The notes under the pieces: generated by a model
What the model was told of the DNA's origin: nothing
Seen by the model: the letters and a program-made list of their open reading frames with translations, nothing else
Databases searched by the model: none
Position numbers and translations under genes: made by a program
Source of the DNA: an uncultured Bacteroidales bacterium
GTDB lineage: Bacteria; Bacteroidota; Bacteroidia; Bacteroidales; VadinHA17
DNA length: 64,000 nt
NCBI GenBank assembly: GCA_963703935.1
Contig: CAVPGA010000009.1
Location: 179,528-243,527, forward strand
Direction of reading: 5' to 3'
In this document: in pieces, positions 1 through 64,000 of the stretch
Position numbering within the stretch: the first letter of the stretch is position 1
Layout of the letters: every line of letters begins with the position of its first letter

Positions 1-183
1 TTCAGGCCAGTATATTGAATCGCCTGTATTAATTTTGGATATAGTCAGAGCCGGGAAATAAAAATCCGGTTTCAAACTGCACCTGCCACTGTAAATGATT
101 AACCTGAAAATTCGTTAAAACAGTGAGCCGTTTAAAAGAAACGAATCCCGTATAGTGTGATAAATAAATAGTTCAAATAACCA

Positions 184-990
184 TCAGATTTTATAATGGT
201 CGTTAAGAATTTTCATGAATAATTTACCGGGAAGGATACGCATCAGCAATACAGCGAGTTTTTGGTCAAATGATGCGACAATGTACCGGTGCCCGGGGTT
301 TTTCCTATCAACAATTTTCACAAGTTTTCTTGCCAGGATAACCGGATCCCATCCCTTTGCTTCATCATTTTCAATAACCGATAATGTCCTTTCAAATTGC
401 TTCTGATAAGGATCTTCAGGTCCCGTGGGTGAAAGGAATTTCCTTCTGTTTGCGGAGTTGCTCGTATGGAAATCGCCAGGATTTATTACCACAACTTTGA
501 CATTGAATCTTCTGACTTCCATTCTCAGAGCTTCGCTGAATCCCTCTATTGCAAACTTGCTTGCTGAATAAAAACCCTGAAAAGGCAGACCCATTAAACC
601 TCCTATTGAACTGACATTTATTATTTTACCGCCACCATGGTTACGCATTGAAGGCAACACCTCCCTGGTAAGATATACCATCCCCATAAAACTCGTGTCC
701 ATCTGTAGTTTGATGTTTTCAGGTGTGGATGTTTCGATTGGCCCGCCGGTATGCATACCGGCATTATTAATAAGCACTTCTATTCTACCTTCCTTTTCAA
801 TAACAGTTTTAACAGCGCTTTTTATTGATTCAATGTCAGTAAGATCCATCTTAAGTACATTGACGTTGTCGGCTGTCTCACATTCTGTCCGCACTGTACC
901 ATAAACTGAATGACCCTGCTCTGCAAGGAGCTGGGCTGTCTGTTTCCCAAACCCTGATGAAATGCCTGTTATTAAAATTACTTTTTTCAT
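184..990 (-). CDS. SDR family NAD(P)-dependent oxidoreductase (classical short-chain dehydrogenase)
   Basis: 268-aa ORF. It has an N-terminal Rossmann motif (ITGISSGFG), an NNAG motif (LINNAG) and the catalytic YxxxK (YSASK). It lies 116 bp downstream of the spt-like gene on the same strand. Confidence 0.9.
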   Translation of the reverse strand: MKKVILITGISSGFGKQTAQLLAEQGHSVYGTVRTECETADNVNVLKMDLTDIESIKSAVKTVIEKEGRIEVLINNAGMHTGGPIETSTPENIKLQMDTSFMGMVYLTREVLPSMRNHGGGKIINVSSIGGLMGLPFQGFYSASKFAIEGFSEALRMEVRRFNVKVVVINPGDFHTSNSANRRKFLSPTGPEDPYQKQFERTLSVIENDEAKGWDPVILARKLVKIVDRKNPGHRYIVASFDQKLAVLLMRILPGKLFMKILNDHYKI

Positions 991-1106
991 TCATCCTGGT
1001 CTCCTCTGAATCCGCCCTGTCAATGCTTCCCGGTCAAATAACGGGATCACTCTTTAACAAGAGGGGCAGGAGCAGATACTTTTGGTGAAATAAGATTTTT
1101 GTTATA

Positions 1107-2333
<1,227 letters not shown>

Positions 2334-2381
2334 TTATTAGGATGAAATGATATTGAGATAATTAGTAAAGTTTGATCCCCT

Positions 2382-3197
2382 TTATTTTCCCGGAATCCTT
2401 TTGGGGATAAAGAAATCTTTCTGTGTAAGGTTACATTTTTTTGCAATATACTTGCAATAATCCAGTCTCCCTGCTTTCTGATCGCGGGTATCAGAGCCAA
2501 AAGCAAATTTCAGGCCCTGGTCCTTAGCCATGTTTATAAACTTCTCATGTGGCGTGTGAGCCAGGTCGTTTATCTCAATGTTGATATTTTTCTTCTTTAA
2601 AGCTGAAATTATCTGCTGCATACGTGCCTCTGTCCATAAAGTATAGTAATCACGGGCTATGCAAACCGGCAGAAAGAGCGGCCATCCCAGTGTAGTGAGG
2701 GGTTCGTTGTTGTTGATGACTTCAAGCGTATGTGCCATATAGACCTCCATGAACTTATCTTGATCATCAACATAAGTATCAAAATTCCAAATACGCAGGG
2801 TTTCATTATAACTGTTCCCCATAGGCAGAGTCTGGGCATCCATAAGTACATAGTCAAGCTGAGACAGAGCTGCCGGAGAAAAGTTTTTGGACCATCCCGG
2901 ACTCATCGGCTGCAAACCTATGTATACAGGATATGGACGGAGTTTGTCAATAAAAATTTTCAGGCTGGCATCATCCCTGACCCGATATCCGGGATTTTCA
3001 ACAATGCCAAATTGGATGTTTGTTCTTTTGGCAATATCCATGATAACATCAATAGTAAAAGTATCAGTAGTATGAACATGCAGGTCCATAAGTGGAAATT
3101 CGTTGTTGCTACTGGTAATTTCATTACTTAAAAGTGGTGATACAGCCAACATCCCGCCGGCTATACCTGCATTTTTTATGAAAGTCCGTCGTTGCAT
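2382..3197 (-). CDS. Tat-exported PHP/amidohydrolase-type metal-dependent phosphoesterase
   Basis: 271-aa ORF with a twin-arginine signal (MQRRTFIKNAG) and a DLHVHT metal-ligand motif. Confidence 0.5.
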   Translation of the reverse strand: MQRRTFIKNAGIAGGMLAVSPLLSNEITSSNNEFPLMDLHVHTTDTFTIDVIMDIAKRTNIQFGIVENPGYRVRDDASLKIFIDKLRPYPVYIGLQPMSPGWSKNFSPAALSQLDYVLMDAQTLPMGNSYNETLRIWNFDTYVDDQDKFMEVYMAHTLEVINNNEPLTTLGWPLFLPVCIARDYYTLWTEARMQQIISALKKKNINIEINDLAHTPHEKFINMAKDQGLKFAFGSDTRDQKAGRLDYCKYIAKKCNLTQKDFFIPKRIPGK

Positions 3198-3374
3198 AAT
3201 AGTAATTTTTTGTTTTGTTAGTTTATTTACAATAACTGACAGCCTGCCTGACTGTACCTGTTAGTTGTAAATGTATAAATTAGTTTACTTGTAAACAGTT
3301 AAATTTAATTAAACAGAGTAACAATGTGAAAAGGGTGGCCGGTGCATCGTGGTATACAAGACCAACGAGTACCC

Positions 3375-3404
3375 TTTGCCAATAAGTATTTTTCTATATT
3401 TTTG
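3375..3404 (+). promoter_or_regulatory. Candidate Bacteroidota sigma-A promoter (-33 TTTG / -7 TAnnTTTG)
   Basis: TTTG lies at 3375-3378 and TATTTTTG at 3397-3404. The spacing is about 19 nt, and the -7 element is 37 nt upstream of the ATG at 3441. Confidence 0.35.
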
Positions 3405-3440
3405 ACAGAAATTCTTTTTTCTTAATTAAAAACAAGCCGG

Positions 3441-4685
3441 ATGACCAACCTTAGATTATTAAGCTTTATTCTCATATTGCTGATCACAGACTCCCTGTCT
3501 TTTACGCAAGCCCAAAACTGGCCATGCTGGCGCGGTCCAAACGGAGATGGAACCAGTACCGAAACCAATTTGCCGGTAAAGTGGGATTCAGTTACTAATG
3601 TGATATGGAAAATCCGGGTACCGGGTACAGGTTATTCTTCACCTATCGTCTGGAAAGACAGGATTTTCATGACGACAGCTTTTCCCGAAACACAGGAGAA
3701 AGTTCTGCTTTGCTATGATTCCAAAAGCGGCAATCTGTTATGGAGAAAAACCGTGCTCAAAAACTCATTCGAAAATAAACACGATAACAACAGTTTTGCT
3801 TCAGGCACACCCTCAACCGACGGCACACGGGTTTATGTGTCTTTTCTGGATGGTCAGGATATCGTGGTATGTGCATATGACTTTTCAGGAAAACAGGTCT
3901 GGCTGCAGCGACCCGGTACATTTTTAAGTCCGCATGGTTACAGTTGTTCGCCGGTGTTATTTGAAGATAAGGTAATAATTAACGGTGATAGCCAGGGGGA
4001 TTCTTTTGTCGCTGCATTAAGCAGAACAGATGGCCATATAATCTGGAAAGTTCCGCACGAGAAGCCATCACATAGTTTTAGCACTCCCATTTTCAGGAAA
4101 ATGGCCGGAAAAATGCAGATGATTTTTTGTGGTAACAGGGAAATTGCTTCCTATAATCCCGGCGATGGTTCGCGATACTGGTTTGTAAGTGGCCCTTCTG
4201 AGGACTTTTGTTCCAGTCCTGTTTATAATGAAAAGTCAGGATTAGTGCTTGTCAGCAGTGCATGGCCGCTTCGTAATCTGGTGGCAGTAAGACCCGACGG
4301 ACAGGGTGATGTTACGAAGAGTCATGTTGCATGGCAAACCAGAAAAGGAGCTTATTATGTACCATCGCCAGTTTGTACTGATGATTATCTTTTTACCACA
4401 ATGACCACAGGTGAGGTTCACTGCATTGAAGTAGCTACCGGTAATATTCTCTGGACAAAAAATCTTGGATTGCAGTATCCTTCTCCCGTTCTGGCTAACG
4501 GCCTGGTTTACATGCCCAATGATGAAGGTGTAATAACTGTTATTAAACCAGGTCCCAGATTCGAATATGTTGCAAGAAATTCTATCGGCGAAAGAATGAA
4601 TGCTTCGCCAGCCATAAGCAATGGGAAAATCTACCTCCGGGGCTTTCAGCACCTTTACTGCATAGGTACAGAAGACGTGAAATGA
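3441..4685 (+). CDS. Secreted PQQ-like beta-propeller repeat protein (BamB/YVTN-like fold)
   Basis: 414-aa ORF with a signal peptide, a WPCWRGPNGDG motif and repeated propeller-blade pattern. Confidence 0.8.
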   Translation: MTNLRLLSFILILLITDSLSFTQAQNWPCWRGPNGDGTSTETNLPVKWDSVTNVIWKIRVPGTGYSSPIVWKDRIFMTTAFPETQEKVLLCYDSKSGNLLWRKTVLKNSFENKHDNNSFASGTPSTDGTRVYVSFLDGQDIVVCAYDFSGKQVWLQRPGTFLSPHGYSCSPVLFEDKVIINGDSQGDSFVAALSRTDGHIIWKVPHEKPSHSFSTPIFRKMAGKMQMIFCGNREIASYNPGDGSRYWFVSGPSEDFCSSPVYNEKSGLVLVSSAWPLRNLVAVRPDGQGDVTKSHVAWQTRKGAYYVPSPVCTDDYLFTTMTTGEVHCIEVATGNILWTKNLGLQYPSPVLANGLVYMPNDEGVITVIKPGPRFEYVARNSIGERMNASPAISNGKIYLRGFQHLYCIGTEDVK

Positions 4686-4716
4686 TCAGGTGAGAGCTGC
4701 ACCGGATTTATCTATA

Positions 4717-4900
4717 AAATGATGGAACCGCTCCGCGGTTCAACATTGGGACTTAGACAATTTCCCTATAATGATGGAACCGCTCTGCGGTTCAGATTAA
4801 GCAGGATGCTACAAAAAGTAATTACCGCGGAGCGGTTTCATTATTCTAGTAACTTCAATAATACAAAATATGAAAACCGCGGAGCGGTTACATTATTCAA
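4717..4900. repeat. Four REP-like palindromic units (two forward, two inverted)
   Basis: The units are AATGATGGAACCGCTC(C/T)GCGGTTCA at 4717-4743 and 4769-4796, and their reverse complement (ACCGCGGAGCGGTT(T/A)CATTATTC(T/A)AGTAACT) at 4824-4853 and 4875-4905. Each contains a 5-7 bp stem around a 3-nt loop. Confidence 0.85.
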
Positions 4901-4905
4901 GTAAC

Positions 4906-4972
4906 TCTCCCAGGAGAGAGGGGGAAGCCCCACCCTCTCTCGCGGTAACTTTAGGGAGAGGCCTTGCTGAAT
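4906..4972. repeat. GA/CT-word composite hairpin
   Basis: CTCTCCCAGGAGAGAGGGGGAAGCCCCACCCTCTCTCGCGG...GGGAGAGG. GAGAG(G) words face CCTCTC words. Confidence 0.6.
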
Positions 4973-5030
4973 AGTTAATTACATCCGGATGTTTATATAA
5001 AATAATAACTTACGATAATACATAAGCGCC

Positions 5031-5155
5031 CTTTTAATACGTTTTTCTTTAAAATAAAATATGTCTTTTAATACGTATTTCTTTTTAATTTAATATGTCT
5101 TTTAATACGTATTTCTTTTGAATTTAATATGTCTTTTAATACGTCTTTCTTCTTA
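5031..5155. repeat. 34-bp tandem repeat, about 3.6 copies
   Basis: The unit CTTTTAATACGT(A/T)TTTCTTT..AAT.TAATATGT starts at 5031, 5065, 5099 and 5133. Confidence 0.9.
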
Positions 5156-5259
5156 GCGTCTTAGCGTCTTTGTGGCATTCTTTTTTTTGGCCACAAAGGC
5201 ACTAAGGCACAAAGTTTATCTGCGAAAACCTGCCTACCCTGCCTACCGGCAGGCAGGCG
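5152..5259. repeat. Two adjacent composite hairpins (CTTAGCG/CTTTGTG words, then CTGCCTAC words)
   Basis: CTTAGCGTCTTAGCGTCTTTGTGGC, a T-rich loop, then GGCCACAAAGGCACTAAGGCACAAAG (5152-5214). This is followed by CCTGCCTACCCTGCCTACCGGCAGGCAGG (5229-5259). Confidence 0.85.
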
Positions 5260-5331
5260 CAAAGCCTAGCACCCATGATGAATTATGGGAATAGCTATCG
5301 GGATAGGGGTGAACAGGTGTAAATCCTTTTA

Positions 5332-5421
5332 CTACGGAGTTCACTGAGTTTCACAGAGTAAAACACGGAGTTTTAAAACAGTGGAACTCCGTCTTTACTC
5401 CGTTTTAACTCTGTGGTTAAA
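5332..5421. repeat. Composite hairpin built from CACGGAG/CACAGAG words
   Basis: CTACGGAGTTCACTGAGTTTCACAGAGTAAAACACGGAGTT, a loop, then AACTCCGTCTTTACTCCGTTTTAACTCTGTGGTTAAA. Confidence 0.8.
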
Positions 5422-5534
5422 TAATTGTTACCTTCTGATAGTAAATAATTTATGTTAAAGAGTTATATAATAGTTCGCAGAGAAATCCCAGGAACGCAAA
5501 GTTTTTAGCAGGACGAGCCTGACGAGATCAGATT

Positions 5535-6026
5535 TCAGAACATTGGATGATCATTTGCGGATTTCTCAGGAACTTCCTGGATAACGTCCCAATGTTCAAC
5601 AATTTTGCCTTTCTCGATTCTGAAAATATCCAATACTGCCCTTACTTTAGGGCCCGATTTCCCTCTGATGTGTAAAAATACCAGATCACCATCAGCTGCT
5701 ACGTGCTGAAAATCGACTTTTTCCCTGGGTGCATCCTTAAACCAGACTTTTACTGCCTGAAGCAATGCCTCTTTTCCATCGGGAAGGGAAGGGTTGTGCT
5801 GAATGTATTTATCGCCAATGTATTTATTGATGGCATCAGGATTTTTATTTCCAAAGAGTTCCTGGTAAAATTCAACTACCATTTTTTTGTTGGACTCCTC
5901 CTGCCGGAGCTTTTCCTCACAATCGGACTGGCTCTGTCCACGAACGTAAGATGCAGACAGCAGGAAAAACAACGCAATCGAATTAGTTATTACTCTTTTC
6001 ATGTTTCCGGAATTAAAGTACTTCAT
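5535..6026 (-). CDS. Secreted SnoaL-like / NTF2-fold protein
   Basis: 163-aa ORF. The likelier start is the ATG at 6002 (MKRVITNS...), which is followed by a signal peptide. The YIQHNP...EHWDV pattern fits the SnoaL-like fold. Confidence 0.6.
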   Translation of the reverse strand: MKYFNSGNMKRVITNSIALFFLLSASYVRGQSQSDCEEKLRQEESNKKMVVEFYQELFGNKNPDAINKYIGDKYIQHNPSLPDGKEALLQAVKVWFKDAPREKVDFQHVAADGDLVFLHIRGKSGPKVRAVLDIFRIEKGKIVEHWDVIQEVPEKSANDHPMF

Positions 6027-6206
6027 TGCGTTTAACAGACTGAATAAAAAATAGTTCGTGAAGTCATGCAGGTTTCAGGCAGAAAAGTTAATAATCCGCA
6101 CCCACGGGAAATCCTGCTGATAAAGATGAGAAAATGCAGAGAGAGCTTGTTAATAATTATCTTTGAAAACAGAGATCTGCTTTCATTCAGGATATCATAT
6201 GAAATT

Positions 6207-6917
6207 ATGACTAATCCGGTTTTATTTTATCTGACATCAATATTCTTTCTGACTATTTGCTGGGGCGGAGGTGAATTTAAACAGGGAGGCACTTCATATT
6301 CAATAGGTATTCAGCAGAGCCCTTCCGAAAAAAAGCTCCTTCTCAACGGCAGGATCTGGCGGAACGAATATTCAAAGGTAACCGGGGATCAGTTTTTCCT
6401 GACAGGCACATATCTTAAAGGTTCCGTTACTTTTAACGGGAGGAGATTTGAAAATCTTGACCTGAAATACGATATATACAATGACGAGCTCATATTAAGA
6501 ATTGAATCTTATCCTGTTATATTTATGAATAAAGAAATGGTCGATAGCTTCAGCCTTTATTCCGGGAACAGGATTTATAATGTCATAAATATGGGAATTG
6601 ATACAACCGGTATTTTAAGAGGTTATGTCAATGTACTTTACGATGGCCCTACTTCCCTTTATGTAAAATACACAAAAAAGATTCAACCACTTGCTGTTGA
6701 TGGTAAGTATGACCTTTTCTTCCAGGAACATCAGGTTTATCTGAGGAAGGGTTCAGAAATATTACCGGTTGAGGGGAAGAGAAAGCTTATGAATCTGCTG
6801 GAAGATAAGAAGAAGGAGATCAGGGATTGGCTGAGAGGTAACCGGATCAAAGTCAGGCAAAAGGACCCCGGAACCTACACCCCTGTACTTGAATTTTATG
6901 ACCGCATAAGGGATTAA
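6207..6917 (+). CDS. Hypothetical membrane-anchored protein, first gene of the TonB-receptor operon
   Basis: The ORF track starts at 6066, but the internal ATG at 6207 (MTNPVLFYLTSIFFLTICWGG) gives a signal-anchor N-terminus. The ORF ends 10 nt before the next gene. No recognisable domain. Confidence 0.5.
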   Translation: MTNPVLFYLTSIFFLTICWGGGEFKQGGTSYSIGIQQSPSEKKLLLNGRIWRNEYSKVTGDQFFLTGTYLKGSVTFNGRRFENLDLKYDIYNDELILRIESYPVIFMNKEMVDSFSLYSGNRIYNVINMGIDTTGILRGYVNVLYDGPTSLYVKYTKKIQPLAVDGKYDLFFQEHQVYLRKGSEILPVEGKRKLMNLLEDKKKEIRDWLRGNRIKVRQKDPGTYTPVLEFYDRIRD

Positions 6918-6927
6918 ACATAAAGAG

Positions 6928-9660
6928 ATGAGTATCAGGGCCTTATTTGCTGCTCTCTTCATATTTGTATTTTCTGTGGTTCATTCACAGGAGAAATATG
7001 TTGTTGACTGGGACTTTACCGGTCAATCATTCGAAGCATTTGTCCTGAAAGCTGAGTCGCGATATCATGTTAAATTCTTCTATAACAGGGAGTGGGTCAA
7101 AGATCTTACCCTTGGCAGCTACGGAGAGAAACGGTTGCTGAACGAGATACTTGACACACTTTTCATCGGGGAATCAATTAATTATTATTCGCTTGAGTCC
7201 GGGAATATTATCCTGACAAAATATTTCGCGGTTAAAATATTAAAAGACAGGCAGGTTGAGAACCGGAATTACATCCCGGGCATTGATTATTCCCAGGACG
7301 AAGGAGTGAAGAGTAACGGCGGAAACCTTGTAGTCGATATAGGAAATCCTGCTGAAAAGAACAGGACCGGTAATGTTACGATATCAGGGTATATTACAAA
7401 CCAGGAAACAAAGGAAAGCGTCGCCGGAGTAACTGTTTATATTCCAAAGCTTTCTGTCGGCACTATTTCGAATGCCTACGGATTTTACACAATGAGTGTA
7501 CCAAGGGGCAGTTATTCCGTGAGGTTCACCTTCATTGGGATGAAAGAAAAAACAATAGATCTGAATCTTTATGGCTCCGGAGAGCTTAACCTGGAAATGA
7601 TCAGCGTTCTGATTCCATTGAAGGAAGCTGTAATAACGGCTGAAAAGGACATTAAGCTGCAACGCCCTGAAGTTGGGGTTGAGAAAATAAATATCACCTC
7701 ATTCCGCCTGATGCCCACATCAATGGGTGAATCGGATATCACAAAGAGCGTTTTGCTTATACCGGGTGTCCAATCGGTTGGAGAAGGATCGGCAGGCTTC
7801 AATGTCAGGGGAGGTTCCGCCGACCAGAACCTGATCCTCCTCTATGGCGCCCCGGTCTATAATTCGTCACATTTTTTCGGGTTCTTTTCTGCAGTCAACC
7901 CTGACATTATAAAGGATGTTACCCTTTACAAGGGCGGGATTCCCGGAAAGTATGGCGGAAGGCTTTCATCTGTGCTTGACATTGTGCCCAGGGACGGTAA
8001 CAGGAGAGAATTTGCCGTCAATACAGGAATCAGTCCGATAACTACCCATTTTGTAGCTGAGGGACCCATTAAAACAGATTCTGTTTTCTATCTTGTAGCC
8101 GGCAGAACAACCTATTCAAACTGGGTGCTCGGACTCATGGAGAACCCTGCACTGGCGAACAGCCGGGTATCATTTTACGACCTTAATGCCAGGATAGCTT
8201 ATGATATTAACAAGAATAACAAACTTGATTTTTCAGCTTATTACAGTCACGATTCATTCAGGTTCAATTCAGATACAACATACAAGTACCGGAATAATAT
8301 TGTTTCCCTGCGATGGCGCCATTATTTCAGCAGCCGTTTTTTCTCAGCACTTACAATCAACAATAGTTTTTATAAGTACGATATATCAAGCCTGAGGGTA
8401 CCCCAGGAGGCTTTTGTCCTTACTCACAGGATCAACAGCACCGGGTTTAAAGCTGATTTTAACTGGTTTCCCGGAAGGAATGAAGTAAATTTCGGAACAG
8501 ACCTGACAAGGTATGATGTTATACCAGGCAACTATTTGCCGGAAGATGATTCATCAATTGTGATTCCCAATTCGATTGAAAGACAGAGAGCCATCGAGAC
8601 TTCACTCTATTTTGAGGATAAATATATTGTAACTGATTATCTTTCAGTTAATGCCGGTCTCAGGTTTACTTCATTTTTTGCATTGGGCCCGCAGACAGTT
8701 TACATGTATAATGCTGCTTACCCCAGGAGTATCTCATCAATTACCGACACAATCACTTTTGGCAGGAAAGACAATTATAAAACATATGCCGGTCCGGAAT
8801 TACGACTGTCAGCAAACTTCAGGCTGAACGATAACAGTTCCTTTAAGCTGAACTATAACCATACAAACCAATACCTGCATTTATTGTCAAACACCACTTC
8901 GATCTCTCCCAGCGATACCTGGAAACTCAGCGACTATCATCTGCAGCCCCAGTCATGCGACCAGTTTGCTGCCGGCTATTACAGGATGATCAATAAAAAT
9001 AAAATTGAAGCATCTGCCGAGATCTATTACAAAAAAATTGACAATATGATTGATTTCAAGGGAGGGACTAATCTTATAATGAATGAAAATGTTGAAAGAG
9101 ACCTGATAAATGTTTATGGCAAGGCTTATGGCCTTGAATTTCTGCTAAAGAAACCTGAAGGACGGACCCGCTGGAGTATCAGCTACACCTATTCCAGGGT
9201 ACTGATCCGGAGCAAAGGATCGTTCAGTGAGGAGCTTATTAATTCGGGAAACTGGTTTCCTGCTAATTTTGACAGACCGCACGACCTTATCCTTACTTTT
9301 AACTATCTCCATTCAAGGCGGGTGAGCATATCGGCGAATTATAATTTCAGCTCGGGCAGACCGGTAACATATCCTGTTTCTTCATATGCGATAGGCGATA
9401 TTGTGCTTACACACTATTCTGACAGGAATAAATACCGGTTACCATATTATTCCAGGCTTGATCTTTCGGTCAGGGTAAGCGGAGACCTCAGATCGAAAAA
9501 GATAGCGCATCCATACTGGATATTTTCAGTTTATAATGTGACCGGACGGGAAAATGTTTATTCGGTTTACTTTAAAAATGTAAAAAACACTGTAAGAGGA
9601 TATTATCTGACTGTTTTTGGAAGACCGATACCATCCATTTCGTTCAACTTTGACTTTTAA
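6928..9660 (+). CDS. TonB-dependent receptor with N-terminal STN-like and CarboxypepD_reg-like domains
   Basis: 910-aa ORF with a signal peptide. It has a CarboxypepD_reg-like segment (ISGYITNQETKESVAGVTVYI...GFYTMSVPRGSY) and a plug region (ITKSVLLIPGVQS...FNVRGG). A long beta-barrel ends in an aromatic residue (SFNFDF). Confidence 0.85.
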   Translation: MSIRALFAALFIFVFSVVHSQEKYVVDWDFTGQSFEAFVLKAESRYHVKFFYNREWVKDLTLGSYGEKRLLNEILDTLFIGESINYYSLESGNIILTKYFAVKILKDRQVENRNYIPGIDYSQDEGVKSNGGNLVVDIGNPAEKNRTGNVTISGYITNQETKESVAGVTVYIPKLSVGTISNAYGFYTMSVPRGSYSVRFTFIGMKEKTIDLNLYGSGELNLEMISVLIPLKEAVITAEKDIKLQRPEVGVEKINITSFRLMPTSMGESDITKSVLLIPGVQSVGEGSAGFNVRGGSADQNLILLYGAPVYNSSHFFGFFSAVNPDIIKDVTLYKGGIPGKYGGRLSSVLDIVPRDGNRREFAVNTGISPITTHFVAEGPIKTDSVFYLVAGRTTYSNWVLGLMENPALANSRVSFYDLNARIAYDINKNNKLDFSAYYSHDSFRFNSDTTYKYRNNIVSLRWRHYFSSRFFSALTINNSFYKYDISSLRVPQEAFVLTHRINSTGFKADFNWFPGRNEVNFGTDLTRYDVIPGNYLPEDDSSIVIPNSIERQRAIETSLYFEDKYIVTDYLSVNAGLRFTSFFALGPQTVYMYNAAYPRSISSITDTITFGRKDNYKTYAGPELRLSANFRLNDNSSFKLNYNHTNQYLHLLSNTTSISPSDTWKLSDYHLQPQSCDQFAAGYYRMINKNKIEASAEIYYKKIDNMIDFKGGTNLIMNENVERDLINVYGKAYGLEFLLKKPEGRTRWSISYTYSRVLIRSKGSFSEELINSGNWFPANFDRPHDLILTFNYLHSRRVSISANYNFSSGRPVTYPVSSYAIGDIVLTHYSDRNKYRLPYYSRLDLSVRVSGDLRSKKIAHPYWIFSVYNVTGRENVYSVYFKNVKNTVRGYYLTVFGRPIPSISFNFDF

Positions 9661-9666
9661 CCAATA

Positions 9667-10785
9667 ATGAGTTCACTAAGGATCATAGGATTAAGCATTT
9701 TTCTGGTAATGGTTGCCGGTTGCACTGTTGAATTCAATCCTGATTCGAATGAAAACAAGGAGCAGCTTGTGGTTGAAGGAATGATCACCGATCAGAACAG
9801 GGTAAACAGGATCAGGTTATCGAAATCCCAGTCCATTGGAAAACCTCTTGCATTTAAACCTGTAACCGGAGCCATCGTTACGGTTACCGATGAAAAAGGA
9901 ATTGTTACAACTCTCACGGAATCTCCCGCAGGTACATATTCTACAGATTCGACAGAATTCAGGGGACGGATCGGCGGCAGTTATTCGCTCAATATTAAAA
10001 TAAATAATGTGAATTATGTGACTGACTTTATTGAAATGAAACCTGTCCCGCCTATCACTTCGCTATATTATGAAAAAGTAGTTATTACCGCTTCACGGGA
10101 TACCACTGAGGTGGAAGAGGGATGCAGTATATATGTTGACAGTTATGATCCTTCCGGGAAGTGTCTTTTTTTCAGGTGGGACTATGCTGAAACCTGGGAA
10201 TACCGGATTCCCTACGCCGTTACAAACAGAGTCTGCTATGTCACTGAAAGGTCAGATGAGATCCTGATAAAAAATACCTCACTTTACAGCCAGGCCAGGG
10301 TTTCAAAATACCCGGTCCTTTTTATCTCAAATAAATCCGACAGGCTGAAAGAGAAATACAGTGTTCTGGTCAGGCAGTACTCCCTGAATGAAACAGAATA
10401 TAAGTTCTGGGAAAGGGTACAGAGTATTTCCCGGAACGTTGGTGATCTGTACGATATTACACCTATGGCAATACCGAGCAACATAAGACGTGGTGATGAT
10501 CCGAAGGAGACAGTTCTTGGTTATTTCAGCGTATCGGCAGTAACACAGAAAAGGCTGTTCATAAAAGATCATTTTTACGGATTGCCGCATTTTTTTATTT
10601 ATTGTGCAACCGATACAGCTGAAGGAGCACTGCCTGAAACGGGTCTGAATACTGAATACTGGGTGATTGAAGATTATGGGGATGAACTTCCCCCATTCTG
10701 GGTAATAACAACTTTCAGGGAGTGTGCTGACTGCACTACGAGGGGAACAGGCGTAATGCCATCGTTCTGGCTTGAGGACAGATAA
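9667..10785 (+). CDS. DUF4249-like lipoprotein (usual partner of this TonB-receptor class)
   Basis: 372-aa ORF with a lipoprotein signal (FLVMVAGC), 6 nt after the receptor gene. The family assignment is from recall of the conserved gene pairing. Confidence 0.55.
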   Translation: MSSLRIIGLSIFLVMVAGCTVEFNPDSNENKEQLVVEGMITDQNRVNRIRLSKSQSIGKPLAFKPVTGAIVTVTDEKGIVTTLTESPAGTYSTDSTEFRGRIGGSYSLNIKINNVNYVTDFIEMKPVPPITSLYYEKVVITASRDTTEVEEGCSIYVDSYDPSGKCLFFRWDYAETWEYRIPYAVTNRVCYVTERSDEILIKNTSLYSQARVSKYPVLFISNKSDRLKEKYSVLVRQYSLNETEYKFWERVQSISRNVGDLYDITPMAIPSNIRRGDDPKETVLGYFSVSAVTQKRLFIKDHFYGLPHFFIYCATDTAEGALPETGLNTEYWVIEDYGDELPPFWVITTFRECADCTTRGTGVMPSFWLEDR

Positions 10786-10793
10786 GATCAACG

Positions 10794-12549
10794 ATGAAAA
10801 GAATAGCTACACCGGTCATTATTGTTCTGTTTCTGGGTACTCTTTTTACAGCTTTCCGGCTTGAAGCTCAGGGCCTTACTAAAGTTGAACCTGCAGTAAG
10901 TCCGGAAGGATATTTACAGGCCACGGCAAGGGAACAGGTTTATTTGCAGATTGACAGGGGTATGTACATTGCAGGTGAGGATGTCTGGTTCAGCATTTAT
11001 ACCGTCGACCCGGAAACAGGAAAACTATCAGACCTGAGCGCTGTTGCATATATTGAATTACTGAATCCGTGGAATATGCCCGTTAGTTCAGTCACGGTTT
11101 CAGCTTACCGGAGGCAGGGGTGAGGGCAGTTTTCTCCTTCCCGATTCGGTCAGCTCGGGAACTTACACTATCAGGGCGTATACAAACTGGATAAAGAATT
11201 TCCTTCCTGACAATTGTTACATGCAGGATATTGATATCTGCAACCCTTTCAGGAGTTTTGACTTCTGGCGCAAAGCTGACCCTGCCGGATCATCTGATAA
11301 AAGACTTATCAATTTAACAGATAAAAAGAAGAGAACTGTAGATTTAAGGGCAGACACTATTTATAACAGACGGGAAAAAGTCACACTGAAAGTGCGAATT
11401 AGTAATGACATTGCTGATCAACCCGGAATTTCTGAAATGAGTATCGCTGTAACTCCGGCAGAAATTGCTTCAGACACCAGGTGGGAAAAATCTTTTATGA
11501 ATGTGCGAACAGATCCCAAACAATACAGCTTCGAGAGAGAAGGGCATTATCTATCCGGAAGAATAAAATACAGGGAGAGTAATTTTTCTGATTTTTCAGA
11601 TTTCCTTTTTATGTCCATCCAGGGGAAGGTAGCTGATTTTAAATATGCAGTCATAGATTCTGCAGGCCGGTTCACCTTTACCATGCCTGTAGATGATAAG
11701 ATGAGGAATCTGATCCTTCAGCCGGAAAATGCAAATAGTAACATGATACTTGAAATTGAACCATCGTTTTCATGGATCTTGCCGGAAACAAACAGTTACA
11801 GGGATTCTTTCAGTGATTCTCAGCTGGATGTGTTTTCAGACCTGAGTTTTAATTACCAGGCAGCAAAGATATATGGCAGCATAAGAAAAGAGCCTGTGAC
11901 AGATGGTGACACCGCCCTTAAAAAAAGAAGGTTTTACGGGATACCGGAGATGGAAATATTCCTGGATGATTATATCAGCCTGCCTGTGATGCAGGAGGTC
12001 TTTTTTGAACTTTTGCCCGGGATCATTCTGAGATCAAGAAAGACAGGATATGAATTAAAGATTACCAACCCTCTCACCGGAAATTTTTATGCAGAACCAC
12101 CTCTGGTAATGATAGATGGTGTGATAATCAATGACCTGACTGTTCTGGCTGACCTCAATCCGGAAATAGTTGAAAAGATTGAAGTTGTAAAAACACCTTA
12201 CCTGACCGGAGACCTCATCTTACACGGGATTGTAAATGTAATAACACGTTCGGGTGATTTCAGCAATATGACTATGCCTGATTATGCAGTTGTGCTGCCT
12301 TACAGGGTTATCGACAAACCCTGGACCTTTAATGCTCCGGACTATACTGACGAACAGAACAACCCGGGCAGGGTGCCCGACCTCAGGAATACTCTTTACT
12401 GGAATCCTTCGGTAAAAACAGATATCAAAGGTGAGGTTGAAATAGAATTCTGGACTTCGGACCTTCCAGGTAATTATACCATCAATATAAAGGGTATATC
12501 AGGAACCGGTGAAATCTTATCATTGGTTAAATCATTCATGGTCAGATAA
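10794..12549 (+). pseudogene. MG2-like N-terminus / plug-like C-terminus protein, interrupted by one frameshift
   Basis: ORF 10794-11123 (frame 3) continues in frame 1, which is open from 11065, as ...RFQLTGGRGEGSFLLPDSVSSGTYTIRAYTNW... into ORF 11221-12549. The shift lies near 11085-11097. The C-terminus contains MIDGVIINDLTVLADLNPEIVEKIEVVKTPY, which resembles a plug domain. Confidence 0.65.
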
Positions 12550-12553
12550 GAAT

Positions 12554-12624
12554 CTTTAAGTCACTTTGTGAACCTTCGTAAACCCCTGCCTCCGCTAGGC
12601 AGGTTGAGTACTTTGTGGTTAAAC
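12554..12624. repeat. Short member of the CTTTGTG composite-hairpin family
   Basis: CTTTAAGTCACTTTGTGAACCTTCGTAAA, then CCTGCCTCCGCTAGGCAGG, then GAGTACTTTGTGGTTAAAC. It shares words with the elements at 18869 and 51511. Confidence 0.6.
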
Positions 12625-12755
12625 AGATTATGAAAGCCCGGAATGCTGTAAATTTGACCACTGCAATCATATTAAGTTTTTTAAACGTCTCTTAATTAAT
12701 AAGCGCCAGATGATAACCTGAATTTGATTAAATTAGTTCATAATTTTATTTCACC

Positions 12756-14201
12756 ATGAAATCTATAAAACTCTTTTTCATTTTTATGGTCCTGTCAGGA
12801 TTGATAGCATCTGCACAGCATGAGGAACAGATCTATGTTCCGGACCCTGACCCGTTGATTCAAAAAAGGATAGAACAATGGCAGGACATTAAGTTTGGAC
12901 TGCTCATGCACTGGGGACCTTACAGTCAGTGGGGTATTGTTGAATCCTGGTCAATCTGTCCGGAAGATGAAGGCTGGTGTGTTCCCGATACGGTAAAAGA
13001 CTATTTCGCTTATAAAAGACGATACGAAAGTCTGCAGAAAACTTTCAATCCGGTCAGCTTCGATCCGGTAAAATGGGCTAAAGCAGCAAAAAATGCAGGT
13101 ATGAAATATGTGGTTTTTACTACCAAGCATCACGACGGGTTCTGCATGTTCGATACGAGGTATACAGATTATAAGATCACCGGAAAAGATTGTCTGTATC
13201 ACACTGATCCAAAAGCTGATGTGACCAGGGAAATATTCAATGCATTCCGCAATGAGGGTATGTGGGTCGGTGCTTATTTTTCAAAGCCCGACTGGCACTG
13301 CCCGGATTACTGGTGGCCGCAATTTCCGCCACTTGACCGGAATGTAAATTATGATCCCGCTGCTTATCCGGAGCGCTGGAATAATTATGTGAATTTCACC
13401 CAAAATCAGGTGATGGAACTTTGTTCGGAATACGGAAAGATCGATCTGTTCTGGTTCGACGGAGGCTGGGTTCAGAAGAAGGAGATAAAAGGTGAAACTC
13501 CCCGCATTCCCGGATTCATCGTAAAGAAGCCTTATAATCAGGACGTTAAAATGGATGAGCTTGTCCAAAAAATCCGGACAAAACAACCTGAAGCAATCGT
13601 TGTTGACCGCGCTGTAGCGGGGAAAAACCAGAATTACCTCACCCCCGAAAACACGGTTCCGGATAAGATGCTACCTTATCCGTGGGAATCGTGTATGATT
13701 TTAGGTGGTGGCTGGTCGTATTCATTTAATGCTAAAATGATGCCAACCCGCAGGGTCATCCATATGCTTTCGGATATTGTCTCCAAAGGCGGAAACCTGT
13801 TGCTCAACATTGGTCCGGGTCCGGATGGAACCTGGTATGATGAGGCTTACAGCCGTCTGAATGAGGTTGGTGACTGGCTCAGAATAAACGGAGAGGCAAT
13901 TTACAGCACCCGCCCCATTACTCCTTATTATGATGGTAAATTGCGCTACACACAAGGCAGGGACGGATCAACCTATATAATTTACCTGCTGGATGAAAAC
14001 GAGATGCTTCCGAAAGAGATTCTCATAAAAGGAATCATCCCTGCCAGTGGAGCCAGGATAACCATGCTCGGACAAAAAGGAGCTTCAATAAAGTGGATTT
14101 CAGGAGAAGGCTCCTTTAAAATTCTGCTTCGGGATAGTCAGAGCAAGGCAATCCCTTCGCCCTATGCCATCGCCTTCAAAATAAATCACGCTTTAAAGTA
14201 G
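12756..14201 (+). CDS. GH29 alpha-L-fucosidase
   Basis: 481-aa ORF with a signal peptide and the motifs FGLLMHWGPYSQWG and TTKHHDGFCMFDT. Confidence 0.85.
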   Translation: MKSIKLFFIFMVLSGLIASAQHEEQIYVPDPDPLIQKRIEQWQDIKFGLLMHWGPYSQWGIVESWSICPEDEGWCVPDTVKDYFAYKRRYESLQKTFNPVSFDPVKWAKAAKNAGMKYVVFTTKHHDGFCMFDTRYTDYKITGKDCLYHTDPKADVTREIFNAFRNEGMWVGAYFSKPDWHCPDYWWPQFPPLDRNVNYDPAAYPERWNNYVNFTQNQVMELCSEYGKIDLFWFDGGWVQKKEIKGETPRIPGFIVKKPYNQDVKMDELVQKIRTKQPEAIVVDRAVAGKNQNYLTPENTVPDKMLPYPWESCMILGGGWSYSFNAKMMPTRRVIHMLSDIVSKGGNLLLNIGPGPDGTWYDEAYSRLNEVGDWLRINGEAIYSTRPITPYYDGKLRYTQGRDGSTYIIYLLDENEMLPKEILIKGIIPASGARITMLGQKGASIKWISGEGSFKILLRDSQSKAIPSPYAIAFKINHALK

Positions 14202-14250
14202 GTTAAGTTGATTTCTGATCCCGGTCTGTTGCTTCTCAGTCACCTGGGCA

Positions 14251-15360
14251 TTATTTAAATTTCACAGTTTTCCCTGTTCTCGCTGATTCTCTGGCGGCAT
14301 CCAGGATCCTGACCACCATTACGTTGTTCTTCAGTGAATAACTGTCATAATCAGACACTGTTATTTTTCCACGGATGACTCCCGTAAAATAAGTAAAGGG
14401 GTCTTCGTATACTGCAATGTCATCCGAAGTCACGTGCTTTTTCATTTCACCGGATGATTTCCGGTTCTTCATTCGCATGTCCTTGCTGTTCTCGGCAATG
14501 ATGTATCCGTTTTCACCATATATTTCCATATCCTTTCTGCCGAACGGCCAGTTCCACGATGCCTGTATGACGCATATACATTCCGGATATGAAACAATGA
14601 TCGTTGCATCGTCGTCCACTTTCGGATAGATCACAGGCTTAAACTGCCTGGTTACAGCCGTAACGGAAACAGGTTCCTGTCCCCGGGCAAGATATGTCAT
14701 CAGGTTTGCCCCATAACAACCAAAGTCAATGATTGCTCCTCCGCCATTTTGGACCGGATCAGTTAGCCACTCCAGGAACTCTTTACTGCATCCTATCTCC
14801 CTGGGTCCCTGGTGCCCGTCGTGTACCACCACTCTTCTTAATCCTCCCACAAAATTACTGTCATTCACCAGCTGCCAGGACTTTGCAGTGGATGGATACC
14901 AGGATGTTTCATAATCGGTGAGAAGGTGTATATTATATTTTAAAGCAAGTTCCTCCATTTTAATTGCATGTGACATGCTTGTGGCTAAGGGTTTTTCGAC
15001 CATGACATGGATCCCCCTTGGAGCACATGCCTCAACAACTGCCATATGGGCGTAGATGGAGCCGAATGCTACAACAGCTTCAGGTTTTACCTCATCAAGC
15101 ATCTTTTCAAGGTTGTCATAAATAAGCTTAATATCAAAATGAAATGACCCGGCATACCGTTCCGCAAGTTCACGATTGGGTTCATACACTCCAACAATCA
15201 CCAGATCCGGCTTCTTTGCCCTGTTCATTATAAATCCGATATGATCGTGTGTCATTCCTGCAACCGCGATACGGACAGGTTTTTCAGGGGTTTGCGCCTG
15301 GATGGTTATGACAATCAGAGGAAGGATGAGCATTAAGGTTGTTCTGTACAGACTTTTCAT
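14251..15360 (-). CDS. Secreted Gfo/Idh/MocA family oxidoreductase
   Basis: The likely start is the ATG at 15360 (MKSLYRTTLMLILPLIV..., signal peptide). It has an N-terminal Rossmann fold (RIAVAGMTHDH) and an EKP motif (VEKPLA). The reading frame is intact. Confidence 0.8.
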   Translation of the reverse strand: MKSLYRTTLMLILPLIVITIQAQTPEKPVRIAVAGMTHDHIGFIMNRAKKPDLVIVGVYEPNRELAERYAGSFHFDIKLIYDNLEKMLDEVKPEAVVAFGSIYAHMAVVEACAPRGIHVMVEKPLATSMSHAIKMEELALKYNIHLLTDYETSWYPSTAKSWQLVNDSNFVGGLRRVVVHDGHQGPREIGCSKEFLEWLTDPVQNGGGAIIDFGCYGANLMTYLARGQEPVSVTAVTRQFKPVIYPKVDDDATIIVSYPECICVIQASWNWPFGRKDMEIYGENGYIIAENSKDMRMKNRKSSGEMKKHVTSDDIAVYEDPFTYFTGVIRGKITVSDYDSYSLKNNVMVVRILDAARESARTGKTVKFK

Positions 15361-15404
15361 CGTTTTTTTGTTAGACACATGACGGCAAAGCAAAAGTTAT
15401 TTTG

Positions 15405-16418
15405 TCACAGAATTTCTGCCAGTCTTACCGGACGATTTTCCAGATATGATTTTTTAGAAGCAAGCGCGATAGCAACCGACATTAACCCGTCATTGCCTGA
15501 AACAGGGAGCTGCAAATTATTTATGACTGCATCGCAGAAGATCTTCATTTCATTGGCATAAGCCTCCAGGTACCTGTCCATGAAAAAATTCAGCGGAAGA
15601 GAACCCTGAACACTCTCACTGCTGTAATAACGATGGTTTTCAGGATAATTGTTATCGGCACAGGCCATTCCACCTGAACCAAAAATTTCAACACGCTGGT
15701 CATATCCATAAACAGCTTTGCGGCTGTTGTCAATCACTCCGATTGCACCATTTTCAAAAGTCAGTGTAATAACAGCTGTATCAACATCGCCTGCTTTACC
15801 TATTGCCGGATCGACGAGGACCGAAGCTTTGGTATAGACTTCAACAACCTCACTACCTGTTATATACCTTGCCATATCAAAATCATGGATGGTCATATCC
15901 ATGAACATTCCTCCCGAAGTGGCGCTATATTCAGCAGGCGGCGGGGCGGGATCGCGTGAGGTGATCTTAAGTATATGGGGTAATCCTATTTTTCCATCCC
16001 TGACCAGTTGTTTTATTTTCAGGAAATTCGGATCAAATCGGCGGTTAAATCCTACCATCAGTTTTACTCCGGCAGTGTCGGCGGCTTCAATAGCTCCTTT
16101 AATTACATCAAGAGAGAGATCAACAGGTTTTTCACAGAAAATATGCTTCCCGGCTCTTGCTGCATCAACAACATATTTTGCATGGGTATCGGTGGGGGAA
16201 CAGATAACAACTGCTTCAACATCCGGATGATTAATGACATCCATGTAATTAGTGAAAACAGATGTTATTCCGAAGATTTTTGCCAGTTCATTTGCACTTG
16301 CAGAATTAATATCGGCGATTGCAACCACTTCTGCCTGCGGAACACTTTGTACCAATGTTGCAATATGAACTTTGCCAATCCGTCCGGTTCCTATAACTCC
16401 AAGTTTTAGCTTTTTCAT
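15405..16418 (-). CDS. iolG: myo-Inositol 2-dehydrogenase
   Basis: 337-aa intact ORF with the motifs GVIGTGRIG, CEKP and GFNRRFDPNF...SRDPAPPP...SGGMFMDMTIHDFDMARY, which are typical of IolG. Confidence 0.85.
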   Translation of the reverse strand: MKKLKLGVIGTGRIGKVHIATLVQSVPQAEVVAIADINSASANELAKIFGITSVFTNYMDVINHPDVEAVVICSPTDTHAKYVVDAARAGKHIFCEKPVDLSLDVIKGAIEAADTAGVKLMVGFNRRFDPNFLKIKQLVRDGKIGLPHILKITSRDPAPPPAEYSATSGGMFMDMTIHDFDMARYITGSEVVEVYTKASVLVDPAIGKAGDVDTAVITLTFENGAIGVIDNSRKAVYGYDQRVEIFGSGGMACADNNYPENHRYYSSESVQGSLPLNFFMDRYLEAYANEMKIFCDAVINNLQLPVSGNDGLMSVAIALASKKSYLENRPVRLAEIL

Positions 16419-16448
16419 TTCATTAGTTTTTTATTTTAGAATTATCTT

Positions 16449-17350
16449 CTATAAGCCAAGAGATTTGATATAATCACGGTTTCGCTGTGCGCATACTTTC
16501 GGATTGCCCATTCCGGGGAGTACATCCTGTTCAACAACAATCCATCCTGAGTATTTCTGATTATTAAGTTCTTTAACAATTGAAGGGAAATCAACAGATC
16601 CTTTTCCAATTCACAGAAAACACCGTTACCAACCGATTTAAAGTAATCCCATTTCTCTGTCCTCGATTTTTCAGCCAGTATCCGGGTGACAATCTTTAAA
16701 ATGAATATGCCAGATGCGGTCCTGTTGCTTTTTCAGTACTCTCAAGAGGATCACCTCCTCCAAACATATAATGACCCATATCCAGGACCAGTCCTACAAG
16801 TGAAGGATCGGTCAATGAGAGCAATGTGTCGATTTCTCGCTGGTGTTTCAACATATCCTGCACAATGATGATGAAAAACTGTTCGCAATCCTGTCTGCGT
16901 TTTTACTTCACGTGCAACCAGATCTGCACCTTCAGCAAAGACTTTCCATTCATCATCTGTAAGTCCCATTGATGGCGTTACCCTTCCGGCATTCAGGGTG
17001 CGTTCCTTTATACTGCCATTTTCATCCGCAAGTACAATAAATGCATTTTGTAACCTGCATCTGCCATCAGCTTTGCAGTTTTTACTGCAGTTTCGGCACC
17101 GGCAGCATGCCTTTGAGCGGTCTTTCAGAAATACCGGAACAAAAGCGCCAACCATTGCAAGAGAGCGTTTATCGAGCTCTTTTTTTAATTCTGACGGAAC
17201 AGTGGGCATAAAACCCCAGTCGCCAAGTTCAGTACCCTGATAACCTGTTTCCCGGATTTCATTAAGTACCTGTTCAAAACCGGCAGCTTTGCCTTCAAGG
17301 TCAAATTCAAGTACTCCCCATGAACATGGGGCATTGGCTATTTTAATCAT
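16449..17350 (-). pseudogene. iolE: IolE-like inosose dehydratase / sugar-phosphate isomerase TIM barrel, multiply frameshifted
   Basis: The N-terminus reads MIKIANAPCSWGVLEFDLEG. I traced six frame changes by hand. One example is HAAGAETAVKTAKLMADAGYK, which is readable only in another frame. The C-terminus [34 protein letters not shown]...DYIKSLGL* is also in another frame. Confidence 0.7.
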
Positions 17351-17385
17351 ATTTATTAAGTTATTAAATATTTTTATTAAAATTA

Positions 17386-18860
17386 TTAAAATTTTCTTGT
17401 CCATTCTTCATGCCAGCGTTCAATGACGACTTTGGTCTGAGTATAAAACTCAACGGCATGCAACGATTGTCCATGAAGGTCTCCGAAGAAGCTCTCTTTC
17501 CAGCCACTGAAAGGGAAAAAAGCCATCGGAGCGGCAATACCAATGTTTATACCAATATTTCCTGCCATTGTATCGTGCCTGAATTTTCGGGCTGCAGCTC
17601 CGCTCGGGTAAAAATGCAGGCAGCATTGCCGTAACGGCTCTGGTTGATCAATTCTATCGCATCTTCAAGAGTATCGACATTGACCATGCATAAAACCGGT
17701 CCGAAATATTTCGGTTTTGTAGATTTCGCTTTCATTGCTTACATTTTGAATATTGTCGGACCAATAAAATTTCCGTCTTCACATCCTTCGTACTATTAGG
17801 TTTCGCCCATCAAGCAATAAATCTGCCCCATCATCGATCCCTTTTTGTATCAGTTTTTCAATCCGCTCCTTACTTTCTTTTGTAATAACCGGTCCCATTT
17901 CAATTCCGGGGTCATCCCGTTTCCGGTTTTTCTTGCTTTAGCGCTGTAGATAATTTTTTGATAAAACTTTCCGGAAATTTCCAGCTCTGCCGACGGTAAT
18001 AACAACTGAAGCTGCAAGGCACCTCTGTCCGGCACAACCAAAAGCACTGTCGGTAATTATTCTGACTGTAGTTTCATTATCGGCATCGGGCATAACAACA
18101 ACAGGATTTTTAGCTCCTCCCTGTGCCTGAACCCTTTTCCCATGAACGGCACCGGTCTGATAAATGTATTTTGCGACTGGAGAGGAACCGACAAAACTTA
18201 TTGCCTGAATAAGATGGATTTTCAAGAATTGCATCGACTGCTCTCTTTACCTCCATGAACCAGATTCAATACACCTTTTGGCAGGTTCAGATCCTCAAAT
18301 AGTTCAAAGATCCGTGTCATCGTCAGAGGCACTTTTTCCGAAGGTTTTACAATATATGTATTTCCGCAGGCAATGGCATAGGGCATAAACCAGAACGGAA
18401 TCATTATAGGAAAGTTGAAAGGTGAGACAGCTGCACCGACACCCAGCGGCTGCCGTATATAAAACTCATCGATGCCGGTTGCTATATCTTCGGAAAAATC
18501 ACTTTGCATGAGCTTCGGTATTCCGCATGCCACTTCAATATTTTCGATTGCACGTAACTATTTCGCCTTCGATTCAGCAAAGGTTTTACCACATTCCTGG
18601 TGCAGATTTCAGCAATTTCATCTGCATGCTCTTCCAGGATCTGCTTCATTTTAAAAAGGTATTGAATCCGTTGCGTTGCCGGAGTGTTCCTCCACGACCA
18701 CCATGCCTTTGAGCACTTTCTGCAGCGAATATATCATCTTTCGATCCTGCAGGAACTCTGGCAAGGATCTCCCCGTTTGCCGGATTAATTACATCCCGAT
18801 AGACCGGGTACTACTGTCACACCATTGTCCGTTGATATAGTTTTTTAAATTTTTTGTCAT
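17386..18860 (-). pseudogene. iolA: Methylmalonate-semialdehyde dehydrogenase (CoA-acylating), multiply frameshifted
   Basis: Fragments lie in different frames: MTKNLKNYINGQW..., [14 protein letters not shown]..., [45 protein letters not shown]...[19 protein letters not shown]..., [21 protein letters not shown] traced five frame changes in the first ~330 nt. Confidence 0.75.
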
Positions 18861-18868
18861 TTTTCTGA

Positions 18869-19046
18869 CTTTTAAATTCAGTACTTTGAGAATCCTTCGT
18901 GAATCCTTTGTGTAGCAATTCCCGAAAAGCTGGTCTTGACTAATTTACAGAGTCAATTACTTGGCTCTTTGTGGTAAAAAGAAATTAACCACAAAGGGTC
19001 ACAAAGGCTGTCACGAAGTAACACAAAGGAATACAATAAATTAAGC
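18869..19046. repeat. CTTTGTG composite-hairpin element, copy A (carries a ~53-nt internal insertion)
   Basis: It shares both arms with 51511-51640, including an identical 27-nt block, CCACAAAGGGTCACAAAGGCTGTCAC(G/C)AAG. It sits between iolD and iolA. Confidence 0.9.
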
Positions 19047-19088
19047 AATATTTATGAATTAAACAGGCTAAGTTATTGTTTTCTGTAT

Positions 19089-20952
19089 TCATAAAAAGTA
19101 CCTCTGTTTCTTTTTATTTTCAATATAGTTCTGATAGGCTTTTTTGACAGTTTCAATTTCAGAAACTTCTGCAACTGCAACTTCCCACCAGGCATAACCC
19201 GGAACACCTTTGTACAGGTCTGTTTCAATTGTGATCACAGTTGTGGTTGTATGCTTCTTTGCTTCTTTCAGGGCATTTTTCAGGGAGTTAATATCAGTGT
19301 GCTTCAATTACATGCGCTCCAAGGCTGCGGGCATTTTGTGCAAAATTTACGGGAAGGTTCTCACCTGTTAAGTGTCCGGTTTTTTCATCCCGGTAACGGT
19401 ATTTCGTTCCGAAACGCTGTGATCCGATCGATTGGGACAATGCCGCCGATACTTCCGAATCCGTTGTTATTCAGCAGGATGATAGTGACTTTGATTCCTT
19501 CCTGGATCGCTGTGACAATTTCATTATTCATCATCAGGTAATTTCCATCACCAACCATCACAAATATCTCACGGTCGGGACAGGCCATTTTTGCACCGAT
19601 TCCTGCTGCACATTCATATCCCATTGTTGAATATCCGTATTCAAGGTGAAATCCTTTCGGATCGAGTGGTCCTCCAGAGCTTATGAAGGTCGCCCGGCAG
19701 ACTTCCTGCAGCGCAAAGAACAACATCGCGGGATCCTGCAAATTCATTTACAGCTCCGACAACTTCAGCCTGGGTGACCGGTAGTGAACCGGAGACTTTA
19801 TAGAATTCGCTTACCTTATCATCCCAGGCTTTATTTAACTGGGCTGCATTCTTGCTGTATTCATCCGAGACCCTGTAATCGCAAGTAGATCCAGGAGTTC
19901 TTCAAGACATACCCTTGCATCGGAAGTAACAGGTAATGCACAATGTTTATGTGAATCAAATTCAGCAATATTTATATTGATGAATTTCACATCCGGATTC
20001 TGAAAAGCTGTTTTTGATGCAGTTGTAAAATCGCTGTAACGTGGTTCCGATATCCGATTACCAGATCTGCTTCTGTGATAATTCATTTGCTCCCGGAGTT
20101 CCTGTTAGCACCAACTGCTCCAAGGTTTGAAGGGTGGTTATAAGGCAGGGATCCCTTCCCGGCAAAGGTTTCTGCAACCGGAATTCCGGTCTGTTCAACC
20201 AATTTTTTCAATATCTCTGTAGCCTCGCTGTAGATGACTCCGCCGCCGGCAATAATGACCGGTTTTTTTGAAGTTTTATCATCTCAGCGCCTCTCTCAGG
20301 AGATAAGATCGGGTCTTGGTCTTGCAATTCTCCATATTCTTTTCCGGAATAGTTCCTCCGGGAAAGTCAAACGCTTCTGCCTGTACATCCTGGGGAAGAG
20401 CCAAGTGTGACAGCACCTGTATCGGATGGAGAAGTGAGGACTCTCATTACTTCGGGCAGGGAGGTGATTAATTGTTCGGGCCTGCTGATCCTGTCCCAGT
20501 ATTTTGAAACAGGTTTAAAACAATCATTTACCGAAATATCCTGGGAAGAAGGCGATTCAAGTTGCTGCAGGACAGGTGCTACATTCCGGCGTGCAAAAAT
20601 ATCTCCGGGTATCAAGAGCACAGGCAGCCTGTTTATTGTTGCACAGGCTGCACCGGTTATCATGTTGGTGGCACCGGGTCCGATCGATGAGATGCAGGCA
20701 AATGTTCCCAGCCGGTTTTTCATTTTGGCATATGCAATGGCAATATGCACCGAGGCCTGTTCATTCCTGGTCATAATAAACCGGAAATCGGGATTTTCCA
20801 TTAAACCCTCACCCACGCCTGCGACAATACCATGACCGAATATTCCCAGACATCCTGCAAAGAAAAGGATTTTCAATTCCATCTCGTTCAACATACTGGT
20901 TCTTCAGAAACCTGATTATTGCCTGACCGACAGTTAATCGATTAGTTTTCAT
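19089..20952 (-). pseudogene. iolD: ThDP-dependent 3D-(3,5/4)-trihydroxycyclohexane-1,2-dione acylhydrolase, multiply frameshifted
   Basis: The N-terminus reads MKTNRLTVGQAIIRFLKNQYVERDGIE and then shifts into FFAGCLGIFGHG...NEQASVHIAIAYAK. Further fragments are at 19835-20086, 19385-19747 (MVGDGNYLMMNNE, ThDP motif) and 19089-19307. Confidence 0.75.
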
Positions 20953-20988
20953 GAATTTATAGTTCTTATTTGATCAGAATCAGTATTT

Positions 20989-21999
20989 CTAAAACCCTCC
21001 GTTTGCTTCAATAAAAGTCAAAGCTTCATCGAGGGTCGGATTAAAATTTGAGCATCCTGGTTTGGTAACCAGTATTGCCCCGCAGGCATTGCCCATGCGG
21101 CAGCTTTTATACCAATCCCAGCCGTTCAGATATCCATAAATAAATCCGCTGGCAAAAGCATCACCGGCTCCCAGTACATTCACCACTCTACTGGAAAACC
21201 CGGAACATCAATCACTGGCCGTCTTTCAAATACACAGTTGATCCCTTTGCTCCCCGTTTTACAACCAGTGCCTCAATTCCAAGCTTCATGATGATTTGAT
21301 TGAAGCATCTATATCTCCCTGTATTTCAGGAGCAGAGATCTGCTGATTTCTGATCTTAATCTTAGCAGGATCACTGACATCGTTGCCAGGATCTCCTCCT
21401 CCGTGCCCAGAGGCTATTGTGCAATTCCTCAGATAGGCCCGGGCGGTGATTCCGAACGCACGGGCATCGTGCCACTGATCGGCCCGGAAATCAAGATCAA
21501 TTAATATCGGTACATTGTTTTTTACCGCTTCTTCAGCTGCAAAAAAGCCTGCTGATCTTGACGGTTCTACATTCAGGGCGGTGGCGGAAATTTCGAACAG
21601 ACGAAAGGATCCGATATTAGCATTTATTACATCATCAATATTTACTTTTGAATCGGCACAGTTTTCACGATAGTAGACGAGTGGAAAATTATCGGGCGGC
21701 TGTATGCCCAGCACAACGGCGCTGGTACGCGATCCGGGTTTTCTTGGAATAAACTTTGTTTCAACACCTTCCTTATTCAGAAAATTGAGGAGAAAATCAC
21801 CAACCTGGTCCTGACCGATACCTGTCAATAAGGCTGATTTAAGGCCCAGCCGTTTTGTTCCAACTGCGATATTCAGTGGAGAACCGCCCACATAAGCATT
21901 AAATGCCTTAATATCTACGAAGGCGGCGCCTATATTGGCGGAATAAAGATCAATAGAGGATCGTCCATAGGTAAGTACATCGTACTCTTTGTTTGTCAT
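20989..21999 (-). pseudogene. iolC: PfkB-family 5-dehydro-2-deoxygluconokinase, frameshifted
   Basis: The N-terminal ~200 aa are readable (MTNKEYDVLTYGRSSIDLYS...GGSPLNIAVG). The C-terminal PfkB motif VNVLGAGDAFASGFIYG is in a different frame (20989-21186). Confidence 0.7.
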
Positions 22000-22017
22000 A
22001 ATTAATATCCTGGTATT

Positions 22018-22897
22018 TTATTTGTCGTTCATTTCAATCGTTACCAGGGGAATTCTCGGATCCATTCCCTTCCATGTGCCATAAATCCACTTATGATCGG
22101 GATCGTCGGTGCTGGCCAGGCTCTGGTCGCTGCCGGCCAGATAATTAAGATAATAGACATTGTAGCCATGACCTGCTATCACCGGGTGGTAACCTTCCGG
22201 AATCAGGACTACATCGTTATTATGTGCCTCTGCGATCTCATCCAGGCTCCTGTCGTCAGTGTAAACCTTTTGTAAAGCAAACCCCTGAGGTTTGTCAATT
22301 TTATAAAAGTAGATCTCTTCAAGGTCTGCTTCCAGGAGTTTGCCTGTTCCAGGGTCAATTTTCCGGCTATCATGCTTATGAGCCGGGAAGGAGCTCCAGT
22401 TCCCCGAAGGAGTGTAGACTTCAACACATATCACCCGTTGCAGTGTGATCCGGGGCGGCAGGATCCGGTTAATCTGACGACTGGCGTTATCACCTCCCCT
22501 GTATTCAATTCCCATCCAACAACATCGGAAGGTGTTATGAATGTCGCCGGTGTATATTGTTCGAGCTTTGCACCAACCGCAGGCAATGTCTATCAATTCG
22601 CGCGGCAGAAATTTCAAATTTGGTATTTTGCGGAAGGTATAATGCATGAGGCAGACCACTGGAAAACATTTTTTCTTCCGTTCGATGTTTTCCAGTTCTG
22701 ATGAATTGGCAGAAAAATTTCCCCTAGTAAAACAAAAAGATATTCATTCTTTCCCGTATCACCCATCCTATTTTACCGGGTTGATTATTCGGGCGTTGAA
22801 GTTGAGATGGTCCCAACCGGCTTCCCCGGTGGGTTGGTAGATCTTCTTTTCCGGAGTTGATTCTGGATAGGAGAGGGCATTTTTTATCTTTGTTCAT
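22018..22897 (-). pseudogene. iolB: 5-Deoxy-glucuronate isomerase, frameshifted in the N-terminal third
   Basis: The C-terminal part is intact (EVYTPSGNWSSFPAHKHD...YHPVIAGHGYNVYYLNYLAG). The N-terminus from the ATG at 22897 is readable only by switching frames (…TGEAGWDHLNFNARII…). Confidence 0.7.
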
Positions 22898-22910
22898 GGA
22901 TCATTATTTA

Positions 22911-23821
22911 TTATAATATGCATTTGCACTTACCGGCACAAATAATTCCAGTGCATCCATGTATTCTTTACCAGGAACTACCAAGTCAAACTTTTCGGGT
23001 GGATCCCGGAAAAATTCCCGGTGTATCCTTGTCCATATCATTCTCATGTCAGTGGCAATATTTATTTTGCAGACACCGTATTTTATAGCGGTAAAAGTTC
23101 CTTATCATCCAGTCCTTTTGCATCTTTTTAATTTTACCTCCGGCCTCGTTAATCCGGTTAACCTCATCAACTGGTACAGCAGATGCGCCATGTAGAACAA
23201 GCGGAAACCCCGGGAGTTACTTCTGAATCTCAGCGAGAATTGTAAGCTGTAGCCTTTTGCCTCCGGAAAATTTATATGCGACCGTGACTTGTTCCTACAG
23301 CCACTGCAAGACTATCGCATCCGGTAGCTTTTTATAAATTCATCCGCCTGTTAGGATCGGTATAATGCGGCGTTCTTTCTCTTCCACCGACCGATTGTCT
23401 TCAACTCCGCTCATACAACCTAATTCAGCTTCTACCGCAATTCCTTGGCATGGGCCTTTTTGCAATCTCACTTGTGATGCGGATATTTTCATCAAATGTT
23501 TATGTGATGCATCAATCATTACTGAACGTTATAATCCTGATTCTATTGCGTTCATGCAATGATCATAATGTACCGTGGTCGAGATGCACCGTAAAAGTGA
23601 CTTCGGGATAAATTTTTTCAGCGGCTGCAATTCAAATTTTCGAGCATATCGGGGTGAAGATAATTACGCGCCACCGGAGTAAGCTGAATTATCACAGGGG
23701 CATTTTACTTTTCAGGCTCCCCTGAAAACACCATGGATCTGTTCTCCATTGAACACATTAAATGCTCCGATACCAAATTTACCGTAGGCCTGAAATATAA
23801 TTTCCGGATAGGGACTCTCAT
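22911..23821 (-). pseudogene. Class II fructose-bisphosphate-type aldolase (IolJ-like), heavily frameshifted
   Basis: The fragments AYGKFGIGAFNVFN, TFTVHLDHG, LAVAVGTSHG and LVLHGASAVP-like segments appear across three frames. No ORF longer than 80 aa remains. Confidence 0.6.
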
Positions 23822-23877
23822 TTTTATATTTGAATCTATATTTACCAACACATTTATGAAAATAATTTCTAACGCTA

Positions 23878-25694
23878 TTATTGATTTACCAGAAGAAATA
23901 ATATAAGTGCTGCAAATATTCCGCAAATACCTATCGCAGCGATATTAAATGTCATTGAGGTTTTGAATAGCCCTTTTTCTATTAAAATAGCATTGATATC
24001 CATTTTCTTTAGCATGTTATTCAGGATCATGATAAGACCAATCAAAATGAAGCCTGCTACCGGAACATAGATAGCACTCCAGGGCAAAATTTTTTAGAGG
24101 AATCACGAAAAATGAAGCTAATGATCCCTATAAGTAATGCGATTGAAACCATCTTTATCCCGGTGTTTGCAGTTTTCCTGTCTCATTTATAATCGGTCAT
24201 AATTGTTGTTTCTGAATTATGCCTTATCAGCAGACTTATTCCGATCATTACAAAAGCCAAAATTATAAATACATAACCAATCCGGAGGATAAAAGGCATT
24301 CCCGGATTTAATAATTTGAAAGAAATTCCCAATGGAATTGTAAGCAAAGCTGTCCATAATGCTGCTTTTGATGTAGCCTGCTGCCAGAATAAGTCCGCAG
24401 AAGAATATCAGAAATTCTCCCGGATAAATAAATCCTGTATATTCCTGGATATACTGGTATGCCTGATCGAGGGATCGTAACTGTGGCGCATACATGTTGA
24501 GATGACGAGGGCGGTGAAGGCTACTATCATACCGGTTCTGACCATCTGTTTTTCGGTAGCTTTTTTATTGAGAAAACCTTTATAAATATCAATAGTAAAA
24601 ATCGTTGATACACTATTGACTATTGAGCTGAGTGCAGAACTGCAGCAGCAACAATTGCAGCAAATGAGAGTCCTCTGATTCCGATAGGTACAATATTGCT
24701 TATAAGCCATGGATATGCCTCGTCTGATTTTCCAGTTTAACTCCCAGGGCATATACTGCGATTCCGGGTATAACAACCAGAAGGGGAACCAGGAGTTTTA
24801 GGTAGCCTGTGAAGGCTACCCCAAGTTGGGCTTCTTTTAAACTTTTACCTGCTAGTCCTCGCTGGATAATAAACTGGTTGAATCCCCAGAAACTAAGATT
24901 AGTCAGCCACATTGATCCCAATATTACTCCTAGCCCGGCAGATCGGAAAATGCATCTTTTTTACCGCCGGTTCCATTTGGAATCAAGAGAATCCCTTTTT
25001 CAATGACCATATGGAATTTCTCCGGAGCTTTATGTACAAGTTCGGCAAAACCGGCAAGGATTCCATTTCCACCACTAGTGCATTGAGTGCAAAAGAGGTG
25101 GTAACGAACCACCGAAAATTAATACAGCTACATTAATGACATCAGTCCATGCAACGGCCTTCATGCCGCCCCAGAGAGAGTATATTGCTGAAAAGAAAGA
25201 AAATCCGATAATTCCATAAATCAGAGGAATCCCTATTATCCGTTCCATCGCCAGCGCTCCCAGATAGATGACAGCAGTCATATTTACGAAAATATAGACC
25301 AGTATCCAGAATACTGCAAAACAGGTGCTCACTCGTTTATCATACCGTTGCGAAAGGAACTGAGGCATTGTAAAGATCCCCTTTTTAATGAAGACCGGAA
25401 GAAAATACTTGGCAACAAAAATCAGGACAATGGCAGCAATCCATTCGTAAGCAGCTATTGCCAGTCCAATTGCATATCCGGAACCGGACATGGCAATGAA
25501 ATGTTCTGCGGAAATATTGGCAGCCAGAAGTGTTGAGCCAATTGCCCACCAGGGAAGTGAACGGCCCGCCAGAAAATAGTCCTGGGAAGTTCTTTGCTCC
25601 CCTTTTTTTTTCGCGAGACCCATAATCCGACAAAAACTATGATTGGTGCATATCCTACGAAAACGATCCAGTCGATAGAAGTAAATTCTTTCAT
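23878..25694 (-). pseudogene. Sodium:solute symporter (SSS family, SGLT / myo-inositol-type), heavily frameshifted
   Basis: The N-terminus MKEFTSIDWIVFVGY... shifts inside a lysine (poly-T) run into QDYFLAGRSLPWWAIGSTLLAANISAEHF... Further fragments are FWGFNQFIIQR (24700-24921) and a C-terminal TM segment (23878-24087). Confidence 0.7.
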
Positions 25695-25886
25695 TCAGTA
25701 AGATTTCTAATTATTTTATCTGTTTAAACTTAGTAATGATTTTTCTGCAAATCTATTATTTTTACAGGTTTAACAAAATACATGAACAAATCATACTTAA
25801 TTTTACGAAGCTGATAAAACTTGAAGACGTTGCAGGAGTAGTAAATATTTGTCCTACTGCTTTTTCCAGGAACATCACTCTGAAGC

Positions 25887-28629
25887 TCAACCAATCAACT
25901 CTTTGTGATTGGCAAGGTCATTATCAGGTACAATTACTGCTACCCATTGTTCGTCAATTGACTCTGTTTTTCCATGCCATTCGAGTGTTATTTCCCTCCC
26001 TGATTTTAAATTTATCTGTTTTGAAGATCTTTTAATTGTCAGGTTGCTGGTTCTGATAGCGAAATTGTGACTTCCGTTTCCCTGAATTTTTGCTGTAATA
26101 GTAACCTCACCATTATCTGAATCCACTTTTGAAACCTCAAAGTTAAATGCGTTTTCAGGCCGGAGGTCCGGATTATATGTTCCTTGAGTTTTTCCAAGGA
26201 CGGCAGTCATCCCTTTGATAGCTCCCACAACTCCGATCCACTGGCTTACAGGATGTACCCAGACCTCCTTATAAGTCCAGGTATTTTGAACCGGCCAATA
26301 TGGTACATCACTTTCTGCACGAGTCTGGATACCAACTGGAAGAGCACCTGCAATATCACCTGAGGAGGGTGTATATAAAGGTGGAAAGTCGTATCCTTCT
26401 CCATACATTGTGCTCTGTGAAAATGGATTGCGACCTACTATCCATTCTAACTGGAGGAGGGCAAGTTTCGCCGATTCCGGGTCAGAACGAAGACGGGACG
26501 CGTTACAGAGAGATTGCGCCTGTGGTAAAATAGTCCCGAAATGTCCTCTGTAATCCATCCATACAGGGAAAATGCGAAGGTAATATCCTTTGCCTAAATG
26601 GATTCCGTTTAAAACCTGCAGCCGGAACGACTCCTGCCTGCTTTCCGGTACCTGAAGGTAATCTTTGTCCTGTATATATGGACGAAGGCAGAACCCCATA
26701 GGGTTCAGTATATCTGGCAATTGTTTTCAGGTATTCTGAATGCAATGCCACCGCAGAATACCATTTCATCCATTCGGGACGATCGGGAAACGCCTCACAG
26801 AGTTTAGTGAGTGCAGCGATAATTTCGTTCTCCCTGCCGTTATGACAATAATGAAGGATATTTCTTTTTGCCGGGCCGGTGTAAAAGAAACCGGTTAATG
26901 GCACGTCCATTTTAGTGAGTTTCCGTTGCTGCGATTCAATTAAAATTTTCGACAGTTCTATTGCTTTGCCTGCATAGCGGTTATCTCCCGTGGCATACCA
27001 CAGCTCTACCGAAGCTAATATTCCGGCAGAAGCTGCCTCATGCAAAATGTTACCTGAATCGAATGATACGCTCCAAACTGCATTTGAAGCCGTATCTTCA
27101 TCAAAAACAAGCTTTTCAACAGCGAATTGCCAATCGGCTTTAGCCATTTTAAGTGAATAATTCGCCAGACGCTGATCTCTTTCTTTCAAAACTCTGTACG
27201 CTATAGCCTCAGCAGAGGAAGCTATAAAATTGGATTTAGATGTATTTTTCGCTATTGAGGTAACATCGTCAGAATCGCCTATAATTCCATTCGTTCTTCG
27301 ACTATTTACGGATCCTTCATTGCGAAATCCATCGCCAAAGCTTGTTTTCAGAATCCAGTCGAGACCCCATTGCGCTTCTTCAAGGAGTCGTTCAAAAAGA
27401 CGGGAGTCATCTCCCCTTTTGTGCATCTGTTCTGCAAAGCTGAACATTGCATACACAGCCTCACCTGTGTTGCGGAGCCCCTGTGTAAAATCACCGGCAT
27501 CATGCCACCCGCCATTGATGACCAGGCTTTTATTACCATGAACACAGGTCCAATCGCGATGACAAGTGCCGTGTGCACCGGGAATAGAAGTGCCACATCG
27601 CTCAACATAAAAAAAATTCAATGCCTTCCAGATTGTTTGCTCCCAGATGTCAGGACCGATACGAAAGGGCTGGGTTACTATTTTGCCTGCATCTATAAAG
27701 TATGTGCCACTTTGTTGAATCTCAGAAAAATCAAGGAGCTGAAATGTTCCCAAATGTGATGTAATGGTCTGGATTGGCTTTCTTAGTACTGTTTTGCCAG
27801 ATTCCTTATCAACTATTCTGAATTCAGTGCTTTTCAGATCATTTGCTATAGCACTTTTCGGAGATTCTGATTGGTAACCTGTATGACTAAAAGATATTCT
27901 TCCCTGCCAGACCGGCCATCCCTCAATGTAATCAGGTACTACTTTTTCAAGTTCCAGATCATCAAAATAAAAAACTAAAGTATCGGTAGTTTCAGGCTCA
28001 TTTCCGGACATAACAGAAGATATTTCAAACTTTGATATTTTGTCCCGTGCAACATTACCAATTTCCCAGACTATATGATTCCATTCGTGATTACGTAAGG
28101 TAATAGTATTCTCACCCTCCTGTCCGAAGAGTGCCGGCAACTTTTCCAAACCTTCATTAAAGAGCCTGAGCTCAAGCCAGTTTTGATAAGCCCCGGGATT
28201 ATCAGGATATATCCATAGGGATATTCTGTTGAAATTACTCCAATCCTCGTTTTTGAAAATACACCATATCCCTGCATTCCCCCAGCCCCGACCGCTTTTG
28301 GGACCAGGTCCATCTAATTTTGCAGGGAACTTTACCAGAAGAGAATTACTGCCGGAATGAGGTTTTTCATTGGAGAGTCTCATTTCAGCAACCATGGATT
28401 TTGATTCAGCTATTTTAGTCGTAATCCTTGAATCTACAAGTGAAATAGCTCCAGTCGTAAAAGGTACCCAATGACCTGTGTTTTCCATATCATCCAGAAT
28501 CCTGCTTTCCAGTACTTCCTTATTAAGCCACCTGTACAATGCCGAATTCTGAACATTTACCTGCATTGGCTCCTGTCCTCTCGTTGTTAAACAAACTGCC
28601 AACATTCCAATAATTATTCTTAATGTCAT
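25887..28629 (-). pseudogene. GH9 glycoside hydrolase with N-terminal accessory domains, one frameshift
   Basis: The likely start is at 28629 (MTLRIIIGMLAVCL, signal peptide). It carries the GH9 motif NGGWHDAGD. ORFs 26503-28689 and 25887-26720 overlap and join at ...ARYTEPYGVLPSSIY / IQDKDYLQVPES. The shift is near a TATATA tract at 26670-26695. Confidence 0.7.
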
Positions 28630-28900
28630 TTTGAATGTAGTTTTTAATTCACTGAGATTATCCCGGTCAGAATGAAAGTTACCATCCAATATACTTATTT
28701 AAATTCTATTTTCATGCGTAAAATATAGCAGGATTTAGCGCCATTATTACAGTTTCATAACATCATGCAAATTGATTTATATTTTATAATTTTAATGGAA
28801 CCAATAACCTTACTATTGATGTTACTTTTAAATTTATTATTTTTCCCGGGTACCCGAGTGTAACTTTATTCAGTTAACTGACTCTAATCAATATGCAGTG

Positions 28901-29872
28901 ATGAAAAAAACAACTTTTTTAATTATCCTGATGTTCAGTTTTCCGGTTTTTCAAGTTAGTGCACATCAAAAAGACTCTGATTTCAAGGTTGTTGGATATT
29001 TCTCCCTCAGGTCGGCAATGAATGATTTTGGCAAATTTCCTTTTAAGAGACTGACCCATGTTAATTTGTTTTTCCTTAACCCCGATACTCTTGGAAATTT
29101 CAATCAGGATCTTTCAACCCTTGAACATTTTATTAATAAAGCTCACAAAAATAATGTAAAAGTGTTGTTCTCAATCGCAGGAGGAGGTGATCATCCGTAT
29201 TACCATAAGCTTTTGCTGGATGGTTACAGATCAGGGTTTATTCAGAATTTGATTTCACAGGTTCTCAGGTATAATTTTGACGGAATTGATGTTGATCTTG
29301 AAGGCAGAGACATTGATGAAAATTATGAAGTATTTGTTACGGAGCTGGCACGGGAATTAAGACTTCACCAAAAACTAATTACATCGGCTATTGCGGTTTA
29401 TTATAAAGAAGATCTTCCTGACAATGCCCTGGCACAGTATGATTTTGTCAATATTATGTGTTATGACCGTACCGGGCCATGGAGGCCTGAAGTGCATGGT
29501 CAACATTCCTCTTATAATGATGCTGTGGAAGACCTCAAATACTTTGGAGCGGAAAGAAATATTCCATCGGAAAAAATGGTACTGGGAATACCTTTTTATG
29601 GGTATGGTTTTGGACCGGAAATAACTTCCCCGGTTAAATCCATGAATTATAATAAGATCGTTTCTGAGTTCCCTGGTTCCGAATCTGTCGATCAATGGAA
29701 AATGGATGACGGCAAAATTATTTATTATAATGGTATACCTACCATAAGGCAGAAGACGCAGCTTGCAACAGAAAAAGCCTCCGGTATCATGATCTGGCAG
29801 TTGGGAGGAGATGCCCGCGGCTCAAAGTCATTGCTTAAGGTCATCTATAAAACAGGTTGTGTACAAAAGTGA
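28901..29872 (+). CDS. GH18 glycoside hydrolase (chitinase / endo-beta-N-acetylglucosaminidase-like)
   Basis: It has a signal peptide and an intact catalytic DxxDxDxE motif (FDGIDVDLEG). The track start at 28898 is GTG; the ATG is at 28901. Confidence 0.8.
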   Translation: MKKTTFLIILMFSFPVFQVSAHQKDSDFKVVGYFSLRSAMNDFGKFPFKRLTHVNLFFLNPDTLGNFNQDLSTLEHFINKAHKNNVKVLFSIAGGGDHPYYHKLLLDGYRSGFIQNLISQVLRYNFDGIDVDLEGRDIDENYEVFVTELARELRLHQKLITSAIAVYYKEDLPDNALAQYDFVNIMCYDRTGPWRPEVHGQHSSYNDAVEDLKYFGAERNIPSEKMVLGIPFYGYGFGPEITSPVKSMNYNKIVSEFPGSESVDQWKMDDGKIIYYNGIPTIRQKTQLATEKASGIMIWQLGGDARGSKSLLKVIYKTGCVQK

Positions 29873-30097
29873 TACATCCGTAACCGGTTCAGAAACCATA
29901 CGACTGCATGACCCCACGACTGCAGGACGCGAATCAATACGTCAGACGGGGTTTCGTGAAAAATTTCAAACGCTTTTAAATCGAAACTGAAAATTCAGTA
30001 CTTAAAATCGCCAATTCAAACTCAATTTTAACTGCTTCACTTTTTATTCTTTCTGACGGATCTCATCAGGGATTATCTTTGAGAAAATCAAATTATT

Positions 30098-30793
30098 ATG
30101 AAAACCAGTAAGTTCTTCGGCGCAATTTTTTGGATACTGATAGCAGCAACATTTTTCTCATGCGAACTCAGGGCTCAGGATTTGAAAAATAATCAGGCAC
30201 TAGATGAAACTGTTAAAAAATTTCTGGCCGAACATTCCGGCCAATGGCATGATCTTAATATCTCCGCTCAGGATGGACAGTTACTTTATGATCTGATCAT
30301 AAAGGGGAACTATAAAAGTGCACTTGAGATAGGTACTTCGACGGGTCATTCAGGGATCTGGATAGCATGGGCACTCAGTAAGACAGGTGGCCGGCTGATC
30401 ACTGTCGATATTGATGCAGAAAGGCATAGACAGGCACTTCAGAACTTTAAGGCAGCCGGGCTATCGGAATTTATTGATGCCCGTCTTACAGATGCACATG
30501 AACTTGTCAGACAGCTGAAAGGACCCTTTGATTTTGTTTTCAGTGACGCTGACAAGGACTGGTACAAAAACTATTTTATTGAGATTGATCCCAAACTTAA
30601 GGTGGGAGGATGTTACACTACTCATAATATCTCAGACAGAAGCATGGGTGGATATGGAAGACAGGGAGGCCGGGGAGGAAGTGGAGGATCAGGCGATTAC
30701 CTTGAATACGTAAGGAGTTTACAAAACTATGAAACCACATTGAACCGGGGGACCTTAATAAGTTATAAAAGAGCTGAAAGCCCCCGTAAATAA
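30098..30793 (+). CDS. Class I SAM-dependent O-methyltransferase (family 3-like) with an N-terminal signal/lipoprotein-like peptide
   Basis: 231-aa ORF. It has the SAM-binding region LEIGTSTGHSGIWIA...DID...FSDADK. The N-terminus is MKTSKFFGAIFWILIAATFFSC. There is a Gly/Arg-rich insert, GGYGRQGGRGGSGGSG. Confidence 0.75.
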   Translation: MKTSKFFGAIFWILIAATFFSCELRAQDLKNNQALDETVKKFLAEHSGQWHDLNISAQDGQLLYDLIIKGNYKSALEIGTSTGHSGIWIAWALSKTGGRLITVDIDAERHRQALQNFKAAGLSEFIDARLTDAHELVRQLKGPFDFVFSDADKDWYKNYFIEIDPKLKVGGCYTTHNISDRSMGGYGRQGGRGGSGGSGDYLEYVRSLQNYETTLNRGTLISYKRAESPRK

Positions 30794-30841
30794 ACTGACA
30801 TTTAATAATTTAAACGACAGGAATATTTATTTTTGAATTTA

Positions 30842-31897
30842 ATGAAGACAAATTCAATAAAACAATATTTCATGATCGCGTTGCTCCTTTCACTTGCAAT
30901 CGCGATAACAATTCATTTTCCGATTGTATTAGAATACTTTTTTCGGGATGAAGGGAGGGACAGGCATAGATTCCTGATGAGCTTTACCCACCTGGGAGGA
31001 CATCTTATAATAACATATATTGTTGCACTCCTTATGTTTACCCTGAACTTCTTCATTTTAAATCCGGTAGATACACATGGGAGACTCAAATTGTTGAATG
31101 TTTTTCTTGCAATCATACTGACTGTTGTTTCAGTTTATATACTTAATGACCTGTTATTTTCATTGCTGGACATGATTGACGCTGAATCACGTCCGCGCGG
31201 GAGAGGACGCAGAGATGAATTTGATTATACCAATTTTTTTGTTTCAGGTCTGGTTATCGGCTGTGTATTGATCATCAGGCTGATCTTTCAGAAACAGACC
31301 ATCTCAATTGAGAATGAGACATTAAAAAGGGAAGCTTTAGAACGCCAGTTTGAGTCTTTAAAAAACCAGTTAAGCCCTCATTTCCTGTTCAATTCACTAA
31401 CAGCCCTTAAAATGCTTATCAGGGACGAACCCGATACGGCTCAGAATTATGTTAACAGTCTTTCCAGAGCACTTCGATATACCCTGAAGAGTAATGAAAA
31501 ACAACTTGTTACTTTAAAGGAGGAGATGGAGTTTATGGAATCTTATTTATTTCTGATCAGGATGAGGTTTGGTGAAAATCTCTTCATAAACACAAGTATA
31601 AATGAGTATTATTTATCATTCAATTTGCCACCTCTTACAATTCAGACTCTTGTTGAAAATGCAATCAAACATAATGAGATAAGCAAACGGCACCCTCTCA
31701 GGATCGATATTCTGTCTACTGAGAATGAAAGCCTTATTATTAAAAATGATATTCAGAAGAAGATCACAGAAGAAGATGGTACGGGGATTGGATTGATAAA
31801 CCTGTCAAAACAATTTCAATTGCTTGTTAATAAGGAAATTACTATTCGCAGTGAAAATAACCGGTTCAGTGTGGAAGTCCCTTTAATTAGACCATGA
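30842..31897 (+). CDS. LytS/YehU-type sensor histidine kinase (His_kinase PF06580-like)
   Basis: It has four N-terminal TM segments, the QLSPHFLFNSLTAL H-box, and an ATPase region (ENAIKHN...GTGIGLINL). The ATG is at 30842; the track start at 30833 is TTG. Confidence 0.85.
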   Translation: MKTNSIKQYFMIALLLSLAIAITIHFPIVLEYFFRDEGRDRHRFLMSFTHLGGHLIITYIVALLMFTLNFFILNPVDTHGRLKLLNVFLAIILTVVSVYILNDLLFSLLDMIDAESRPRGRGRRDEFDYTNFFVSGLVIGCVLIIRLIFQKQTISIENETLKREALERQFESLKNQLSPHFLFNSLTALKMLIRDEPDTAQNYVNSLSRALRYTLKSNEKQLVTLKEEMEFMESYLFLIRMRFGENLFINTSINEYYLSFNLPPLTIQTLVENAIKHNEISKRHPLRIDILSTENESLIIKNDIQKKITEEDGTGIGLINLSKQFQLLVNKEITIRSENNRFSVEVPLIRP

Positions 31898-31900
31898 TGA

Positions 31901-32656
31901 ATGAAGGCGTTAATAATTGAAGATGAAATTCTGGCATCAAAGCATCTGATGCAGGTTCTTGATGAAGTCGGAGATGTATCTGTTATTGAGGTACTGGAAT
32001 CCATAAGTGAAACAATTGAATGGTTCAGAAAAAACCAGCAGCCTGATATTGTCTTTATGGATATTCACCTGGCTGATGGATCTGCATTTGAGATATTTAA
32101 ACATATAAATATCAGTTGCCCGATCGTGTTTACAACTGCTTATGATGAATATGCCCTGAAGGCGTTTAAAGTCAATAGCATTGATTATCTCCTGAAACCA
32201 ATTGAAGCAAGTGAGGTACAGAATGCATTAAAAAAGTTAAAGGAGCTTTCAGTTTCAGAAAGCTCTAAAACGGCATTAAATAACCTGATTAGTTCCTACG
32301 GTCGGACTTCAAAATACAAAAAGCACTTTCTGATCCCTTCTAAAGGAGACAAACTGATTCCGGTGCAAACAAGTGACCTGGCATGTTTTTATATTGATGC
32401 CGGGATTGTCAAAGCATTTTCAATTGATGGCAAAACTTACAAGTTTGATTATACACTTGATGAACTTGCTGAAATGCTCGATCCTGAATTATTTTTCCGT
32501 GCAAATCGCCAATATATAATTTCGAGGACTTCGATAAAGGATATCGATATCTGGTTCAACAGTCGTTTATCTGTGAATTTAAGAATAGATGTTCCGGAAA
32601 AAATTCTTATTAGTAAAGCCAGAATAACTGAATTCAAAAAATGGTTCGGGGAATAA
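31901..32656 (+). CDS. LytTR-family response regulator
   Basis: 251-aa ORF with a receiver domain (ALIIEDE...DIVFMDIHLADG) and a C-terminal LytTR DNA-binding domain. It starts 3 nt after the kinase gene. Confidence 0.9.
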   Translation: MKALIIEDEILASKHLMQVLDEVGDVSVIEVLESISETIEWFRKNQQPDIVFMDIHLADGSAFEIFKHINISCPIVFTTAYDEYALKAFKVNSIDYLLKPIEASEVQNALKKLKELSVSESSKTALNNLISSYGRTSKYKKHFLIPSKGDKLIPVQTSDLACFYIDAGIVKAFSIDGKTYKFDYTLDELAEMLDPELFFRANRQYIISRTSIKDIDIWFNSRLSVNLRIDVPEKILISKARITEFKKWFGE

Positions 32657-32773
32657 GAGATTTCACCTCTTAACCGGGATGGTTCAGCTTCAATTTTTTC
32701 AGCTTCAATATGTTTTTTTATTAACGGGCAGTCTATTACCAATAGATTTGGTCCGGAATATATCAAATCTTAT

Positions 32774-35042
32774 ATGAGGATGAGAAAAATAGCAATGAAA
32801 TTTAACAAAGTCGCTTTTCGAATTCTGATGATAGCTTTTTTGTCAGGTCTTCAGACTAATATTATTAGTCAGGAGGCGATCAGGATTAAAAGGCTTACTC
32901 TCCCCGTTGAATTTGATGGTATACCGAAAGAAGCATCATGGGAGGCTCTTGATCTTTTTTCATTGACTATGCATAAGCCAAATTATGGGGCTCAGCCTTC
33001 AGAAAAAAGTGAAGTCAGGATCGGATACGATAATGAATACCTGTGGGTGGGTGCCAGTCTTTATATGCAGGATGCATCGAAAATCTTTGCCGTCACAAAG
33101 AAAAGGGATGAAGAACTTTTTGATTATGATGCATTTGGAATTATCCTTGACACTTATAATGACAATGAAAACGGATCTGGCATTTTTTACAACTCCAACC
33201 GGTCTCAGGACAGATTATACAATTTCAAATGATGCTTCACAAAATGGTGGCGGTCCTGGAATGAATTCCGCAATGAATTTAAGCTGGAACACTTTCTGGG
33301 ATGTAAAGACAACAAGGGATGATAAAGGATGGTATGTTGAAATGAGGATCCCTTTTTCAAGCCTGAAATTCAAGCCTGAAAATGATATTGCAACTATGGG
33401 CCTTATAATTACCCGCAATATAAGTTCAAACAATGAGACGGACACATATCCGGCGATTGATCCGAAATATGGGTTTATGGCGCCAAATAAACCTTCACTA
33501 GCCAAGACTATAGAAATAGAGGGAGCCAGACCGTCAAAACCTGTCTATATTTCACCTTATGTCATCGGAGGTTTATCAAGAGACTGGTCTATAAATGAAG
33601 GAGAGACCGCATATGTTAAAGAAGATGATCCCGAATACAATGCCGGGATTGACATAAAATACAATATCAACAGCAATCTTACTCTTGACCTGACTGCAAA
33701 CACCGATTTTGCGCAGGTGGAAGCTGACGATCAGCAGGTAAATCTTACAAGGTATTCACTTTTTTTTCCTGAAAAGAGAATGTTCTTCCAGGAACGGTCA
33801 AGCCTGTTCGATTTCAGTCTTGGCGGACATTCCGACAACCTGTTTTACAGCAGGAATATTGGAATCGCCGGTCGAGAACTTATAAGATTATATGGAGGAG
33901 CCAGGCTGGTCGGGAGGATGGGAAAATGGGACATGGGATTTATGAATATGCAGACCGAAGAACATGAGGAGACCCCGGGAGAGAATTTTGGTGTTCTGAG
34001 AATGCGCAGGCAGGTTATAAATCCGAATAGCTATGTCGGAGGAATTATGACCTCGAGAATTGGAATGAACGGGGATCAGAATATTGCATACGGACTTGAT
34101 GGTATTTTCAGACTATTTGGTGATGATTATCTTAACGTAAAGTGGTCTCAGACCTACGACAGCAAGATCGGAAACAAAATGAATTCGCTTGATCCGTCAT
34201 TTATTATGATCGATTGGGAAAGGAGATCAGAAGAGGGATTTGCATACAATGTGAATTATACCTATTCCGGTCAGAAATTCAATCCGGGCACAGGATTCGT
34301 TATGCGAGGAGGTGTTCAGGGTTTGAATGCCGGAATGTTATACGGGTGGATTCCCGGTGAGAAATCAAGACTGTTTAATTATAATGTCAATATCAGGGCT
34401 GAACGTTACACAAGACTGGAAGATGGAAATCTTGAATCAATGCGGATCTCTCCGGGCTTTGAAATCAATACAAAGAAAAATTTTCATGCAGAAATTTCGC
34501 TGGAATACCTGGAGGAAGGAGTTCTTCAAAATTTCCCCTTATCCGAAAATATCTGGATAAATGCCGGTAATTATTCTTTCCTGGGATTTGAAGGCAGATT
34601 CGGGACCTCGGAATCAAGACTCATTTCTTTCAGGGGAGAAATTTTCGGTGGACAATTTTACGATGGAAACAGAATAGGTCTCGAAGTTGAATCCAATATT
34701 AATTTCTCTTCAAGTTTCAAACTTTCGGGGGGATATGAATTCAATGCCATCAGGTTTCCTGAAAGGGAAATCAACAATTCCCTCAATATCCACTCTGTAA
34801 ACATGAAAGCATTATATATGTTCAGCACAAAACTCTCTGCAACACTACTCGCTCAATATGTAAATACCGAAGATGAACTGATCACTAATTTCAGATTGCG
34901 GTATAATCCCCGCGAAGGGAATGATTTCTACCTGGTATTTAACGATTTCAGGGGTATAGCCAACAGTTATTCCATACCAGAACGACCAAAATTCTTCAAC
35001 AAGACAATAATGGTCAAGTATACCCATACCTTCATTCTTTAA
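32774..35042 (+). pseudogene. CBM9-like / DUF5916-type outer-membrane-associated protein, one frameshift
   Basis: ORF 32774-33232 and ORF 32985-35042 join at DTYNDNENG / LAFFTTPTGLRTD. This is colinear with the intact paralog at 48907-51186 (DTYDDNENGVVFYTTADGLRFD). The shift is near 33170-33180. Confidence 0.7.
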
Positions 35043-35141
35043 ATTGTGTTAACGCTCTGTTAATCCTTGAACCAGCCAGAATAATCTTTATGTTCCTGAT
35101 GTCTATATTGAAAGAATCCTAATATCACTAAATTCACAAAT

Positions 35142-35597
35142 ATGAATATTTTCAAATTTTTTCTTAGCCTTACTATCACTATAGCAATGCTTTTGCTGAT
35201 GGATCCGAGATCATTCTATGGCCTTGCCTTTCATGAATGGGCAGGGCTGATAATCGGAATATTTTTCATTCTTCACAAGATCCTTAACTGGGGCTGGATT
35301 AAAGAAAGTCACGGTTGGGTTTTTCGTGAGATGCCCGGAAGAGCCAGGTTTAATTATCTCCTTGATGTTCTGCTTCTGGCAGGCATCACACTTATGATAA
35401 TCAGCGGAATAGCTATTGCACGGACAATTGACTTTTCGTGGCTCAATCTGGGCGGTTCACGGATATTCTGGAGAGTTATGCATACAAGTTCTTCATTCAT
35501 AACGCTCGCATTATTCGGCATCCATCTTGGATTGCACTGGAACTGGGTTCTTTTGAGGTTACACATTAAAAAAGCAAAAAATGGTAAAGAAAATTAG
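35142..35597 (+). CDS. DUF4405-like four-helix membrane protein, putative di-heme cytochrome b
   Basis: 151-aa ORF with four predicted TM helices. It has two H-x13-H motifs, HEWAGLIIGIFFILH and HTSSSFITLALFGIH. Confidence 0.65.
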   Translation: MNIFKFFLSLTITIAMLLLMDPRSFYGLAFHEWAGLIIGIFFILHKILNWGWIKESHGWVFREMPGRARFNYLLDVLLLAGITLMIISGIAIARTIDFSWLNLGGSRIFWRVMHTSSSFITLALFGIHLGLHWNWVLLRLHIKKAKNGKEN

Positions 35598-36129
35598 CTT
35601 CCTGATATTGTCAGTCGGAATACTGATCACCGGGGTGATATCATTCAATAAACTAAGCTTTTGGGACAGAAGCGTCAGGATATTTAGCTTTAGCTCAGAC
35701 GCCTCTTTCGGGGGAAGAATGGGCAGAGGTCCGGAAGGCAGAGGAGAATATAGTGAAATGGGGAGATTTAACAGGCAGGAAAGACAAGAGGATGGATTTG
35801 TTCGGCCGGAAATGCGTGATCTTCCCGACAGTTTAAGGGGGAGATTCGAAGTCAGGGAAGGTCGTACTGGTACACGAAACAGGGACAGAAATATGCCCGA
35901 CAGCTTAAGGCAGCAGTTTGGCCCGGGAAATGGGGAGCGAATGGAAAGAGGCTCTTTTGAGCGGGGAATGAGAAACGGTGAAGGAAGGGGAAGAGGTGAA
36001 TTCCCGGGAGGTAAAAAAATAAACCTCAAAAACGTCCTCTGGTTCCTTGCCGTCTTTGCATCCTTTACTGTGCTGGCAATATATATTGATAAAGCATTTT
36101 GTCTGATCCGGAAAAGAAAACTGAGATAA
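35581..36129 (+). CDS. Bitopic membrane protein with an Arg/Gly/Glu-rich disordered central region
   Basis: 182-aa ORF that overlaps the upstream gene by 17 nt. It has TM segments at both ends. The motif PDSLR(G/Q)(R/Q)F is repeated, and there are RGRG/GEGRG tracts. Confidence 0.55.
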   Translation: MVKKISFLILSVGILITGVISFNKLSFWDRSVRIFSFSSDASFGGRMGRGPEGRGEYSEMGRFNRQERQEDGFVRPEMRDLPDSLRGRFEVREGRTGTRNRDRNMPDSLRQQFGPGNGERMERGSFERGMRNGEGRGRGEFPGGKKINLKNVLWFLAVFASFTVLAIYIDKAFCLIRKRKLR

Positions 36130-36131
36130 TC

Positions 36132-36206
36132 CATCGGTAGTAAAGAAGAGTTGCTTAATACATTTGATTTCTTGTCCGGAAGATATTTTAAATTCAAGTA
36201 CCTTTG
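36132..36206 (+). other. Gene relic: 58-nt fragment of a paralog of the 47235-47759 gene, fused to the lead motif of the CTTTGTG element
   Basis: 36132-36189 matches 47462-47519 at 53 of 58 positions (CATCGGTAGTAAAGAAGAGTTGCTTAAT...). It is followed by AAATTCAAGTACCTTTG. Confidence 0.8.
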
Positions 36207-36209
36207 AGG

Positions 36210-37556
36210 CTAGTGTTTCATTATTGTTTCGCCGAATTTCTTTGTTACCTGTATTCCGGTTTTTTCAAGGAACCGGGTAGGTAATTCACCTCCGGCAAAG
36301 ATATATACGAGATCATTTTTCAAGCTTAAATTCCGGCCATCAGACCCAGAAGAAAGAGTTACGCTTTCATCCTCAATGTTAATGAGACTTGTATTAAACC
36401 TTAACTCTATCTTCCCTTCGGCGGCTGCTTTGTTAATAGCAATGTTGTTAACAGGTTTGATACGGTTAAAAACCTCATTTCTGTAGGAAATTGTTACATG
36501 ATTTTCATCAGCAAGCAGCAATGCAGCTTCAATTGCGGAATCGCCACCTCCCACAATAAGTATATTATTACCCCTGATACCCTCAGGTTCGAGGAGCCGG
36601 TAAGCTACCTTTTCCTTTAATTCGCCAGGTACATTCAGCTTACGCGGGCTTCCGCGCCTTCCTATTGCAAGCAGAACAGAGGCGGTTTTGTAAATCTGAC
36701 TGTCATATGTGATCACCTCGATATGAGTGTTCAATCTGATAATCGATTCCACTTTGCAGTTTTCCCGGACAGGAATATTGTATTTCGACAGGACGGATTT
36801 CCAAAGATCGAGAAGAACTGCCTTGGTTGTCTGATATAGTTTTATTTTGCCCATGAGCGACAGATACATCGGTGAAGTCATCACTACTTTCTTGCGGGGA
36901 TATGTAAAGACTGTTCCTCCGAGGGAATCCTGTTCAAGAAGGAGGAATCTGACATCATTCTTTTTTGCTGTAAGCGATGCTGAAATGCCTGCCGGACCGG
37001 CACCAATTATAATGATATCATATTCCACACCATTTCCCTTTTTCAGCGATCTGATAATATTTTCAGTAGCTTGTCTTCCCTGTTCGACGGCATTTTTTAT
37101 TAGCCCCATTCCACCTAGTTCTCCGGCAATGAATATGCCAGGGACATTGGTTTCAAAGGTTTTGCTGACATGAGGCAGGTCGACACCCCGTTTCTCGGTG
37201 CCGATCTTTAAGGAGATCGCGTGAGTGGGACAGGCATGGAAACATGCTCCGTGACCTATACACCGGGCAGCATTTATAATTACTGCTTTTCCATGTTTTA
37301 ATCCCAATATGTCTTTTTCAACACATGCATTTACACATGCACCTGTACCGATGCAACTGTTAATGTCGATATGCGGATATAGTGAAACCGGCTCATGAAG
37401 ACCATTTTCCAGAGCTTTTTCAATCTTCTCATCAGTAATTTTTGATTGTTTTGCCTTTCTGCGGATGTAAAGAATTATCACCCAGGAACTCAGGAATGCT
37501 GCAAAGCAATAAAACAATATTTTAAAAATTGTATGGTCCATAACTAAAAGTTCCAT
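36210..37556 (-). CDS. Membrane-anchored Fe-S flavoprotein: ferredoxin-like domain plus FAD/NAD(P)-binding oxidoreductase
   Basis: 448-aa ORF. It has an N-terminal TM helix followed by RRKAKQSK. It has two cysteine motifs, CIGTGACVNAC and CIGHGACFHACP. It has two dinucleotide-binding motifs, IIIGAGPAG and ILIVGGGDSA. Confidence 0.75.
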   Translation of the reverse strand: MELLVMDHTIFKILFYCFAAFLSSWVIILYIRRKAKQSKITDEKIEKALENGLHEPVSLYPHIDINSCIGTGACVNACVEKDILGLKHGKAVIINAARCIGHGACFHACPTHAISLKIGTEKRGVDLPHVSKTFETNVPGIFIAGELGGMGLIKNAVEQGRQATENIIRSLKKGNGVEYDIIIIGAGPAGISASLTAKKNDVRFLLLEQDSLGGTVFTYPRKKVVMTSPMYLSLMGKIKLYQTTKAVLLDLWKSVLSKYNIPVRENCKVESIIRLNTHIEVITYDSQIYKTASVLLAIGRRGSPRKLNVPGELKEKVAYRLLEPEGIRGNNILIVGGGDSAIEAALLLADENHVTISYRNEVFNRIKPVNNIAINKAAAEGKIELRFNTSLINIEDESVTLSSGSDGRNLSLKNDLVYIFAGGELPTRFLEKTGIQVTKKFGETIMKH

Positions 37557-38413
37557 GCATATCCCAGGGCTGCAATTATGATCACATGTATAATCAGAAA
37601 TATCAGCATTACAATGGTAATCGGAAAATGAAAAACATGCCAGTAGCGGAAAAGGTTTTTCATCCTTTCAAGCCGCTCCAGAATTCTCTCAAGTCTTATA
37701 TCATTCTTAACAAGAGCCATTATCTGCAAGCGTTTGGACCGTGACAATTTAATTTGCCTGAGAAAGCTGTTTATTTTGTAGATGGTTTTCCTGTCATCCC
37801 TTGACTTCTTCAAAAACCGGGGATGCCTGTTTTCAACGTAAATTACTGATCTCTTTTCAATTGAAAATGAAATGTATTTAAAGGTTTCTTCATCCATATT
37901 GTAGGAATCCCTGATCTCTGAAAGAATGTCATTTCGAATTTCCCTTACCTCTTTAAGGTCAAGCTCCCGTCCTTCGATTGTCCTGGGGATCTGAAGATAA
38001 ATGAACCGACCGGCTACTCCGCTTACCACGGCTGTGACCATACACCAGAAGCTGAAACCAGCCACACCGCCTAGCTTGAAAGATGTATGAAATACAACCA
38101 TTATTGTTCCCAGGATACACATGAAGATATGAAACTCAAGCCAGTACATCAGTTCTCCAAGCCGGTGTAAAAAACGATATCTTTTCCTTGCCATATATAA
38201 TCCAACACCGCTGATAATACAAACAGATCCCATCATTCCAATACTGTGACCAACAGAACCACTTGGTTTAAGACTTTTATTATCCGGGTGATAAAACCTG
38301 TCCTCAAGGTTGACTACATAATACGAACGGCCATAATATGCCCCGATAATGGTGACAATTAAAATTACAGCAACAAACATGCTTAGAAAAGTAAAATGAG
38401 CACCTTTGGACAT
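37544..38413 (-). CDS. Five-TM membrane protein, putative di-heme cytochrome b
   Basis: 289-aa ORF whose 3' end overlaps the downstream flavoprotein gene by 13 nt. H-x13-H motifs lie in TM3 (HIFMCILGTIMVVFH) and TM5 (HFPITIVMLIFLIIH). A Lys/Arg/Glu-rich loop of ~110 aa lies between TM4 and TM5. Confidence 0.6.
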   Translation of the reverse strand: MSKGAHFTFLSMFVAVILIVTIIGAYYGRSYYVVNLEDRFYHPDNKSLKPSGSVGHSIGMMGSVCIISGVGLYMARKRYRFLHRLGELMYWLEFHIFMCILGTIMVVFHTSFKLGGVAGFSFWCMVTAVVSGVAGRFIYLQIPRTIEGRELDLKEVREIRNDILSEIRDSYNMDEETFKYISFSIEKRSVIYVENRHPRFLKKSRDDRKTIYKINSFLRQIKLSRSKRLQIMALVKNDIRLERILERLERMKNLFRYWHVFHFPITIVMLIFLIIHVIIIAALGYAWNF

Positions 38414-38749
38414 CAGGTTAATGTTTGAATTAAAACTGTCTTAATCCTCTGTTTTGACCAATGTCTGCCAACAGTGTCTTATTCTTATACCTGAACAGAG
38501 TCAGGTTATTTCAATTTCAGATGATTTCCGGATAATTTTAAAACAGTTTAAGAGAATGGATATTGCGCCCGGGGTTATGCTAATTATCATGACTTAGTTG
38601 AAACCTGTTCAGGTCGAAACTACCTGTTAAGCTGCCGGACCTCAGGTGGCCTTCCAGATTTGCCATTACGGACAGAATCGGAGTTGGTATATGGCTTGTT
38701 CCCGGATTTGAAGAAGAATTTAAAATTGAAATGAATGAAGATAAATCTA

Positions 38750-39653
38750 TTACTCCAGTAGATTATATTTTCGAAGAAAATCATCTGCAAGCTTAAGTAT
38801 TTCATCATCAAAATAGCGTGAATATTTTGGGTTTCCCTCCCCCAGATAATGTTTCCTTCCCTCATACAGATGCAGTTCAAAATAATTGCCCTTCTCTTTC
38901 ATCGCACTTTCAAAAAATTGAACAGTCCATTTAGGAACCTGTTCATCATCAGTACCATGAAATTCAATCATCGGAGGTAATCCTTTCCTCATATTATGGG
39001 CTGGTGAGATGCTCCAGATTTTATTCCTGCGGTCAGCCAGCAAACGGTCACACCAGCCCTCAACTGCATTTACACATGCCGAAAACAGCAAGAATCGCAT
39101 TCGGACAGCAGCTGATATTCAGATCATCTGATTTTTCATTGTAATCATCAATCATAGCTGTGCATAATGCCAGGTGACCTCCGGCAGACTGACCTGCTGC
39201 AACTATTTTGTTTCTGTCAATATGAAATTTTCCTGGCGTTTTCCCGGACCCAGCGCATTGCTGATTTTGCATCCATCAATGATTCGATGGGGCTGATCGT
39301 TTTATGTGGGGTTATACCATTTTCAATTGACAAACGGTAATCTACCGAACAGGTTACTATCCCCATCTTTGCGTATCGTTCACAGGTAGTAAAAAACTCA
39401 CTGGGAGTGCCAAAAGCCCATCCCCCTCCGTGAAAGAAAACAATCGCTGTATTATTCTCTCTTTCAAACGATTGATTAGTATAGAAAATATCAATCTTAA
39501 GGTTGAATGTGTCAATCGTTTTGTAAATTTCCTGGATATGAGTAACCTGATCCTGGTTTTGAGCTGATCAGTTGATGGCCATCTGTCCATCTGATGGCAG
39601 CATAGGCCGGAACAGATGAGGCAAAGGAGACGGAAAATGAATAGGTTTTTCAT
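38750..39653 (-). pseudogene. Alpha/beta-hydrolase fold-3 esterase/lipase, at least 3 frameshifts
   Basis: It has a signal peptide (MKNLFIFRLLCLICSG), an oxyanion HGGGW motif and a GQSAGG nucleophile elbow. The C-terminus contains HGTDDEQVP. These pieces lie in three different frames. Confidence 0.65.
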
Positions 39654-39667
39654 TGTTTCTAAATCCC

Positions 39668-41081
39668 CTATTTTGTAATTTTTCCAGCCAGGAACCATTC
39701 CTGCCCTGGCATATCCCTGAGGTACTCTTTCTGAAAATCATATTCCGGATGAGCTTCAAGAAAACTCTTTGCTATAAAAGGTTGACCACAGGGGTGACCC
39801 ATAATTGCCCAGAATTGCATTTTACTGGCAAGATTGCTGTCGGTTGCTTTTGCCTGAACGGCTCCGGCTGGAAATATGCGCCATCCCAGCTTATTTCTTT
39901 TTTCCCTGCCTCATCTTCATCAAGATGTCCGCAGAGAGAAAAACGGCCGGCTTTTTCCTTCTTACGTTTCATATCGTAATGATCGCCCATAAATGCCTTT
40001 GCTGATTCAATGTCTATTTTTCCTTTGTGGTCTTTCATTAACTCCTCCCACCTTAGCCGACGCATATTTGCCGAAGCATCAGGATCTGAGGGATCAAAAG
40101 AGGTTTCTTCTTTGATGAGCTTTTCATTTACCGGGAAGTTTGCTCCTGTAAAATATCCGTCATTAGTCCGTTCAAGAAAATGATTTTTAAGGCCAAGCTC
40201 AAGACGGGCAATCTCTCCGGTTTTGTTATCACCTATAAGCCAGTCATTTGCATATCCTCCATTATTATTTTCTATCATTATTGCTGTCCATTCATCTATT
40301 GATGATGAGTACTGAATTGCTTTACGGGCACGGACAAATTCAGCCACTCCTGTTGTGTCGAATCCTGAGAAGGTCGAAATGGTGGTTTCTGTTACAATTA
40401 ATCCGGCACTGTTGATATTGAAATCATCACCGCTATGAATAAATCCGGGAAGAGCATCCATTATTATTCTGTTACCTTTTTCAGGGAGAATGTCCATAAT
40501 TATATTCCATCTTTCGCCAACTACGTACTCGCTCCAGTTATTATGTGCCATAACGATTTTACCGTCTGATGTCCATGAACCTGTTGCAGCAATGGCACTG
40601 CAATGTTCAGGAGGTGACGGATTTTCCTGTTTATCCAGCCACGGAACAAAATAACCTGCCATTTCAAGGAATGAATTTATTGCAACCAGATCTCTGATGT
40701 CAATTTTGCCTTCCCCGAGCTTTGCATTTACTCCGGCTGCAATTCCATTCATTTCTTGCGATACTCCGCAGGGATTTTCGACCAGAACAATCTGTACGAC
40801 TCATTCCTGTAAAAATCCCAGCTTCTGCCGGTAGTATTTTCATTCAGCATTGCCATGGCACCACGAAGATCGATTATCTCGTCTGCAAGAAGGTATCCAT
40901 GCTGATAACCGATGACTTCCGGTGTTCCTTCAACGTGGATCAGAATCCATCCGTTCTTTTCAGTCCGGCTTGCATTTATCATGATCTCTTCATGGGAGAT
41001 AGATGCCTTTTTTGGTGAGGAAGTGTTGCAACTTATCAGCACTGATAAGATTAGCAGGAAAGACAAGAAAAATTTAATCAT
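39668..41081 (-). pseudogene. Ntn-hydrolase, phospholipase B-like / peptidase C45-like, at least 2 frameshifts
   Basis: It has a lipoprotein signal (LSVLISC), a putative nucleophile in HCSAIAATG, and SGDDFNINSAGLIVTETT. The first frame break is at 40750 (…AEYRK/EMNGIAAG…). The second is near 39870, with the true C-terminus PAGAVQAKATDSNLASKMQFWAIMGHPCGQPF... ending at 39668. Confidence 0.5.
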
Positions 41082-41108
41082 AGCTATCAGGTAAAAAATA
41101 ATAAATAT

Positions 41109-42599
41109 TTACAAACTCCACCCGTTGCGGTATTCAAAGTGAAGAAGTTTATTGGCTTCCTCATTATTGGTAATTTTTAAGTTTACTGAATCCCATTCAA
41201 TTTCTTTACCACCCATTCTCAAACAGATATTTCCGAGCTGACATGCTTCGGTCAATGGGCCGGCAAAGCCGAAATCGGATTCGGTTGTTCCATTACCCTT
41301 GCATGCTTCGATCCATTCTTTATGATGTCCGATAGAACGTGGTAAGGTTTGAGCCGGTTGCTTATAATCATTAATCCTTGATTCAGGTATGAACCTTAGT
41401 GTTCTTGTTCCTTCCCCGCGTGAAAGGAACTTGCCTTTATCACCGACAAAAATTACTCCATTTGCTTTATCCCAATCCGGCAGATCTGTACTGTAAACAC
41501 CATTAACAGCATCCGCATCAAGCTCCACCGGGCCTTTGGGGCAGTAGACCTCCGTCATACCAGTGTACTGTTACCGGAGGCATTTTATCACGTGCAGGAA
41601 ACTCAAAGTGAATCAAAGAAGCAAGCGGGAATGTTTCCGGAAAGATGGGTGAAGAACTTCCGTGAATACGCGTGGGGGCAGTCAGCTTTAAGGAAGTGAA
41701 TACAGGGGCAAGGTTATGAATAGCCTCATCGCCTATGGCTCCGCTTCCGAAATCGAACCAGCCGCGCCAGGCAAAAGGCACATAGGCCGGATTATAAGGT
41801 CGATCAGGAGATGGTCCAAGCCATAAGTCCCAGTCAAGGGTAGCGGGTACACGGGGAGTATCCAATGGCCGTTCAATTCCCTGTGGCCAGATAGGGCGAT
41901 TTGACCAGGCATGTACTTCACGTACCTGACCGATAGCTCCATCCCAAAGCCATTCCTTAAGCTGTCTGTTGGCATCAGAAGCCATACCCTGGTTTCCCAT
42001 CTGTGTGGCTACCTTGGCTTCTTTTGCAGCCATAGCCAATGCACGGGCTTCAAATACGGTATGAGTTAACGGTTTTTCGCAATACACATGCTTTCCCATC
42101 TTCATTGCCATCATGGCGGCAACAGCGTGGGTATGGTCCGGTGTGCCAATCACGACTGCATCTATTGATTTTTCCTTTTCAAGCATCTTCCGAAAATCTT
42201 TATAGATCTTCGCTTTTGGATAACCTTTAAAGGTATTGCCTGCTCTTTCTTCATCCACATCGCATAATGCGTAGATGTTGGCTAGCTTAACAGGTTCTCT
42301 TGCTTCCTGCGATCTTGTGCCGGTTTGTGCCGGAGCAGGAGCTACGTCGTCATATGTTATTTTTTGGCTTGCACAACTTCATCAGGATCGCTTATTGCCC
42401 GTATATCACTTGTTCCACGACCTCCAACTCCTATCCCTGCAACATTGATCATGTCGCTGGGGGCAGTATAGCCAATCCCACCCAAAACATGACGCGGGAT
42501 AATAGTAAATGCCGCTGATGCCGCACCAACTGTGCGTATAAAATTCCGTCTCGACAGACTTTTACCTTTTTGGCTTTTTATTTTCTCGTTCTTTTTCAT
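41109..42599 (-). pseudogene. Tat-exported Gfo/Idh/MocA family oxidoreductase, 2 frameshifts
   Basis: It has a twin-arginine signal (SRRNFIRTVGAASAA), GIGVGGRG and CEKP motifs. The breaks are in a T6 run at 42359-42364 and a G4 run at 41539-41542. Three ORFs (42357-42599, 41518-42258, 41109-41558) join colinearly. Confidence 0.7.
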
Positions 42600-42903
42600 A
42601 TGTCAAAATGATTTGTGGAATTTTTCTTATGGTAGCTAATTAATAGTTTTAAGCCAAATTACAGGATTTTTCAGAAGTTGCAACCAGAATTGCGAATTTA
42701 AACAGGCTATGGTTAAATGATCCCTTATTTTCTTCTGTGTCCCTTTGTCTTTTTTAGTATATTCGTAGTCATACATGCCAGATTATTGGTAAGAATAACA
42801 TTTTGAACATTCCTGAAGGATCAGATTCCGTTAAAGAAGGTAAGCAATGTTTTGTTTTATGGGAAATATCCTTGAATAATCTAACTAATATCAGAAATGA
42901 ATT

Positions 42904-44337
42904 ATGAAAACTGAGAAAAGACGCACATTCATTAAGAAATCAGCAATGGCAACAGCAGGTTTTGCCATCGGAGCTCCTTCCTACATCAGGGGATTTCAGC
43001 AGGTAAAACCCAGTGACAGGATCAATGTCGGAGTGATCGGAATACATGATCGCGGAGGATTATATGGAGGATCAGGTCACACAGCCAACTTTACAAAAAT
43101 AAAGGAGACACAGGTGGCAGCAATCTGCGATTGCGTTGATTATCTTATGCCACAGGCAATCAAGGATATAGAGGATCTTGGCGGAGCCAAACCTTCAACC
43201 TACACTGATTACCGCAAGATGCTTGAGAACAAGGATCTCGATATTATTTCGATAGCAACTCCGGGTTACTGGCATGGGCTCATGACAATAAATGCGTGTC
43301 AGGCAGGCAAGGATGTATATGTTGAGAAACCAATATCATATAACCTCGATGAAGGAAGGAAAATGGTCCAGGCTGCCAGGAAATACAGCAGGATAGTTCA
43401 GGCGGGAACCCAGAGAAGAGCCAACAGGCTTACAATGAAAGCTATCCAGATGTTACGCGACGGAGTAATAGGTGATATCTATTTGGGACGTGGCACGGTA
43501 TACCGCTCAAGGCCCAGTATCGGGAAAAAACCTGATGGTCCGGTTCCACAGGGTGTTAACTGGGATCTCTTCAGGGGGCCGGCTCCGATGATACCATTCA
43601 ATGAAAATCACTTCCTGTATAACTGGCACTGGTTTTGGGATACCAGTACAGGCGAATTTGGAAATAATGGCATACATGCGATGGACATAGTCCGCCAGGG
43701 AATGAGTATTAACGAACATCCGTCTAAAATAGCATGCTGTGGAGGATTCTATGCATATGCAAAAGAGTCAGACCAGAATGTTCCCAATCTCCAGGTTGCA
43801 ACATTTGAATATTCCAATGGGTCCATAATGGAGCTCGAGGTGAGAAGTCTGCCAACGCCCAATGAACCGTGGGGCAACTTATGGCTTGGAACAAAAGGAT
43901 ATGCAACGATGCAGAATGGCTTTCAGGTTTTCCTGAGCGGAAATGAACGTGCCGCAGTCGATGGTCAGGCCGGCACAGCAGCCTTCAGCACAGGAAGGCA
44001 GCAGGACAGAAGCACCAAACCTTCGATAACGGTAACAGCAGAAGATCTGGAACCCAATCCCAGATGGGAAGAAATCGCAAATTCAAAAATTGATTATCAT
44101 TTCCAGAATTTTGTGGATTGTGTGAAAAGCCGTAATTACAAAGAGCTCATTGCAGATATAGAAGAAGGACATATTTCAACTGCTATGATGCATTTGGGTA
44201 ACACAGCTTACCATACCGGACGGAAACTGATATTTGACGGGAAGACTGAACAGTATGTAAATGACAAGGAAGCTAATTCATACCTTTCTCGTCCTGACGG
44301 CGGGAGAAAACCATTCAATATACCTAAAGTTGTTTGA
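42904..44337 (+). CDS. Tat-exported Gfo/Idh/MocA family oxidoreductase
   Basis: 477-aa intact ORF with a twin-arginine signal (KRRTFIKKSAMATAG), a Rossmann motif (VGVIGIHDRGG) and an EKP motif (VEKPIS). Confidence 0.85.
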   Translation: MKTEKRRTFIKKSAMATAGFAIGAPSYIRGFQQVKPSDRINVGVIGIHDRGGLYGGSGHTANFTKIKETQVAAICDCVDYLMPQAIKDIEDLGGAKPSTYTDYRKMLENKDLDIISIATPGYWHGLMTINACQAGKDVYVEKPISYNLDEGRKMVQAARKYSRIVQAGTQRRANRLTMKAIQMLRDGVIGDIYLGRGTVYRSRPSIGKKPDGPVPQGVNWDLFRGPAPMIPFNENHFLYNWHWFWDTSTGEFGNNGIHAMDIVRQGMSINEHPSKIACCGGFYAYAKESDQNVPNLQVATFEYSNGSIMELEVRSLPTPNEPWGNLWLGTKGYATMQNGFQVFLSGNERAAVDGQAGTAAFSTGRQQDRSTKPSITVTAEDLEPNPRWEEIANSKIDYHFQNFVDCVKSRNYKELIADIEEGHISTAMMHLGNTAYHTGRKLIFDGKTEQYVNDKEANSYLSRPDGGRKPFNIPKVV

Positions 44338-44418
44338 TCAGTATCAAGAAGCACCGGGTTAAGTCCCAGGCAACAATATTAGTCAGCCATTTATACTTTA
44401 AATTGCATAACTGGCTTG

Positions 44419-45681
44419 ATGCCAGATTCTTGCGTCTTTGCTATCAACATATTAAAATTAAGTGCTGTGAAACAGGATTTAGCTATTAACGGTGGACCGA
44501 GAACCGTCAATAAAAGTTTTCCCTGGCCAATATTTGATGGAACAGAAATTAAAGCAATCACCGATATCGTAAACAGCGGTCAGTGGGGTAATCCCGACTG
44601 CGGAGATATAGTAAAGACATTTGAGGACGAGTTTGCTGCTTTCTGCGGAACAAAATACGCTCTTGCATGTGTCAATGGATCGGTGGCATTAAGGCTCGCT
44701 CTGATAGCCTGCAATGTACGTCCAGGAGATGAGGTTATAATTACACCTTATACCTTTATTGCAACCGCATCGATTGTTTTGGAAGCCAATTGTGTCCCGG
44801 TATTCGTTGACATTGATCCACGAACTTACAATATTGATCCCGACGAAATTAAGAAAGCAATTACTGAAAGGACCAGAGCGATTATCCCCGTCCATTTCGC
44901 AGGACAAGCCTGCGAAATGGACAGAATAATGGACATCGCAAAGAATAACAACCTCAGGGTGATTGAGGATGCATGCCACGGGCACGGAGCAGAATATAAA
45001 GGAAAAAAACTCGGAAGCATGGGAGATGCAGGATGTTTCAGTTTTCAATCGTCAAAAAATCTTACAAGCGGTGAAGGCGGAATGGTGATTACAAATGATG
45101 ATGAGCTTTATGATATGATGAACTCCCTCCGGAATGTCGGCCGGGTTAAGGGTGGGCAATGGTACGAACATCATTATCTGGGATGCAACTACAGGATCAC
45201 TCAACTTCAGGTGGCATTGTTACTAACTCAGTTCAAGAGACTTAGGGATCAAACCCAACATCGACACGAAAACGGCACATATCTTAATTCCCTTCTTAGC
45301 AGGATAGATGGAATAAAACCACTAATCCGGGGATTGGGTGAGACTTTACACAGCTATCATATTTATATTTTCAAGTATGACAAATCTAAGTTCAATAATC
45401 TGTCAAAACCTGAATTTGCAAAAATGCTTGCTGCAGAAGGTGTTCCCTGCTTTATGGGTTATCCTCAGCCATTATATAAACAGCCGCTTTTCCAGAAGAA
45501 AAATTTCATGTGCTATGCCATACCAGAGGAAGTGGATTATACGAATGTCTGCTGTCCGGTTGCTGAAAAGGCGTGTTACGAAGATGCAGTCTGGATAATG
45601 CAGAATGCCATGCTGGGGACGAAAGAGGATATGGAGAAATTTGCAGAGGCGATTGTCAAGATCCAAACAGCAGTAAGTTAA
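44419..45681 (+). CDS. DegT/DnrJ/EryC1/StrS-family PLP aminotransferase
   Basis: It has LAINGGP near the N-terminus and a PLP-lysine region (FSFQSSKNLTSGEGG). The start is uncertain: TTG 44416, ATG 44419, or GTG 44467 just before VKQDLAINGG. There is no signal peptide. Confidence 0.85.
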   Translation: MPDSCVFAINILKLSAVKQDLAINGGPRTVNKSFPWPIFDGTEIKAITDIVNSGQWGNPDCGDIVKTFEDEFAAFCGTKYALACVNGSVALRLALIACNVRPGDEVIITPYTFIATASIVLEANCVPVFVDIDPRTYNIDPDEIKKAITERTRAIIPVHFAGQACEMDRIMDIAKNNNLRVIEDACHGHGAEYKGKKLGSMGDAGCFSFQSSKNLTSGEGGMVITNDDELYDMMNSLRNVGRVKGGQWYEHHYLGCNYRITQLQVALLLTQFKRLRDQTQHRHENGTYLNSLLSRIDGIKPLIRGLGETLHSYHIYIFKYDKSKFNNLSKPEFAKMLAAEGVPCFMGYPQPLYKQPLFQKKNFMCYAIPEEVDYTNVCCPVAEKACYEDAVWIMQNAMLGTKEDMEKFAEAIVKIQTAVS

Positions 45682-45695
45682 AAAATAAGAAGCAA

Positions 45696-46961
45696 TCAGC
45701 TGCTCCTTACTTTATGCCCGAGAACGGCATAAAACAAGATATACAGATAAACGGGAATCAGAATCCAGTAAGCTGTCTGTGCATTAATGACATCAGCTAT
45801 CCGGCCATAGAGGAGAGGGAGCACTGCGGCTCCGGAAATTGCCATAACCATCATTGAAGAACCAATTTTTGTGAAGCGTCCTAATCCCGTTATGGCCAGA
45901 GGCCAGATTGAAGGCCACATCAACGAATTGGCAAGCCCAAGCAATGCAATGAACATTACGGACGTGAATCCAAATGTAAATAAGGCCATTAATGCAAAGA
46001 AAACTCCGAGGATTGAAGAAATTATCAAAGCATTCTTTTGCTGAAGATATTTCGGGATCGTTATTATCCCTATGACATAACCAACAAGCATTGCAAATAT
46101 CGTAAATGATGAAAAGAATTTTGCGGTGGCAATCGGTATATCGAGAAATACCCCATAGCTAATTATAGTGTTGCCTGCAATAACCTCCACTCCTGTGTAC
46201 AAAAAAATTGCCAGAACACCCAGTAACAGGTGAGGAAATCTGAATACACTCTTTTTTCCCAGACTTCCCTCATCAATAATTGCATTTTCCTCCTCGGCGT
46301 TAATATCAGGAAGATTGGAGTAATAGAGCAATATCGCAAGCAGAAATAATGATATCATTATCAGTATATATGGAATTATCACCCTTGATGCAAGCGCATT
46401 TAGTTCAAGATTCTTTTGGTCTCCGGTCATACTTATAAGTCTCAGGACAATTTCATCCGCGCCTTTTAGTGTAATAAAGCCTAATATTGCAGGAGCCAAA
46501 ACACCCGCAATACCATTGCAAATACCCATAATACTGATACGCCTGGCAGCACTTTCAATTGGCCCGATAATAGTCACATAGGGATTGGAGGCAGTCTGAA
46601 GTAAAGCCATGCCTGCTCCCTGAACAAACAGTCCTGTGAGAAATAACCCATATGTTCTGGTTATTGCGGCAGGAACAAAAATGAGGGATCCTAATGCCAT
46701 AATAATAAGTCCGATAGTCATCCCTTTCTTGTAACCAGTATATTCAAGGAACCAACCCGAAGGCACGGACATAAAGAAATAGGCAATATAAAATGAGAAT
46801 GCGACCAAATATGACTGGAAATTATTCAATTCGCAAGCTATTTTCAGGTAGGGAACAAGAACTGCACTAAGCCAGGTAATAAAACCAAAAACAAAAAACA
46901 AGACTCCTATTATAATTATCGGACTGGAGATATCCTTATAAAGTTTTCTTATTTTATTCAT
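45696..46961 (-). CDS. MFS sugar transporter, glucose/galactose (GluP/FucP-like) family
   Basis: 421-aa ORF with 12 predicted TM segments and the family N-terminal pattern FFVFGFITWLSAVLVPYLK...LQTASNPYV. Confidence 0.8.
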   Translation of the reverse strand: MNKIRKLYKDISSPIIIIGVLFFVFGFITWLSAVLVPYLKIACELNNFQSYLVAFSFYIAYFFMSVPSGWFLEYTGYKKGMTIGLIIMALGSLIFVPAAITRTYGLFLTGLFVQGAGMALLQTASNPYVTIIGPIESAARRISIMGICNGIAGVLAPAILGFITLKGADEIVLRLISMTGDQKNLELNALASRVIIPYILIMISLFLLAILLYYSNLPDINAEEENAIIDEGSLGKKSVFRFPHLLLGVLAIFLYTGVEVIAGNTIISYGVFLDIPIATAKFFSSFTIFAMLVGYVIGIITIPKYLQQKNALIISSILGVFFALMALFTFGFTSVMFIALLGLANSLMWPSIWPLAITGLGRFTKIGSSMMVMAISGAAVLPLLYGRIADVINAQTAYWILIPVYLYILFYAVLGHKVRSS

Positions 46962-47234
46962 TTTCAGGTATAATTAGTCCATGCCAGGCATTAATCAAAG
47001 AGGCTGGACGGAAATTGACAAATTAAATCCATTCTTTTAATAGAATCAAGTACAATTTTGTCACAAAGGTCATGAATTAAATAATAATTGGTTAAAATCA
47101 CTTTGGGATTTCCAACTTTGTACACACATAATAGTCATTTTCAAAATATACTTGACTGTGATTGTTTCATCTCGTAACTTACATGATATAAATGATCCTT
47201 TAAAAATTCTTTCCCATTTAGAAATTACAATCCT

Positions 47235-47759
47235 ATGAAATCTTTTTTTTTGATAATGATGATTTCAGTTTTTCTTCTAATATGTACAAATTGTTTGATA
47301 AATGGTCAAACTAAATTTAACGGATTTGCCGTTAACCCAAAATTTGGATTATATGGCCCTTTTTCTGGAGGGCTCCCTGGATCTGTGGGGGGTATAGAAT
47401 TTAATTTTCTAAGGAACAAGTTAATTTTCAGCCTGGACTACTATCGTAGTAAATTTACTTTCATCGGTAGTAAAGAAGAGTTGCTTAATCAATTTGATTT
47501 CTTATTCGGAGGATATTTTGATAACCAATCCTGGAACACCCGACTTCAAATTCAAGGTGGTCTGGGTACATTAAAAGGGATAATTTATAATGATGCCGAG
47601 CAGATTTCCACTATTGGTGTACCATTAAAACTGGGATTTAAATGGTTACCTTCCAGTTCTATTAGCATTGGGATTGATTTACAGGCAAAATTAAATTCTA
47701 AATATTCCATCTACATGATAATGGCAAGTTTGGAAATCGGTAAACTTAGAAATAAATAA
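47235..47759 (+). CDS. Small secreted beta-strand-rich protein (possible outer-membrane beta-barrel)
   Basis: 174-aa ORF with a signal peptide and an alternating hydrophobic pattern. A fragment of a paralog is found at 36132. Confidence 0.5.
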   Translation: MKSFFLIMMISVFLLICTNCLINGQTKFNGFAVNPKFGLYGPFSGGLPGSVGGIEFNFLRNKLIFSLDYYRSKFTFIGSKEELLNQFDFLFGGYFDNQSWNTRLQIQGGLGTLKGIIYNDAEQISTIGVPLKLGFKWLPSSSISIGIDLQAKLNSKYSIYMIMASLEIGKLRNK

Positions 47760-47789
47760 ATGTGTTATAACTCTGACAGATAAGTAATT

Positions 47790-47935
47790 TTCGTGCCACC
47801 AAATCGTTCAGATAATTCATCATTGAAACAAACATTCGGAACAGCACCAGCCCTGTACTGCTTATTTCAAGGAACTGCGCAGGTAATTCATCTCCGGCAA
47901 AAAGTGATTTAGTTGGTAAAAAGAGTTCATTGGGT
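47790..47935 (-). other. Gene relic: 3' end of a paralog of the Fe-S flavoprotein gene
   Basis: 47865-47902 matches 36263-36300 at 33 of 38 positions. The minus-strand translation IQPNELFLPTKSLFAGDELPAQFLE parallels LKNDLVYIFAGGELPTRFLE of the intact gene. Confidence 0.7.
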
Positions 47936-48010
47936 TGAATAAGTTTACTTAAATTTTTTTAATTTAAAGGGCTGTAACAAACATGTATAATCCTTATAAA
48001 CTAATGTGAC

Positions 48011-48586
48011 ATGAAAATCAGATTATCATTTATCGTCATTACACTATTTGCATTATCAGAACTGAATGGCCAGATTTCTGATAATTGTGTTGCCAATGTA
48101 ATACTTTCCGGATACTCGGAAAGGGCATACACATCAGATCCTGTAACTGATCAACAGCTTGATTTGATACTGAAATGCGGTATCAAGGCTCCCAGCGGAA
48201 GGAACAACCAGCCATGGAGATTTACTGTGGTTAATGACTTAGCCTCCATGAAAGAGATCATCAATGATGTAGTTCCCGGAAATGTCCTGGTAATTGTTTC
48301 AGGGATGGAATCAGAAGGCGGAGGCACTCCTGATCTTGATTGCGGACTGGCTACGGAGAGTATGTTCGTAGCAGCACATAGTCTTGGGCTTGGGGCACGG
48401 ATATACGGCGGTCCCGCCGGAAACATCAACTCAAATAAAGAACTTTTTCAGATCCCATCAGGGTTTAAAGCTGTGGTTGTCCTGCGAATCGGCAATGTTG
48501 ATAAAAGTGTGGATGCCGTGTCAGCTGCAACACCGAGAAAGAAGGCGGAGGAGATCATAAATTTCAAACAACTCAGAAACAATTAG
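48011..48586 (+). CDS. Nitroreductase family protein with signal peptide
   Basis: 191-aa ORF with the motif RAYTSDPVTDQQLDLILKCGIKAPSGRNNQPWRFTVV. Confidence 0.8.
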   Translation: MKIRLSFIVITLFALSELNGQISDNCVANVILSGYSERAYTSDPVTDQQLDLILKCGIKAPSGRNNQPWRFTVVNDLASMKEIINDVVPGNVLVIVSGMESEGGGTPDLDCGLATESMFVAAHSLGLGARIYGGPAGNINSNKELFQIPSGFKAVVVLRIGNVDKSVDAVSAATPRKKAEEIINFKQLRNN

Positions 48587-48642
48587 TGTTGAGGAGGTAA
48601 AACCAGGCCACGGGATCAATATCGGTGTAGGGAAGGGATAAT

Positions 48643-48690
48643 GAGAGTGAGCGCGGGACTGCAAGCGACTTCACTCTCGTTTCTTTTTCC
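48643..48690 (+). terminator. Weak candidate intrinsic terminator after the nitroreductase gene
   Basis: An 8-bp stem (GAGAGTGA at 48643-48650, TCACTCTC at 48671-48678) is followed by GTTTCTTTTT. The 20-nt loop is long for a terminator. Confidence 0.25.
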
Positions 48691-48744
48691 AAGGGTGATT
48701 TCCTGATTTACCGGACAATTGCAATGCTGGAGACTGCTCTCAAG

Positions 48745-48901
48745 CTGGTTTCTGGTTGCTGGTTTCTGGTTGCTGGTTGCTGGTTAAATTGTTAACTAAG
48801 AGGGTATTATATTGTCTTAATTTTAATACGTCATGAAAAATCAGAAGTTTTATAATGCTCACTTTTTATCAACTAGCAACAAGTAGCCAGTAACCAGCAA
48901 C
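48745..48901. repeat. Composite hairpin built from CTGGTT(G/T) words with a ~85-nt loop
   Basis: The left arm is CTGGTTTCTGGTTGCTGGTTTCTGGTTGCTGGTTGCTGGTT (48745-48785). The right arm is AACTAGCAACAAGTAGCCAGTAACCAGCAAC (48871-48901). The loop contains TTTTAATACGTC. Confidence 0.85.
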
Positions 48902-48906
48902 TTAGA

Positions 48907-51186
48907 CTAAATACTGAAATTAAACGTATATGTATACTTTGCCATAACTGACCTGCAGTTGTAGACAGGCAGGTATGGTTCCTCGCGGGTGAGGCTTGTG
49001 TTACGTCCTTCGTTGAACATGAAATAGAGATCATTGCCCTCCGATGGGTTATATCTTATTCTGAAGTTCGTTAGGATGCTGTGGTCGGCTGTGTTGTGCT
49101 GTATCAGGGTGCTGATGGAAAACTTTGAATTGAGCATGTAAAGTGCCTTTATCCCGATAATGTGGTTTGTCATCCTGGTGTTTCCTGAGGGAATGTTTAT
49201 ATAATCAAAATTATAAGTGCCGGCTATTTCGAAATGTCGCGATAAATTCCATGTAGGCTCAAACCTGAAAGATACTCTGCTGCCACCGAAATACTGTCCG
49301 GTTTCAGTGGAGAACAGGGTGAACAGGTCTTTTGACTGGGGAGTGCTGAATTCAGCTCTGATATTGACGAAGCGGTACCTGCCCGGGTCAACATAGACCT
49401 CTTCCGGAATGATCTCCATCGGATCTTTCAGGTTCTCATAATTATAGACAAGCGAAATATACCCGATCCACTGGTTTTTTGTCTGAAACGACCATCCCAC
49501 CTGGGGATTCCAGGTCATCAGCGATCCGTCGGCAATATATCTGTTGTGTCTGAACCTGAATTCAGGGCCGTGGGAAAATATGGCGGATTCCGCACCCGGG
49601 ATCCAGCCGTAACGCAGCGATCCCCTCATGGTTGTCACATCTTCGATTGTCTCGAAACCGATGCCCGGATTATAATGAATTCCGGACTGGCTGTAGGCAA
49701 AATCATAGCCCAGTCCTTTCCTCGACCTTCTTTCCCACAAAACCATAAACCGGGCAGGTTCAAATGGTGTGGAGTTCATCACGCTGTCTTCGAAGGTCTG
49801 GCTCCAGAGAAGAGTCAGGTAATCACTACCGGACACCCTGAAAATACCGTCCATACCGTAGGCAAGATTAAAGGAACCATCAGCACCCAGTCGGCTGGTA
49901 AATATTGCACCTAAATAGGAGTTCTCGTTTATTACCTGCCTGCGTGCCCTGAAAACCCCAAAGTTTTCAGAGGGAAGCTCCCTGGTCAGTCCGGATGGGT
50001 TTTTTTTCATGAGAGGTGCAGTCTGCATATCGAGCACACCCAGTTCCCATTTGTTGATCCGTCCCGTTAGCTTTGCACCTCCGTATATCCTTATGGGTTG
50101 AGGATTCTCTTCGTCATCAGACAAGCCGATACGACGACTGTAAAAAAGGTTATTGTTGCCGCTCGAGTTGAAATCGAATATGTTTGCCCTCTCAAGGAAA
50201 AAAAGGCGTTTTTCAGGAAAATAGAGGGCCATACGTGTCAGGTTTATCTTTTCATCATCTGCCTCAACCTGTGCAAAGTCGGTGTTCACAGTAAGATCCA
50301 GGACCAGGTTACTCGATAACCCGTATTTGACATCAAGTCCGGCTTCGACCGGTTTTTTATCCCAGCTCCAGTATTCTGTTCCCTCTTCGTTAAGACAATA
50401 GTTCTTCTCGTATCCGATCATGGCATAGGGAGCTACATTCAGTGGTTTCGTCGGCGACACATTGCGGAGGATAATGTCCTGAGCCTTCGATGGTTTGATT
50501 GTCGAATATTCACCCCAATCGGGAGGTATGGCCGGATAAGTATCGATCTCATTCTTTGAAGAGATCCATCTCTTGACTATCAGCCCCATCCGGACTATGC
50601 CATCTTTCTGCTGGTAACGCAGGCTGGAGAGTGGCACCCTTATCTCGAGGGTCCATCCTTTCTCATCCGTGGCAGTACGAACATCCCAGAATGCATTCCA
50701 GCTCAGGTTCATAGGTTTCTGATCGGGACGGGTAAGCACGGCGTCGCGCTGGATGCTTGCATCGAAACGCAGACCATCCGCAGTAGTGTAAAAAACCACA
50801 CCGTTTTCGTTATCGTCGTAGGTATCAAGGATGAAACCGAAAAGATCCCCACCGAGTCCGGTATAATCTCTTTTGTAGCTTGATGACCTGATCATCGAGA
50901 TATCCTCATAATAGAGCCTTGCGCCCATATAAAGATAATTTTCGTCGTATGCAAAACGAACATCTGTTTCTTCGGAAGGCTCCTGCCCGTATGAAGGTGA
51001 ATGCATAGTCATTTTTAGAGGGGCGGCGATGTTCCATCCCTCTTCATTGGGAATTCCATCAAAATTCACGGGATATTGCAGTTTACTGATCTCAAAATCG
51101 GTCTGAACAGGGGAATTATTCTGGCATACCGAAACAGGTCCTGTGAGAATCAGAAGAAGCATTAAAACCGGACAATGATAACGCAT
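48907..51186 (-). CDS. CBM9-like / DUF5916-type outer-membrane-associated protein (intact paralog)
   Basis: 759-aa intact ORF with a signal peptide. It is colinear with 32774-35042 along its full length (e.g. NTDFAQVEADD, FFPEKR.FF.ER, RRQVIN.NSY). Confidence 0.75.
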   Translation of the reverse strand: MRYHCPVLMLLLILTGPVSVCQNNSPVQTDFEISKLQYPVNFDGIPNEEGWNIAAPLKMTMHSPSYGQEPSEETDVRFAYDENYLYMGARLYYEDISMIRSSSYKRDYTGLGGDLFGFILDTYDDNENGVVFYTTADGLRFDASIQRDAVLTRPDQKPMNLSWNAFWDVRTATDEKGWTLEIRVPLSSLRYQQKDGIVRMGLIVKRWISSKNEIDTYPAIPPDWGEYSTIKPSKAQDIILRNVSPTKPLNVAPYAMIGYEKNYCLNEEGTEYWSWDKKPVEAGLDVKYGLSSNLVLDLTVNTDFAQVEADDEKINLTRMALYFPEKRLFFLERANIFDFNSSGNNNLFYSRRIGLSDDEENPQPIRIYGGAKLTGRINKWELGVLDMQTAPLMKKNPSGLTRELPSENFGVFRARRQVINENSYLGAIFTSRLGADGSFNLAYGMDGIFRVSGSDYLTLLWSQTFEDSVMNSTPFEPARFMVLWERRSRKGLGYDFAYSQSGIHYNPGIGFETIEDVTTMRGSLRYGWIPGAESAIFSHGPEFRFRHNRYIADGSLMTWNPQVGWSFQTKNQWIGYISLVYNYENLKDPMEIIPEEVYVDPGRYRFVNIRAEFSTPQSKDLFTLFSTETGQYFGGSRVSFRFEPTWNLSRHFEIAGTYNFDYINIPSGNTRMTNHIIGIKALYMLNSKFSISTLIQHNTADHSILTNFRIRYNPSEGNDLYFMFNEGRNTSLTREEPYLPVYNCRSVMAKYTYTFNFSI

Positions 51187-51510
51187 TTACAGGTTAGGTA
51201 GGTTTTATCAAATTAAATTCCCCTAAAATACAAATTAAGGTGAATCTATCGATGATGGTAATAGAAAAGAAATTTTCTTTCGAAATAGCACATCAGTCAA
51301 ACAATTTCTGTCTGGACAAAAAGTCGGTTTTGTATGGTATGTTATTATTTACCTCCGGATGGAACAGGAATAAAAATGCCACACCTTACCGGTTCTCCGA
51401 AATCGGGACTTCCATCCTTTTTAAATGTAAATGATGTCCGATGAGGATGCAACCATAACCATCTCATAAGCTAAAAAACATTACTTTTGAGTTAATCAAG
51501 CTTAGCATAA

Positions 51511-51640
51511 CTTTTAAAATTCAAGTACTTTGTGAATCCTTCGTGTAATCCTTTGTGTGACTTTGTGGTAAGAAGAATTTAACCACAAAGGGTCACAAAG
51601 GCTGTCACCAAGGTATCACAAAGGAATACAATAAATTCAA
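51511..51640. repeat. CTTTGTG composite-hairpin element, copy B
   Basis: CTTTTAAAATTCAAGTACTTTGTGAATCCTTCGTGTAATCCTTTGTGTGACTTTGTGGTAAGAAGAATTTAACCACAAAGGGTCACAAAGGCTGTCACCAAGGTATCACAAAGGAATACAATAAATTCAA. The arms are complementary word by word. Confidence 0.9.
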
Positions 51641-51700
51641 TGAGAAGACTTATATTTATTAATACGGGATCAGGTTCAATACTCCTCCAGATTTAAAGCT

Positions 51701-53002
51701 ATGCCTGAAATGAGAAACAGCAGAAGAAAATTCCTTAAAAATGCCAGTGCCGCAGGTATGGGAATTGTCGGGACCAGAATAACCGGTTTATTTCCCGGAA
51801 CAACTGATAATATTTCCTTAATCCGTGTGCCTGAAATAAATATTCAGCAAATTAGTCCCGGAGGGAATGGTCTTAGCATAATAGGACAATATGGTCAGTG
51901 GGCTGCTTCGCTTACAGAAAAAATACCCTCTCTTTCATTCAGAAGAAAGGAGTGGAATGACCTTAAGAAATGGCATTTGGCTGCCGATGCAAAAGTCAGA
52001 GAGCGGCTGGCAATACCTGTTATAGAAGGCACACCTGAGGTGGTAGTCAAAAAACAATATATATATGACTCTTTACATGTTGAGGAGCTTTCATGGAAAC
52101 TGCCCTATGGTCAGCCTGCCGAAGCCATACTTCTCAAACCCGCAGAAGCAAAGACTCCATTGCCGGGAATACTTGCATTTCATGACCATGGAGGAAACAA
52201 GTATTTCGGGACAAGGAAGATAACCAGGACAAGCCAGGATCAGCACCCGCTTATGAAGGAACACCAGCAAAATTATTACAGCGGCCGGGCATGGGCAAAT
52301 GAGATTGCAAAAAGAGGTTATGTAGTATTGGTTTCAGATGCTTTTCCCTTTGCCTCCCGGCGGGTTCTTCTGAAGGACATACCCGAAAATCTCCGGAACG
52401 GACTAAGTGACGAAAATCCCGAGGAACCTATAAATATTGAAGCTTATAACAGATGGGCAGGGAATCATGAACATATAATGGCAAAATCGTTGTTCAGCGC
52501 CGGCACGACCTGGCCCGGAGTATTTCTTGCCGAGGACAGGATAGCCCTGGATATTCTTTGTGCCCGGAAAGATGTCGACAAGGAAAAGATCGGATGCGGT
52601 GGCCTGTCAGGCGGAGGTATGCGGACTGTATTCACCGGAGGCCTCGACAGCAGGATCAAGTGTGCGGTATGTGTAGGTTTTATGACAACCTGGAAAGATT
52701 TTGTCCTCAATAAATCCTTTACCCATACCTGGATGACCTATGTTCCGTTGCTGCCGAATGAACTTGATTTCCCTGAGATCCTTGGATTGCGTGTCCCGCT
52801 TCCGACGCTGGTCCTCAATGATAATGATGACAATCTTTATACTCTGTCTGAAATGAAAGCAGCCGAAACAATTCTTCTCGAGATCTACAGAAAAGCAGGA
52901 GCAGCTGATAAATTCAAATGTTCATATTACCCGGGTGAACACAAGTTCGATGCCGACATGCAAACAGAAGCTTTCAATTGGTTTGACAGGTGGCTTAAAT
53001 AG
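51701..53002 (+). CDS. Tat-exported alpha/beta hydrolase (acetyl-xylan-esterase / dienelactone-hydrolase-like)
   Basis: 433-aa ORF with a twin-arginine signal (SRRKFLKNASAAGMG) and a nucleophile elbow (GGLSGGG). Confidence 0.65.
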   Translation: MPEMRNSRRKFLKNASAAGMGIVGTRITGLFPGTTDNISLIRVPEINIQQISPGGNGLSIIGQYGQWAASLTEKIPSLSFRRKEWNDLKKWHLAADAKVRERLAIPVIEGTPEVVVKKQYIYDSLHVEELSWKLPYGQPAEAILLKPAEAKTPLPGILAFHDHGGNKYFGTRKITRTSQDQHPLMKEHQQNYYSGRAWANEIAKRGYVVLVSDAFPFASRRVLLKDIPENLRNGLSDENPEEPINIEAYNRWAGNHEHIMAKSLFSAGTTWPGVFLAEDRIALDILCARKDVDKEKIGCGGLSGGGMRTVFTGGLDSRIKCAVCVGFMTTWKDFVLNKSFTHTWMTYVPLLPNELDFPEILGLRVPLPTLVLNDNDDNLYTLSEMKAAETILLEIYRKAGAADKFKCSYYPGEHKFDADMQTEAFNWFDRWLK

Positions 53003-53052
53003 AAGTTCACACTGCTAGTCCACCTGGAAAAAAATGTATGTGCCGGCTCAGG

Positions 53053-54534
53053 TTATCTAAGTGGAGTCGGACTGTTGGCCATTTTCACGGTAGTCAAGAA
53101 TAAAAGCCTGCATACATCCTCCATAATTTCAGGATTTATGACATCAATATTGTCGCCGGGCAGGTGGTAGGGAGATTGCGAACCAGTGGTTGCAAAGCTT
53201 AAAGAAGGGACACCGGCACTCATGAATATGGCAGCATCGAGACGTGGTCTTCCGAGATTCGGGAAGAAATTTGTATTGAGACTGGCATGGATGTAAGCAG
53301 TGTTTTCCTCCTTAACGATCGACCACATTGCGGGATAATTCTCACCTCCGGTTGCACTTATTCCGTTGCCGACACCAACACCATCCATATTAAGTAAAAC
53401 GCTGTTCTCCAAAGGAAATACAGGGTCTTTGATATACTTCTTTGATCCAAGAAGGGCTTGCTCTTCAGATCCGAATGAAATGAACATTACTGACCTTTTC
53501 AGGGTAATATGATTCTGAGCCAAAGCTTTTGCCACTCCTGTCATCACCGCAACTGCCGATGCATTGTCGTTGGCACCTGGCATCATTTCATAACATTTGC
53601 CGAGGTGATCGAGATGAGCACCTATAATAATTACCTCCCTGTTTAATTCCGGATCGGAGCCCTTAAGGAGTCCGATGACATTACTCCCTTTCCCGTCAGG
53701 AAAGTGCCGGGTGCTCATCTTTATCGTGACATTCTTTCCGGTATTGAAACTCCCGGGTTTGAGAGTTTTATTGATCTTTGCTAAATTTTCCCTGTAATTG
53801 ATACCAGTTCCGGTAAATATGTCCTTTACAACGGAGTCTCCGACATGCACATATACAAAATTTTCAATATATGAGTTGTTTGGATTGGCTATTGGTCCGT
53901 AATTGTACAACATACCTATAGCTCCATGCTTTGATGCATTTTCCAGTTTATGCTGATGGAAGGAATATTTGAACCATGGATTGAATTTCTCAGCGCCTGC
54001 TCCCGGTGAAACCGGTGATTCCCGTTCGATCAGAATTATTTTCCCTCTGACATCAATCCCGGCATAATCATCATAATTGAGTTCAGGTGCTGTAATTCCA
54101 TATCCTGCGTACACTACTTCGCCCGTCACTTCGCCGCTGCCTGACGTTGAGCCGGGAACAAATTCGGTTACATACCTGTATTGTTTTGATATTATGTCTC
54201 CTTTTTTCAGAGGGATGTGAAGAGTAACACCGCAATCGGGAAGAACAAGCGTATACGGGACATTGAACCATTGAAACCAGCTCCCGTCATCACCGGCGGG
54301 TGAAAGGCCCCATTTTGAGAATTCTGAGGCCAGCCATTCGGCACAATCCTGGTATTCCTTTGTTCCTGTCAGTCTTCCTGCATATTTTTCATCACACATG
54401 ATTTTAACATAATTCATCAGGTCGTTACTTGCTATTGAGCGCATCGACTGCAGTACATCTTTGTCATTTGTATTCTGCCCGGTGGATGAAATTGTTGAAA
54501 TGAAAACTGAGAGAATGAAAAGCGTCTTTTTCAT
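53053..54534 (-). CDS. M28 family metallopeptidase with PA domain
   Basis: 493-aa ORF with a signal peptide and the motifs NVIGLLKGSDP...IIGAHLDHLG...NDNASAVAV...FGSEEQ. Confidence 0.85.
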   Translation of the reverse strand: MKKTLFILSVFISTISSTGQNTNDKDVLQSMRSIASNDLMNYVKIMCDEKYAGRLTGTKEYQDCAEWLASEFSKWGLSPAGDDGSWFQWFNVPYTLVLPDCGVTLHIPLKKGDIISKQYRYVTEFVPGSTSGSGEVTGEVVYAGYGITAPELNYDDYAGIDVRGKIILIERESPVSPGAGAEKFNPWFKYSFHQHKLENASKHGAIGMLYNYGPIANPNNSYIENFVYVHVGDSVVKDIFTGTGINYRENLAKINKTLKPGSFNTGKNVTIKMSTRHFPDGKGSNVIGLLKGSDPELNREVIIIGAHLDHLGKCYEMMPGANDNASAVAVMTGVAKALAQNHITLKRSVMFISFGSEEQALLGSKKYIKDPVFPLENSVLLNMDGVGVGNGISATGGENYPAMWSIVKEENTAYIHASLNTNFFPNLGRPRLDAAIFMSAGVPSLSFATTGSQSPYHLPGDNIDVINPEIMEDVCRLLFLTTVKMANSPTPLR

Positions 54535-54546
54535 ATGCAGCTTAGA

Positions 54547-56865
54547 TTATTTCAAAGTTAATCTGATTTTTTTGACATCGCGGCTGTTTGGTCCTACCAT
54601 TATTTCAAAATCGCCTGGTTCGCATACGTAATCCAGATCATGATTATAATATTTCAGATCTTCTGCTTTCAGGTCGAAAGAGACCTCCCTGCTTTCACCT
54701 GCCTTCAGGAATATTTTCTGGAAACCCTTTAACTCCTTCACGGGACGGGTTGATGTACTGAATATATCATGTATATAAAGCTGAACTATTTCTTTCCCGT
54801 CCAATTTTCCCGAATTTGTCAGGGTGACTTTGGCTGTCACTTTTCCATTCATCGTCATTTCAGGAGCTGAAAGAGTAATATCTCCATAATCGAATTTGGT
54901 ATAGCTTAAACCATAACCGAAAGGATAAAGCGGAGCATTTAATACATCTATGTAATTGCTTGTGAAACGGGCATATTGATCATAATCTCCGTGAGGACGC
55001 CCTGTATTCTTATGATTGTAATAGATTGGCAGCTGACCGGCGTTCCGTGGAAACGAGGTTGTAAGTTTACCACTTGGATTTTGGTCACCGAATAGTATCC
55101 CTGCTATAGAAGTTCCCGCTTCCGAGCCAGGGAACCATGCATTAAGAATTGCAGGTACATTTTCCTCTTCCCAGGTCAGGATCAGCGGACGTCCGGTAAA
55201 AATAACAAGTACAACAGGTTTACCGGTGGAAACCAGTGATTTAAGCAGTTCGAGCTGCGGTTCCGGGATGTCAGGAATAGAGCGTGATGCACCTTCCCCG
55301 TTCATATTCGCATTTTCCCCCATTGCGGCAATTATTACATCAGAGTTATTTGCAAGATCAAGAGCCTCTTTCAACAGATCCTCAGGTTTACGGTCATGTA
55401 TCTTTCTGGCCTGCATACCCGGAATTACAAATCCCATCATCCCGTTCAACTTTGATTCAAGGAGTGAATCCGCGACCAGATTGCTCCCTTTTGCATATAT
55501 TACAGTACCATTGGCCTTGACAGCTGCCTTTAAACCCTGATAAAGTGAAACCGACTGCGCCCCTTGTCCTGTGAGGGCCCAGCATCCCGGCATATCGCCG
55601 GCGGCATCACCCAGAGGGCCTATGACCGCAATCCTGCCTTCTTTCTTTAAGGGGAGTAAATTATTTTCGTTTTTCAGCAGGACCTGGCATTCATCTGCAA
55701 TCTCACGCGATATAGCCCGGTTTCGGGTGCTGAACAGCTCCTTTGACGATCTCTCTTCGTTGCAGTATTTATATGGATCTTCGAATAGGCCCAGCCTGTA
55801 TTTGGCTTCAAGTATTCTTCTGCATGCCTGGTCGATCTGTGCCTGGAAAATTTTTCCCCCGGATAATGACTGCTTAAGGGTTTTGGTAAATCCCTCGCTT
55901 ACCATGTCCATATCAATACCTGCATCAAGAGCCCTGGCGCTTACGGTTTGCAGGTCACCGATGCCGTGGTTTATCATCTCAGGTATCCCTGTATAGTCCG
56001 ATACTATAAATCCTTTGAAGCCCCACTGCTTTCTTAATACATCATCCAGCAGGTATTTATTGGCCGTAGCAGGAATGCCTTCAAATTCGTTGAACGAGGC
56101 CATATAACTGCCTGCACCCTGTTCGCAAGCCGCTTTATACGGGAGCATATATTCATTCATCATCCTCTGACGGCTCATGTCCACAGTGTTATAATCACGG
56201 CCCGCTTCACCTGCTCCGTATAAGGCATAATGCTTGACACATGCCATTACCGTATTCTCAACTGAAAAATCATTGTTCTTACCCTGATATCCTCTTACCA
56301 CTGCTTTTGCTATCTCACCTCCAAGGTAAGGATCCTCCCCGGAACCCTCTGCGATTCTTCCCCACCTGGCATCGTGACAGATGTCAACCATCGGACTGAA
56401 TACCCAGTTTATTCCGTCGATACTTGCTTCTGTAGCGGCAATCCTTGCTTCACGCTCAATAAGTTCCAGATTCCATGATGTTGACAGAGCCAATGGTATC
56501 GGAAAGGTGGTTTCATAACCGTGTATCACATCGAGGCCGAACAAAAGAGGTATATGCAGACGGGTTTTTTCAACAGCTATCTGCTGTTTTTCCCGTATCT
56601 GTTTCGCACCTTTCATTCCAAAAAGACCGCCGATCTCCCCTTTCGCAATTCTCTGTTCCAGGGGGTTCAGTTCACCGTTTTTCCGTTCCCCGGCAATGAA
56701 ACTGCTTGAAACCGGCAGATTAAGCTGCCCGATCTTTTCCTCAAGGGTCATCTGCGACATCAGCTTGCTGATGAAGGAGTCCATCTGTTTGCCGGTCTGT
56801 GCTTTAACATGAAGTAATGCAGCAAGAAGAATTGCAATAAGAAAATACCGCTTATCCATATTCAA
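54547..56865 (-). CDS. bglX: GH3 beta-glucosidase (BglX-like)
   Basis: 772-aa ORF with a signal peptide and the motifs GLDVIHG, ARWGRIAEGSGEDP and FKGFIVSDY. It has a C-terminal fibronectin-like domain. Confidence 0.85.
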   Translation of the reverse strand: MNMDKRYFLIAILLAALLHVKAQTGKQMDSFISKLMSQMTLEEKIGQLNLPVSSSFIAGERKNGELNPLEQRIAKGEIGGLFGMKGAKQIREKQQIAVEKTRLHIPLLFGLDVIHGYETTFPIPLALSTSWNLELIEREARIAATEASIDGINWVFSPMVDICHDARWGRIAEGSGEDPYLGGEIAKAVVRGYQGKNNDFSVENTVMACVKHYALYGAGEAGRDYNTVDMSRQRMMNEYMLPYKAACEQGAGSYMASFNEFEGIPATANKYLLDDVLRKQWGFKGFIVSDYTGIPEMINHGIGDLQTVSARALDAGIDMDMVSEGFTKTLKQSLSGGKIFQAQIDQACRRILEAKYRLGLFEDPYKYCNEERSSKELFSTRNRAISREIADECQVLLKNENNLLPLKKEGRIAVIGPLGDAAGDMPGCWALTGQGAQSVSLYQGLKAAVKANGTVIYAKGSNLVADSLLESKLNGMMGFVIPGMQARKIHDRKPEDLLKEALDLANNSDVIIAAMGENANMNGEGASRSIPDIPEPQLELLKSLVSTGKPVVLVIFTGRPLILTWEEENVPAILNAWFPGSEAGTSIAGILFGDQNPSGKLTTSFPRNAGQLPIYYNHKNTGRPHGDYDQYARFTSNYIDVLNAPLYPFGYGLSYTKFDYGDITLSAPEMTMNGKVTAKVTLTNSGKLDGKEIVQLYIHDIFSTSTRPVKELKGFQKIFLKAGESREVSFDLKAEDLKYYNHDLDYVCEPGDFEIMVGPNSRDVKKIRLTLK

Positions 56866-57018
56866 ATAGTTTTGATAAAGTAAATTTAATCAATTTCATG
56901 AAATGGGTAATTAAAATTGGGTCCTGTGGTGTAATGAAGGAGAGAGGAGGAGAATTTACTATACATTGTTGCATTTGGGTTGAGCGAATACTCAGTGATT
57001 CAATATACCTTATTGAAT

Positions 57019-58782
57019 TCAGCTCTGAACCTTACCATGCATAAGCAGGTCGAGGGCTTCGTTGAATGATCCTGCCGCAATTATGTTTCCTGAGTTAACA
57101 AAGAAGATTTCATCGGCATTTTCGATGGTATTCAGACGATGAGCTATAATAACCTTTGTAGTCGATGCCGGAAGATTCTTCAGAATTTCTTCGAGCTGCT
57201 GTTCGGTTACCGTATCAATATTGGCTGTTGCTTCATCAAGTATTAAAAGTTCAGGCTTTCTTAGAATTGCTCTCATAAAAGCGATAAGCTGCTTTTGCCC
57301 GAGACTTATTCCATCACCTGTTATCTGAATCGGTGTGTCAAGCCCGCTGTCAAACCGTTTAAGAAGGTCTTTAAGTTTCACCTCCTCAATAGCCTTTTCC
57401 AGTTGGTCGTTAGTAAGTCCGGCACAATCAGGATTACCATACAGAATATTATCGCGTACTGTTCCTGAAAAGAGTAAAGGTTCCTGAAGGATGAATCCTA
57501 TCTTCGAAGCCCGCTCACAGGGGGTGTACGACCTGATATCTCTGCCATCGAGCAGTATTGTACCTTTCGTTGTATCGTACAACCGGGCAATAAGAGAGGC
57601 CGTTGTGGTTTTTCCACCTCCCGTCGGACCCACAAATGCATAAGTCCTGCCTTTTTGGAGATCGAAGCTGACCTTGTGCAACACCTCTTTCCCGTCAGGA
57701 TACCTGAAAGTAATATCCCCGAAATGAATGTAAGATCTGCTTGTAGACTCTTTTGTTTCTCCCACAATCGTAAGATCGTTTTCGAATGAAAGCAAATGTG
57801 AGATCCGGTCCCATGCTGCCAGTGCTATCTGGAAATTAGCCCACAAGGCAGCCATCTGCCGCAATGGATTATAGAAACTGGATATATATGCAATGAAGCT
57901 TATAAGCAATCCTATAGAAAAATACCCATTGATAATCAGCCAGATACCCAGGGATAGAATAATAAGCTGTCCGATATTTGATGCAAAAGTGTAAACCGGT
58001 ATGAGAATGTTATTGGCAATACCTGCATATACTGATCTATCGTAATTCTCACGGTTAGCTTCCCCGAACCGTTTGCGGAAATAGTCCCGCCTGTCGAAAG
58101 CAACGACCACCTTGAAATTTGCCAGGCTTTCCTGGATCTCTGCAGATAAATAACCAAGGCTTTTAAGACTCGCTTCGTTCTTTCTCCTTATCCACGGAGA
58201 GACGCTCTTTGTAAAGATCCACAGGAATATTGCCGGGGAGAGTGCTGCCAGTCCAAGCGGCAGGTTAATCACCAGGAGAATGATCCCTGCTCCGGTCATT
58301 GTTATGAGACTTCCTATAAACTGCATGAGTGACTGGGAGAAGAACTGGTTTACCTTATCAGTGTCGTTGTTGATCCGCGATATCAGGTCTCCTGCCTTAT
58401 TCTGATTGAAAAAATCGAGAGGCAGCTCCTGCAGCTTATTGAAAACAGAATTCCGCAGGCTGAAGAGCATCCGTTGACCAATGCCCCCCATCATACGCAT
58501 CTGAGCATAGTTGACAACAAATGCTGTTATATACATGGCAAGAAGGATCCCTGCAAACGAGAGCACCCCATGATAATTTTTTGCCGGGACATAAGTATCT
58601 ATTGTATAACCTACCAGGTATGGACCAAGCAGGTTTAGCCCGGCATTAAGGAAAATTGCTGCAAAAGCAATTGTAAGGTTGCGACGCTCACCGCTGATAA
58701 TTGAAATCAGTTTCCTCAGTGATGCCAGAATGGTGAGTTTACCGGCTGTTTCTTCAGACGGCTGATTCAGATTATAATTCAT
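57019..58782 (-). CDS. ABC exporter, fused permease/ATPase (type I, MsbA/MdlB-like)
   Basis: 587-aa ORF with six TM segments followed by Walker A (GPTGGGKTT), the signature sequence (LGQKQ) and Walker B (LILDEA). Confidence 0.9.
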   Translation of the reverse strand: MNYNLNQPSEETAGKLTILASLRKLISIISGERRNLTIAFAAIFLNAGLNLLGPYLVGYTIDTYVPAKNYHGVLSFAGILLAMYITAFVVNYAQMRMMGGIGQRMLFSLRNSVFNKLQELPLDFFNQNKAGDLISRINNDTDKVNQFFSQSLMQFIGSLITMTGAGIILLVINLPLGLAALSPAIFLWIFTKSVSPWIRRKNEASLKSLGYLSAEIQESLANFKVVVAFDRRDYFRKRFGEANRENYDRSVYAGIANNILIPVYTFASNIGQLIILSLGIWLIINGYFSIGLLISFIAYISSFYNPLRQMAALWANFQIALAAWDRISHLLSFENDLTIVGETKESTSRSYIHFGDITFRYPDGKEVLHKVSFDLQKGRTYAFVGPTGGGKTTTASLIARLYDTTKGTILLDGRDIRSYTPCERASKIGFILQEPLLFSGTVRDNILYGNPDCAGLTNDQLEKAIEEVKLKDLLKRFDSGLDTPIQITGDGISLGQKQLIAFMRAILRKPELLILDEATANIDTVTEQQLEEILKNLPASTTKVIIAHRLNTIENADEIFFVNSGNIIAAGSFNEALDLLMHGKVQS

Positions 58783-60532
58783 AATGATGTGTGCTTCTTT
58801 GTGAACTGTATATCTGAATGTATTCCGGTGAACTTTCCATTAAATCCTTATGTTTTCCGGAAGCTATTATTTCTCCCTCCATAAGTAGAATTATCTGCTC
58901 AAAATGCCTTACCGGTGAAATTTTCTGTGTAACGGACAGGAGTGTCAGCCCGGGATAGTTATTCTGAATATTACATAAAATTTTATTCTCGGTTTTCCTG
59001 TCAACCCTGGAGGTAAAATCGTCAAGCAGCAGTATTTTAGGATTAAGAGCCAGGGCTCTCGCCAGCATTATTCTTTGTTTTTGTCCGCCGGACAGGTTGG
59101 CTCCTCTTTCTGAGACCATTGTATCGAGCTTCTCAGGAAGTGAATCGATAAAATCCCCCAGCTCAGCCGTTTCGATTGCTTTTTTGAGGGACTCCTCTGT
59201 TACATTATCGTTGAATGCAATATTTTCCCTGATACTCATATTAAATATTACACTGTCCTGAAATACAAAACCTATCTGCTTGTGAAATATCTCTTTTGAA
59301 TATTTTTCAATGGAGATTCCATTGAATTTTATGCTGCCCGAATCAGGAGCAATAATGTTTATAAGAAGGTATAGCAGCTGACTTTTACCCGCTGCCGTGG
59401 GCCCGATGATAGCGGTTTTGCTGCCAGCTTTGATGCTTAAAGAGATGTTTTTCAGTATGGGTTTTTCTCCATAACTGAGAAAAACGTTTTCCAGTTGTAT
59501 ATCTCCACTGAGATCAGAACTAATTGTACCCGTTTCTTCCGGCGGAGGTTCATCAAGGACTTTCCTGATTCTTTCATGCGATGGCGTGGCAGCGGCAATT
59601 ATGTTGCTCATAAATCCAATCATTATTACCGGGAATATAAGCATTAAGAGATAGCTGTTGAATGCAGCGAAGTTACCGAGTGAAAGCGATCCGAGAACAA
59701 CAAAATGACCTCCCAGGGCAAGAATTGTAACCACAGCCAGGTTTGAAACGAACATGATAATGGGGATAAGGACTGAAAAAAGCCGTACTATCGATAAACT
59801 CAAGTCGCGCGATACAATATTTTTTTCCAGAAACTTTTGGCTCTCCGGCTGCTGTGAGTTAAGGACTCTTATAAGTGCCGCACCCAGGATACTTTCATTA
59901 ATAATCCTGTTAAGAGCATCTATCACCTCCCTGCTTTTTCTGAAAATGACCCTTACTTTCCGGAACACCACAAAAAAGGAAGTAGCAATTATTGGAACTA
60001 TTAAAAGAACTGCAAGGGCCAGCTTCCAGTTTATCATTATCAGCAGAACAGATGCACCAATGATTACGAAAAGGGAAGAGATGATTGTGACAAAAGCCTG
60101 TGAAACAAACATTTTTACAGAGTCCATGTCGGATGTCATGTTTGTCAGAAGCCGGGCAGGATTTGACTTAAGAATATATGAATAGCTTTGCCGGGATAGT
60201 CTGTCTGCCAGTTTGTTGCGTAAATCTTTTGCCACTCTCTCAGCTGTAATGGTCTGCAGGAAGCCCTGAAAAAGCGTAAAAATAAATATACCTGCAGAGG
60301 CCAGGAGGAATTCTGTAATGATCGTTCCAGCATTAAACCTGTTGGCCGAGAAGGCATCAATGCCTTGCGCAATAATTTTGGGAATAAGTAGGTTGAGGCT
60401 GCTTCCCGCGAGGGCCATAAAGATCAATATGGCGACGATTCCCTTATAAGGTCCCAGAAGACTGAACAATCCTGCCTTCTGTTCCGTAACTGCCAATGAT
60501 CTTTTTCCGGGTCCTTTCATTCTCCCTGTCAA
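58772..60532 (-). CDS. ABC exporter, fused permease/ATPase (probable heterodimer partner)
   Basis: 586-aa ORF with Walker A (GPTAAGKSQ), the signature sequence (LSGGQKQR) and Walker B (LLLDDF). Its 3' end overlaps the downstream partner gene by 11 nt. Confidence 0.9.
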   Translation of the reverse strand: MTGRMKGPGKRSLAVTEQKAGLFSLLGPYKGIVAILIFMALAGSSLNLLIPKIIAQGIDAFSANRFNAGTIITEFLLASAGIFIFTLFQGFLQTITAERVAKDLRNKLADRLSRQSYSYILKSNPARLLTNMTSDMDSVKMFVSQAFVTIISSLFVIIGASVLLIMINWKLALAVLLIVPIIATSFFVVFRKVRVIFRKSREVIDALNRIINESILGAALIRVLNSQQPESQKFLEKNIVSRDLSLSIVRLFSVLIPIIMFVSNLAVVTILALGGHFVVLGSLSLGNFAAFNSYLLMLIFPVIMIGFMSNIIAAATPSHERIRKVLDEPPPEETGTISSDLSGDIQLENVFLSYGEKPILKNISLSIKAGSKTAIIGPTAAGKSQLLYLLINIIAPDSGSIKFNGISIEKYSKEIFHKQIGFVFQDSVIFNMSIRENIAFNDNVTEESLKKAIETAELGDFIDSLPEKLDTMVSERGANLSGGQKQRIMLARALALNPKILLLDDFTSRVDRKTENKILCNIQNNYPGLTLLSVTQKISPVRHFEQIILLMEGEIIASGKHKDLMESSPEYIQIYSSQRSTHHYEL

Positions 60533-60751
60533 AATAATTTGCGGCTAAATTTACTCCACAAACTTTAATTTTGCTAATGGTGAATTCTTTGAAAAAAAAC
60601 TCAGTACTCCGATACTGCATCCCGGCTTTGATTCTCCGCCCACCTCGAAGCTGGAGGAATTAATCCTGCCGGTTCTTATGATCCGGTATAATAAAAATAT
60701 TTGCAACACTGAATTAATTTGCCTGTCTTTGCAGTATAATAAATTCAATAT

Positions 60752-63169
60752 ATGCTTAATAACCTGCTGAAGCACAGCATAAGATCTTTTAAAAGACAGC
60801 GTGCATATATAATAATAAATGTCCTGGGACTGGCAATAGGGATTGCGTGCAGCCTTCTTATTACCCTCTATGTGATAAATGAAGCAAGCTATGACAGTTT
60901 TAACTTAAAAAAAGACAGAATTTTCAGGGTTATCCTTAATGGTAAAATCGGAGAGCAGGAGATTACCGGTTCATCCACTCCCGCCGTTATGGGACCCACC
61001 CTGCCAGGGGAATTCCCTGAAGTTGAAGATTTTCTGCGAATGAATGATGTCGGACCCATTGTGGTGGAATATGAACAGCAGTTCTTTACCGATAATGATA
61101 TTATTCAGGCTGATTCCTCTTTCTTTAATTTCTTCACAATCCCGGTGATCAAGGGAGATCCGGATAACCTTCTTAACAGACCTCATCAAGTCGTACTGTC
61201 AGTAACCACGGCAAAAAAACTGTTTGGCAATGAAGATCCGGTTGACAAACTTATAAAGATCGGATCCGATACAACCAGATATGTTGTTACCGGGGTAATG
61301 GAAAATGTACCTTCAAATTCGCATTTTGAGGCTAGTATGGTTACCTCCTTCATGACCAATCCAAGGTCCAGGGAACAGGTATGGCTGAACAATAGTTTCA
61401 ACCTGTATTTGCTACTGAAACCCAATTCAAGCTACACAACTGTAGATGCTAAATTCACAGATCTGATAGTTAAATACGTCGGACCGGAAATACAGAAGTA
61501 TACAGGAACAAATGTTGAGGAGTTTATCAAAAGAGGCAACAAATACAGGTTTTTTCTCCAGAAACTGACTGATATTCATCTCGACAATACAATCGAGGGA
61601 GGATTTAAAGCTCCGGCTGATCCTAAATATCTCATCATCTTCAGCAGCATAGCTATTCTGATAGTCGTAATTGCAGCCATCAATTTCATGAACCTGGCCA
61701 CAGCTCAGGCATCCAGAAGGGCAAAAGAGGTTGGGATCAAGAAAGTAGGCGGTTCAACCCGGGGTATGCTTATTACTCAGTTCCTTACCGAATCATTTAT
61801 CATCGCTTTCGTCTCCCTTGTTTTTGCTCTGGTCATTATCAGGCTGAGTTTGCCATTTTTCAACAATTTGCTTGGTACAAGGCTGGCCTTAAACCTTTTT
61901 GCAGCATGGTACACTATCCCTGGATTAATTTTATTCACACTGATCGTTGGGTTAATGTCAGGAAGCTACCCTGCATTTTTCCTGTCATCGTTCAATCCTT
62001 ACGAGGTACTTAAAGGAAATACCGGGAACAGTGCAGGCAACGGAAGACTCAGAAGAATACTTGTTGTATTCCAGTTTGCAGTATCGATCCTTCTTATTGT
62101 AGGTACTCTGATAATGAGTAAGCAGATAAAATTTATGCTTAATAAAGATGTGGGTTTTAACAAGGAACAACTGATAGTTATCGAGAGGGCACAAGTATTG
62201 GGAAATAAAATGAAGTCCTTCAAGGAGAGTATGAAAATGTTACCCGGAGTGGTAAATATAGCAAGTTCGACTGCTTTACCCGGACGTACCAACAATAAAA
62301 ATGGTTATCTGATTGAAGGCAGGAAGGATGAAACATATCTGATGGCAACAAGCTGGGTAGATTATGACTTCCTTGATACTTATGGAATGAAGCTTGAAAC
62401 CGGCAGGGATTTTAACGAATCATTCACAACCGACAGGCAGGTATGTATCCTTAATGAAAGTGCCGTCAAGAATTTTAATATCACCGACCTTGAAAAGACA
62501 AGGATACTTCGATTGGAAGAGAATGGACCTGAAACTTACCCGATAATAGGAGTGGTAAAGAATTTTAATTTTGAATCACTCCGTAATCCGGTTCAACCCT
62601 ATGTACTCATGCTTCAGGGCGAAAATAATTATTGGGGATACATTTCAGTGAGATTGTCCGCAGGAAATTATTCCGCTACAATCAATGGTATCGAAAAGAT
62701 ATGGAAGGAATATTCCTCCGGCAGCCCCCTTCAATATTACTTTCTGGACACTGATTTTGAAAGAATGTACAGCCAGGAGAAGCAAAATGCACAGATGGCA
62801 ATGATCTTTTCTTTGCTGGCTATCTTTATCGCAGCTCTTGGACTTTTCGGCCTTACATCCTTTACAGTGGAACAGAAAACCAAGGAGATCGGGGTCAGAA
62901 AAGCCATGGGATCATCGATCACAGGCATATACATCGAATTCTCGAAGGAAATTATCCTGCTGGTCTCAATTTCAGCATTTTTGGCATGGCCTGTCATTTA
63001 TTTCTATGCCGGAAAATGGCTGGAAAATTTCTACTATAAGATAAATCTTGGTTTCTTCAGTTTTATTGCAGGTCTTATCATTGCACTGAGCGTTGCTCTG
63101 ATCACCATAAGCTATCGTGTAATAAAGGCTGCCAGGGTTAATCCGGCCCGGTCGCTCAAGTACGAATGA
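60752..63169 (+). CDS. FtsX/MacB-like ABC transporter permease (duplicated FtsX domains)
   Basis: 805-aa ORF with the N-terminal pattern LKHSIRSFKRQRAYIIINVLGLAIG. It has two four-TM FtsX modules separated by large periplasmic domains. Confidence 0.85.
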   Translation: MLNNLLKHSIRSFKRQRAYIIINVLGLAIGIACSLLITLYVINEASYDSFNLKKDRIFRVILNGKIGEQEITGSSTPAVMGPTLPGEFPEVEDFLRMNDVGPIVVEYEQQFFTDNDIIQADSSFFNFFTIPVIKGDPDNLLNRPHQVVLSVTTAKKLFGNEDPVDKLIKIGSDTTRYVVTGVMENVPSNSHFEASMVTSFMTNPRSREQVWLNNSFNLYLLLKPNSSYTTVDAKFTDLIVKYVGPEIQKYTGTNVEEFIKRGNKYRFFLQKLTDIHLDNTIEGGFKAPADPKYLIIFSSIAILIVVIAAINFMNLATAQASRRAKEVGIKKVGGSTRGMLITQFLTESFIIAFVSLVFALVIIRLSLPFFNNLLGTRLALNLFAAWYTIPGLILFTLIVGLMSGSYPAFFLSSFNPYEVLKGNTGNSAGNGRLRRILVVFQFAVSILLIVGTLIMSKQIKFMLNKDVGFNKEQLIVIERAQVLGNKMKSFKESMKMLPGVVNIASSTALPGRTNNKNGYLIEGRKDETYLMATSWVDYDFLDTYGMKLETGRDFNESFTTDRQVCILNESAVKNFNITDLEKTRILRLEENGPETYPIIGVVKNFNFESLRNPVQPYVLMLQGENNYWGYISVRLSAGNYSATINGIEKIWKEYSSGSPLQYYFLDTDFERMYSQEKQNAQMAMIFSLLAIFIAALGLFGLTSFTVEQKTKEIGVRKAMGSSITGIYIEFSKEIILLVSISAFLAWPVIYFYAGKWLENFYYKINLGFFSFIAGLIIALSVALITISYRVIKAARVNPARSLKYE

Positions 63170-63282
63170 GCAGGTGCATGAGATGGAGGGTGGCGTGGAA
63201 GTACCGACATTTCCTGATTCCGAATATTATCGCAATCTTTTATGCGAAAAATATCGCAACCCGACTGAAGGAAAGAGCCTGA

Positions 63283-64000
63283 CTATTTAGCAACCCTGAC
63301 ACACAATAACCTGTCCCGATCCCTTATAAGAAGCTTTCCATCTGAAAGCGCTATCGGCGCCCAGTTCTGAGCCGCTCCACCCATTCTTGATGAGTTCGTC
63401 TGAGCATTTTCCGGATTACCGGTTGTTTTGAGCACTTCTGCAGATGCAAGAGGTTTGAATCCGGAGGGTGATGGTTCTATCACATACAAACTCTTTTGGC
63501 CGTCTGTGGCAAGTATCACTCCGTCGACGAGGATCATGCTGCCTTTATCGAATAGAGGAGCACGTAGAGTTTTCCACAGAACTTTACCATCCATGTCCAT
63601 ACAAACAAGTCCGTCGCGCCTGCTGTTGGTTGTGAATTGAGCATAGAAATAGCCATTGTACAATATGGGCGGTTTTGTGTGATCTCCAAATTCATTATGT
63701 TTAAAAAGCTCTGTTACGCCATAATTGCCATCAGCCTTTTTTTCAACTTTTATCATCACGACACCGTGTTCATACCCACCCACAACAAGGACTTTATTAT
63801 TCCCTGCATCAAGTGCACTGGGCACCGAAATATGACATAACCAGTCATTGTATTCCCAGAGGATTTTTCCTGTAAGGGGGTCCATGCCTGCGACCCTGCC
63901 GGGTGTCTGGGGCAGATCACGATTACCGATAGGATTTGTAGAAGAAACTACAGCCACAATGTGATCTTTCCCATCTATTTTTACGACAGAAGGACTGGCG
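63283..64000 (-). CDS. PQQ-like beta-propeller repeat protein, 5' end outside the window
   Basis: The reading frame stays open upstream of the listed Met at 63957 to the window edge. The blade pattern (GKILW...GKVLWK) is similar to 3441-4685. Confidence 0.7.
   Translation of the reverse strand, partial: ASPSVVKIDGKDHIVAVVSSTNPIGNRDLPQTPGRVAGMDPLTGKILWEYNDWLCHISVPSALDAGNNKVLVVGGYEHGVVMIKVEKKADGNYGVTELFKHNEFGDHTKPPILYNGYFYAQFTTNSRRDGLVCMDMDGKVLWKTLRAPLFDKGSMILVDGVILATDGQKSLYVIEPSPSGFKPLASAEVLKTTGNPENAQTNSSRMGGAAQNWAPIALSDGKLLIRDRDRLLCVRVAK

Follow-up and report, generated by a model that had tools for sequence, protein, structure and literature searches.

The region of interest is the 849-nt spacer at 4686-5534 of the 64 000-nt stretch of uncultured Bacteroidales DNA analysed here (the window), which runs from stop codon to stop codon between two convergent genes, a PQQ-type beta-propeller gene on the plus strand (3441-4685) and a SnoaL-like gene on the minus strand (5535-6026). 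The original prediction had described six repeat features in this spacer, and every one of them was present where it had been placed. It had also proposed a check of folding energies, and the whole spacer was indeed seen to fold far better than 20 shuffled sequences (z=−13.05). Counting ungapped hairpins did not separate the window from shuffled sequence (7 versus 0-5), and G+C-rich coding DNA swamped a sliding minimum-free-energy scan, which was uninformative. No Rfam family reached its gathering score across the whole window, and a search of 4600-5600 by E-value threshold returned noise only. Eighty related loci with PQQ orthologues (71-85 % amino acid identity) contained neither a SnoaL gene downstream nor such a repeat cluster, and the spacer is therefore untraceable beyond the species.

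The left part of the spacer holds a REP-type cluster (4715-4913, z=−8.9) of four 52-nt units. The predicted order of two forward and then two inverted units was reproduced by repeat analysis, which found two direct and two inverted palindromic cores (4725-4741, 4777-4793, 4824-4836 and 4875-4889), an arrangement that yields REPIN-like long hairpins. Each unit consists of a 7-bp G+C stem with a 3-nt loop (GAACCGC TCC/TCT GCGGTTC) and a T-rich tail. A G+C stem followed by a T run is thus found in the REP-type units, which gave four terminator-like matches when both strands were counted, versus 1.0±1.0 in shuffles, and a local terminator role for them is plausible. No further copy of the unit was found in the 64-kb window outside the cluster, nor in 189 other fetched loci except for the orthologous cluster in a conspecific strain (L001), and the status of the unit as a dispersed repeat is provisionally regarded as unproven within these 64 kb and 189 loci. 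The cluster is followed by a GA/CT-rich hairpin (4906-4972), in which GGAGAGAGGGGG faces CCACCCTCTCTC with additional outer CTCTCC/GGGAGAG pairing. For this hairpin, the advantage over shuffles in folding is only weak (z=−2.2 as RNA and −1.8 as DNA), and its sole signal in Rfam was a non-significant one to whalefall-1 (15 bits, versus a gathering score of 37). The predicted GAGAG/CTCTC hairpin is present, but its stem is of low complexity and is not an array of words.

The right part of the spacer is more heterogeneous. An A+T-rich minisatellite of 34-bp units occupies 5031-5151, and TRF (3.6 copies, 91 % matches) agreed with the predicted copy number. Its unit comprises two related 13-mers, TTTAATAYGTNTT, the array runs up to the left arm of the hairpin that follows, and no relative of it was present in any fetched locus. 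That next hairpin (5152-5214), identified by folding and by profile, is a compact CRCNAAG heptamer-word member with three words per arm and an 8-nt period (CTTAGCG-T-CTTAGCG-T-CTTTGTGG facing CCACAAAGG-CACTAAGG-CACAAAG). It has z-scores of −7.8 as RNA and −4.8 as DNA, it matches a profile of 105 canonical elements (E=9e-5), and a compact variant resembling it was seen at locus L045 (1983-2070). A single ATCTGCG-type word on the plus strand (5215-5228) forms an inverted repeat with its complement, TTCGCAGAG, at 5474-5486. The two might, with low confidence, represent a third word hairpin whose arms have been separated; an intact ATCTGCG-word hairpin lies beside the same kinds of element at locus L026 (6665-6740). 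A GGCAGG mini-palindrome (5229-5259, z=−2.6) has two copies of CCTGCCTAC facing GGCAGGCAGG, and 27 of 27 positions at 5236-5262 are identical to L026 6424-6450; this mini-palindrome also interrupts the left arms of word elements, at 12585-12603 of the window and at 2795-2814 of locus L082. The last feature (5318-5421, minus strand) aligns as two abutting truncated CACNGAG-word elements, the first represented by its right-arm array (5420-5386) and the second by its left arm (5370-5333) and loop (5332-5321). This reading came from alignment to tandem elements at locus L049 (1686-1920) and to a canonical CACAGAG element at locus L039 (885-981). Most simply, the CACGGAG 'hairpin' of the original prediction (5332-5421, z=−5.0) would be an accidental pairing of neighbouring arms of the two elements. 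None of the hairpins at 5152-5214, 5229-5259 and 5332-5421 has a T-run after its stem. The members of the word family within the spacer are atypical, one being compact and the other truncated and in tandem, and their assignment draws on the words, the profile match (E=9e-5) and one alignment.

Comparison with a related genome had been proposed at the outset, and 12 kb shared with L001 (96-99 % identical) revealed a clear division of the spacer. The conserved half (4715-4976) is reproduced in L001, with an identical GA/CT hairpin and a REP-type cluster of five units (one extra forward unit), whereas 4977-5534 (558 nt) gives way to an unrelated ~290 nt in which a different palindromic element lies. 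Exact-protein searches with seven window proteins retrieved no more of the conspecific contig. The window also contains a different heptamer-armed element at 48731-48907, in which six (G/T)CTGGTT words (48744-48785) face four AACNAGN words (~48871-48900), with ~85 nt between the arms and with termini ACTCAAGTTGC/GCAACTTAGGT. In L001, a ~166-nt copy of this element has inserted at another site and is flanked by the 6-bp target duplication TAATTA, and the corresponding site in the window (2350-2385) is empty. The number of words varies between copies (6 versus 4 words, and 12 versus 17 units in locus L104). Unit numbers thus differ both among copies and among strains. This indicates slippage as one of the generating processes, and to this extent the suggestion of a common generating mechanism is upheld.

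Our study also revealed a sequence relationship that had been overlooked. The word-built hairpins were thought to be unrelated in sequence, yet two of them (5152-5214 and 5332-5421) share one word family, C[AG]C-N-[AG]AG. Arrays of at least three such words, or their complement, occur six times in the window and in none of 200 first-order Markov simulations. Three members lie outside the spacer: a canonical CACNAAG element with 4+4 words and a 12-nt loop (copy A, 51514-51640; nhmmer E=1e-25, z=−7.0 when folded as DNA) and, by profile search, a second canonical copy (copy B, 18871-19050) whose left arm is interrupted by 48 inserted nt (18917-18965) and a half element on the plus strand (12554-12627) that has only the left arm, with a GGCAGG mini-palindrome. 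Copies in other species-level MAGs, at sites that are not orthologous, share 86-95 % identity with copy A. An exact scan with the pattern CTTTGTGG-N6-22-CCACAAAGG-NN-CACAAAG returned at least 106 loci, almost all of them in uncultured Bacteroidales MAGs and two in Ignavibacteria, compared to a chance expectation that we calculate at ~0.04 (24 specified bases, 596 Gb). In 759 kb there were 21 non-anchor copies, and the density is about one copy per 16-36 kb of sequence examined. A two-word pattern had no match in 2.9 million viral contigs; a pattern of the core hairpin only had three matches there, which were chance matches and not word-built. The same arm design was seen with different words (CACAAAG, CACAGAG/CACGGAG, CGCAAAG, GCTGGTT, GGAAGAC, ATTTCGG, ATCTGCG and CTCAGCG), mini-palindromes are nested inside element arms, and tandem partial elements also occur. 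By inspection, the words did not fit consistently to DnaA boxes (TGTGGTTAA versus TGTGGATAA), to Chi-like sites or to the Bacteroidetes −7 promoter box (TAnnTTTG), and neither did IHF sites in the loop. The original claim of a shared arm design therefore holds, in that the design recurs with different words in this lineage, but the accompanying claim that sequence is not conserved does not, as the canonical word element is both conserved and dispersed at these 106 or more loci across many Bacteroidales MAGs.

Much work has been done on REPs, MITEs, ERIC and BOX in Proteobacteria and Firmicutes, and to our knowledge small intergenic repeats have hardly been described for environmental Bacteroidales. 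Literature on these words, on Bacteroidetes MITEs and REPs and on heptamer or STRR hairpins yielded no description of the family, and there was no CACAAAG-type entry in the supplement on REPs of RAYT subclass 2.6 (PMC6006769). The C[AG]CN[AG]AG family is apparently undescribed, although widespread in uncultured Bacteroidales.

The architecture of the canonical elements is regular. A core word and three more words per arm (four words in each arm) were found in ~80 of 104 elements, with spacers of typically 3, 5 and 3 nt (range 2-5 nt in the main family) that give a period of 10-12-10. The words are conserved at about 95-100 %, six of their seven positions being 90-100 % invariant, and the 19-nt loop class has a conserved and asymmetric consensus. 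Of 244 word pairs, 104 have a Watson-Crick match at the central base, compared to 120 expected from base frequencies, spacer positions pair between the arms less often than expected, and no covariation (compensatory change) was seen at variable positions of the canonical elements. In CACNAAG elements the words are conserved while pairing is not, and a sequence-specific reader is therefore implied. Many copies have an outer 12-19-bp inverted repeat, and no target duplication was found beside these repeats in CACNAAG elements. The outer repeat GGCTGTTGAAAAAGT may resemble ISL3-type ends and is offered as a lead.

Genomic context was surveyed for the 95 elements that are flanked by ORFs on both sides. 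None lay inside an ORF; 17 were in convergent, 25 in divergent and 53 in tandem settings, against a background of 62, 86 and 216, respectively, for all intergenic gaps in the same loci, and orientation relative to the flanking genes was 28 versus 25. The family thus shows no preference for gene 3′ ends and no orientation bias. Within 8-kb windows around the 106 loci, no recurrent gene family or transposase was found beside the elements, and no long-range pair of arms indicated a parent element with matching ends. The common structural function that had been suggested for these hairpins is not favoured, because there is neither a gene-end nor an orientation preference and the variable half of the spacer is missing in L001; a role as terminator or RNA stabiliser is disfavoured for the same reasons.

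Taken together, our best reading is that small non-coding palindromic repeat elements have piled up in the spacer, with differences between strains, and that the spacer is not a purpose-built structure. We consider it probable (approximately 0.6) that it represents a nest of MITE/REP-like elements, with the word arrays being repeated terminal motifs multiplied by slippage, rather than a dedicated terminator. The stable part (4715-4976) would comprise REP-type terminator-like stem-loops and the GA/CT hairpin, and the strain-specific part (4977-5534) would comprise the minisatellite, the compact word element, the GGCAGG mini-palindrome and the two truncated CACNGAG elements. Word-armed elements would be non-autonomous, MITE/REP-like dispersed DNA, in which the heptamers serve as repeated recognition motifs in two inverted termini; replication slippage would increase their number within each arm, and a trans-acting protein would read them. 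Intergenic DNA would be where such elements insert, or the only place where they persist, regardless of gene orientation, and a long convergent spacer would tolerate them, so that they accumulate, nest and decay there. Insertion with target duplication was observed for one heptamer-armed element, and we infer that the CACNAAG family itself is mobile. The word elements probably have no function for the host, although a host function could explain equally well why words, spacing and loop are so strictly conserved across many species.

A more speculative reading is that palindromic heptamer-word elements, with CAC-N-AAG as their main type, form an undescribed superfamily in environmental Bacteroidales. 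Four strictly conserved words per arm, helical spacing and unpaired spacers might then provide a binding array for a dedicated sequence-specific protein, perhaps a novel transposase or a REP/RAYT-like partner that has been domesticated, and the word families might represent co-evolving pairs of element and protein.

Growth in place is a possible but doubtful alternative. Under this explanation slippage, perhaps together with hairpin-templated strand switching, lengthens both arms of a short inverted repeat, and the design reflects a mutational mechanism only. Changes in unit number (4 versus 5 REP-type units, 6 versus 4 heptamers, and 12 versus 17 units in L104) and the occurrence of the same design with many unrelated words are consistent with such growth, as are the minisatellite adjoining the 5152 hairpin and the approximately one mismatch per heptamer between arms, which would be expected if arms expand separately from an imperfect founder. 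However, CACNAAG elements have a fixed number of words (4+4), fixed spacing and a conserved loop and are not variable arrays, the main-family words are not private to each locus, and copies with 86-95 % identity are present at non-orthologous sites in different species. Furthermore, template switching would generate complementary spacers, which these are not, and one heptamer-armed element was inserted with a target duplication.

Somewhat less probable is that the hairpins are bidirectional terminators or stabilisers of RNA 3′ ends, their clustering having been selected against read-through or antisense transcription. The position of the spacer between two gene 3′ ends suits this explanation, and so do the very strong folding z-scores, the G+C stems and T-rich tails of the REP-type units (4 matches versus 1.0±1.0) and the retention of the REP-type cluster and GA/CT hairpin between strains. 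These points are countered by the word hairpins, which have no T-run after the stem, show no compensatory changes and have spacers that avoid pairing. Divergent (5′/5′) spacers carry the family as often as chance predicts, with unbiased orientation, the whole word-hairpin half is missing in a conspecific strain, and the 80 related PQQ-orthologue loci have no such cluster.

We regard it as unlikely that the word arrays are binding sites for a nucleoid-structuring or regulatory DNA-binding protein of the host and are kept by selection at the level of the organism. Heptamers that are conserved while their spacers vary, a conserved and asymmetric loop, the absence of the family from viral contigs and a 10-12-bp spacing close to one helical turn, which would place the words on one face of the duplex, are all in keeping with a binding site. 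Nevertheless, the positions of the elements are unrelated to promoters and to gene ends, truncated, interrupted and nested copies occur, the content of the spacer differs between conspecific strains, and there is no known candidate protein. Lastly, an artefact of error-prone long-read assembly is very improbable: split genes in both assemblies suggest indel errors and one of the two lacks 4977-5534, but the conserved half is 98.9 % identical in an independent assembly, components of the variable half recur elsewhere (27/27 in L026, and word families in ~100 independent MAGs), and indel noise does not make structured palindromes of 60-100 nt.

The main value of the spacer, with the MITE/REP-like nest as the preferred reading, is as a case of repeat accumulation rather than of a dedicated device. 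Word elements create long structured spacers that vary between strains of 96-99 % identity, and they could be mistaken for terminators or regulatory RNAs in annotation. The target-duplicated insertion of the GCTGGTT-armed element within the same species provides a handle for finding the mobilising enzyme.

Among known systems, Rho-independent terminators are likewise stem-loops after gene ends, and the REP-type units share with them a G+C stem and T-rich tail; the word hairpins differ in having no T-runs, in being equally frequent in divergent spacers and in being dispensable between strains. REP, BIME and REPIN elements, which are mobilised by RAYT (TnpA_REP; PMC6006769, PMC3116915, PMC3733652), are likewise short extragenic imperfect palindromes that cluster in alternating orientation, and the GAACCGC-TCC-GCGGTTC units are short, imperfectly palindromic G+C stem-loops. 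The REPs of RAYT subclass 2.6, such as GCTAG-CGCGAGCG-TCC-CGCTCGTG, have the same form as the window's units (PMC6006769, supplement 2). The flank of these units (ATGATG/GAACC) has no GT[AG]G or CGTC tag, and the 'atypical' REPs of this Bacteroidetes-specific subclass are also without that tetranucleotide tag (PMC6006769). Unlike RAYT-linked REPs, the units described here have no other copy in the 64 kb or in the other 189 loci. No transposase, RAYT or Y1 was among the Pfam matches listed (25 families, covering most of the window's 52 ORFs, with 38 further families matched). REPs are also far shorter than the word-armed elements, which are 100-175 nt with four heptamers per arm.

Heptamer tandem repeats of cyanobacteria are known as STRR. 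TAACTGA direct repeats have been reported in Beggiatoaceae, Cyanobacteria and a few Bacteroidetes (PMC4679880). Both resemble the present arrays in being intergenic 7-base words, repeated 2-40 times, in patchy lineages, but they are direct arrays mostly oriented to start codons, whereas the word arrays described here face their complements. STRR heptamers also run head-to-tail without spacers, while the main-family words are spaced and have no orientation relative to genes; contiguous heptamer arrays occurred in these MAGs only in other elements (48744-48785, L104 and L079).

ERIC/IRU, Correia, RUP and BOX are bacterial MITEs or long palindromic intergenic repeats. MITEs are likewise non-coding, multi-copy and strictly intergenic, of 100-200 nt, their inverted termini can fold into a long hairpin, and they are likewise modular, with variable numbers of internal units, as illustrated by the 'BrickBuilt' MITE of P. 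gingivalis with its internal minisatellite (PMC4596501; reviewed in PMC3184786). The word elements are 100-175 nt with word arms and often an outer inverted repeat, and dispersed copies of them lie at non-orthologous sites. They are distinguished from MITEs by arms in which a single conserved heptamer recurs every 10-12 nt and the spacers are not complementary, and the insertion polymorphism and target duplication of MITEs are matched here by the GCTGGTT-armed element.

The spacer at 4686–5534 stretches from stop codon to stop codon between a PQQ-type beta-propeller gene (3441–4685, plus strand) and a SnoaL-like gene (5535–6026, minus strand). By crude ORF calls it is an apparent gene-free gap of 849 nt; the two longer gaps, which follow 18533 (851 nt) and 22659 (1748 nt), both fall within the frameshifted 16.7–26 kb stretch. 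All six predicted repeat features were found: four REP-like palindromic cores (4725–4741, 4777–4793, 4824–4836 and 4875–4889, in 52-nt units of which the first two are direct and the last two inverted), a GA/CT hairpin (4906–4972), a 34-bp tandem repeat or minisatellite (5031–5151, 3.6 copies, 91 % matches) and hairpins at 5152–5214, 5229–5259 and 5332–5421. Relative to dinucleotide shuffles, every feature tested folded better than expected, with z-scores of −8.9 for the REP-like cluster, −2.2 for the GA/CT hairpin, −7.8, −2.6 and −5.0 for the three remaining hairpins, respectively, and −13.05 for the whole spacer. Word arrays also exceeded chance, as six arrays of at least three C[AG]CN[AG]AG words or complements were present in the window and none in 200 Markov simulations. 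We estimate a probability of roughly 0.6 that the spacer is a nest in which MITE- and REP-like elements accumulated, nested and decayed. The heptamer words of the hairpin arms would be repeated motifs of inverted termini, in arrays that may be amplified by slippage and are presumably read by a putative protein.

The original prediction held the word hairpins to be unrelated in sequence, and this did not stand. The window contains two sequence-related elements of ~125 nt, copy A (51514–51640) and copy B (18871–19050), in which additional CACNAAG words come after the core CTTTGTGGT-loop-ACCACAAAGG, and the core words of the 5152–5214 hairpin are those of both copies. Copy B carries a 48-nt insertion in its left arm (18917–18965) with its own small inverted repeat (TTGACTAATTTACAGAGTCAA). 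An exact pattern (CTTTGTGG-N6-22-CCACAAAGG-NN-CACAAAG), searched in one genome per GTDB species, matched at least 106 loci, the chance expectation being ~0.04 by our calculation. Among the matches listed, nearly all were MAGs of uncultured Bacteroidales, sampled in fens, peat, soils and sediments, and two were Ignavibacteria; a set of 2.9 million viral contigs contained no such element. A search of the window with a profile of 105 exact-scan elements detected copy A (51520–51632, E=1e-25), copy B (18962–19037, E=1e-17), a left-arm-only copy (12554–12627, E=4e-6) and a compact member in the spacer (5160–5215, E=9e-5). Element density was ~1 per 16 kb in the window and ~1 per 36 kb in the MAG loci, where genomes were sampled only as 8-kb pieces and copies matched by the exact scan were excluded. 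Relatives of copy A, 86–95 % identical, adjoin unrelated genes in other species-level MAGs.

Within the spacer, the 5152–5214 hairpin appears to be a compact CRCNAAG-family variant with an 8-nt period, similar to one in comparison locus L045, and is abutted by the minisatellite, which is private to the window strain. The 5229–5259 hairpin is a GGCAGG mini-palindrome with 27/27 identity to L026 6424–6450, and this mini-palindrome sits in the left arm of word elements in the window (12585–12603) and in L082. On the evidence of an alignment to L039 and the L049 tandem elements, 5332–5421 (minus strand) is probably a junction between two CACNGAG elements, where the right arm of the first meets the left arm and loop of the second, and its ‘hairpin’ would be pairing between neighbouring arms. 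The GA/CT hairpin, predicted to be word-built, is instead a low-complexity stem that is kept between strains. A similarly packed spacer was seen at L026 6400–6760, where the GGCAGG mini-palindrome, a canonical CACAAAG element and an ATCTGCG-word hairpin lie side by side. In the left-arm-only copy (12554–12627), the CCTGCC..GGCAGG mini-palindrome lies between words, at the same position as L082 2795–2814; other small G+C palindromes (TCCCGAGTACTCGGGA; CCCCTAGAGGGG) occupy this left-arm position of CACNAAG elements in L035, L039, L044 and L068 (one MAG) and in L072. Mini-palindromes may therefore insert preferentially at this point.

The predicted recurring design, a repeat arm facing an arm of complements, was borne out by pattern searches and by a de novo search in which short-period arrays were paired with complementary ones; these found it built from CTCTGTG/CACAGAG, CGCAAAG, GGAAGAC, ATTTCGG, ATCTGCG, CTCAGCG and GCTGGTT. 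The GCTGGTT-armed element of the window (48731–48907, ~175 nt) has (G/T)CTGGTT six times at its left end and complementary heptamers at its right. L001, a contig of a conspecific strain, has at 9450–9616 a copy that is 89 % identical and carries four left words, and the corresponding window site (2350–2385, GAGATAATTAGTAAAG) is empty. The filled site reads GAGA-TAATTA-[ACTCAAGTTGC...GCAACTTAGGT]-TAATTA-GTAAAG, and is an insertion with inverted termini and a 6-bp target duplication (TAATTA). Mobility was demonstrated for this element only; for the CACNAAG family we infer it from dispersal, cross-species identity, nesting and strain turnover. Left-word number differs between the copies (six in the window, four in L001), and in L104 12 units face 17; both are in keeping with each arm having slipped independently. 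Local slippage alone, whether or not accompanied by template switching, is a possible but doubtful account of the spacer, being likelier a contributor than the sole cause. Long contiguous heptamer arrays, reminiscent of cyanobacterial STRR repeats, were observed at L104 5510–5730 ((G/C)CTGGTT ×12 facing AACAAGC ×17, unequal in number and with one mismatch in each heptamer), L082 7445–7553 and L079 3560–3640 (GGGAGCG words). Adjoining the GCTGGTT-armed element, directly after gene 48011–48586, is a strong classical terminator-like stem-loop with a T-run (48611–48700, −38.8 kcal/mol in a 100-nt frame), and ORF 44416–45681 contains, at 44890–44922, a perfect 14-bp stem closed by a 5-nt loop (GTCCATTTCGCAGG acaag CCTGCGAAATGGAC).

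That the hairpins act as RNA-level terminators or stabilisers is unlikely, and would best suit the REP-type cluster. Each of its units combines a G+C stem of 7 bp with a TCC/TCT loop and a T-rich tail, and the units gave four terminator-like matches against 1.0±1.0 in shuffles. They match the form of the ‘atypical’ REPs of Bacteroidetes RAYT subclass 2.6, e.g. GCTAG-CGCGAGCG-TCC-CGCTCGTG (PMC6006769), but they are at most putative REPs, as neither the rest of the window nor the other 189 loci yielded a further copy. The CACNAAG elements do not behave as terminators. An association with gene ends was not seen, as elements with an ORF on both sides (n=95, crude ORF calls) lay in convergent, divergent and tandem settings in 17, 25 and 53 cases, compared to 62, 86 and 216 for all spacers of the same loci, and none was inside an ORF. 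Orientation, assigned by similarity of spacers, was unbiased relative to neighbouring genes (28 against 25), and no recurrent gene family was found beside the elements. This context is what a dispersed non-autonomous repeat would show, and not what a terminator or gene-specific regulator would.

In approximately 80 of the 104 complete elements, each arm carries exactly four words, the core word and three others; the spacers after the heptamers measure 3, 5 and 3 nt, so that the period is 10, 12 and 10. Six of the seven word positions are 90–100 % invariant; the central base varies, A being far commoner than T or G, and C rarest. Central bases were Watson–Crick matched between arms in 104/244 word pairs, compared to 120 expected from base frequencies, and there is therefore no compensation between arms. 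Inter-word spacer positions also pair below expectation (0.14–0.28 versus 0.3–0.46). Loops of 19 nt are the commonest class and share an asymmetric consensus (TaAAannTAAatcATTgAA), and many copies sit within an outer inverted repeat, GRGGCTGTYNNAAAAGT...ACTTTTNNRACAGCCYC, or TTAACTTTTAAAATTCAT...ATGAATTAAACAGGTTAA in the window’s own sub-family. Copy A DNA folds with z=−7.0, and the element is predicted to be still able to form a long interrupted hairpin. The target of selection or copying fidelity is the words and their spacing, not pairing. It is improbable that the words are arrays bound by a host protein.

An identical SnoaL protein is encoded on L001, an ENA metagenome contig that is 96–99 % identical to the window across 12 kb. 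The cross-genome comparison proposed with the original prediction divided the spacer into two parts. In the spacer alignment, the 4715–4976 block (REP-like cluster and GA/CT hairpin) is kept in L001, with five units versus four, the extra being one 52-nt forward unit, whereas 4977–5534, comprising the minisatellite and all three word hairpins, is replaced by ~290 nt of unrelated DNA. No such cluster was found in 80 PQQ-orthologue loci (71–85 % identity), where the downstream genes differ. Spacer content is therefore species-specific, and even strain-specific. The replacement DNA contains a different palindromic element (L001 6630–6760, AGATTGCTTCGTCG..CTCCTCGCAATGAC / GTCATTGCGAGGAG..CGACGAAGCAATCT), with no copy in the window or the other 189 loci. 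A 22-nt direct repeat (4702–4723/4985–5006, 82 % identical, CCGGAT.TTTAT.TATAAAAT.AT) brackets the strain-conserved block and could be chance or an insertion trace. At 16751–26000 of the window many genes, among them inositol-catabolism genes, an aldehyde dehydrogenase and a sodium:solute symporter, are split into short ORFs; at L001 1–5094, genes intact in the window are split, and the reverse occurs too. This suggests long-read assembly indel errors or real pseudogenes, and with split genes in both assemblies single-base details may be unreliable; that the spacer itself is an assembly artefact is scarcely credible.

Rfam returned no family match, and neither the words nor the architecture was described in the literature that we searched. 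Intergenic palindromic repeats or MITEs are themselves a known kind of object, and such elements ordinarily give rise to spacers like this one. The word-armed elements differ from known examples in having four conserved heptamers per arm at helical spacing, in the unpaired state of their inter-word spacers, and in the sharing of one design by several word families among environmental Bacteroidales.

Follow-up and report, generated by a model that had tools for sequence, protein, structure and literature searches.

Frame breaks across the myo-inositol operon of an uncultured Bacteroidales bacterium are very probably long-read consensus errors in a divergent allele

In Bacillus subtilis, the iol operon combines iolABCDEG with the aldolase gene iolJ and a transporter (the MFS protein IolT). 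A comparable set was found in the window, i.e., the whole 64,000-nt stretch of Bacteroidales DNA analysed here, comprising iolA, iolB, iolC, iolD, iolE, iolG, a class II aldolase, and a Na+/solute symporter. Compared to B. subtilis, the transporter belongs to the SSS family instead of being an MFS-type IolT, the gene order is different, and no iolR was identified adjoining the operon. The same iol arrangement was present in about 70 Bacteroidales/Prolixibacteraceae loci. In the window, the open reading frames on the minus strand are shattered from 16449 to 25694. A preliminary description made from the sequence alone had listed seven consecutive genes readable only with frame switches and favoured a long-read assembly locally left unpolished or thinly covered over a very recent, slippage-driven loss of the pathway. 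Frameshift-aware protein-to-DNA alignment recovered all seven genes at full length and in the order given there, followed by two intact genes:

23889..25694, minus strand: candidate inositol transporter of the SSS family (Na+/solute symporter), 603 codons (aligned with L002, L163, and a profile); frame broken by 11 indels of 1 nt, of which 7 are deletions and 4 insertions
22914..23821, minus strand: iolJ-like class II ketose-bisphosphate aldolase, about 300 codons (aligned with a 304-aa conspecific protein); frame broken by 14 indels, in addition to 3 apparent in-frame stops
22021..22897, minus strand: iolB, 5-deoxy-glucuronate isomerase (alignment; homologue passes TIGR04378); 8 frame-breaking events, three of them 2-nt deficits
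20992..21999, minus strand: iolC, 5-dehydro-2-deoxygluconokinase, 337 codons (alignment; homologue passes TIGR04382); 5 indels, all within the C-terminal 140 codons
19092..21005, minus strand: iolD, THcHDO acylhydrolase (alignment; TIGR04377); 13 indels
17389..18860, minus strand: iolA, CoA-acylating methylmalonate-semialdehyde dehydrogenase, MMSDH (alignment; homologue passes TIGR01722); 11–12 indels
16452..17350, minus strand: iolE, inosose dehydratase, 299 codons (alignment; homologues in L163 and L164); 6 indels (4 insertions, 2 deletions)
15405..16418, minus strand: iolG, inositol 2-dehydrogenase, intact (97.1% nt identity to the conspecific)
14251..15360, minus strand: Gfo/Idh/MocA oxidoreductase, intact (98.3% nt identity to the conspecific)

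Altogether, the seven genes (16452–25694) carry 68–69 frame-breaking indels of 1 or 2 nt in 9.24 kb, corresponding to about one per 134 nt or 0.75%. Their identities are backed by NCBIfam and Pfam models for iolB, iolC, iolD, iolA (MMSDH), iolE, the class II aldolase, and the SSS symporter. Equivalog scoring, performed on the proteins of a conspecific or on frame-corrected window proteins, placed TIGR04378, TIGR04382, TIGR04377, TIGR04380, and TIGR01722 above their cut-offs, with the corrected iolD of the window reaching 899 bits (TIGR04377 cut-off 715). For iolE, TIGR04379 ranked top but stayed below its cut-off (217 versus 290 bits), and intact homologues of 299 aa were present in the conspecific contig (L163) and in a short-read contig (L164). 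The homologue of the symporter (L163:935-2746) matches TIGR00813/PF00474 and that of the aldolase TIGR00167/PF01116; the top database match of the frame-corrected symporter showed 90% aa identity. The six switches formerly traced in iolE were found again, and so were the five in the first 330 nt or so of iolA, namely three single indels and a pair consisting of a G deletion and an A insertion 8 nt downstream, which accounts, as had been proposed, for the apparent TAG at 18560. The transporter, said to have no long ORF left, retains ORFs of 182 and 122 aa. No event was detected in iolG and the adjoining Gfo/Idh/MocA gene, confirming that both are intact; the chance of this at the rate of the damaged genes would be about 1e-7. 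The case is mainly a caution: read literally, the annotation of this MAG would list seven 'pseudogenes' along with about 40 spurious short ORFs and would indicate a loss of inositol catabolism.

Two known kinds of damage come close to this picture. In bacterial pseudogene decay, e.g., in host-restricted pathogens, consecutive genes of one pathway are likewise frameshifted next to intact neighbours, but the window shows no excess of nonsynonymous or nonsense changes, no deletional bias, no IS elements, and no homopolymer preference, and it has about ten frameshifts per gene where one would suffice. Indel errors of long-read assemblies (Nanopore or PacBio CLR), which are most severe in metagenome regions of low depth or strain heterogeneity and are described in one report as pseudogenising genes (PMC12007338), resemble the window in their 1-nt indels, in the near absence of substitution errors, and in the restoration of genes by +/-1 corrections. 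In contrast to these, the damage here lies mainly in one 9–10 kb block with a sharp edge instead of being evenly spread, is not homopolymer-biased, and coincides with a divergent allele.

For calling the events, we used our own frameshift-aware dynamic programme with 570 short-read-type genes as calibration (4 interior calls in 683 kb), since inspection of blastx/tblastn frames was too coarse (HSPs run through frameshifts) and the signal of reference-free codon-usage log-odds frame tracking was too weak. Substitutions and indels were then compared, as the preliminary description had suggested. Of 1041 codons unchanged among 20–102 intact homologues, five were altered in the window, a number at the background level for intact loci. 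Among these five, three adjoin apparent stops and are most readily explained as indel pairs left unresolved; the three apparent stops in the aldolase gene look like such pairs as well. Simulated substitution-to-indel ratios of 1, 5, and 10 would have added about 18, 87, and 166 invariant-codon differences as well as 3, 12, and 22 stops, so that the observed background level implies a ratio below about 0.5. In line with the earlier reading, no convincing nonsense substitution and no large or multi-base deletion was detected in the seven genes, all of which can be aligned over their entire length with intact homologues, and none carries an IS insertion. Insertions (about 29) were nearly as frequent as deletions (33), i.e., without deletional bias. 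The earlier statement that most switches lie in short homopolymer runs did not hold: 23 of 58 events touch a run of at least 3 nt (27.5 +/- 3.5 expected) and 12 of 58 a run of at least 4 nt (12.6 by chance), and the majority of events with reliable nucleotide-level placement are non-homopolymer. Thus, the indels do not sit preferentially in homopolymer or simple-sequence tracts as in slippage or phase-variable contingency loci, and the position-blind substitutions, stops, deletions, and truncated remnants of neutral decay were not seen. What was seen matches long-read consensus sequences, in which small indels predominate overwhelmingly and substitution errors are rare or missing.

This spectrum bears on the possibility of a real and very recent pseudogenisation, in which a burst of genuine +/-1 frameshifts, caused by slippage or a frameshift-specific mutator, hit the pathway while selection preserved the dehydrogenases. 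All seven pathway genes are indeed affected and the two dehydrogenases spared, and the foreign-looking allele may have been non-functional in this host from the start. However, spontaneous bacterial mutation yields roughly ten substitutions per indel in mutation-accumulation studies, far from the ratio observed here, and multi-base deletions and IS insertions are missing. Mononucleotide runs are the preferred sites of natural +/-1 indels (PMC10710837) but not of those in the window. Slippage-driven loss is thus left with neither a homopolymer excess nor a substitution signal of relaxed selection, and we regard a recent pseudogenisation of this kind as highly unlikely.

Comparison with the orthologous locus, also proposed earlier, was possible with a conspecific contig (L163) located via protein searches, whose flanks are 97–98% identical to the window and whose operon is nearly intact. 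In this contig and in a short-read sister contig, the genes iolE, iolA, iolC, and iolB and those for the aldolase and the SSS symporter are intact. The alignment revealed a block of divergence, and frameshifts were also detected outside the operon:

16190..26720, no strand: block departing from the conspecific contig (MAFFT alignment to L163 in 250-nt bins; mismatch positions)
25887..28689, minus strand: GH9 glycoside hydrolase in two overlapping ORFs, one frameshift at 26643–26720 (ORF/alignment)
38753..42449, minus strand: second, weaker error-rich stretch, 9 frameshifts
10731..12546, plus strand: hypothetical 605-aa gene, 3 indels within 260 nt at 10827, 10960, and 11085 (alignment)

Identity within the block is 90–92% at 16.2–18.25 kb, 68–82% at 18.25–25.25 kb, and 85–93% at 25.25–26.64 kb. 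Its left edge lies at about 16.19 kb within the 5' end of iolG, where mismatch density climbs from about 16190 upward, and its right edge between 26.64 and 27.55 kb within the GH9 gene, the product of which is 98.2% identical to the conspecific in its N-terminal and 91.8% in its C-terminal part (aa). The block coincides with the frameshift-dense stretch, and the sharp boundary at 16.4 kb singled out in the preliminary description corresponds to this switch from about 98% to 70–92% identity. Over 30 genes, frameshift density tracked divergence from conspecific assemblies (Spearman 0.87, p = 4e-10). Six unrelated genes of the window (GH9, DUF5916, esterase, phospholipase-B-like, Gfo, and the hypothetical 605-aa gene) are also frameshifted, and density follows divergence and not pathway membership, which further argues against a recent pseudogenisation. 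Divergence alone does not set the error density, since a 1.1-kb part of the block (21411–22517) is as divergent as its neighbours yet free of indels.

The differences from the conspecific are evenly spread and lie to 63–83% at third codon positions, indicating that the divergence is evolutionary and not noise, and the corrected proteins are 72–92% identical to their homologues. An old pseudogene, whose 8–30% divergence from the conspecific operon would reflect neutral decay plus indels, would fit the coincidence of divergence and frameshifts, and about 2000 substitutions versus about 69 indels would give a natural-looking ratio. At 20% neutral divergence, however, upwards of 100 stop codons should have arisen, and the third-position bias, the conserved protein identities, the invariant residues at background (5/1041), and the corrected iolD passing its equivalog cut-off all contradict it. 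We consider this reading refuted by the codon-position and invariant-site tests and its residual probability negligible.

Another option is an assembly chimera, in which the assembler joined a 10-kb block, present in one or a few reads of a rarer relative, into this genome via conserved iol genes. This would account for both the divergence and the poor consensus; moreover, the conspecific ranks only 12th–21st among the relatives for the SSS, iolB, and iolD genes, and many related Bacteroidales with an iol operon co-occur in single Microflora Danica samples, one of which contributed several such MAGs. On the other hand, the assembler would have had to return precisely to the same genome at two places, one within iolG and the other within GH9, and the 85–93% identity of the junction zones is little for a join based on overlap. 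The gene order exactly matches the conspecific operon, and a second divergent stretch of the same kind (38.7–42.5 kb) suggests ordinary strain-level mosaicism. We therefore regard a chimera as rather unlikely; it is also an artefact reading and differs from our preferred explanation, consensus errors in an allele of this species, only in the linkage of allele and flanks.

A further candidate was rejected. A fine-scale mosaic, with the block as a polishing mixture of known haplotypes, agrees neither with the even spread of mismatches to the conspecific at 16.2–18.25 kb (variance/mean 0.67) nor with the lack of any locus above 85% nt identity in the block core. In the searched collections, the corrected SSS query retrieved no intact and nearly identical version of the divergent allele (best match 90% aa), which limits base-by-base checking of the indels in its most divergent part; genome- and metagenome-contig scans seeded with iolG yielded no relative above 90% aa identity. 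Exact-protein look-ups for a same-strain contig with iolG, P0001, the 910-aa ORF, and the fucosidase gave no match. Megablast against plasmids gave no match to the block, and an Rfam scan of the window none at all.

In regard to the sequencing technology, the proteins of the window are recorded on one metagenomic contig of 1,435,148 bp, a size which points to a long-read metagenome assembly. In the iol genes, we counted 43 interior frameshift calls in 101 kb of Flye-named Nanopore loci and 4 in 683 kb of short-read-type loci, i.e., about 70 times more in Nanopore-type than in short-read relatives. Similar damage was found in the related Nanopore MAGs L066, L163, L161, L008, and others, with 25 frameshift calls in a similar cluster of the Microflora Danica MAG L066; a genuine recent pseudogenisation is hard to reconcile with damage that Nanopore-type relatives often show and short-read ones hardly ever. 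Residual errors in a well-covered Nanopore consensus are usually homopolymer-biased. Since those of the window are not, near-raw-read quality must be assumed. The Microflora Danica project used Flye and one round of Medaka without short-read polishing (PMC12313526), and unpolished MinION assemblies were reported to contain 474 indels per 100 kb, so that the 0.75% of the block is of the same order as these 0.47% (PMC6487183).

Based on the indel-only spectrum without homopolymer bias, the coincidence with a divergent block, the association with technology, the long-read source contig, and the frameshifts in unrelated genes, the favoured view of the preliminary description is upheld: the roughly 69 frame breaks are very probably consensus errors of a long-read metagenome assembly, most likely of the Nanopore, Flye type, and not mutations in the organism. 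That they are a real feature of its genome is very unlikely. The underlying iol allele is best read, judging by its substitution pattern, as genuine, selectively maintained, and 8–30% different from that of another genome of the same species. Presumably, this haplotype was carried by few reads in the sequenced sample, and reads of the commoner haplotype may have given it no support or disturbed its polishing, so that the draft consensus would have been left almost uncorrected across the block. Low or mixed read support is thus what we infer for the block, and the flanks common to all strains would have reached full depth and been well polished. The dehydrogenase genes iolG and Gfo/Idh/MocA would then look 'retained' because they lie outside the badly supported block, and the organism most probably keeps a working inositol operon. 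If the frameshifts were real, a ~10-kb iol allele would have to be imported from another lineage and then acquire about 69 +/-1 indels outside homopolymers in one local burst, almost without any substitution, which we hold to be extremely unlikely; if true, it would point to an undescribed region-targeted frameshift-mutagenic process, e.g., acting on mismatch-rich recombination tracts. The only likely real biology here is the allele difference between strains, which is modest: iol alleles up to 30% apart in conspecific Bacteroidales suggest recombinational replacement. A jump in frameshift density where a haplotype leaves the common allele of its species may serve as a diagnostic pattern for Nanopore-only MAGs, whose gene calls would thus be least trustworthy in strain-variable (accessory or recombined) regions.

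While the damage previously assigned to the iol genes affects all seven of them, it is not limited to these, as events also occur at 10.8–11.1 kb (3), 26.64–26.72 kb (1), 33176 (1), and 38.75–42.45 kb (9). The last of these stretches comprises an esterase gene with 5 frameshifts and a phospholipase-B-family/C45 gene and a Gfo/Idh/MocA gene with 2 each, and is 89–96% identical to conspecific contigs rather than 98%. The surroundings of the hypothetical 605-aa gene are otherwise clean and 97.7% identical.

The preliminary description had seen seven minus-strand genes at 16449-25694 legible only by switching frame, unbroken copies of iolG (15405-16418) and of a Gfo/Idh/MocA oxidoreductase gene (14251-15360) downstream, and a sound region at 48.9-64 kb. 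All of this was borne out: the ORF lists show no long open reading frame on the minus strand at 16449-25694, and a frameshift-aware alignment retrieved the seven genes end to end. Numerous relatives of the intact iolG protein, 80-90% identical to it, occur in Bacteroidales and Prolixibacteraceae MAGs, and the operon upstream of iolG is common to these relatives, comprising genes for an SSS symporter and a class II aldolase followed by iolB, iolC, iolD, iolA, iolE, and iolG itself. An NCBIfam search supported the identities assigned to the operon genes, the frame-corrected iolD still passing its equivalog model (899 bits; cut-off 715). Frame-breaking events, i.e., insertions or deletions of 1 or 2 nt, were called with a purpose-written protein-to-DNA aligner using three references, namely proteins of the related locus L002, a profile of 20-102 intact homologues, and proteins of a conspecific contig. 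The three runs were concordant on the events, and each gene was retrieved at full span.

Frame-breaking events in the iol block (minus strand, 16452-25694), three aligner runs
SSS symporter: 11
class II aldolase: 14
iolB: 8
iolC: 5
iolD: 13
iolA: 11-12
iolE: 6

Altogether, the block holds 68-69 events in 9243 nt (one per 134 nt), among them about 33 deletions and about 29 insertions of 1 nt and a few 2-nt events. The aligner was calibrated on 570 copies of genes, 57-90% identical, taken from short-read-type contigs, and called an interior frameshift only 4 times in 683 kb. Within the block, a stretch of 1.1 kb (21411-22517) is free of any indel (P ~3e-4 at the block rate) despite differing from the conspecific just as much as the adjoining sequence does, so that error density is patchy.

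Comparison with intact homologues, excluding three codons on either side of each junction, revealed changes in only 5 of 1041 invariant codons, which equals the background of about 4.5 summed over genes in intact loci. Random substitutions placed on the same codons in a simulation gave about 9 extra invariant-site hits and 1.4 extra stops at a substitution-to-indel ratio of 0.5, about 18 and 3 at a ratio of 1, about 87 and 12 at a ratio of 5, and about 166 and 22 at a ratio of 10. Thus, indels in the block outnumber unselected substitutions at least twofold, and probably by far more. Four or five in-frame stops are apparent, and their contexts are best explained by two close compensating indels each. 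The TAG in iolA, already ascribed to a lost G and an inserted base, follows this pattern, since restoring one G and dropping one A turns GCG-AAA-TAG-TTA-CGT into GCG-GAA-ATA-GTT-CGT. The codon-position bias, the virtual lack of stops, and the invariant residues left unaltered rule out old pseudogene decay.

Recent slippage-driven loss of the operon had been offered as one of two readings, together with the statement that most switches resolved to the nucleotide lie in short homopolymers. The latter found no support: placement was confined to an interval for 58 events, and of these 23 touch runs of at least 3 nt (27.5 +/- 3.5 at random placement) and 12 touch runs of at least 4 nt (12.6 +/- 2.9 at random). 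For iolE, and for iolA towards its 3' end, a 91%-identical relative permits placement to the nucleotide, and most events there are plain insertions or deletions in non-repeat contexts, e.g., AAAG[A]GAGC and CCCG[-T]AGCG. The slippage reading is therefore without support from the position of the indels, and their ratio to substitutions is reversed as well, since mutation-accumulation studies in bacteria reveal about 10 spontaneous substitutions per indel. Natural +/-1 indels cluster in mononucleotide runs (PMC10710837).

Frame breaks also affect genes unrelated to the operon, which again speaks against slippage-driven loss. They were called against the conspecific contig and a third related contig (L162).

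Frameshifts outside the operon
10.8-11.1 kb: hypothetical gene (605 aa), 3
26643-26720: GH9 gene, 1
33176: DUF5916 gene, 1
38.75-39.65 kb: esterase gene, 5
39.67-41.08 kb: phospholipase-B-family gene, 2
41.1-42.45 kb: second Gfo/Idh/MocA gene, 2

At 38.75-42.45 kb, the identity of the window to the other two assemblies is once more lowered, to 89-96% in place of 98%, and those two are mutually 97.7% identical. Across 30 genes, the more a gene differs at the nucleotide level from the conspecific references, the denser its frameshifts tend to be (Spearman rho 0.87, p = 4e-10), with 0.37 per kb at an identity of at least 96.5%, in part the references' own breaks, 2.35 per kb at 88-96.5%, and 7.9 per kb below 88%.

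Protein searches led to a 228-kb ENA contig (ERZ25039502:contig_83877, with loci L161 and L163) that is collinear with the window from 5.5 to 51 kb. As most of this region is 97-99% identical, both belong to the same species. The iol operon there is almost unbroken, the exception being iolD (L163 5665-7527), which is split by three frameshifts of its own. Neither assembly is clean: the conspecific contig has one frameshift each in its phospholipase-B-like and esterase genes (L161 11309 and 11971), and L163 has splits (~15720-16150 and ~17700) in two genes that are unbroken in the window, encoding a DUF4249 protein and a TonB-dependent receptor. Identity between the two is about 98% up to ~16.19 kb, 90-92% at 16.2-18.25 kb, 68-82% at 18.25-25.25 kb, 85-93% at 25.25-26.64 kb, and again 97-98% from 27.55 kb. 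The left edge lies within the first ~230 nt of iolG. The right edge falls within the GH9 gene, where identity is 98.2% over the N-terminal 338 aa and 91.8% over the C-terminal 255 aa.

Differences between window and conspecific fall on third codon positions in 63-83% of cases and are evenly distributed, and the SSS, iolB, and iolD genes of the window are nearer to other lineages, the conspecific ranking only 12th-21st among their relatives. Together, these features mark the block as a genuine, selectively maintained, foreign-looking allele and neither noise nor decay. None of the sampled sequences exceeds about 85% nucleotide or 90% amino acid identity to its core, and a short-read contig of a sister species (L164) carries an unbroken iolE of 299 aa. 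With iol alleles 8-30% apart within one species, it looks as if an operon of ~10 kb was replaced by recombination, unless the block is an assembly chimera derived from another organism. Such a chimera, which would likewise be an artefact, is less likely than strain-level recombination, as gene order is conserved and the second patch at 38.7-42.5 kb points to ordinary recombination between strains.

Two window proteins were found at 100% identity on a single contig of 1,435,148 bp (NCBI and ENA), a length that implies long-read assembly for this uncultured Bacteroidales organism. When related loci were grouped by assembly type, the same iol genes revealed 43 interior frameshift calls in 101 kb of contigs named in Flye style (the Microflora Danica Nanopore project, including the ENA assemblies belonging to it), 4 in the 683 kb of short-read-type contigs, and none in 69 kb of other multi-Mb contigs. 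Damage of the same patchy kind, in the same operon, was found in a publicly available Nanopore MAG from a related species (MFD00905.bin.1.144, L066 5600-11012): a cluster of 25 frameshifts, including 21 insertions of 1 nt, extends across iolD, iolA, iolE, and iolG and leaves the SSS, iolB, and iolC genes free. The Microflora Danica data are Nanopore-only, assembled with Flye --meta --nano-hq and one Medaka round (PMC12313526). Unpolished MinION assemblies are reported to hold 474 indels per 100 kb and short-read assemblies fewer than 2 (PMC6487183); the block holds about 750. In the reference locus L002, also a Nanopore MAG, the stretch 2636-3641 holds an aldolase ORF of only 250 aa, versus 304 aa in the conspecific, with 250 nt between it and the transporter, and the 5' end of this aldolase gene probably carries a frameshift of its own.

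The frame breaks are a real property of the deposited sequence; they are an artefact of assembly or polishing, overlying an iol allele that is genuinely divergent. The earlier preference for a long-read artefact was right, given the indel excess, the association with assembly technology, and the broken unrelated genes; that association also speaks against slippage-driven loss, and it is very improbable that the frameshifts are real. In the simplest account, the contig would be a strain-mosaic consensus, with high depth and good consensus where all of the sample's strains match at about 98%. Where the assembler took a divergent haplotype, few reads would support it (the depth here is inferred), and the draft would remain near raw-read quality, small indels being the main leftover errors. 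The sharp left edge would then mark a change of haplotype rather than the limit of a gene, iolG and its Gfo/Idh/MocA neighbour would be unbroken because they lie in the strain-shared part, and the weaker second patch and the like damage in other Nanopore assemblies of the clade would follow too. Two details are imperfectly explained, namely the indel-free stretch at 21411-22517 and the absence of the bias towards homopolymers that errors in a well-covered Nanopore consensus typically show. The case is a warning on pseudogene calls in Nanopore-only MAGs.

Some further segments differ from the conspecific contig. The iolD-iolA spacer (18861-19091) is about 200 nt longer than that of the conspecific (28 nt) and carries repeated CTTTGTG-like motifs. 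A 93-nt piece of it (18985-19077) is 81% identical to another related locus (L008 12655-12746), and since the match sits at a different location, the piece could represent a short intergenic element that is repeated. Window 36132-38748 is missing from L161 and L162, where 36132 joins ~38748 directly, and is a strain-specific insertion or deletion; it encodes a 448-aa 4Fe-4S/pyridine-nucleotide-disulphide oxidoreductase (36210-37556) and a 289-aa protein without Pfam match (37544-38413). The G+C minimum of the window (0.349 vs ~0.42) lies at 46001-48000 and includes a 174-aa ORF without Pfam match (47235-47759), and about 810 nt (47099-47908) correspond to about 33 nt in L161.

Follow-up and report, generated by a model that had tools for sequence, protein, structure and literature searches.

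A probable MITE family of uncultured Bacteroidales with 4-bp target duplications, one copy of which lies between iolD and iolA

The window, by which we mean the whole 64-kb stretch of uncultured Bacteroidales DNA that was analysed, carries a cluster of inositol-utilization (iol) genes on the minus strand at ~16.4–24 kb, in which iolD encodes a TPP enzyme and iolA an aldehyde dehydrogenase. An earlier note, made from the sequence alone, had described a repeat present twice in this DNA. Both copies were found where it had placed them and align with each other: copy A lies between iolD and iolA, and copy B lies in the divergent promoter region between genes at 48907–51186 (minus strand) and 51701–53002 (plus strand). 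Placing copy A inside an iol operon was right as to position, both genes being on the minus strand, but the operon is heavily frameshifted. The CTTTGTG-type words that had been noted are the building blocks of the repeat, both copies being composed of CTTNGTG and CACNAAG words. The word CACAAAGG occurs 11 times in the window (2.1 expected), with 8 of these occurrences inside copies A and B, and clusters of at least three words number three in the window and zero in shuffles. A family profile HMM matches both copies (Table 1) and nothing else in the window. The sole open reading frame overlapping the element is a 35-amino acid chance ORF, in agreement with the lack of coding capacity already reported.

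Table 1. Coordinates of the repeat copies, their parts and other word elements in the window
Feature	Position	Strand	Remarks
Copy A (probable MITE)	18869–19067	+	199 nt, ends complete; basis: empty orthologous site, profile E = 3e-28, fold −46 kcal/mol
Copy A, left target-site duplication CTGA	18865–18868	+	Flank in filled/empty alignment; 3/4 positions match CTAA
Copy A, left end: lead CTTTTAAATTCAGTAC and three c-words (CTTTGAG, CTTCGTG, CTTTGTG)	18869–18912	+	
Copy A, internal 53-nt block	18913–18965	+	Not in canonical copies; own small hairpin TTGACT..AGTCAA
Copy A, apical hairpin CTTTGTGGTAA-AAAGAAA-TTAACCACAAAGG	18967–18997	+	
Copy A, right-arm word array (module H): CCACAAAGG GTCACAAAGG CTGTCACGAAG TAACACAAAGG	18990–19029	+	
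Copy A, right end AATACAATAAATTAAGCAATATTTATGAATTAAACAGG	19030–19067	+	Last 14 nt are inverted partner of left end, 10/14 matches
Copy A, right target-site duplication CTAA	19068–19071	+	
Copy B (probable MITE)	51511–51637	+	127 nt: 4 c-words, apex, 4 W-words; profile E = 7e-43
Copy B, left target-site duplication ATAA	51507–51510	+	Same ATAA after intact right end of the L136 orthologue
Word hairpin CTTAGCGT CTTAGCGT CTTTGTGG / CCACAAAGG CACTAAGG CACAAAG	5152–5215	+	Unrelated flanks; same word superfamily; no MITE-profile match
Word half-element, c-words only, nested CCTGCC..GGCAGG (GC-rich palindrome)	12554–12624	+	Other word element at this site in close strain

The canonical element is ~150 nt long (copy A, 199 nt; copy B, 127 nt). 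It begins with C-TTTTAAAATTCA(T/A)GTAC, continues through a left arm of four degenerate CTTNGTG words at 10–12-nt spacing to the apex GGTAAAAAGAATTTAACC, and returns through a right arm of four CACNAAGG words (CACNAAG(G)), again spaced by 10–12 nt in copies A and B, to the right end GGAATACAATAAATTAAGAATATTTATGAATTAAACAGG. The apical hairpin of copies A and B is CTTTGTGG-TAA..TTA-CCACAAAG, and Tandem Repeats Finder (TRF) reports an 11-nt period at 51584–51624 in copy B. The arms are inverted over ~60 nt. Of the 14 terminal positions, 10 match between the two ends, a weak inversion that was equalled in local alignment by 676 of 2000 AT-rich shuffles. Because the alignment of relatives carries the repeat unit past the previously reported end of copy A at 19046, that end was 21 nt short, and the trailing AAGCAATATTTATGAATTAAACAGG belongs to the element, which ends at 19067. 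The extra 53 nt ascribed to copy A are indeed present, and copies A and B align everywhere else. In a close strain (L136), the orthologue of copy B has a different block of 72–74 nt exactly where copy A has its 53-nt block; neither block was found to repeat elsewhere among the loci compared.

Two further claims about the window concerned outlying relatives. The stretch near 12.5 kb, previously taken for a shorter relative of the repeat, is not one, being instead a half-element of the same words with a nested GC-rich palindrome. The lead motif had also been reported to occur alone; it does so exactly at 36190 and with one mismatch at 17303 (0.14 expected), but it is too short for a profile call. 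Established motifs were also considered for the words. A DnaA-box cluster was rejected by inspection, TTAACCACA matching TTATCCACA at 8 of 9 positions, the other words at ~5 of 9, and the conserved AAGG lying outside the box; none of the CRP-like site TGTGA..TCACA, the Bacteroidota −33/−7 promoter (TAnnTTTG) and sigma-70 promoters fits.

The comparison of occupied and empty sites that the earlier note had proposed was carried out with two relatives: a close strain (L143), found by protein search on a 228-kb ENA contig and having proteins 97–98% identical to those of the window, and an 89% relative (L144) as the second comparator. The iolD–iolA gap measures only 27–33 nt in both, and the element is absent. 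In a three-way alignment on the minus strand, the empty site reads AATAACTTAT directly followed by AAGAAATGACA, and the window reads AATAACTTAG, 199 nt of element and TCAGAAAAATGACA; filled and empty sites differ by the element and 4 bp, plus one A in a poly-A run. Copy A stands 8 nt upstream of the iolA ATG (18860–18858, minus strand) and 21 nt past the iolD stop codon, and is a recent lineage-specific insertion.

The surrounding iol cluster has many frameshifts and is 67–90% identical in DNA to that of L143, whereas the flanks are 97–99% identical with almost no indels. Sequencing error is an unlikely source of these frameshifts: the indels lie outside homopolymers, mismatches dominate the divergence, and the flanks are nearly free of indels. 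Since iolD is about equally distant (77–80%) among the window, L143 and L144, the cluster looks like a divergent, decaying allele and not a sequencing artefact. The insertion of copy A may have contributed to this decay or may equally have landed in dead DNA.

Flanking 4-mers were read for eight independent insertions from the window, GTDB MAGs and metagenomes. Four are bracketed by TTAA on both sides (L092, L123, L124 and L127), one by CTAA (L128), one by TTAG (L019), and copy B by ATAA, with the right-hand repeat read in the close strain; copy A has CTGA and CTAA, with one mismatch. Identical 4-bp direct repeats are therefore present in seven of the eight insertions, the eighth matching at 3 of 4 positions, and permuted right flanks equalled the observed matches in 274 of 200,000 trials (p = 0.0014). 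The pairs CTAA/CTAA, TTAG/TTAG and ATAA/ATAA are not palindromic, so the flanks are not part of the inverted repeat. The targets conform to YTAR in TTAA (four), CTAA (two) and TTAG (one); ATAA (one) does not. The earlier statement that there were no target-site duplications was thus mistaken: the element goes in as one piece and leaves a 4-bp duplication of its target.

A scan of GTDB, with one genome per species and CACAAAGGGTCACAAAGG as query, gave at least 118 loci, and 14 more came from metagenomes scanned with a subfamily-specific 25-mer. Near relatives of the window copies were found in uncultured Bacteroidales MAGs (L019, L025, L033, L092 and L095) and in sediment or wetland-type metagenome contigs (L122–L135). 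At ~90–95% identity, and counting half-copies and contig ends, GTDB Bacteroidales MAGs and JGI metagenomes contain them in at least 10 distinct contexts. In at least 10 unrelated contexts the similarity breaks off sharply at either end of the repeat unit, and one MAG has three loci (L033, L092 and L112). Some copies are right halves (L126, L131 and L135) or a single arm (L129), and copies break assemblies of uncultured Bacteroidales MAGs, contigs L025 and L095 terminating inside them. The apex serves as a nesting site in other copies, for a GC-rich palindrome in L092 and for a group II intron (RF00029, 54–56 bits) in L122 and L132, where the 3′ end of the intron abuts model position 55/56. Such nested insertions, deletions and partial copies are decay typical of selfish DNA.

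Copy B has a different history. Its orthologue in L136 lies at the same place and keeps the canonical right end (...AAGAATATTTATAAATTTAAACGGG) followed by ATAA, and a deletion relative to it has taken 37 nt from the right end of the window copy, which for this reason stops at 51637. Copy B is an older insertion, common to the window and the close strain, and, having lost its right end, is probably immobile in the window.

Folding of both strands of both copies bore out the long imperfect hairpin proposed earlier, with energies of −45 to −47 kcal/mol and z-scores for the two strands of −3.4/−3.7 (copy A) and −6.5/−8.0 (copy B), no shuffle being as stable. Hairpins this strong on both strands (z down to −8), together with the certain transcription of copy A if the operon is transcribed, are what a structured ncRNA or a cis-regulatory RNA (terminator, attenuator or processing site) in the iol transcript and 5′ of the esterase gene would offer. 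The remaining evidence makes that reading extremely unlikely. When the proposed Rfam scan was run on the whole window and 10 related loci at gathering thresholds, the only family returned was the group II intron of L122 and L132; relaxing the threshold to E ≤ 1 for the two copies gave only chance miRNA or snoRNA hairpins. RNAalifold with 16 members gave a covariation term of +0.76, with 1 compensatory pair among 21, and opposed words show no covariation at their middle position. A comparison of strands in 51 related hairpins that separate co-directional genes found sense more stable than antisense in 28 and less stable in 22 (p = 0.6), and G:T and A:C oppositions are equal at 28 each. Copies A and B have no intrinsic terminator, that is, no GC-rich stem followed by a T-run, and the element is missing from the same operon in relatives. 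The ncRNA option of the earlier note therefore finds no support in Rfam, covariation or sense/antisense asymmetry.

Two other readings draw on the words themselves. A REP/REPIN-like element would be a palindrome that is recognized when its single strand forms a hairpin and that a domesticated HUH (Y1) transposase (RAYT) propagates; in the host it would help to stabilize mRNA or to structure the nucleoid. The wider superfamily of word elements does look REP-like and, with few exceptions, is intergenic: of the Chloroflexota-type hairpins, 77% separate co-directional genes (medians, 16 nt past the stop and 31 nt before the start), they are kept at orthologous sites across species, and they flank housekeeping genes without target-site duplication; in addition, the 12.5-kb site carries different word elements in two strains that are 98% identical. 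Single-strand transposition of the HUH/IS200/IS605 type, however, makes no target-site duplication. The window family makes 4-bp duplications, is 150–200 nt long and not 20–40 nt, and has no GTAG or CGTC head of the REP super-families (PMC3733652), and no Y1_Tnp domain was found among the window ORFs scanned, so that a REP origin of the window element is improbable. Slightly less probable still is a functional double-stranded array of 4 + 4 protein sites about one helical turn apart, bound by a nucleoid protein or a regulator and recruited into promoters, for example in the divergent region of copy B. It would account for a word conserved across phyla, for its 10–12-nt spacing, for spacers and middle bases that vary without covariation, and for module H standing by itself, with no inverted arm opposite, in bacteria and a phage. 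Yet the words are 8–9 nt apart in other members and 8 nt apart in tandem arrays, bacterial solo arrays show no preferred orientation relative to genes (17 sense, 13 antisense), copy A is recent, sits in a decayed operon and is missing from close relatives, and no candidate protein was found. A host protein-binding array may be a secondary role of the element.

We consider it very probable that the element is a MITE, of a previously undescribed family that is found in uncultured Bacteroidales and duplicates a YTAR-like target of 4 bp, on account of the empty site, the 4-bp duplications, the inverted arms, the many unrelated contexts, the absence of coding capacity, and the decay and nesting. 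Counting against this reading are the failure of the searches described below to turn up an autonomous partner, the weak inversion of the extreme termini, the mismatch in the copy A duplication, and the single A by which filled and empty sites differ in a poly-A run. This was one of the options raised in the earlier note. Its protein-binding option survives in so far as the words can be read as recognition sites, for instance for a transposase; its other forms do not. Because the words are kept as sequence, with a middle base that varies without covariation, they are most simply read as such recognition sites. A search of the literature for the sequence strings and for REP and MITE elements in these phyla returned no description of the word family; the family is undescribed in Rfam and the searchable literature, and the kind of element is ordinary. 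Its exact ends, target preference and profile can be used for masking and annotating repeats in uncultured Bacteroidales MAGs, and a formerly unexplained structured element in the window becomes a dated event, a transposon landing 8 nt 5′ of iolA in a lineage with a decaying inositol operon.

As a MITE, the element would be moved by a DDE transposase supplied in trans by an autonomous IS elsewhere in the genome. The iterated words would be sub-terminal binding sites of this transposase, and the inverted arms would produce the long hairpin incidentally, with no selection for an RNA structure. A hairpin of −46 kcal/mol just 5′ of iolA should have either a polar effect in the iol transcript or none. 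The source IS may be of the IS5 family, whose hallmark is a 4-bp duplication of a YTAR target. Against an IS5 origin, the ATAA target is non-YTAR, the termini are only weakly inverted (10/14), and they are unlike the IS5-family TIRs given in PMC4596501. As a lead only, the core of those TIRs, TGCAAAGG/CCTTTGCA (PMC4596501), loosely resembles the words CACAAAGG/CCTTTGTG; a word element of TGCAAAG/CGCAAAG words in the close strain was weighed together with this core, likewise as a lead. Pfam scans found no transposase among the window ORFs scanned. All-against-all comparison of 2894 ORFs from the 118 loci listed found no protein recurring beside related elements, and no transposase recurrently adjoins them among the loci compared. 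BLAST and scans of plasmid, phage and viral collections with the consensus and with both ends gave no genuine match, the single viral hit to the ends being a chance match in a coding region, and neither the window, nor the compared loci, nor these collections yielded an autonomous IS that shares the ends of the element.

Most of the 118 GTDB matches listed do not come from Bacteroidales; they come from Anaerolineales and other Chloroflexota, Planctomycetota (Fimbriiglobus and Frigoriglobus), Verrucomicrobiota and Terriglobia. The module that forms REP-like intergenic palindromes in those phyla is TTAACCACAAAGG-GTCACAAAGG-nnCACGAAGG, also written TTnACCACAAAGG-GTCACAAAGG-nnCACGAAGG, and module H of the copy A right arm is common to the Chloroflexota palindromes. 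Among the matches listed, the module is the 5′ half and its reverse complement the 3′ half in 86 non-Bacteroidales cases, and the polarity is reversed in the 14 Bacteroidales cases, with the module 3′ of the apex. The non-Bacteroidales palindromes are intergenic, mostly squeezed between co-directional genes, and hold their orthologous positions from species to species, with shuffled words; the genes bracketed by word hairpins are housekeeping genes. No target-site duplications were found around the Chloroflexota-type hairpins, the TTnA/TnAA flanks being the palindrome itself. Middle bases of opposed words are complementary below chance (48 of 117; 61 ± 4 expected), and therefore the arms are not simple inverted copies.

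The words also occur outside palindromes. A tandem 8-mer array, CACGAAGG repeated 19 times, is found in L052, and a 12-kb phage contig (L001) has 15 words, all on the gene strand. Seven of these (1980, 4124, 7987, 8452, 8849, 9707 and 9717) lie in short leaders directly upstream of start codons, and four (3302, 3321, 3467 and 3486) lie inside a long ORF at 2025–4094. A general Shine–Dalgarno function was rejected: in bacteria only 5% of words lie 3–12 nt before a long ORF, which is below generic AAGG. On the phage contig 4 of the 15 words satisfy this 3–12-nt test, and by eye several more arrays stand just before starts.

Since the module also occurs in palindromes of other phyla without duplication, the words are not explicable by this transposon alone. 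It is conceivable, though on balance doubtful, that the 8–10-nt word CAC(A/G/T)AAGG, usually headed TT(A/C/T)ACCAC, marks a cross-phylum superfamily of intergenic repeats, so far undescribed, comprising REP-like palindromes, Bacteroidales MITEs, tandem 8-mers and phage leader arrays, which would imply a shared trans-acting recognizer. If so, this recognizer may be a widely transferred transposase, a domesticated nuclease or a conserved host protein, and the window MITE may be a single lineage that took up the word module or arose from it. Intergenic palindromes of at least five phyla are built from the word, which occurs in a phage as well; if one factor reads the word, finding that factor would explain very abundant unannotated intergenic DNA in environmental bacteria.

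Several known systems resemble the window element in part. BOX elements of Streptococcus pneumoniae are likewise modular, with short reiterated boxes and long hairpins and with no transposase of their own known, but they are unrelated in sequence and phylum. BOX modules measure 45–59 nt, and BOX has no defined duplication. REP, BIME and REPIN elements with their RAYTs are also imperfect palindromes present in many intergenic copies, chiefly where the neighbouring genes are co-directional or convergent, and in the REP super-families a short GTAG/CGTC motif is common across phyla (PMC3733652). REP-type features fit the Chloroflexota-type relatives of the window element, whereas the window family itself has duplications, is 4–5 times longer and lacks the GTAG/CGTC heads, and no RAYT was found. 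The Correia elements of Neisseria (CREE/NEMIS) are also hairpin MITEs of 100–150 nt that lie between genes or in operons, have internal-deletion variants and can affect transcript processing; they differ in having a TA duplication, 26-bp TIRs and an IHF site (PMC10969869), the element having a 4-bp duplication and none of those motifs. The MITEs of Porphyromonas gingivalis (BrickBuilt, MITE464/PgRS and MITE239), also of Bacteroidales, derive from the IS5 family (PMC4596501). Together with Neisseria ATR, these IS5-derived MITEs (PMC4596501) share with our element a small size, the lack of coding capacity, a strictly intergenic position, TIRs, internal short repeats and predicted long stem-loops. 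The Porphyromonas MITEs further belong to the same order and are mobilized in trans, and the 4-bp YTAR-like duplication of our element is that of IS5 itself. The termini of the element, CTTTTAAAATTCAT / ATGAATTAAACAGG, are unlike GAGACCTTTGCA, and no sequence homology was demonstrated; the internal repeats of BrickBuilt are 23-nt tandem "bricks", whereas ours are 10-nt words in inverted arms, and BrickBuilt duplications are variable (PMC4596501), whereas those of the window family are 4 bp.

A group II intron was identified by its domains V–VI (RF00029, 54–56 bits) in two different copies of the MITE, the non-coding hairpin element built of CTTNGTG words in its left arm and CACNAAG(G) words in its right arm, both on metagenome contigs (L122 461–543 and L132 3236–3320). 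In each case the intron end fell exactly at the MITE apex, model position 55/56, directly before GGTAAAAAG; because the same exact end was found at the apex of two different copies, the group II intron appears to target the MITE. At the Bacteroidales MAG locus L033 (3380–3600), a direct repeat of ~70 nt lies on both sides of a MITE copy and includes part of the MITE left end together with flank (..GGATTCA(C/T)AAGGTAGAAT.TTAAAA.TCAGATCACCAGACTGTACAAATTCTC..), an arrangement that suggests either duplication at this locus or a composite formed with a second repeat.

Copy A and the close strain's copy B carry internal blocks that differ yet share one internal site, between left-arm words 3 and 4. 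Likeness between the two blocks is confined to their edges (..AAGCTGG.. and ..GGC(T/C)C), each block has its own hairpin, and no second occurrence of either was found in the window or the collected loci. Solo matches to the MITE lead were found twice in the window, against 0.14 expected; both (36190 and 17303) are below the length that the profile built from MITE members can call, and they could be remnants of MITE ends.

The intergenic site 3′ of the gene at 11221–12549 carries unlike word elements in two ~98% identical strains, which implies that the elements after this gene turn over rapidly. The iol cluster surrounding copy A has many frameshifts throughout, and its identity to the close strain is just 67–90%, versus 97–99% in the remaining sequence; the iolD of the window is about equally distant from each of two relatives. 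Rather than sequencing error, this pattern suggests a divergent allele that is decaying.

Positions of the features described, in the window, related loci and phage contig
Feature	Location	Details
iol cluster	window 16400–24000	− strand; iolE, iolA, iolD, iolC, iolB, transporter
c-word half-element	window 12558–12637	c-words are CTTNGTG; nested palindrome
Full palindrome	L143 (close strain) 11764–11951	TGCAAAG/CGCAAAG words
Internal block, copy A	window 18913–18965	53 nt
Internal block, copy B of close strain	L136 9755–9828	72–74 nt
Solo MITE-lead match	window 36190, in 36186–36209	exact 14-mer TTTTAAATTCAAGTACCTTTGAGG
Solo MITE-lead match	window 17303–17316	one mismatch
GGAACCGCTCCGCGGTTC-type palindrome	window 4715–4906	four copies, alternating orientation
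Tandem repeat	window 5031–5151	34-nt unit, 3.6 copies
Word hairpin	window 5152–5215	
GC-rich palindrome	window 5229–5258	CCTGCCTACCCTGCCTACCGGCAGGCAGG
Direct repeat pair 1	window 36132–36189 / 47462–47519	
Direct repeat pair 2	window 36260–36299 / 47862–47901	
Phage word sites	L001 (IMG/VR UViG_3300021090_000215)	e.g. 1961–1987, 4104–4131, 7977–8003, 8831–8856, 9700–9724
TTGACAATGTCACATTTCAAAACCTTTTACCACAAAG/AGAGCAAAATGCTAAAACCAAAGGTTT subfamily	L004, L006, L015, L024, L077, L082, L089, L091, L103, L107	among the matches listed

Two further direct repeat pairs, with copies ~11.4 kb apart and 88–91% identical, point to paralogous gene segments. The intergenic region at 4686–5534 is rich in repeats, and the 30 nt of its CCTGCCTACCCTGCCTACCGGCAGGCAGG palindrome are 100% identical to a palindrome nested within a MITE copy of another MAG (L092 3163–3192). 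Further genes in the window are apparently split (25887–28689, 32774–35042 and 35559–37556).

In phage contig L001, the CAC(A/G)AAGG words all lie on the gene strand (15/15). Eleven of them are in short intergenic leaders, with the start codon often 4–8 nt after the last leader word, and four (3302, 3321, 3467 and 3486) are within the long ORF 2025–4094; no inverted partner of these words was found in the contig.

For the Chloroflexota-type hairpins (word palindromes, mostly from Anaerolineales and other Chloroflexota), the variable middle bases of opposed words were counted over the 86 hairpins from L004–L121 among the matches listed. These bases were complementary in 48 of 117 cases versus 61 ± 4 expected, i.e. 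more rarely than by chance, and G:T and A:C mismatches were equally frequent (28 each); the hairpins seem to avoid perfect palindromes. A separate Anaerolineales subfamily, having the conserved lead TTGACAATGTCACATTTCAAAACCTTTTACCACAAAG and the loop AGAGCAAAATGCTAAAACCAAAGGTTT in common, spans several genera. The 8-mer CACGAAGG forms perfect tandem arrays at L052 5348–5530 (19 units) and L084 5–123 (at least 12 units), with six complementary words ~50 nt downstream and the whole placed upstream of a gene; these arrays resemble contingency loci.
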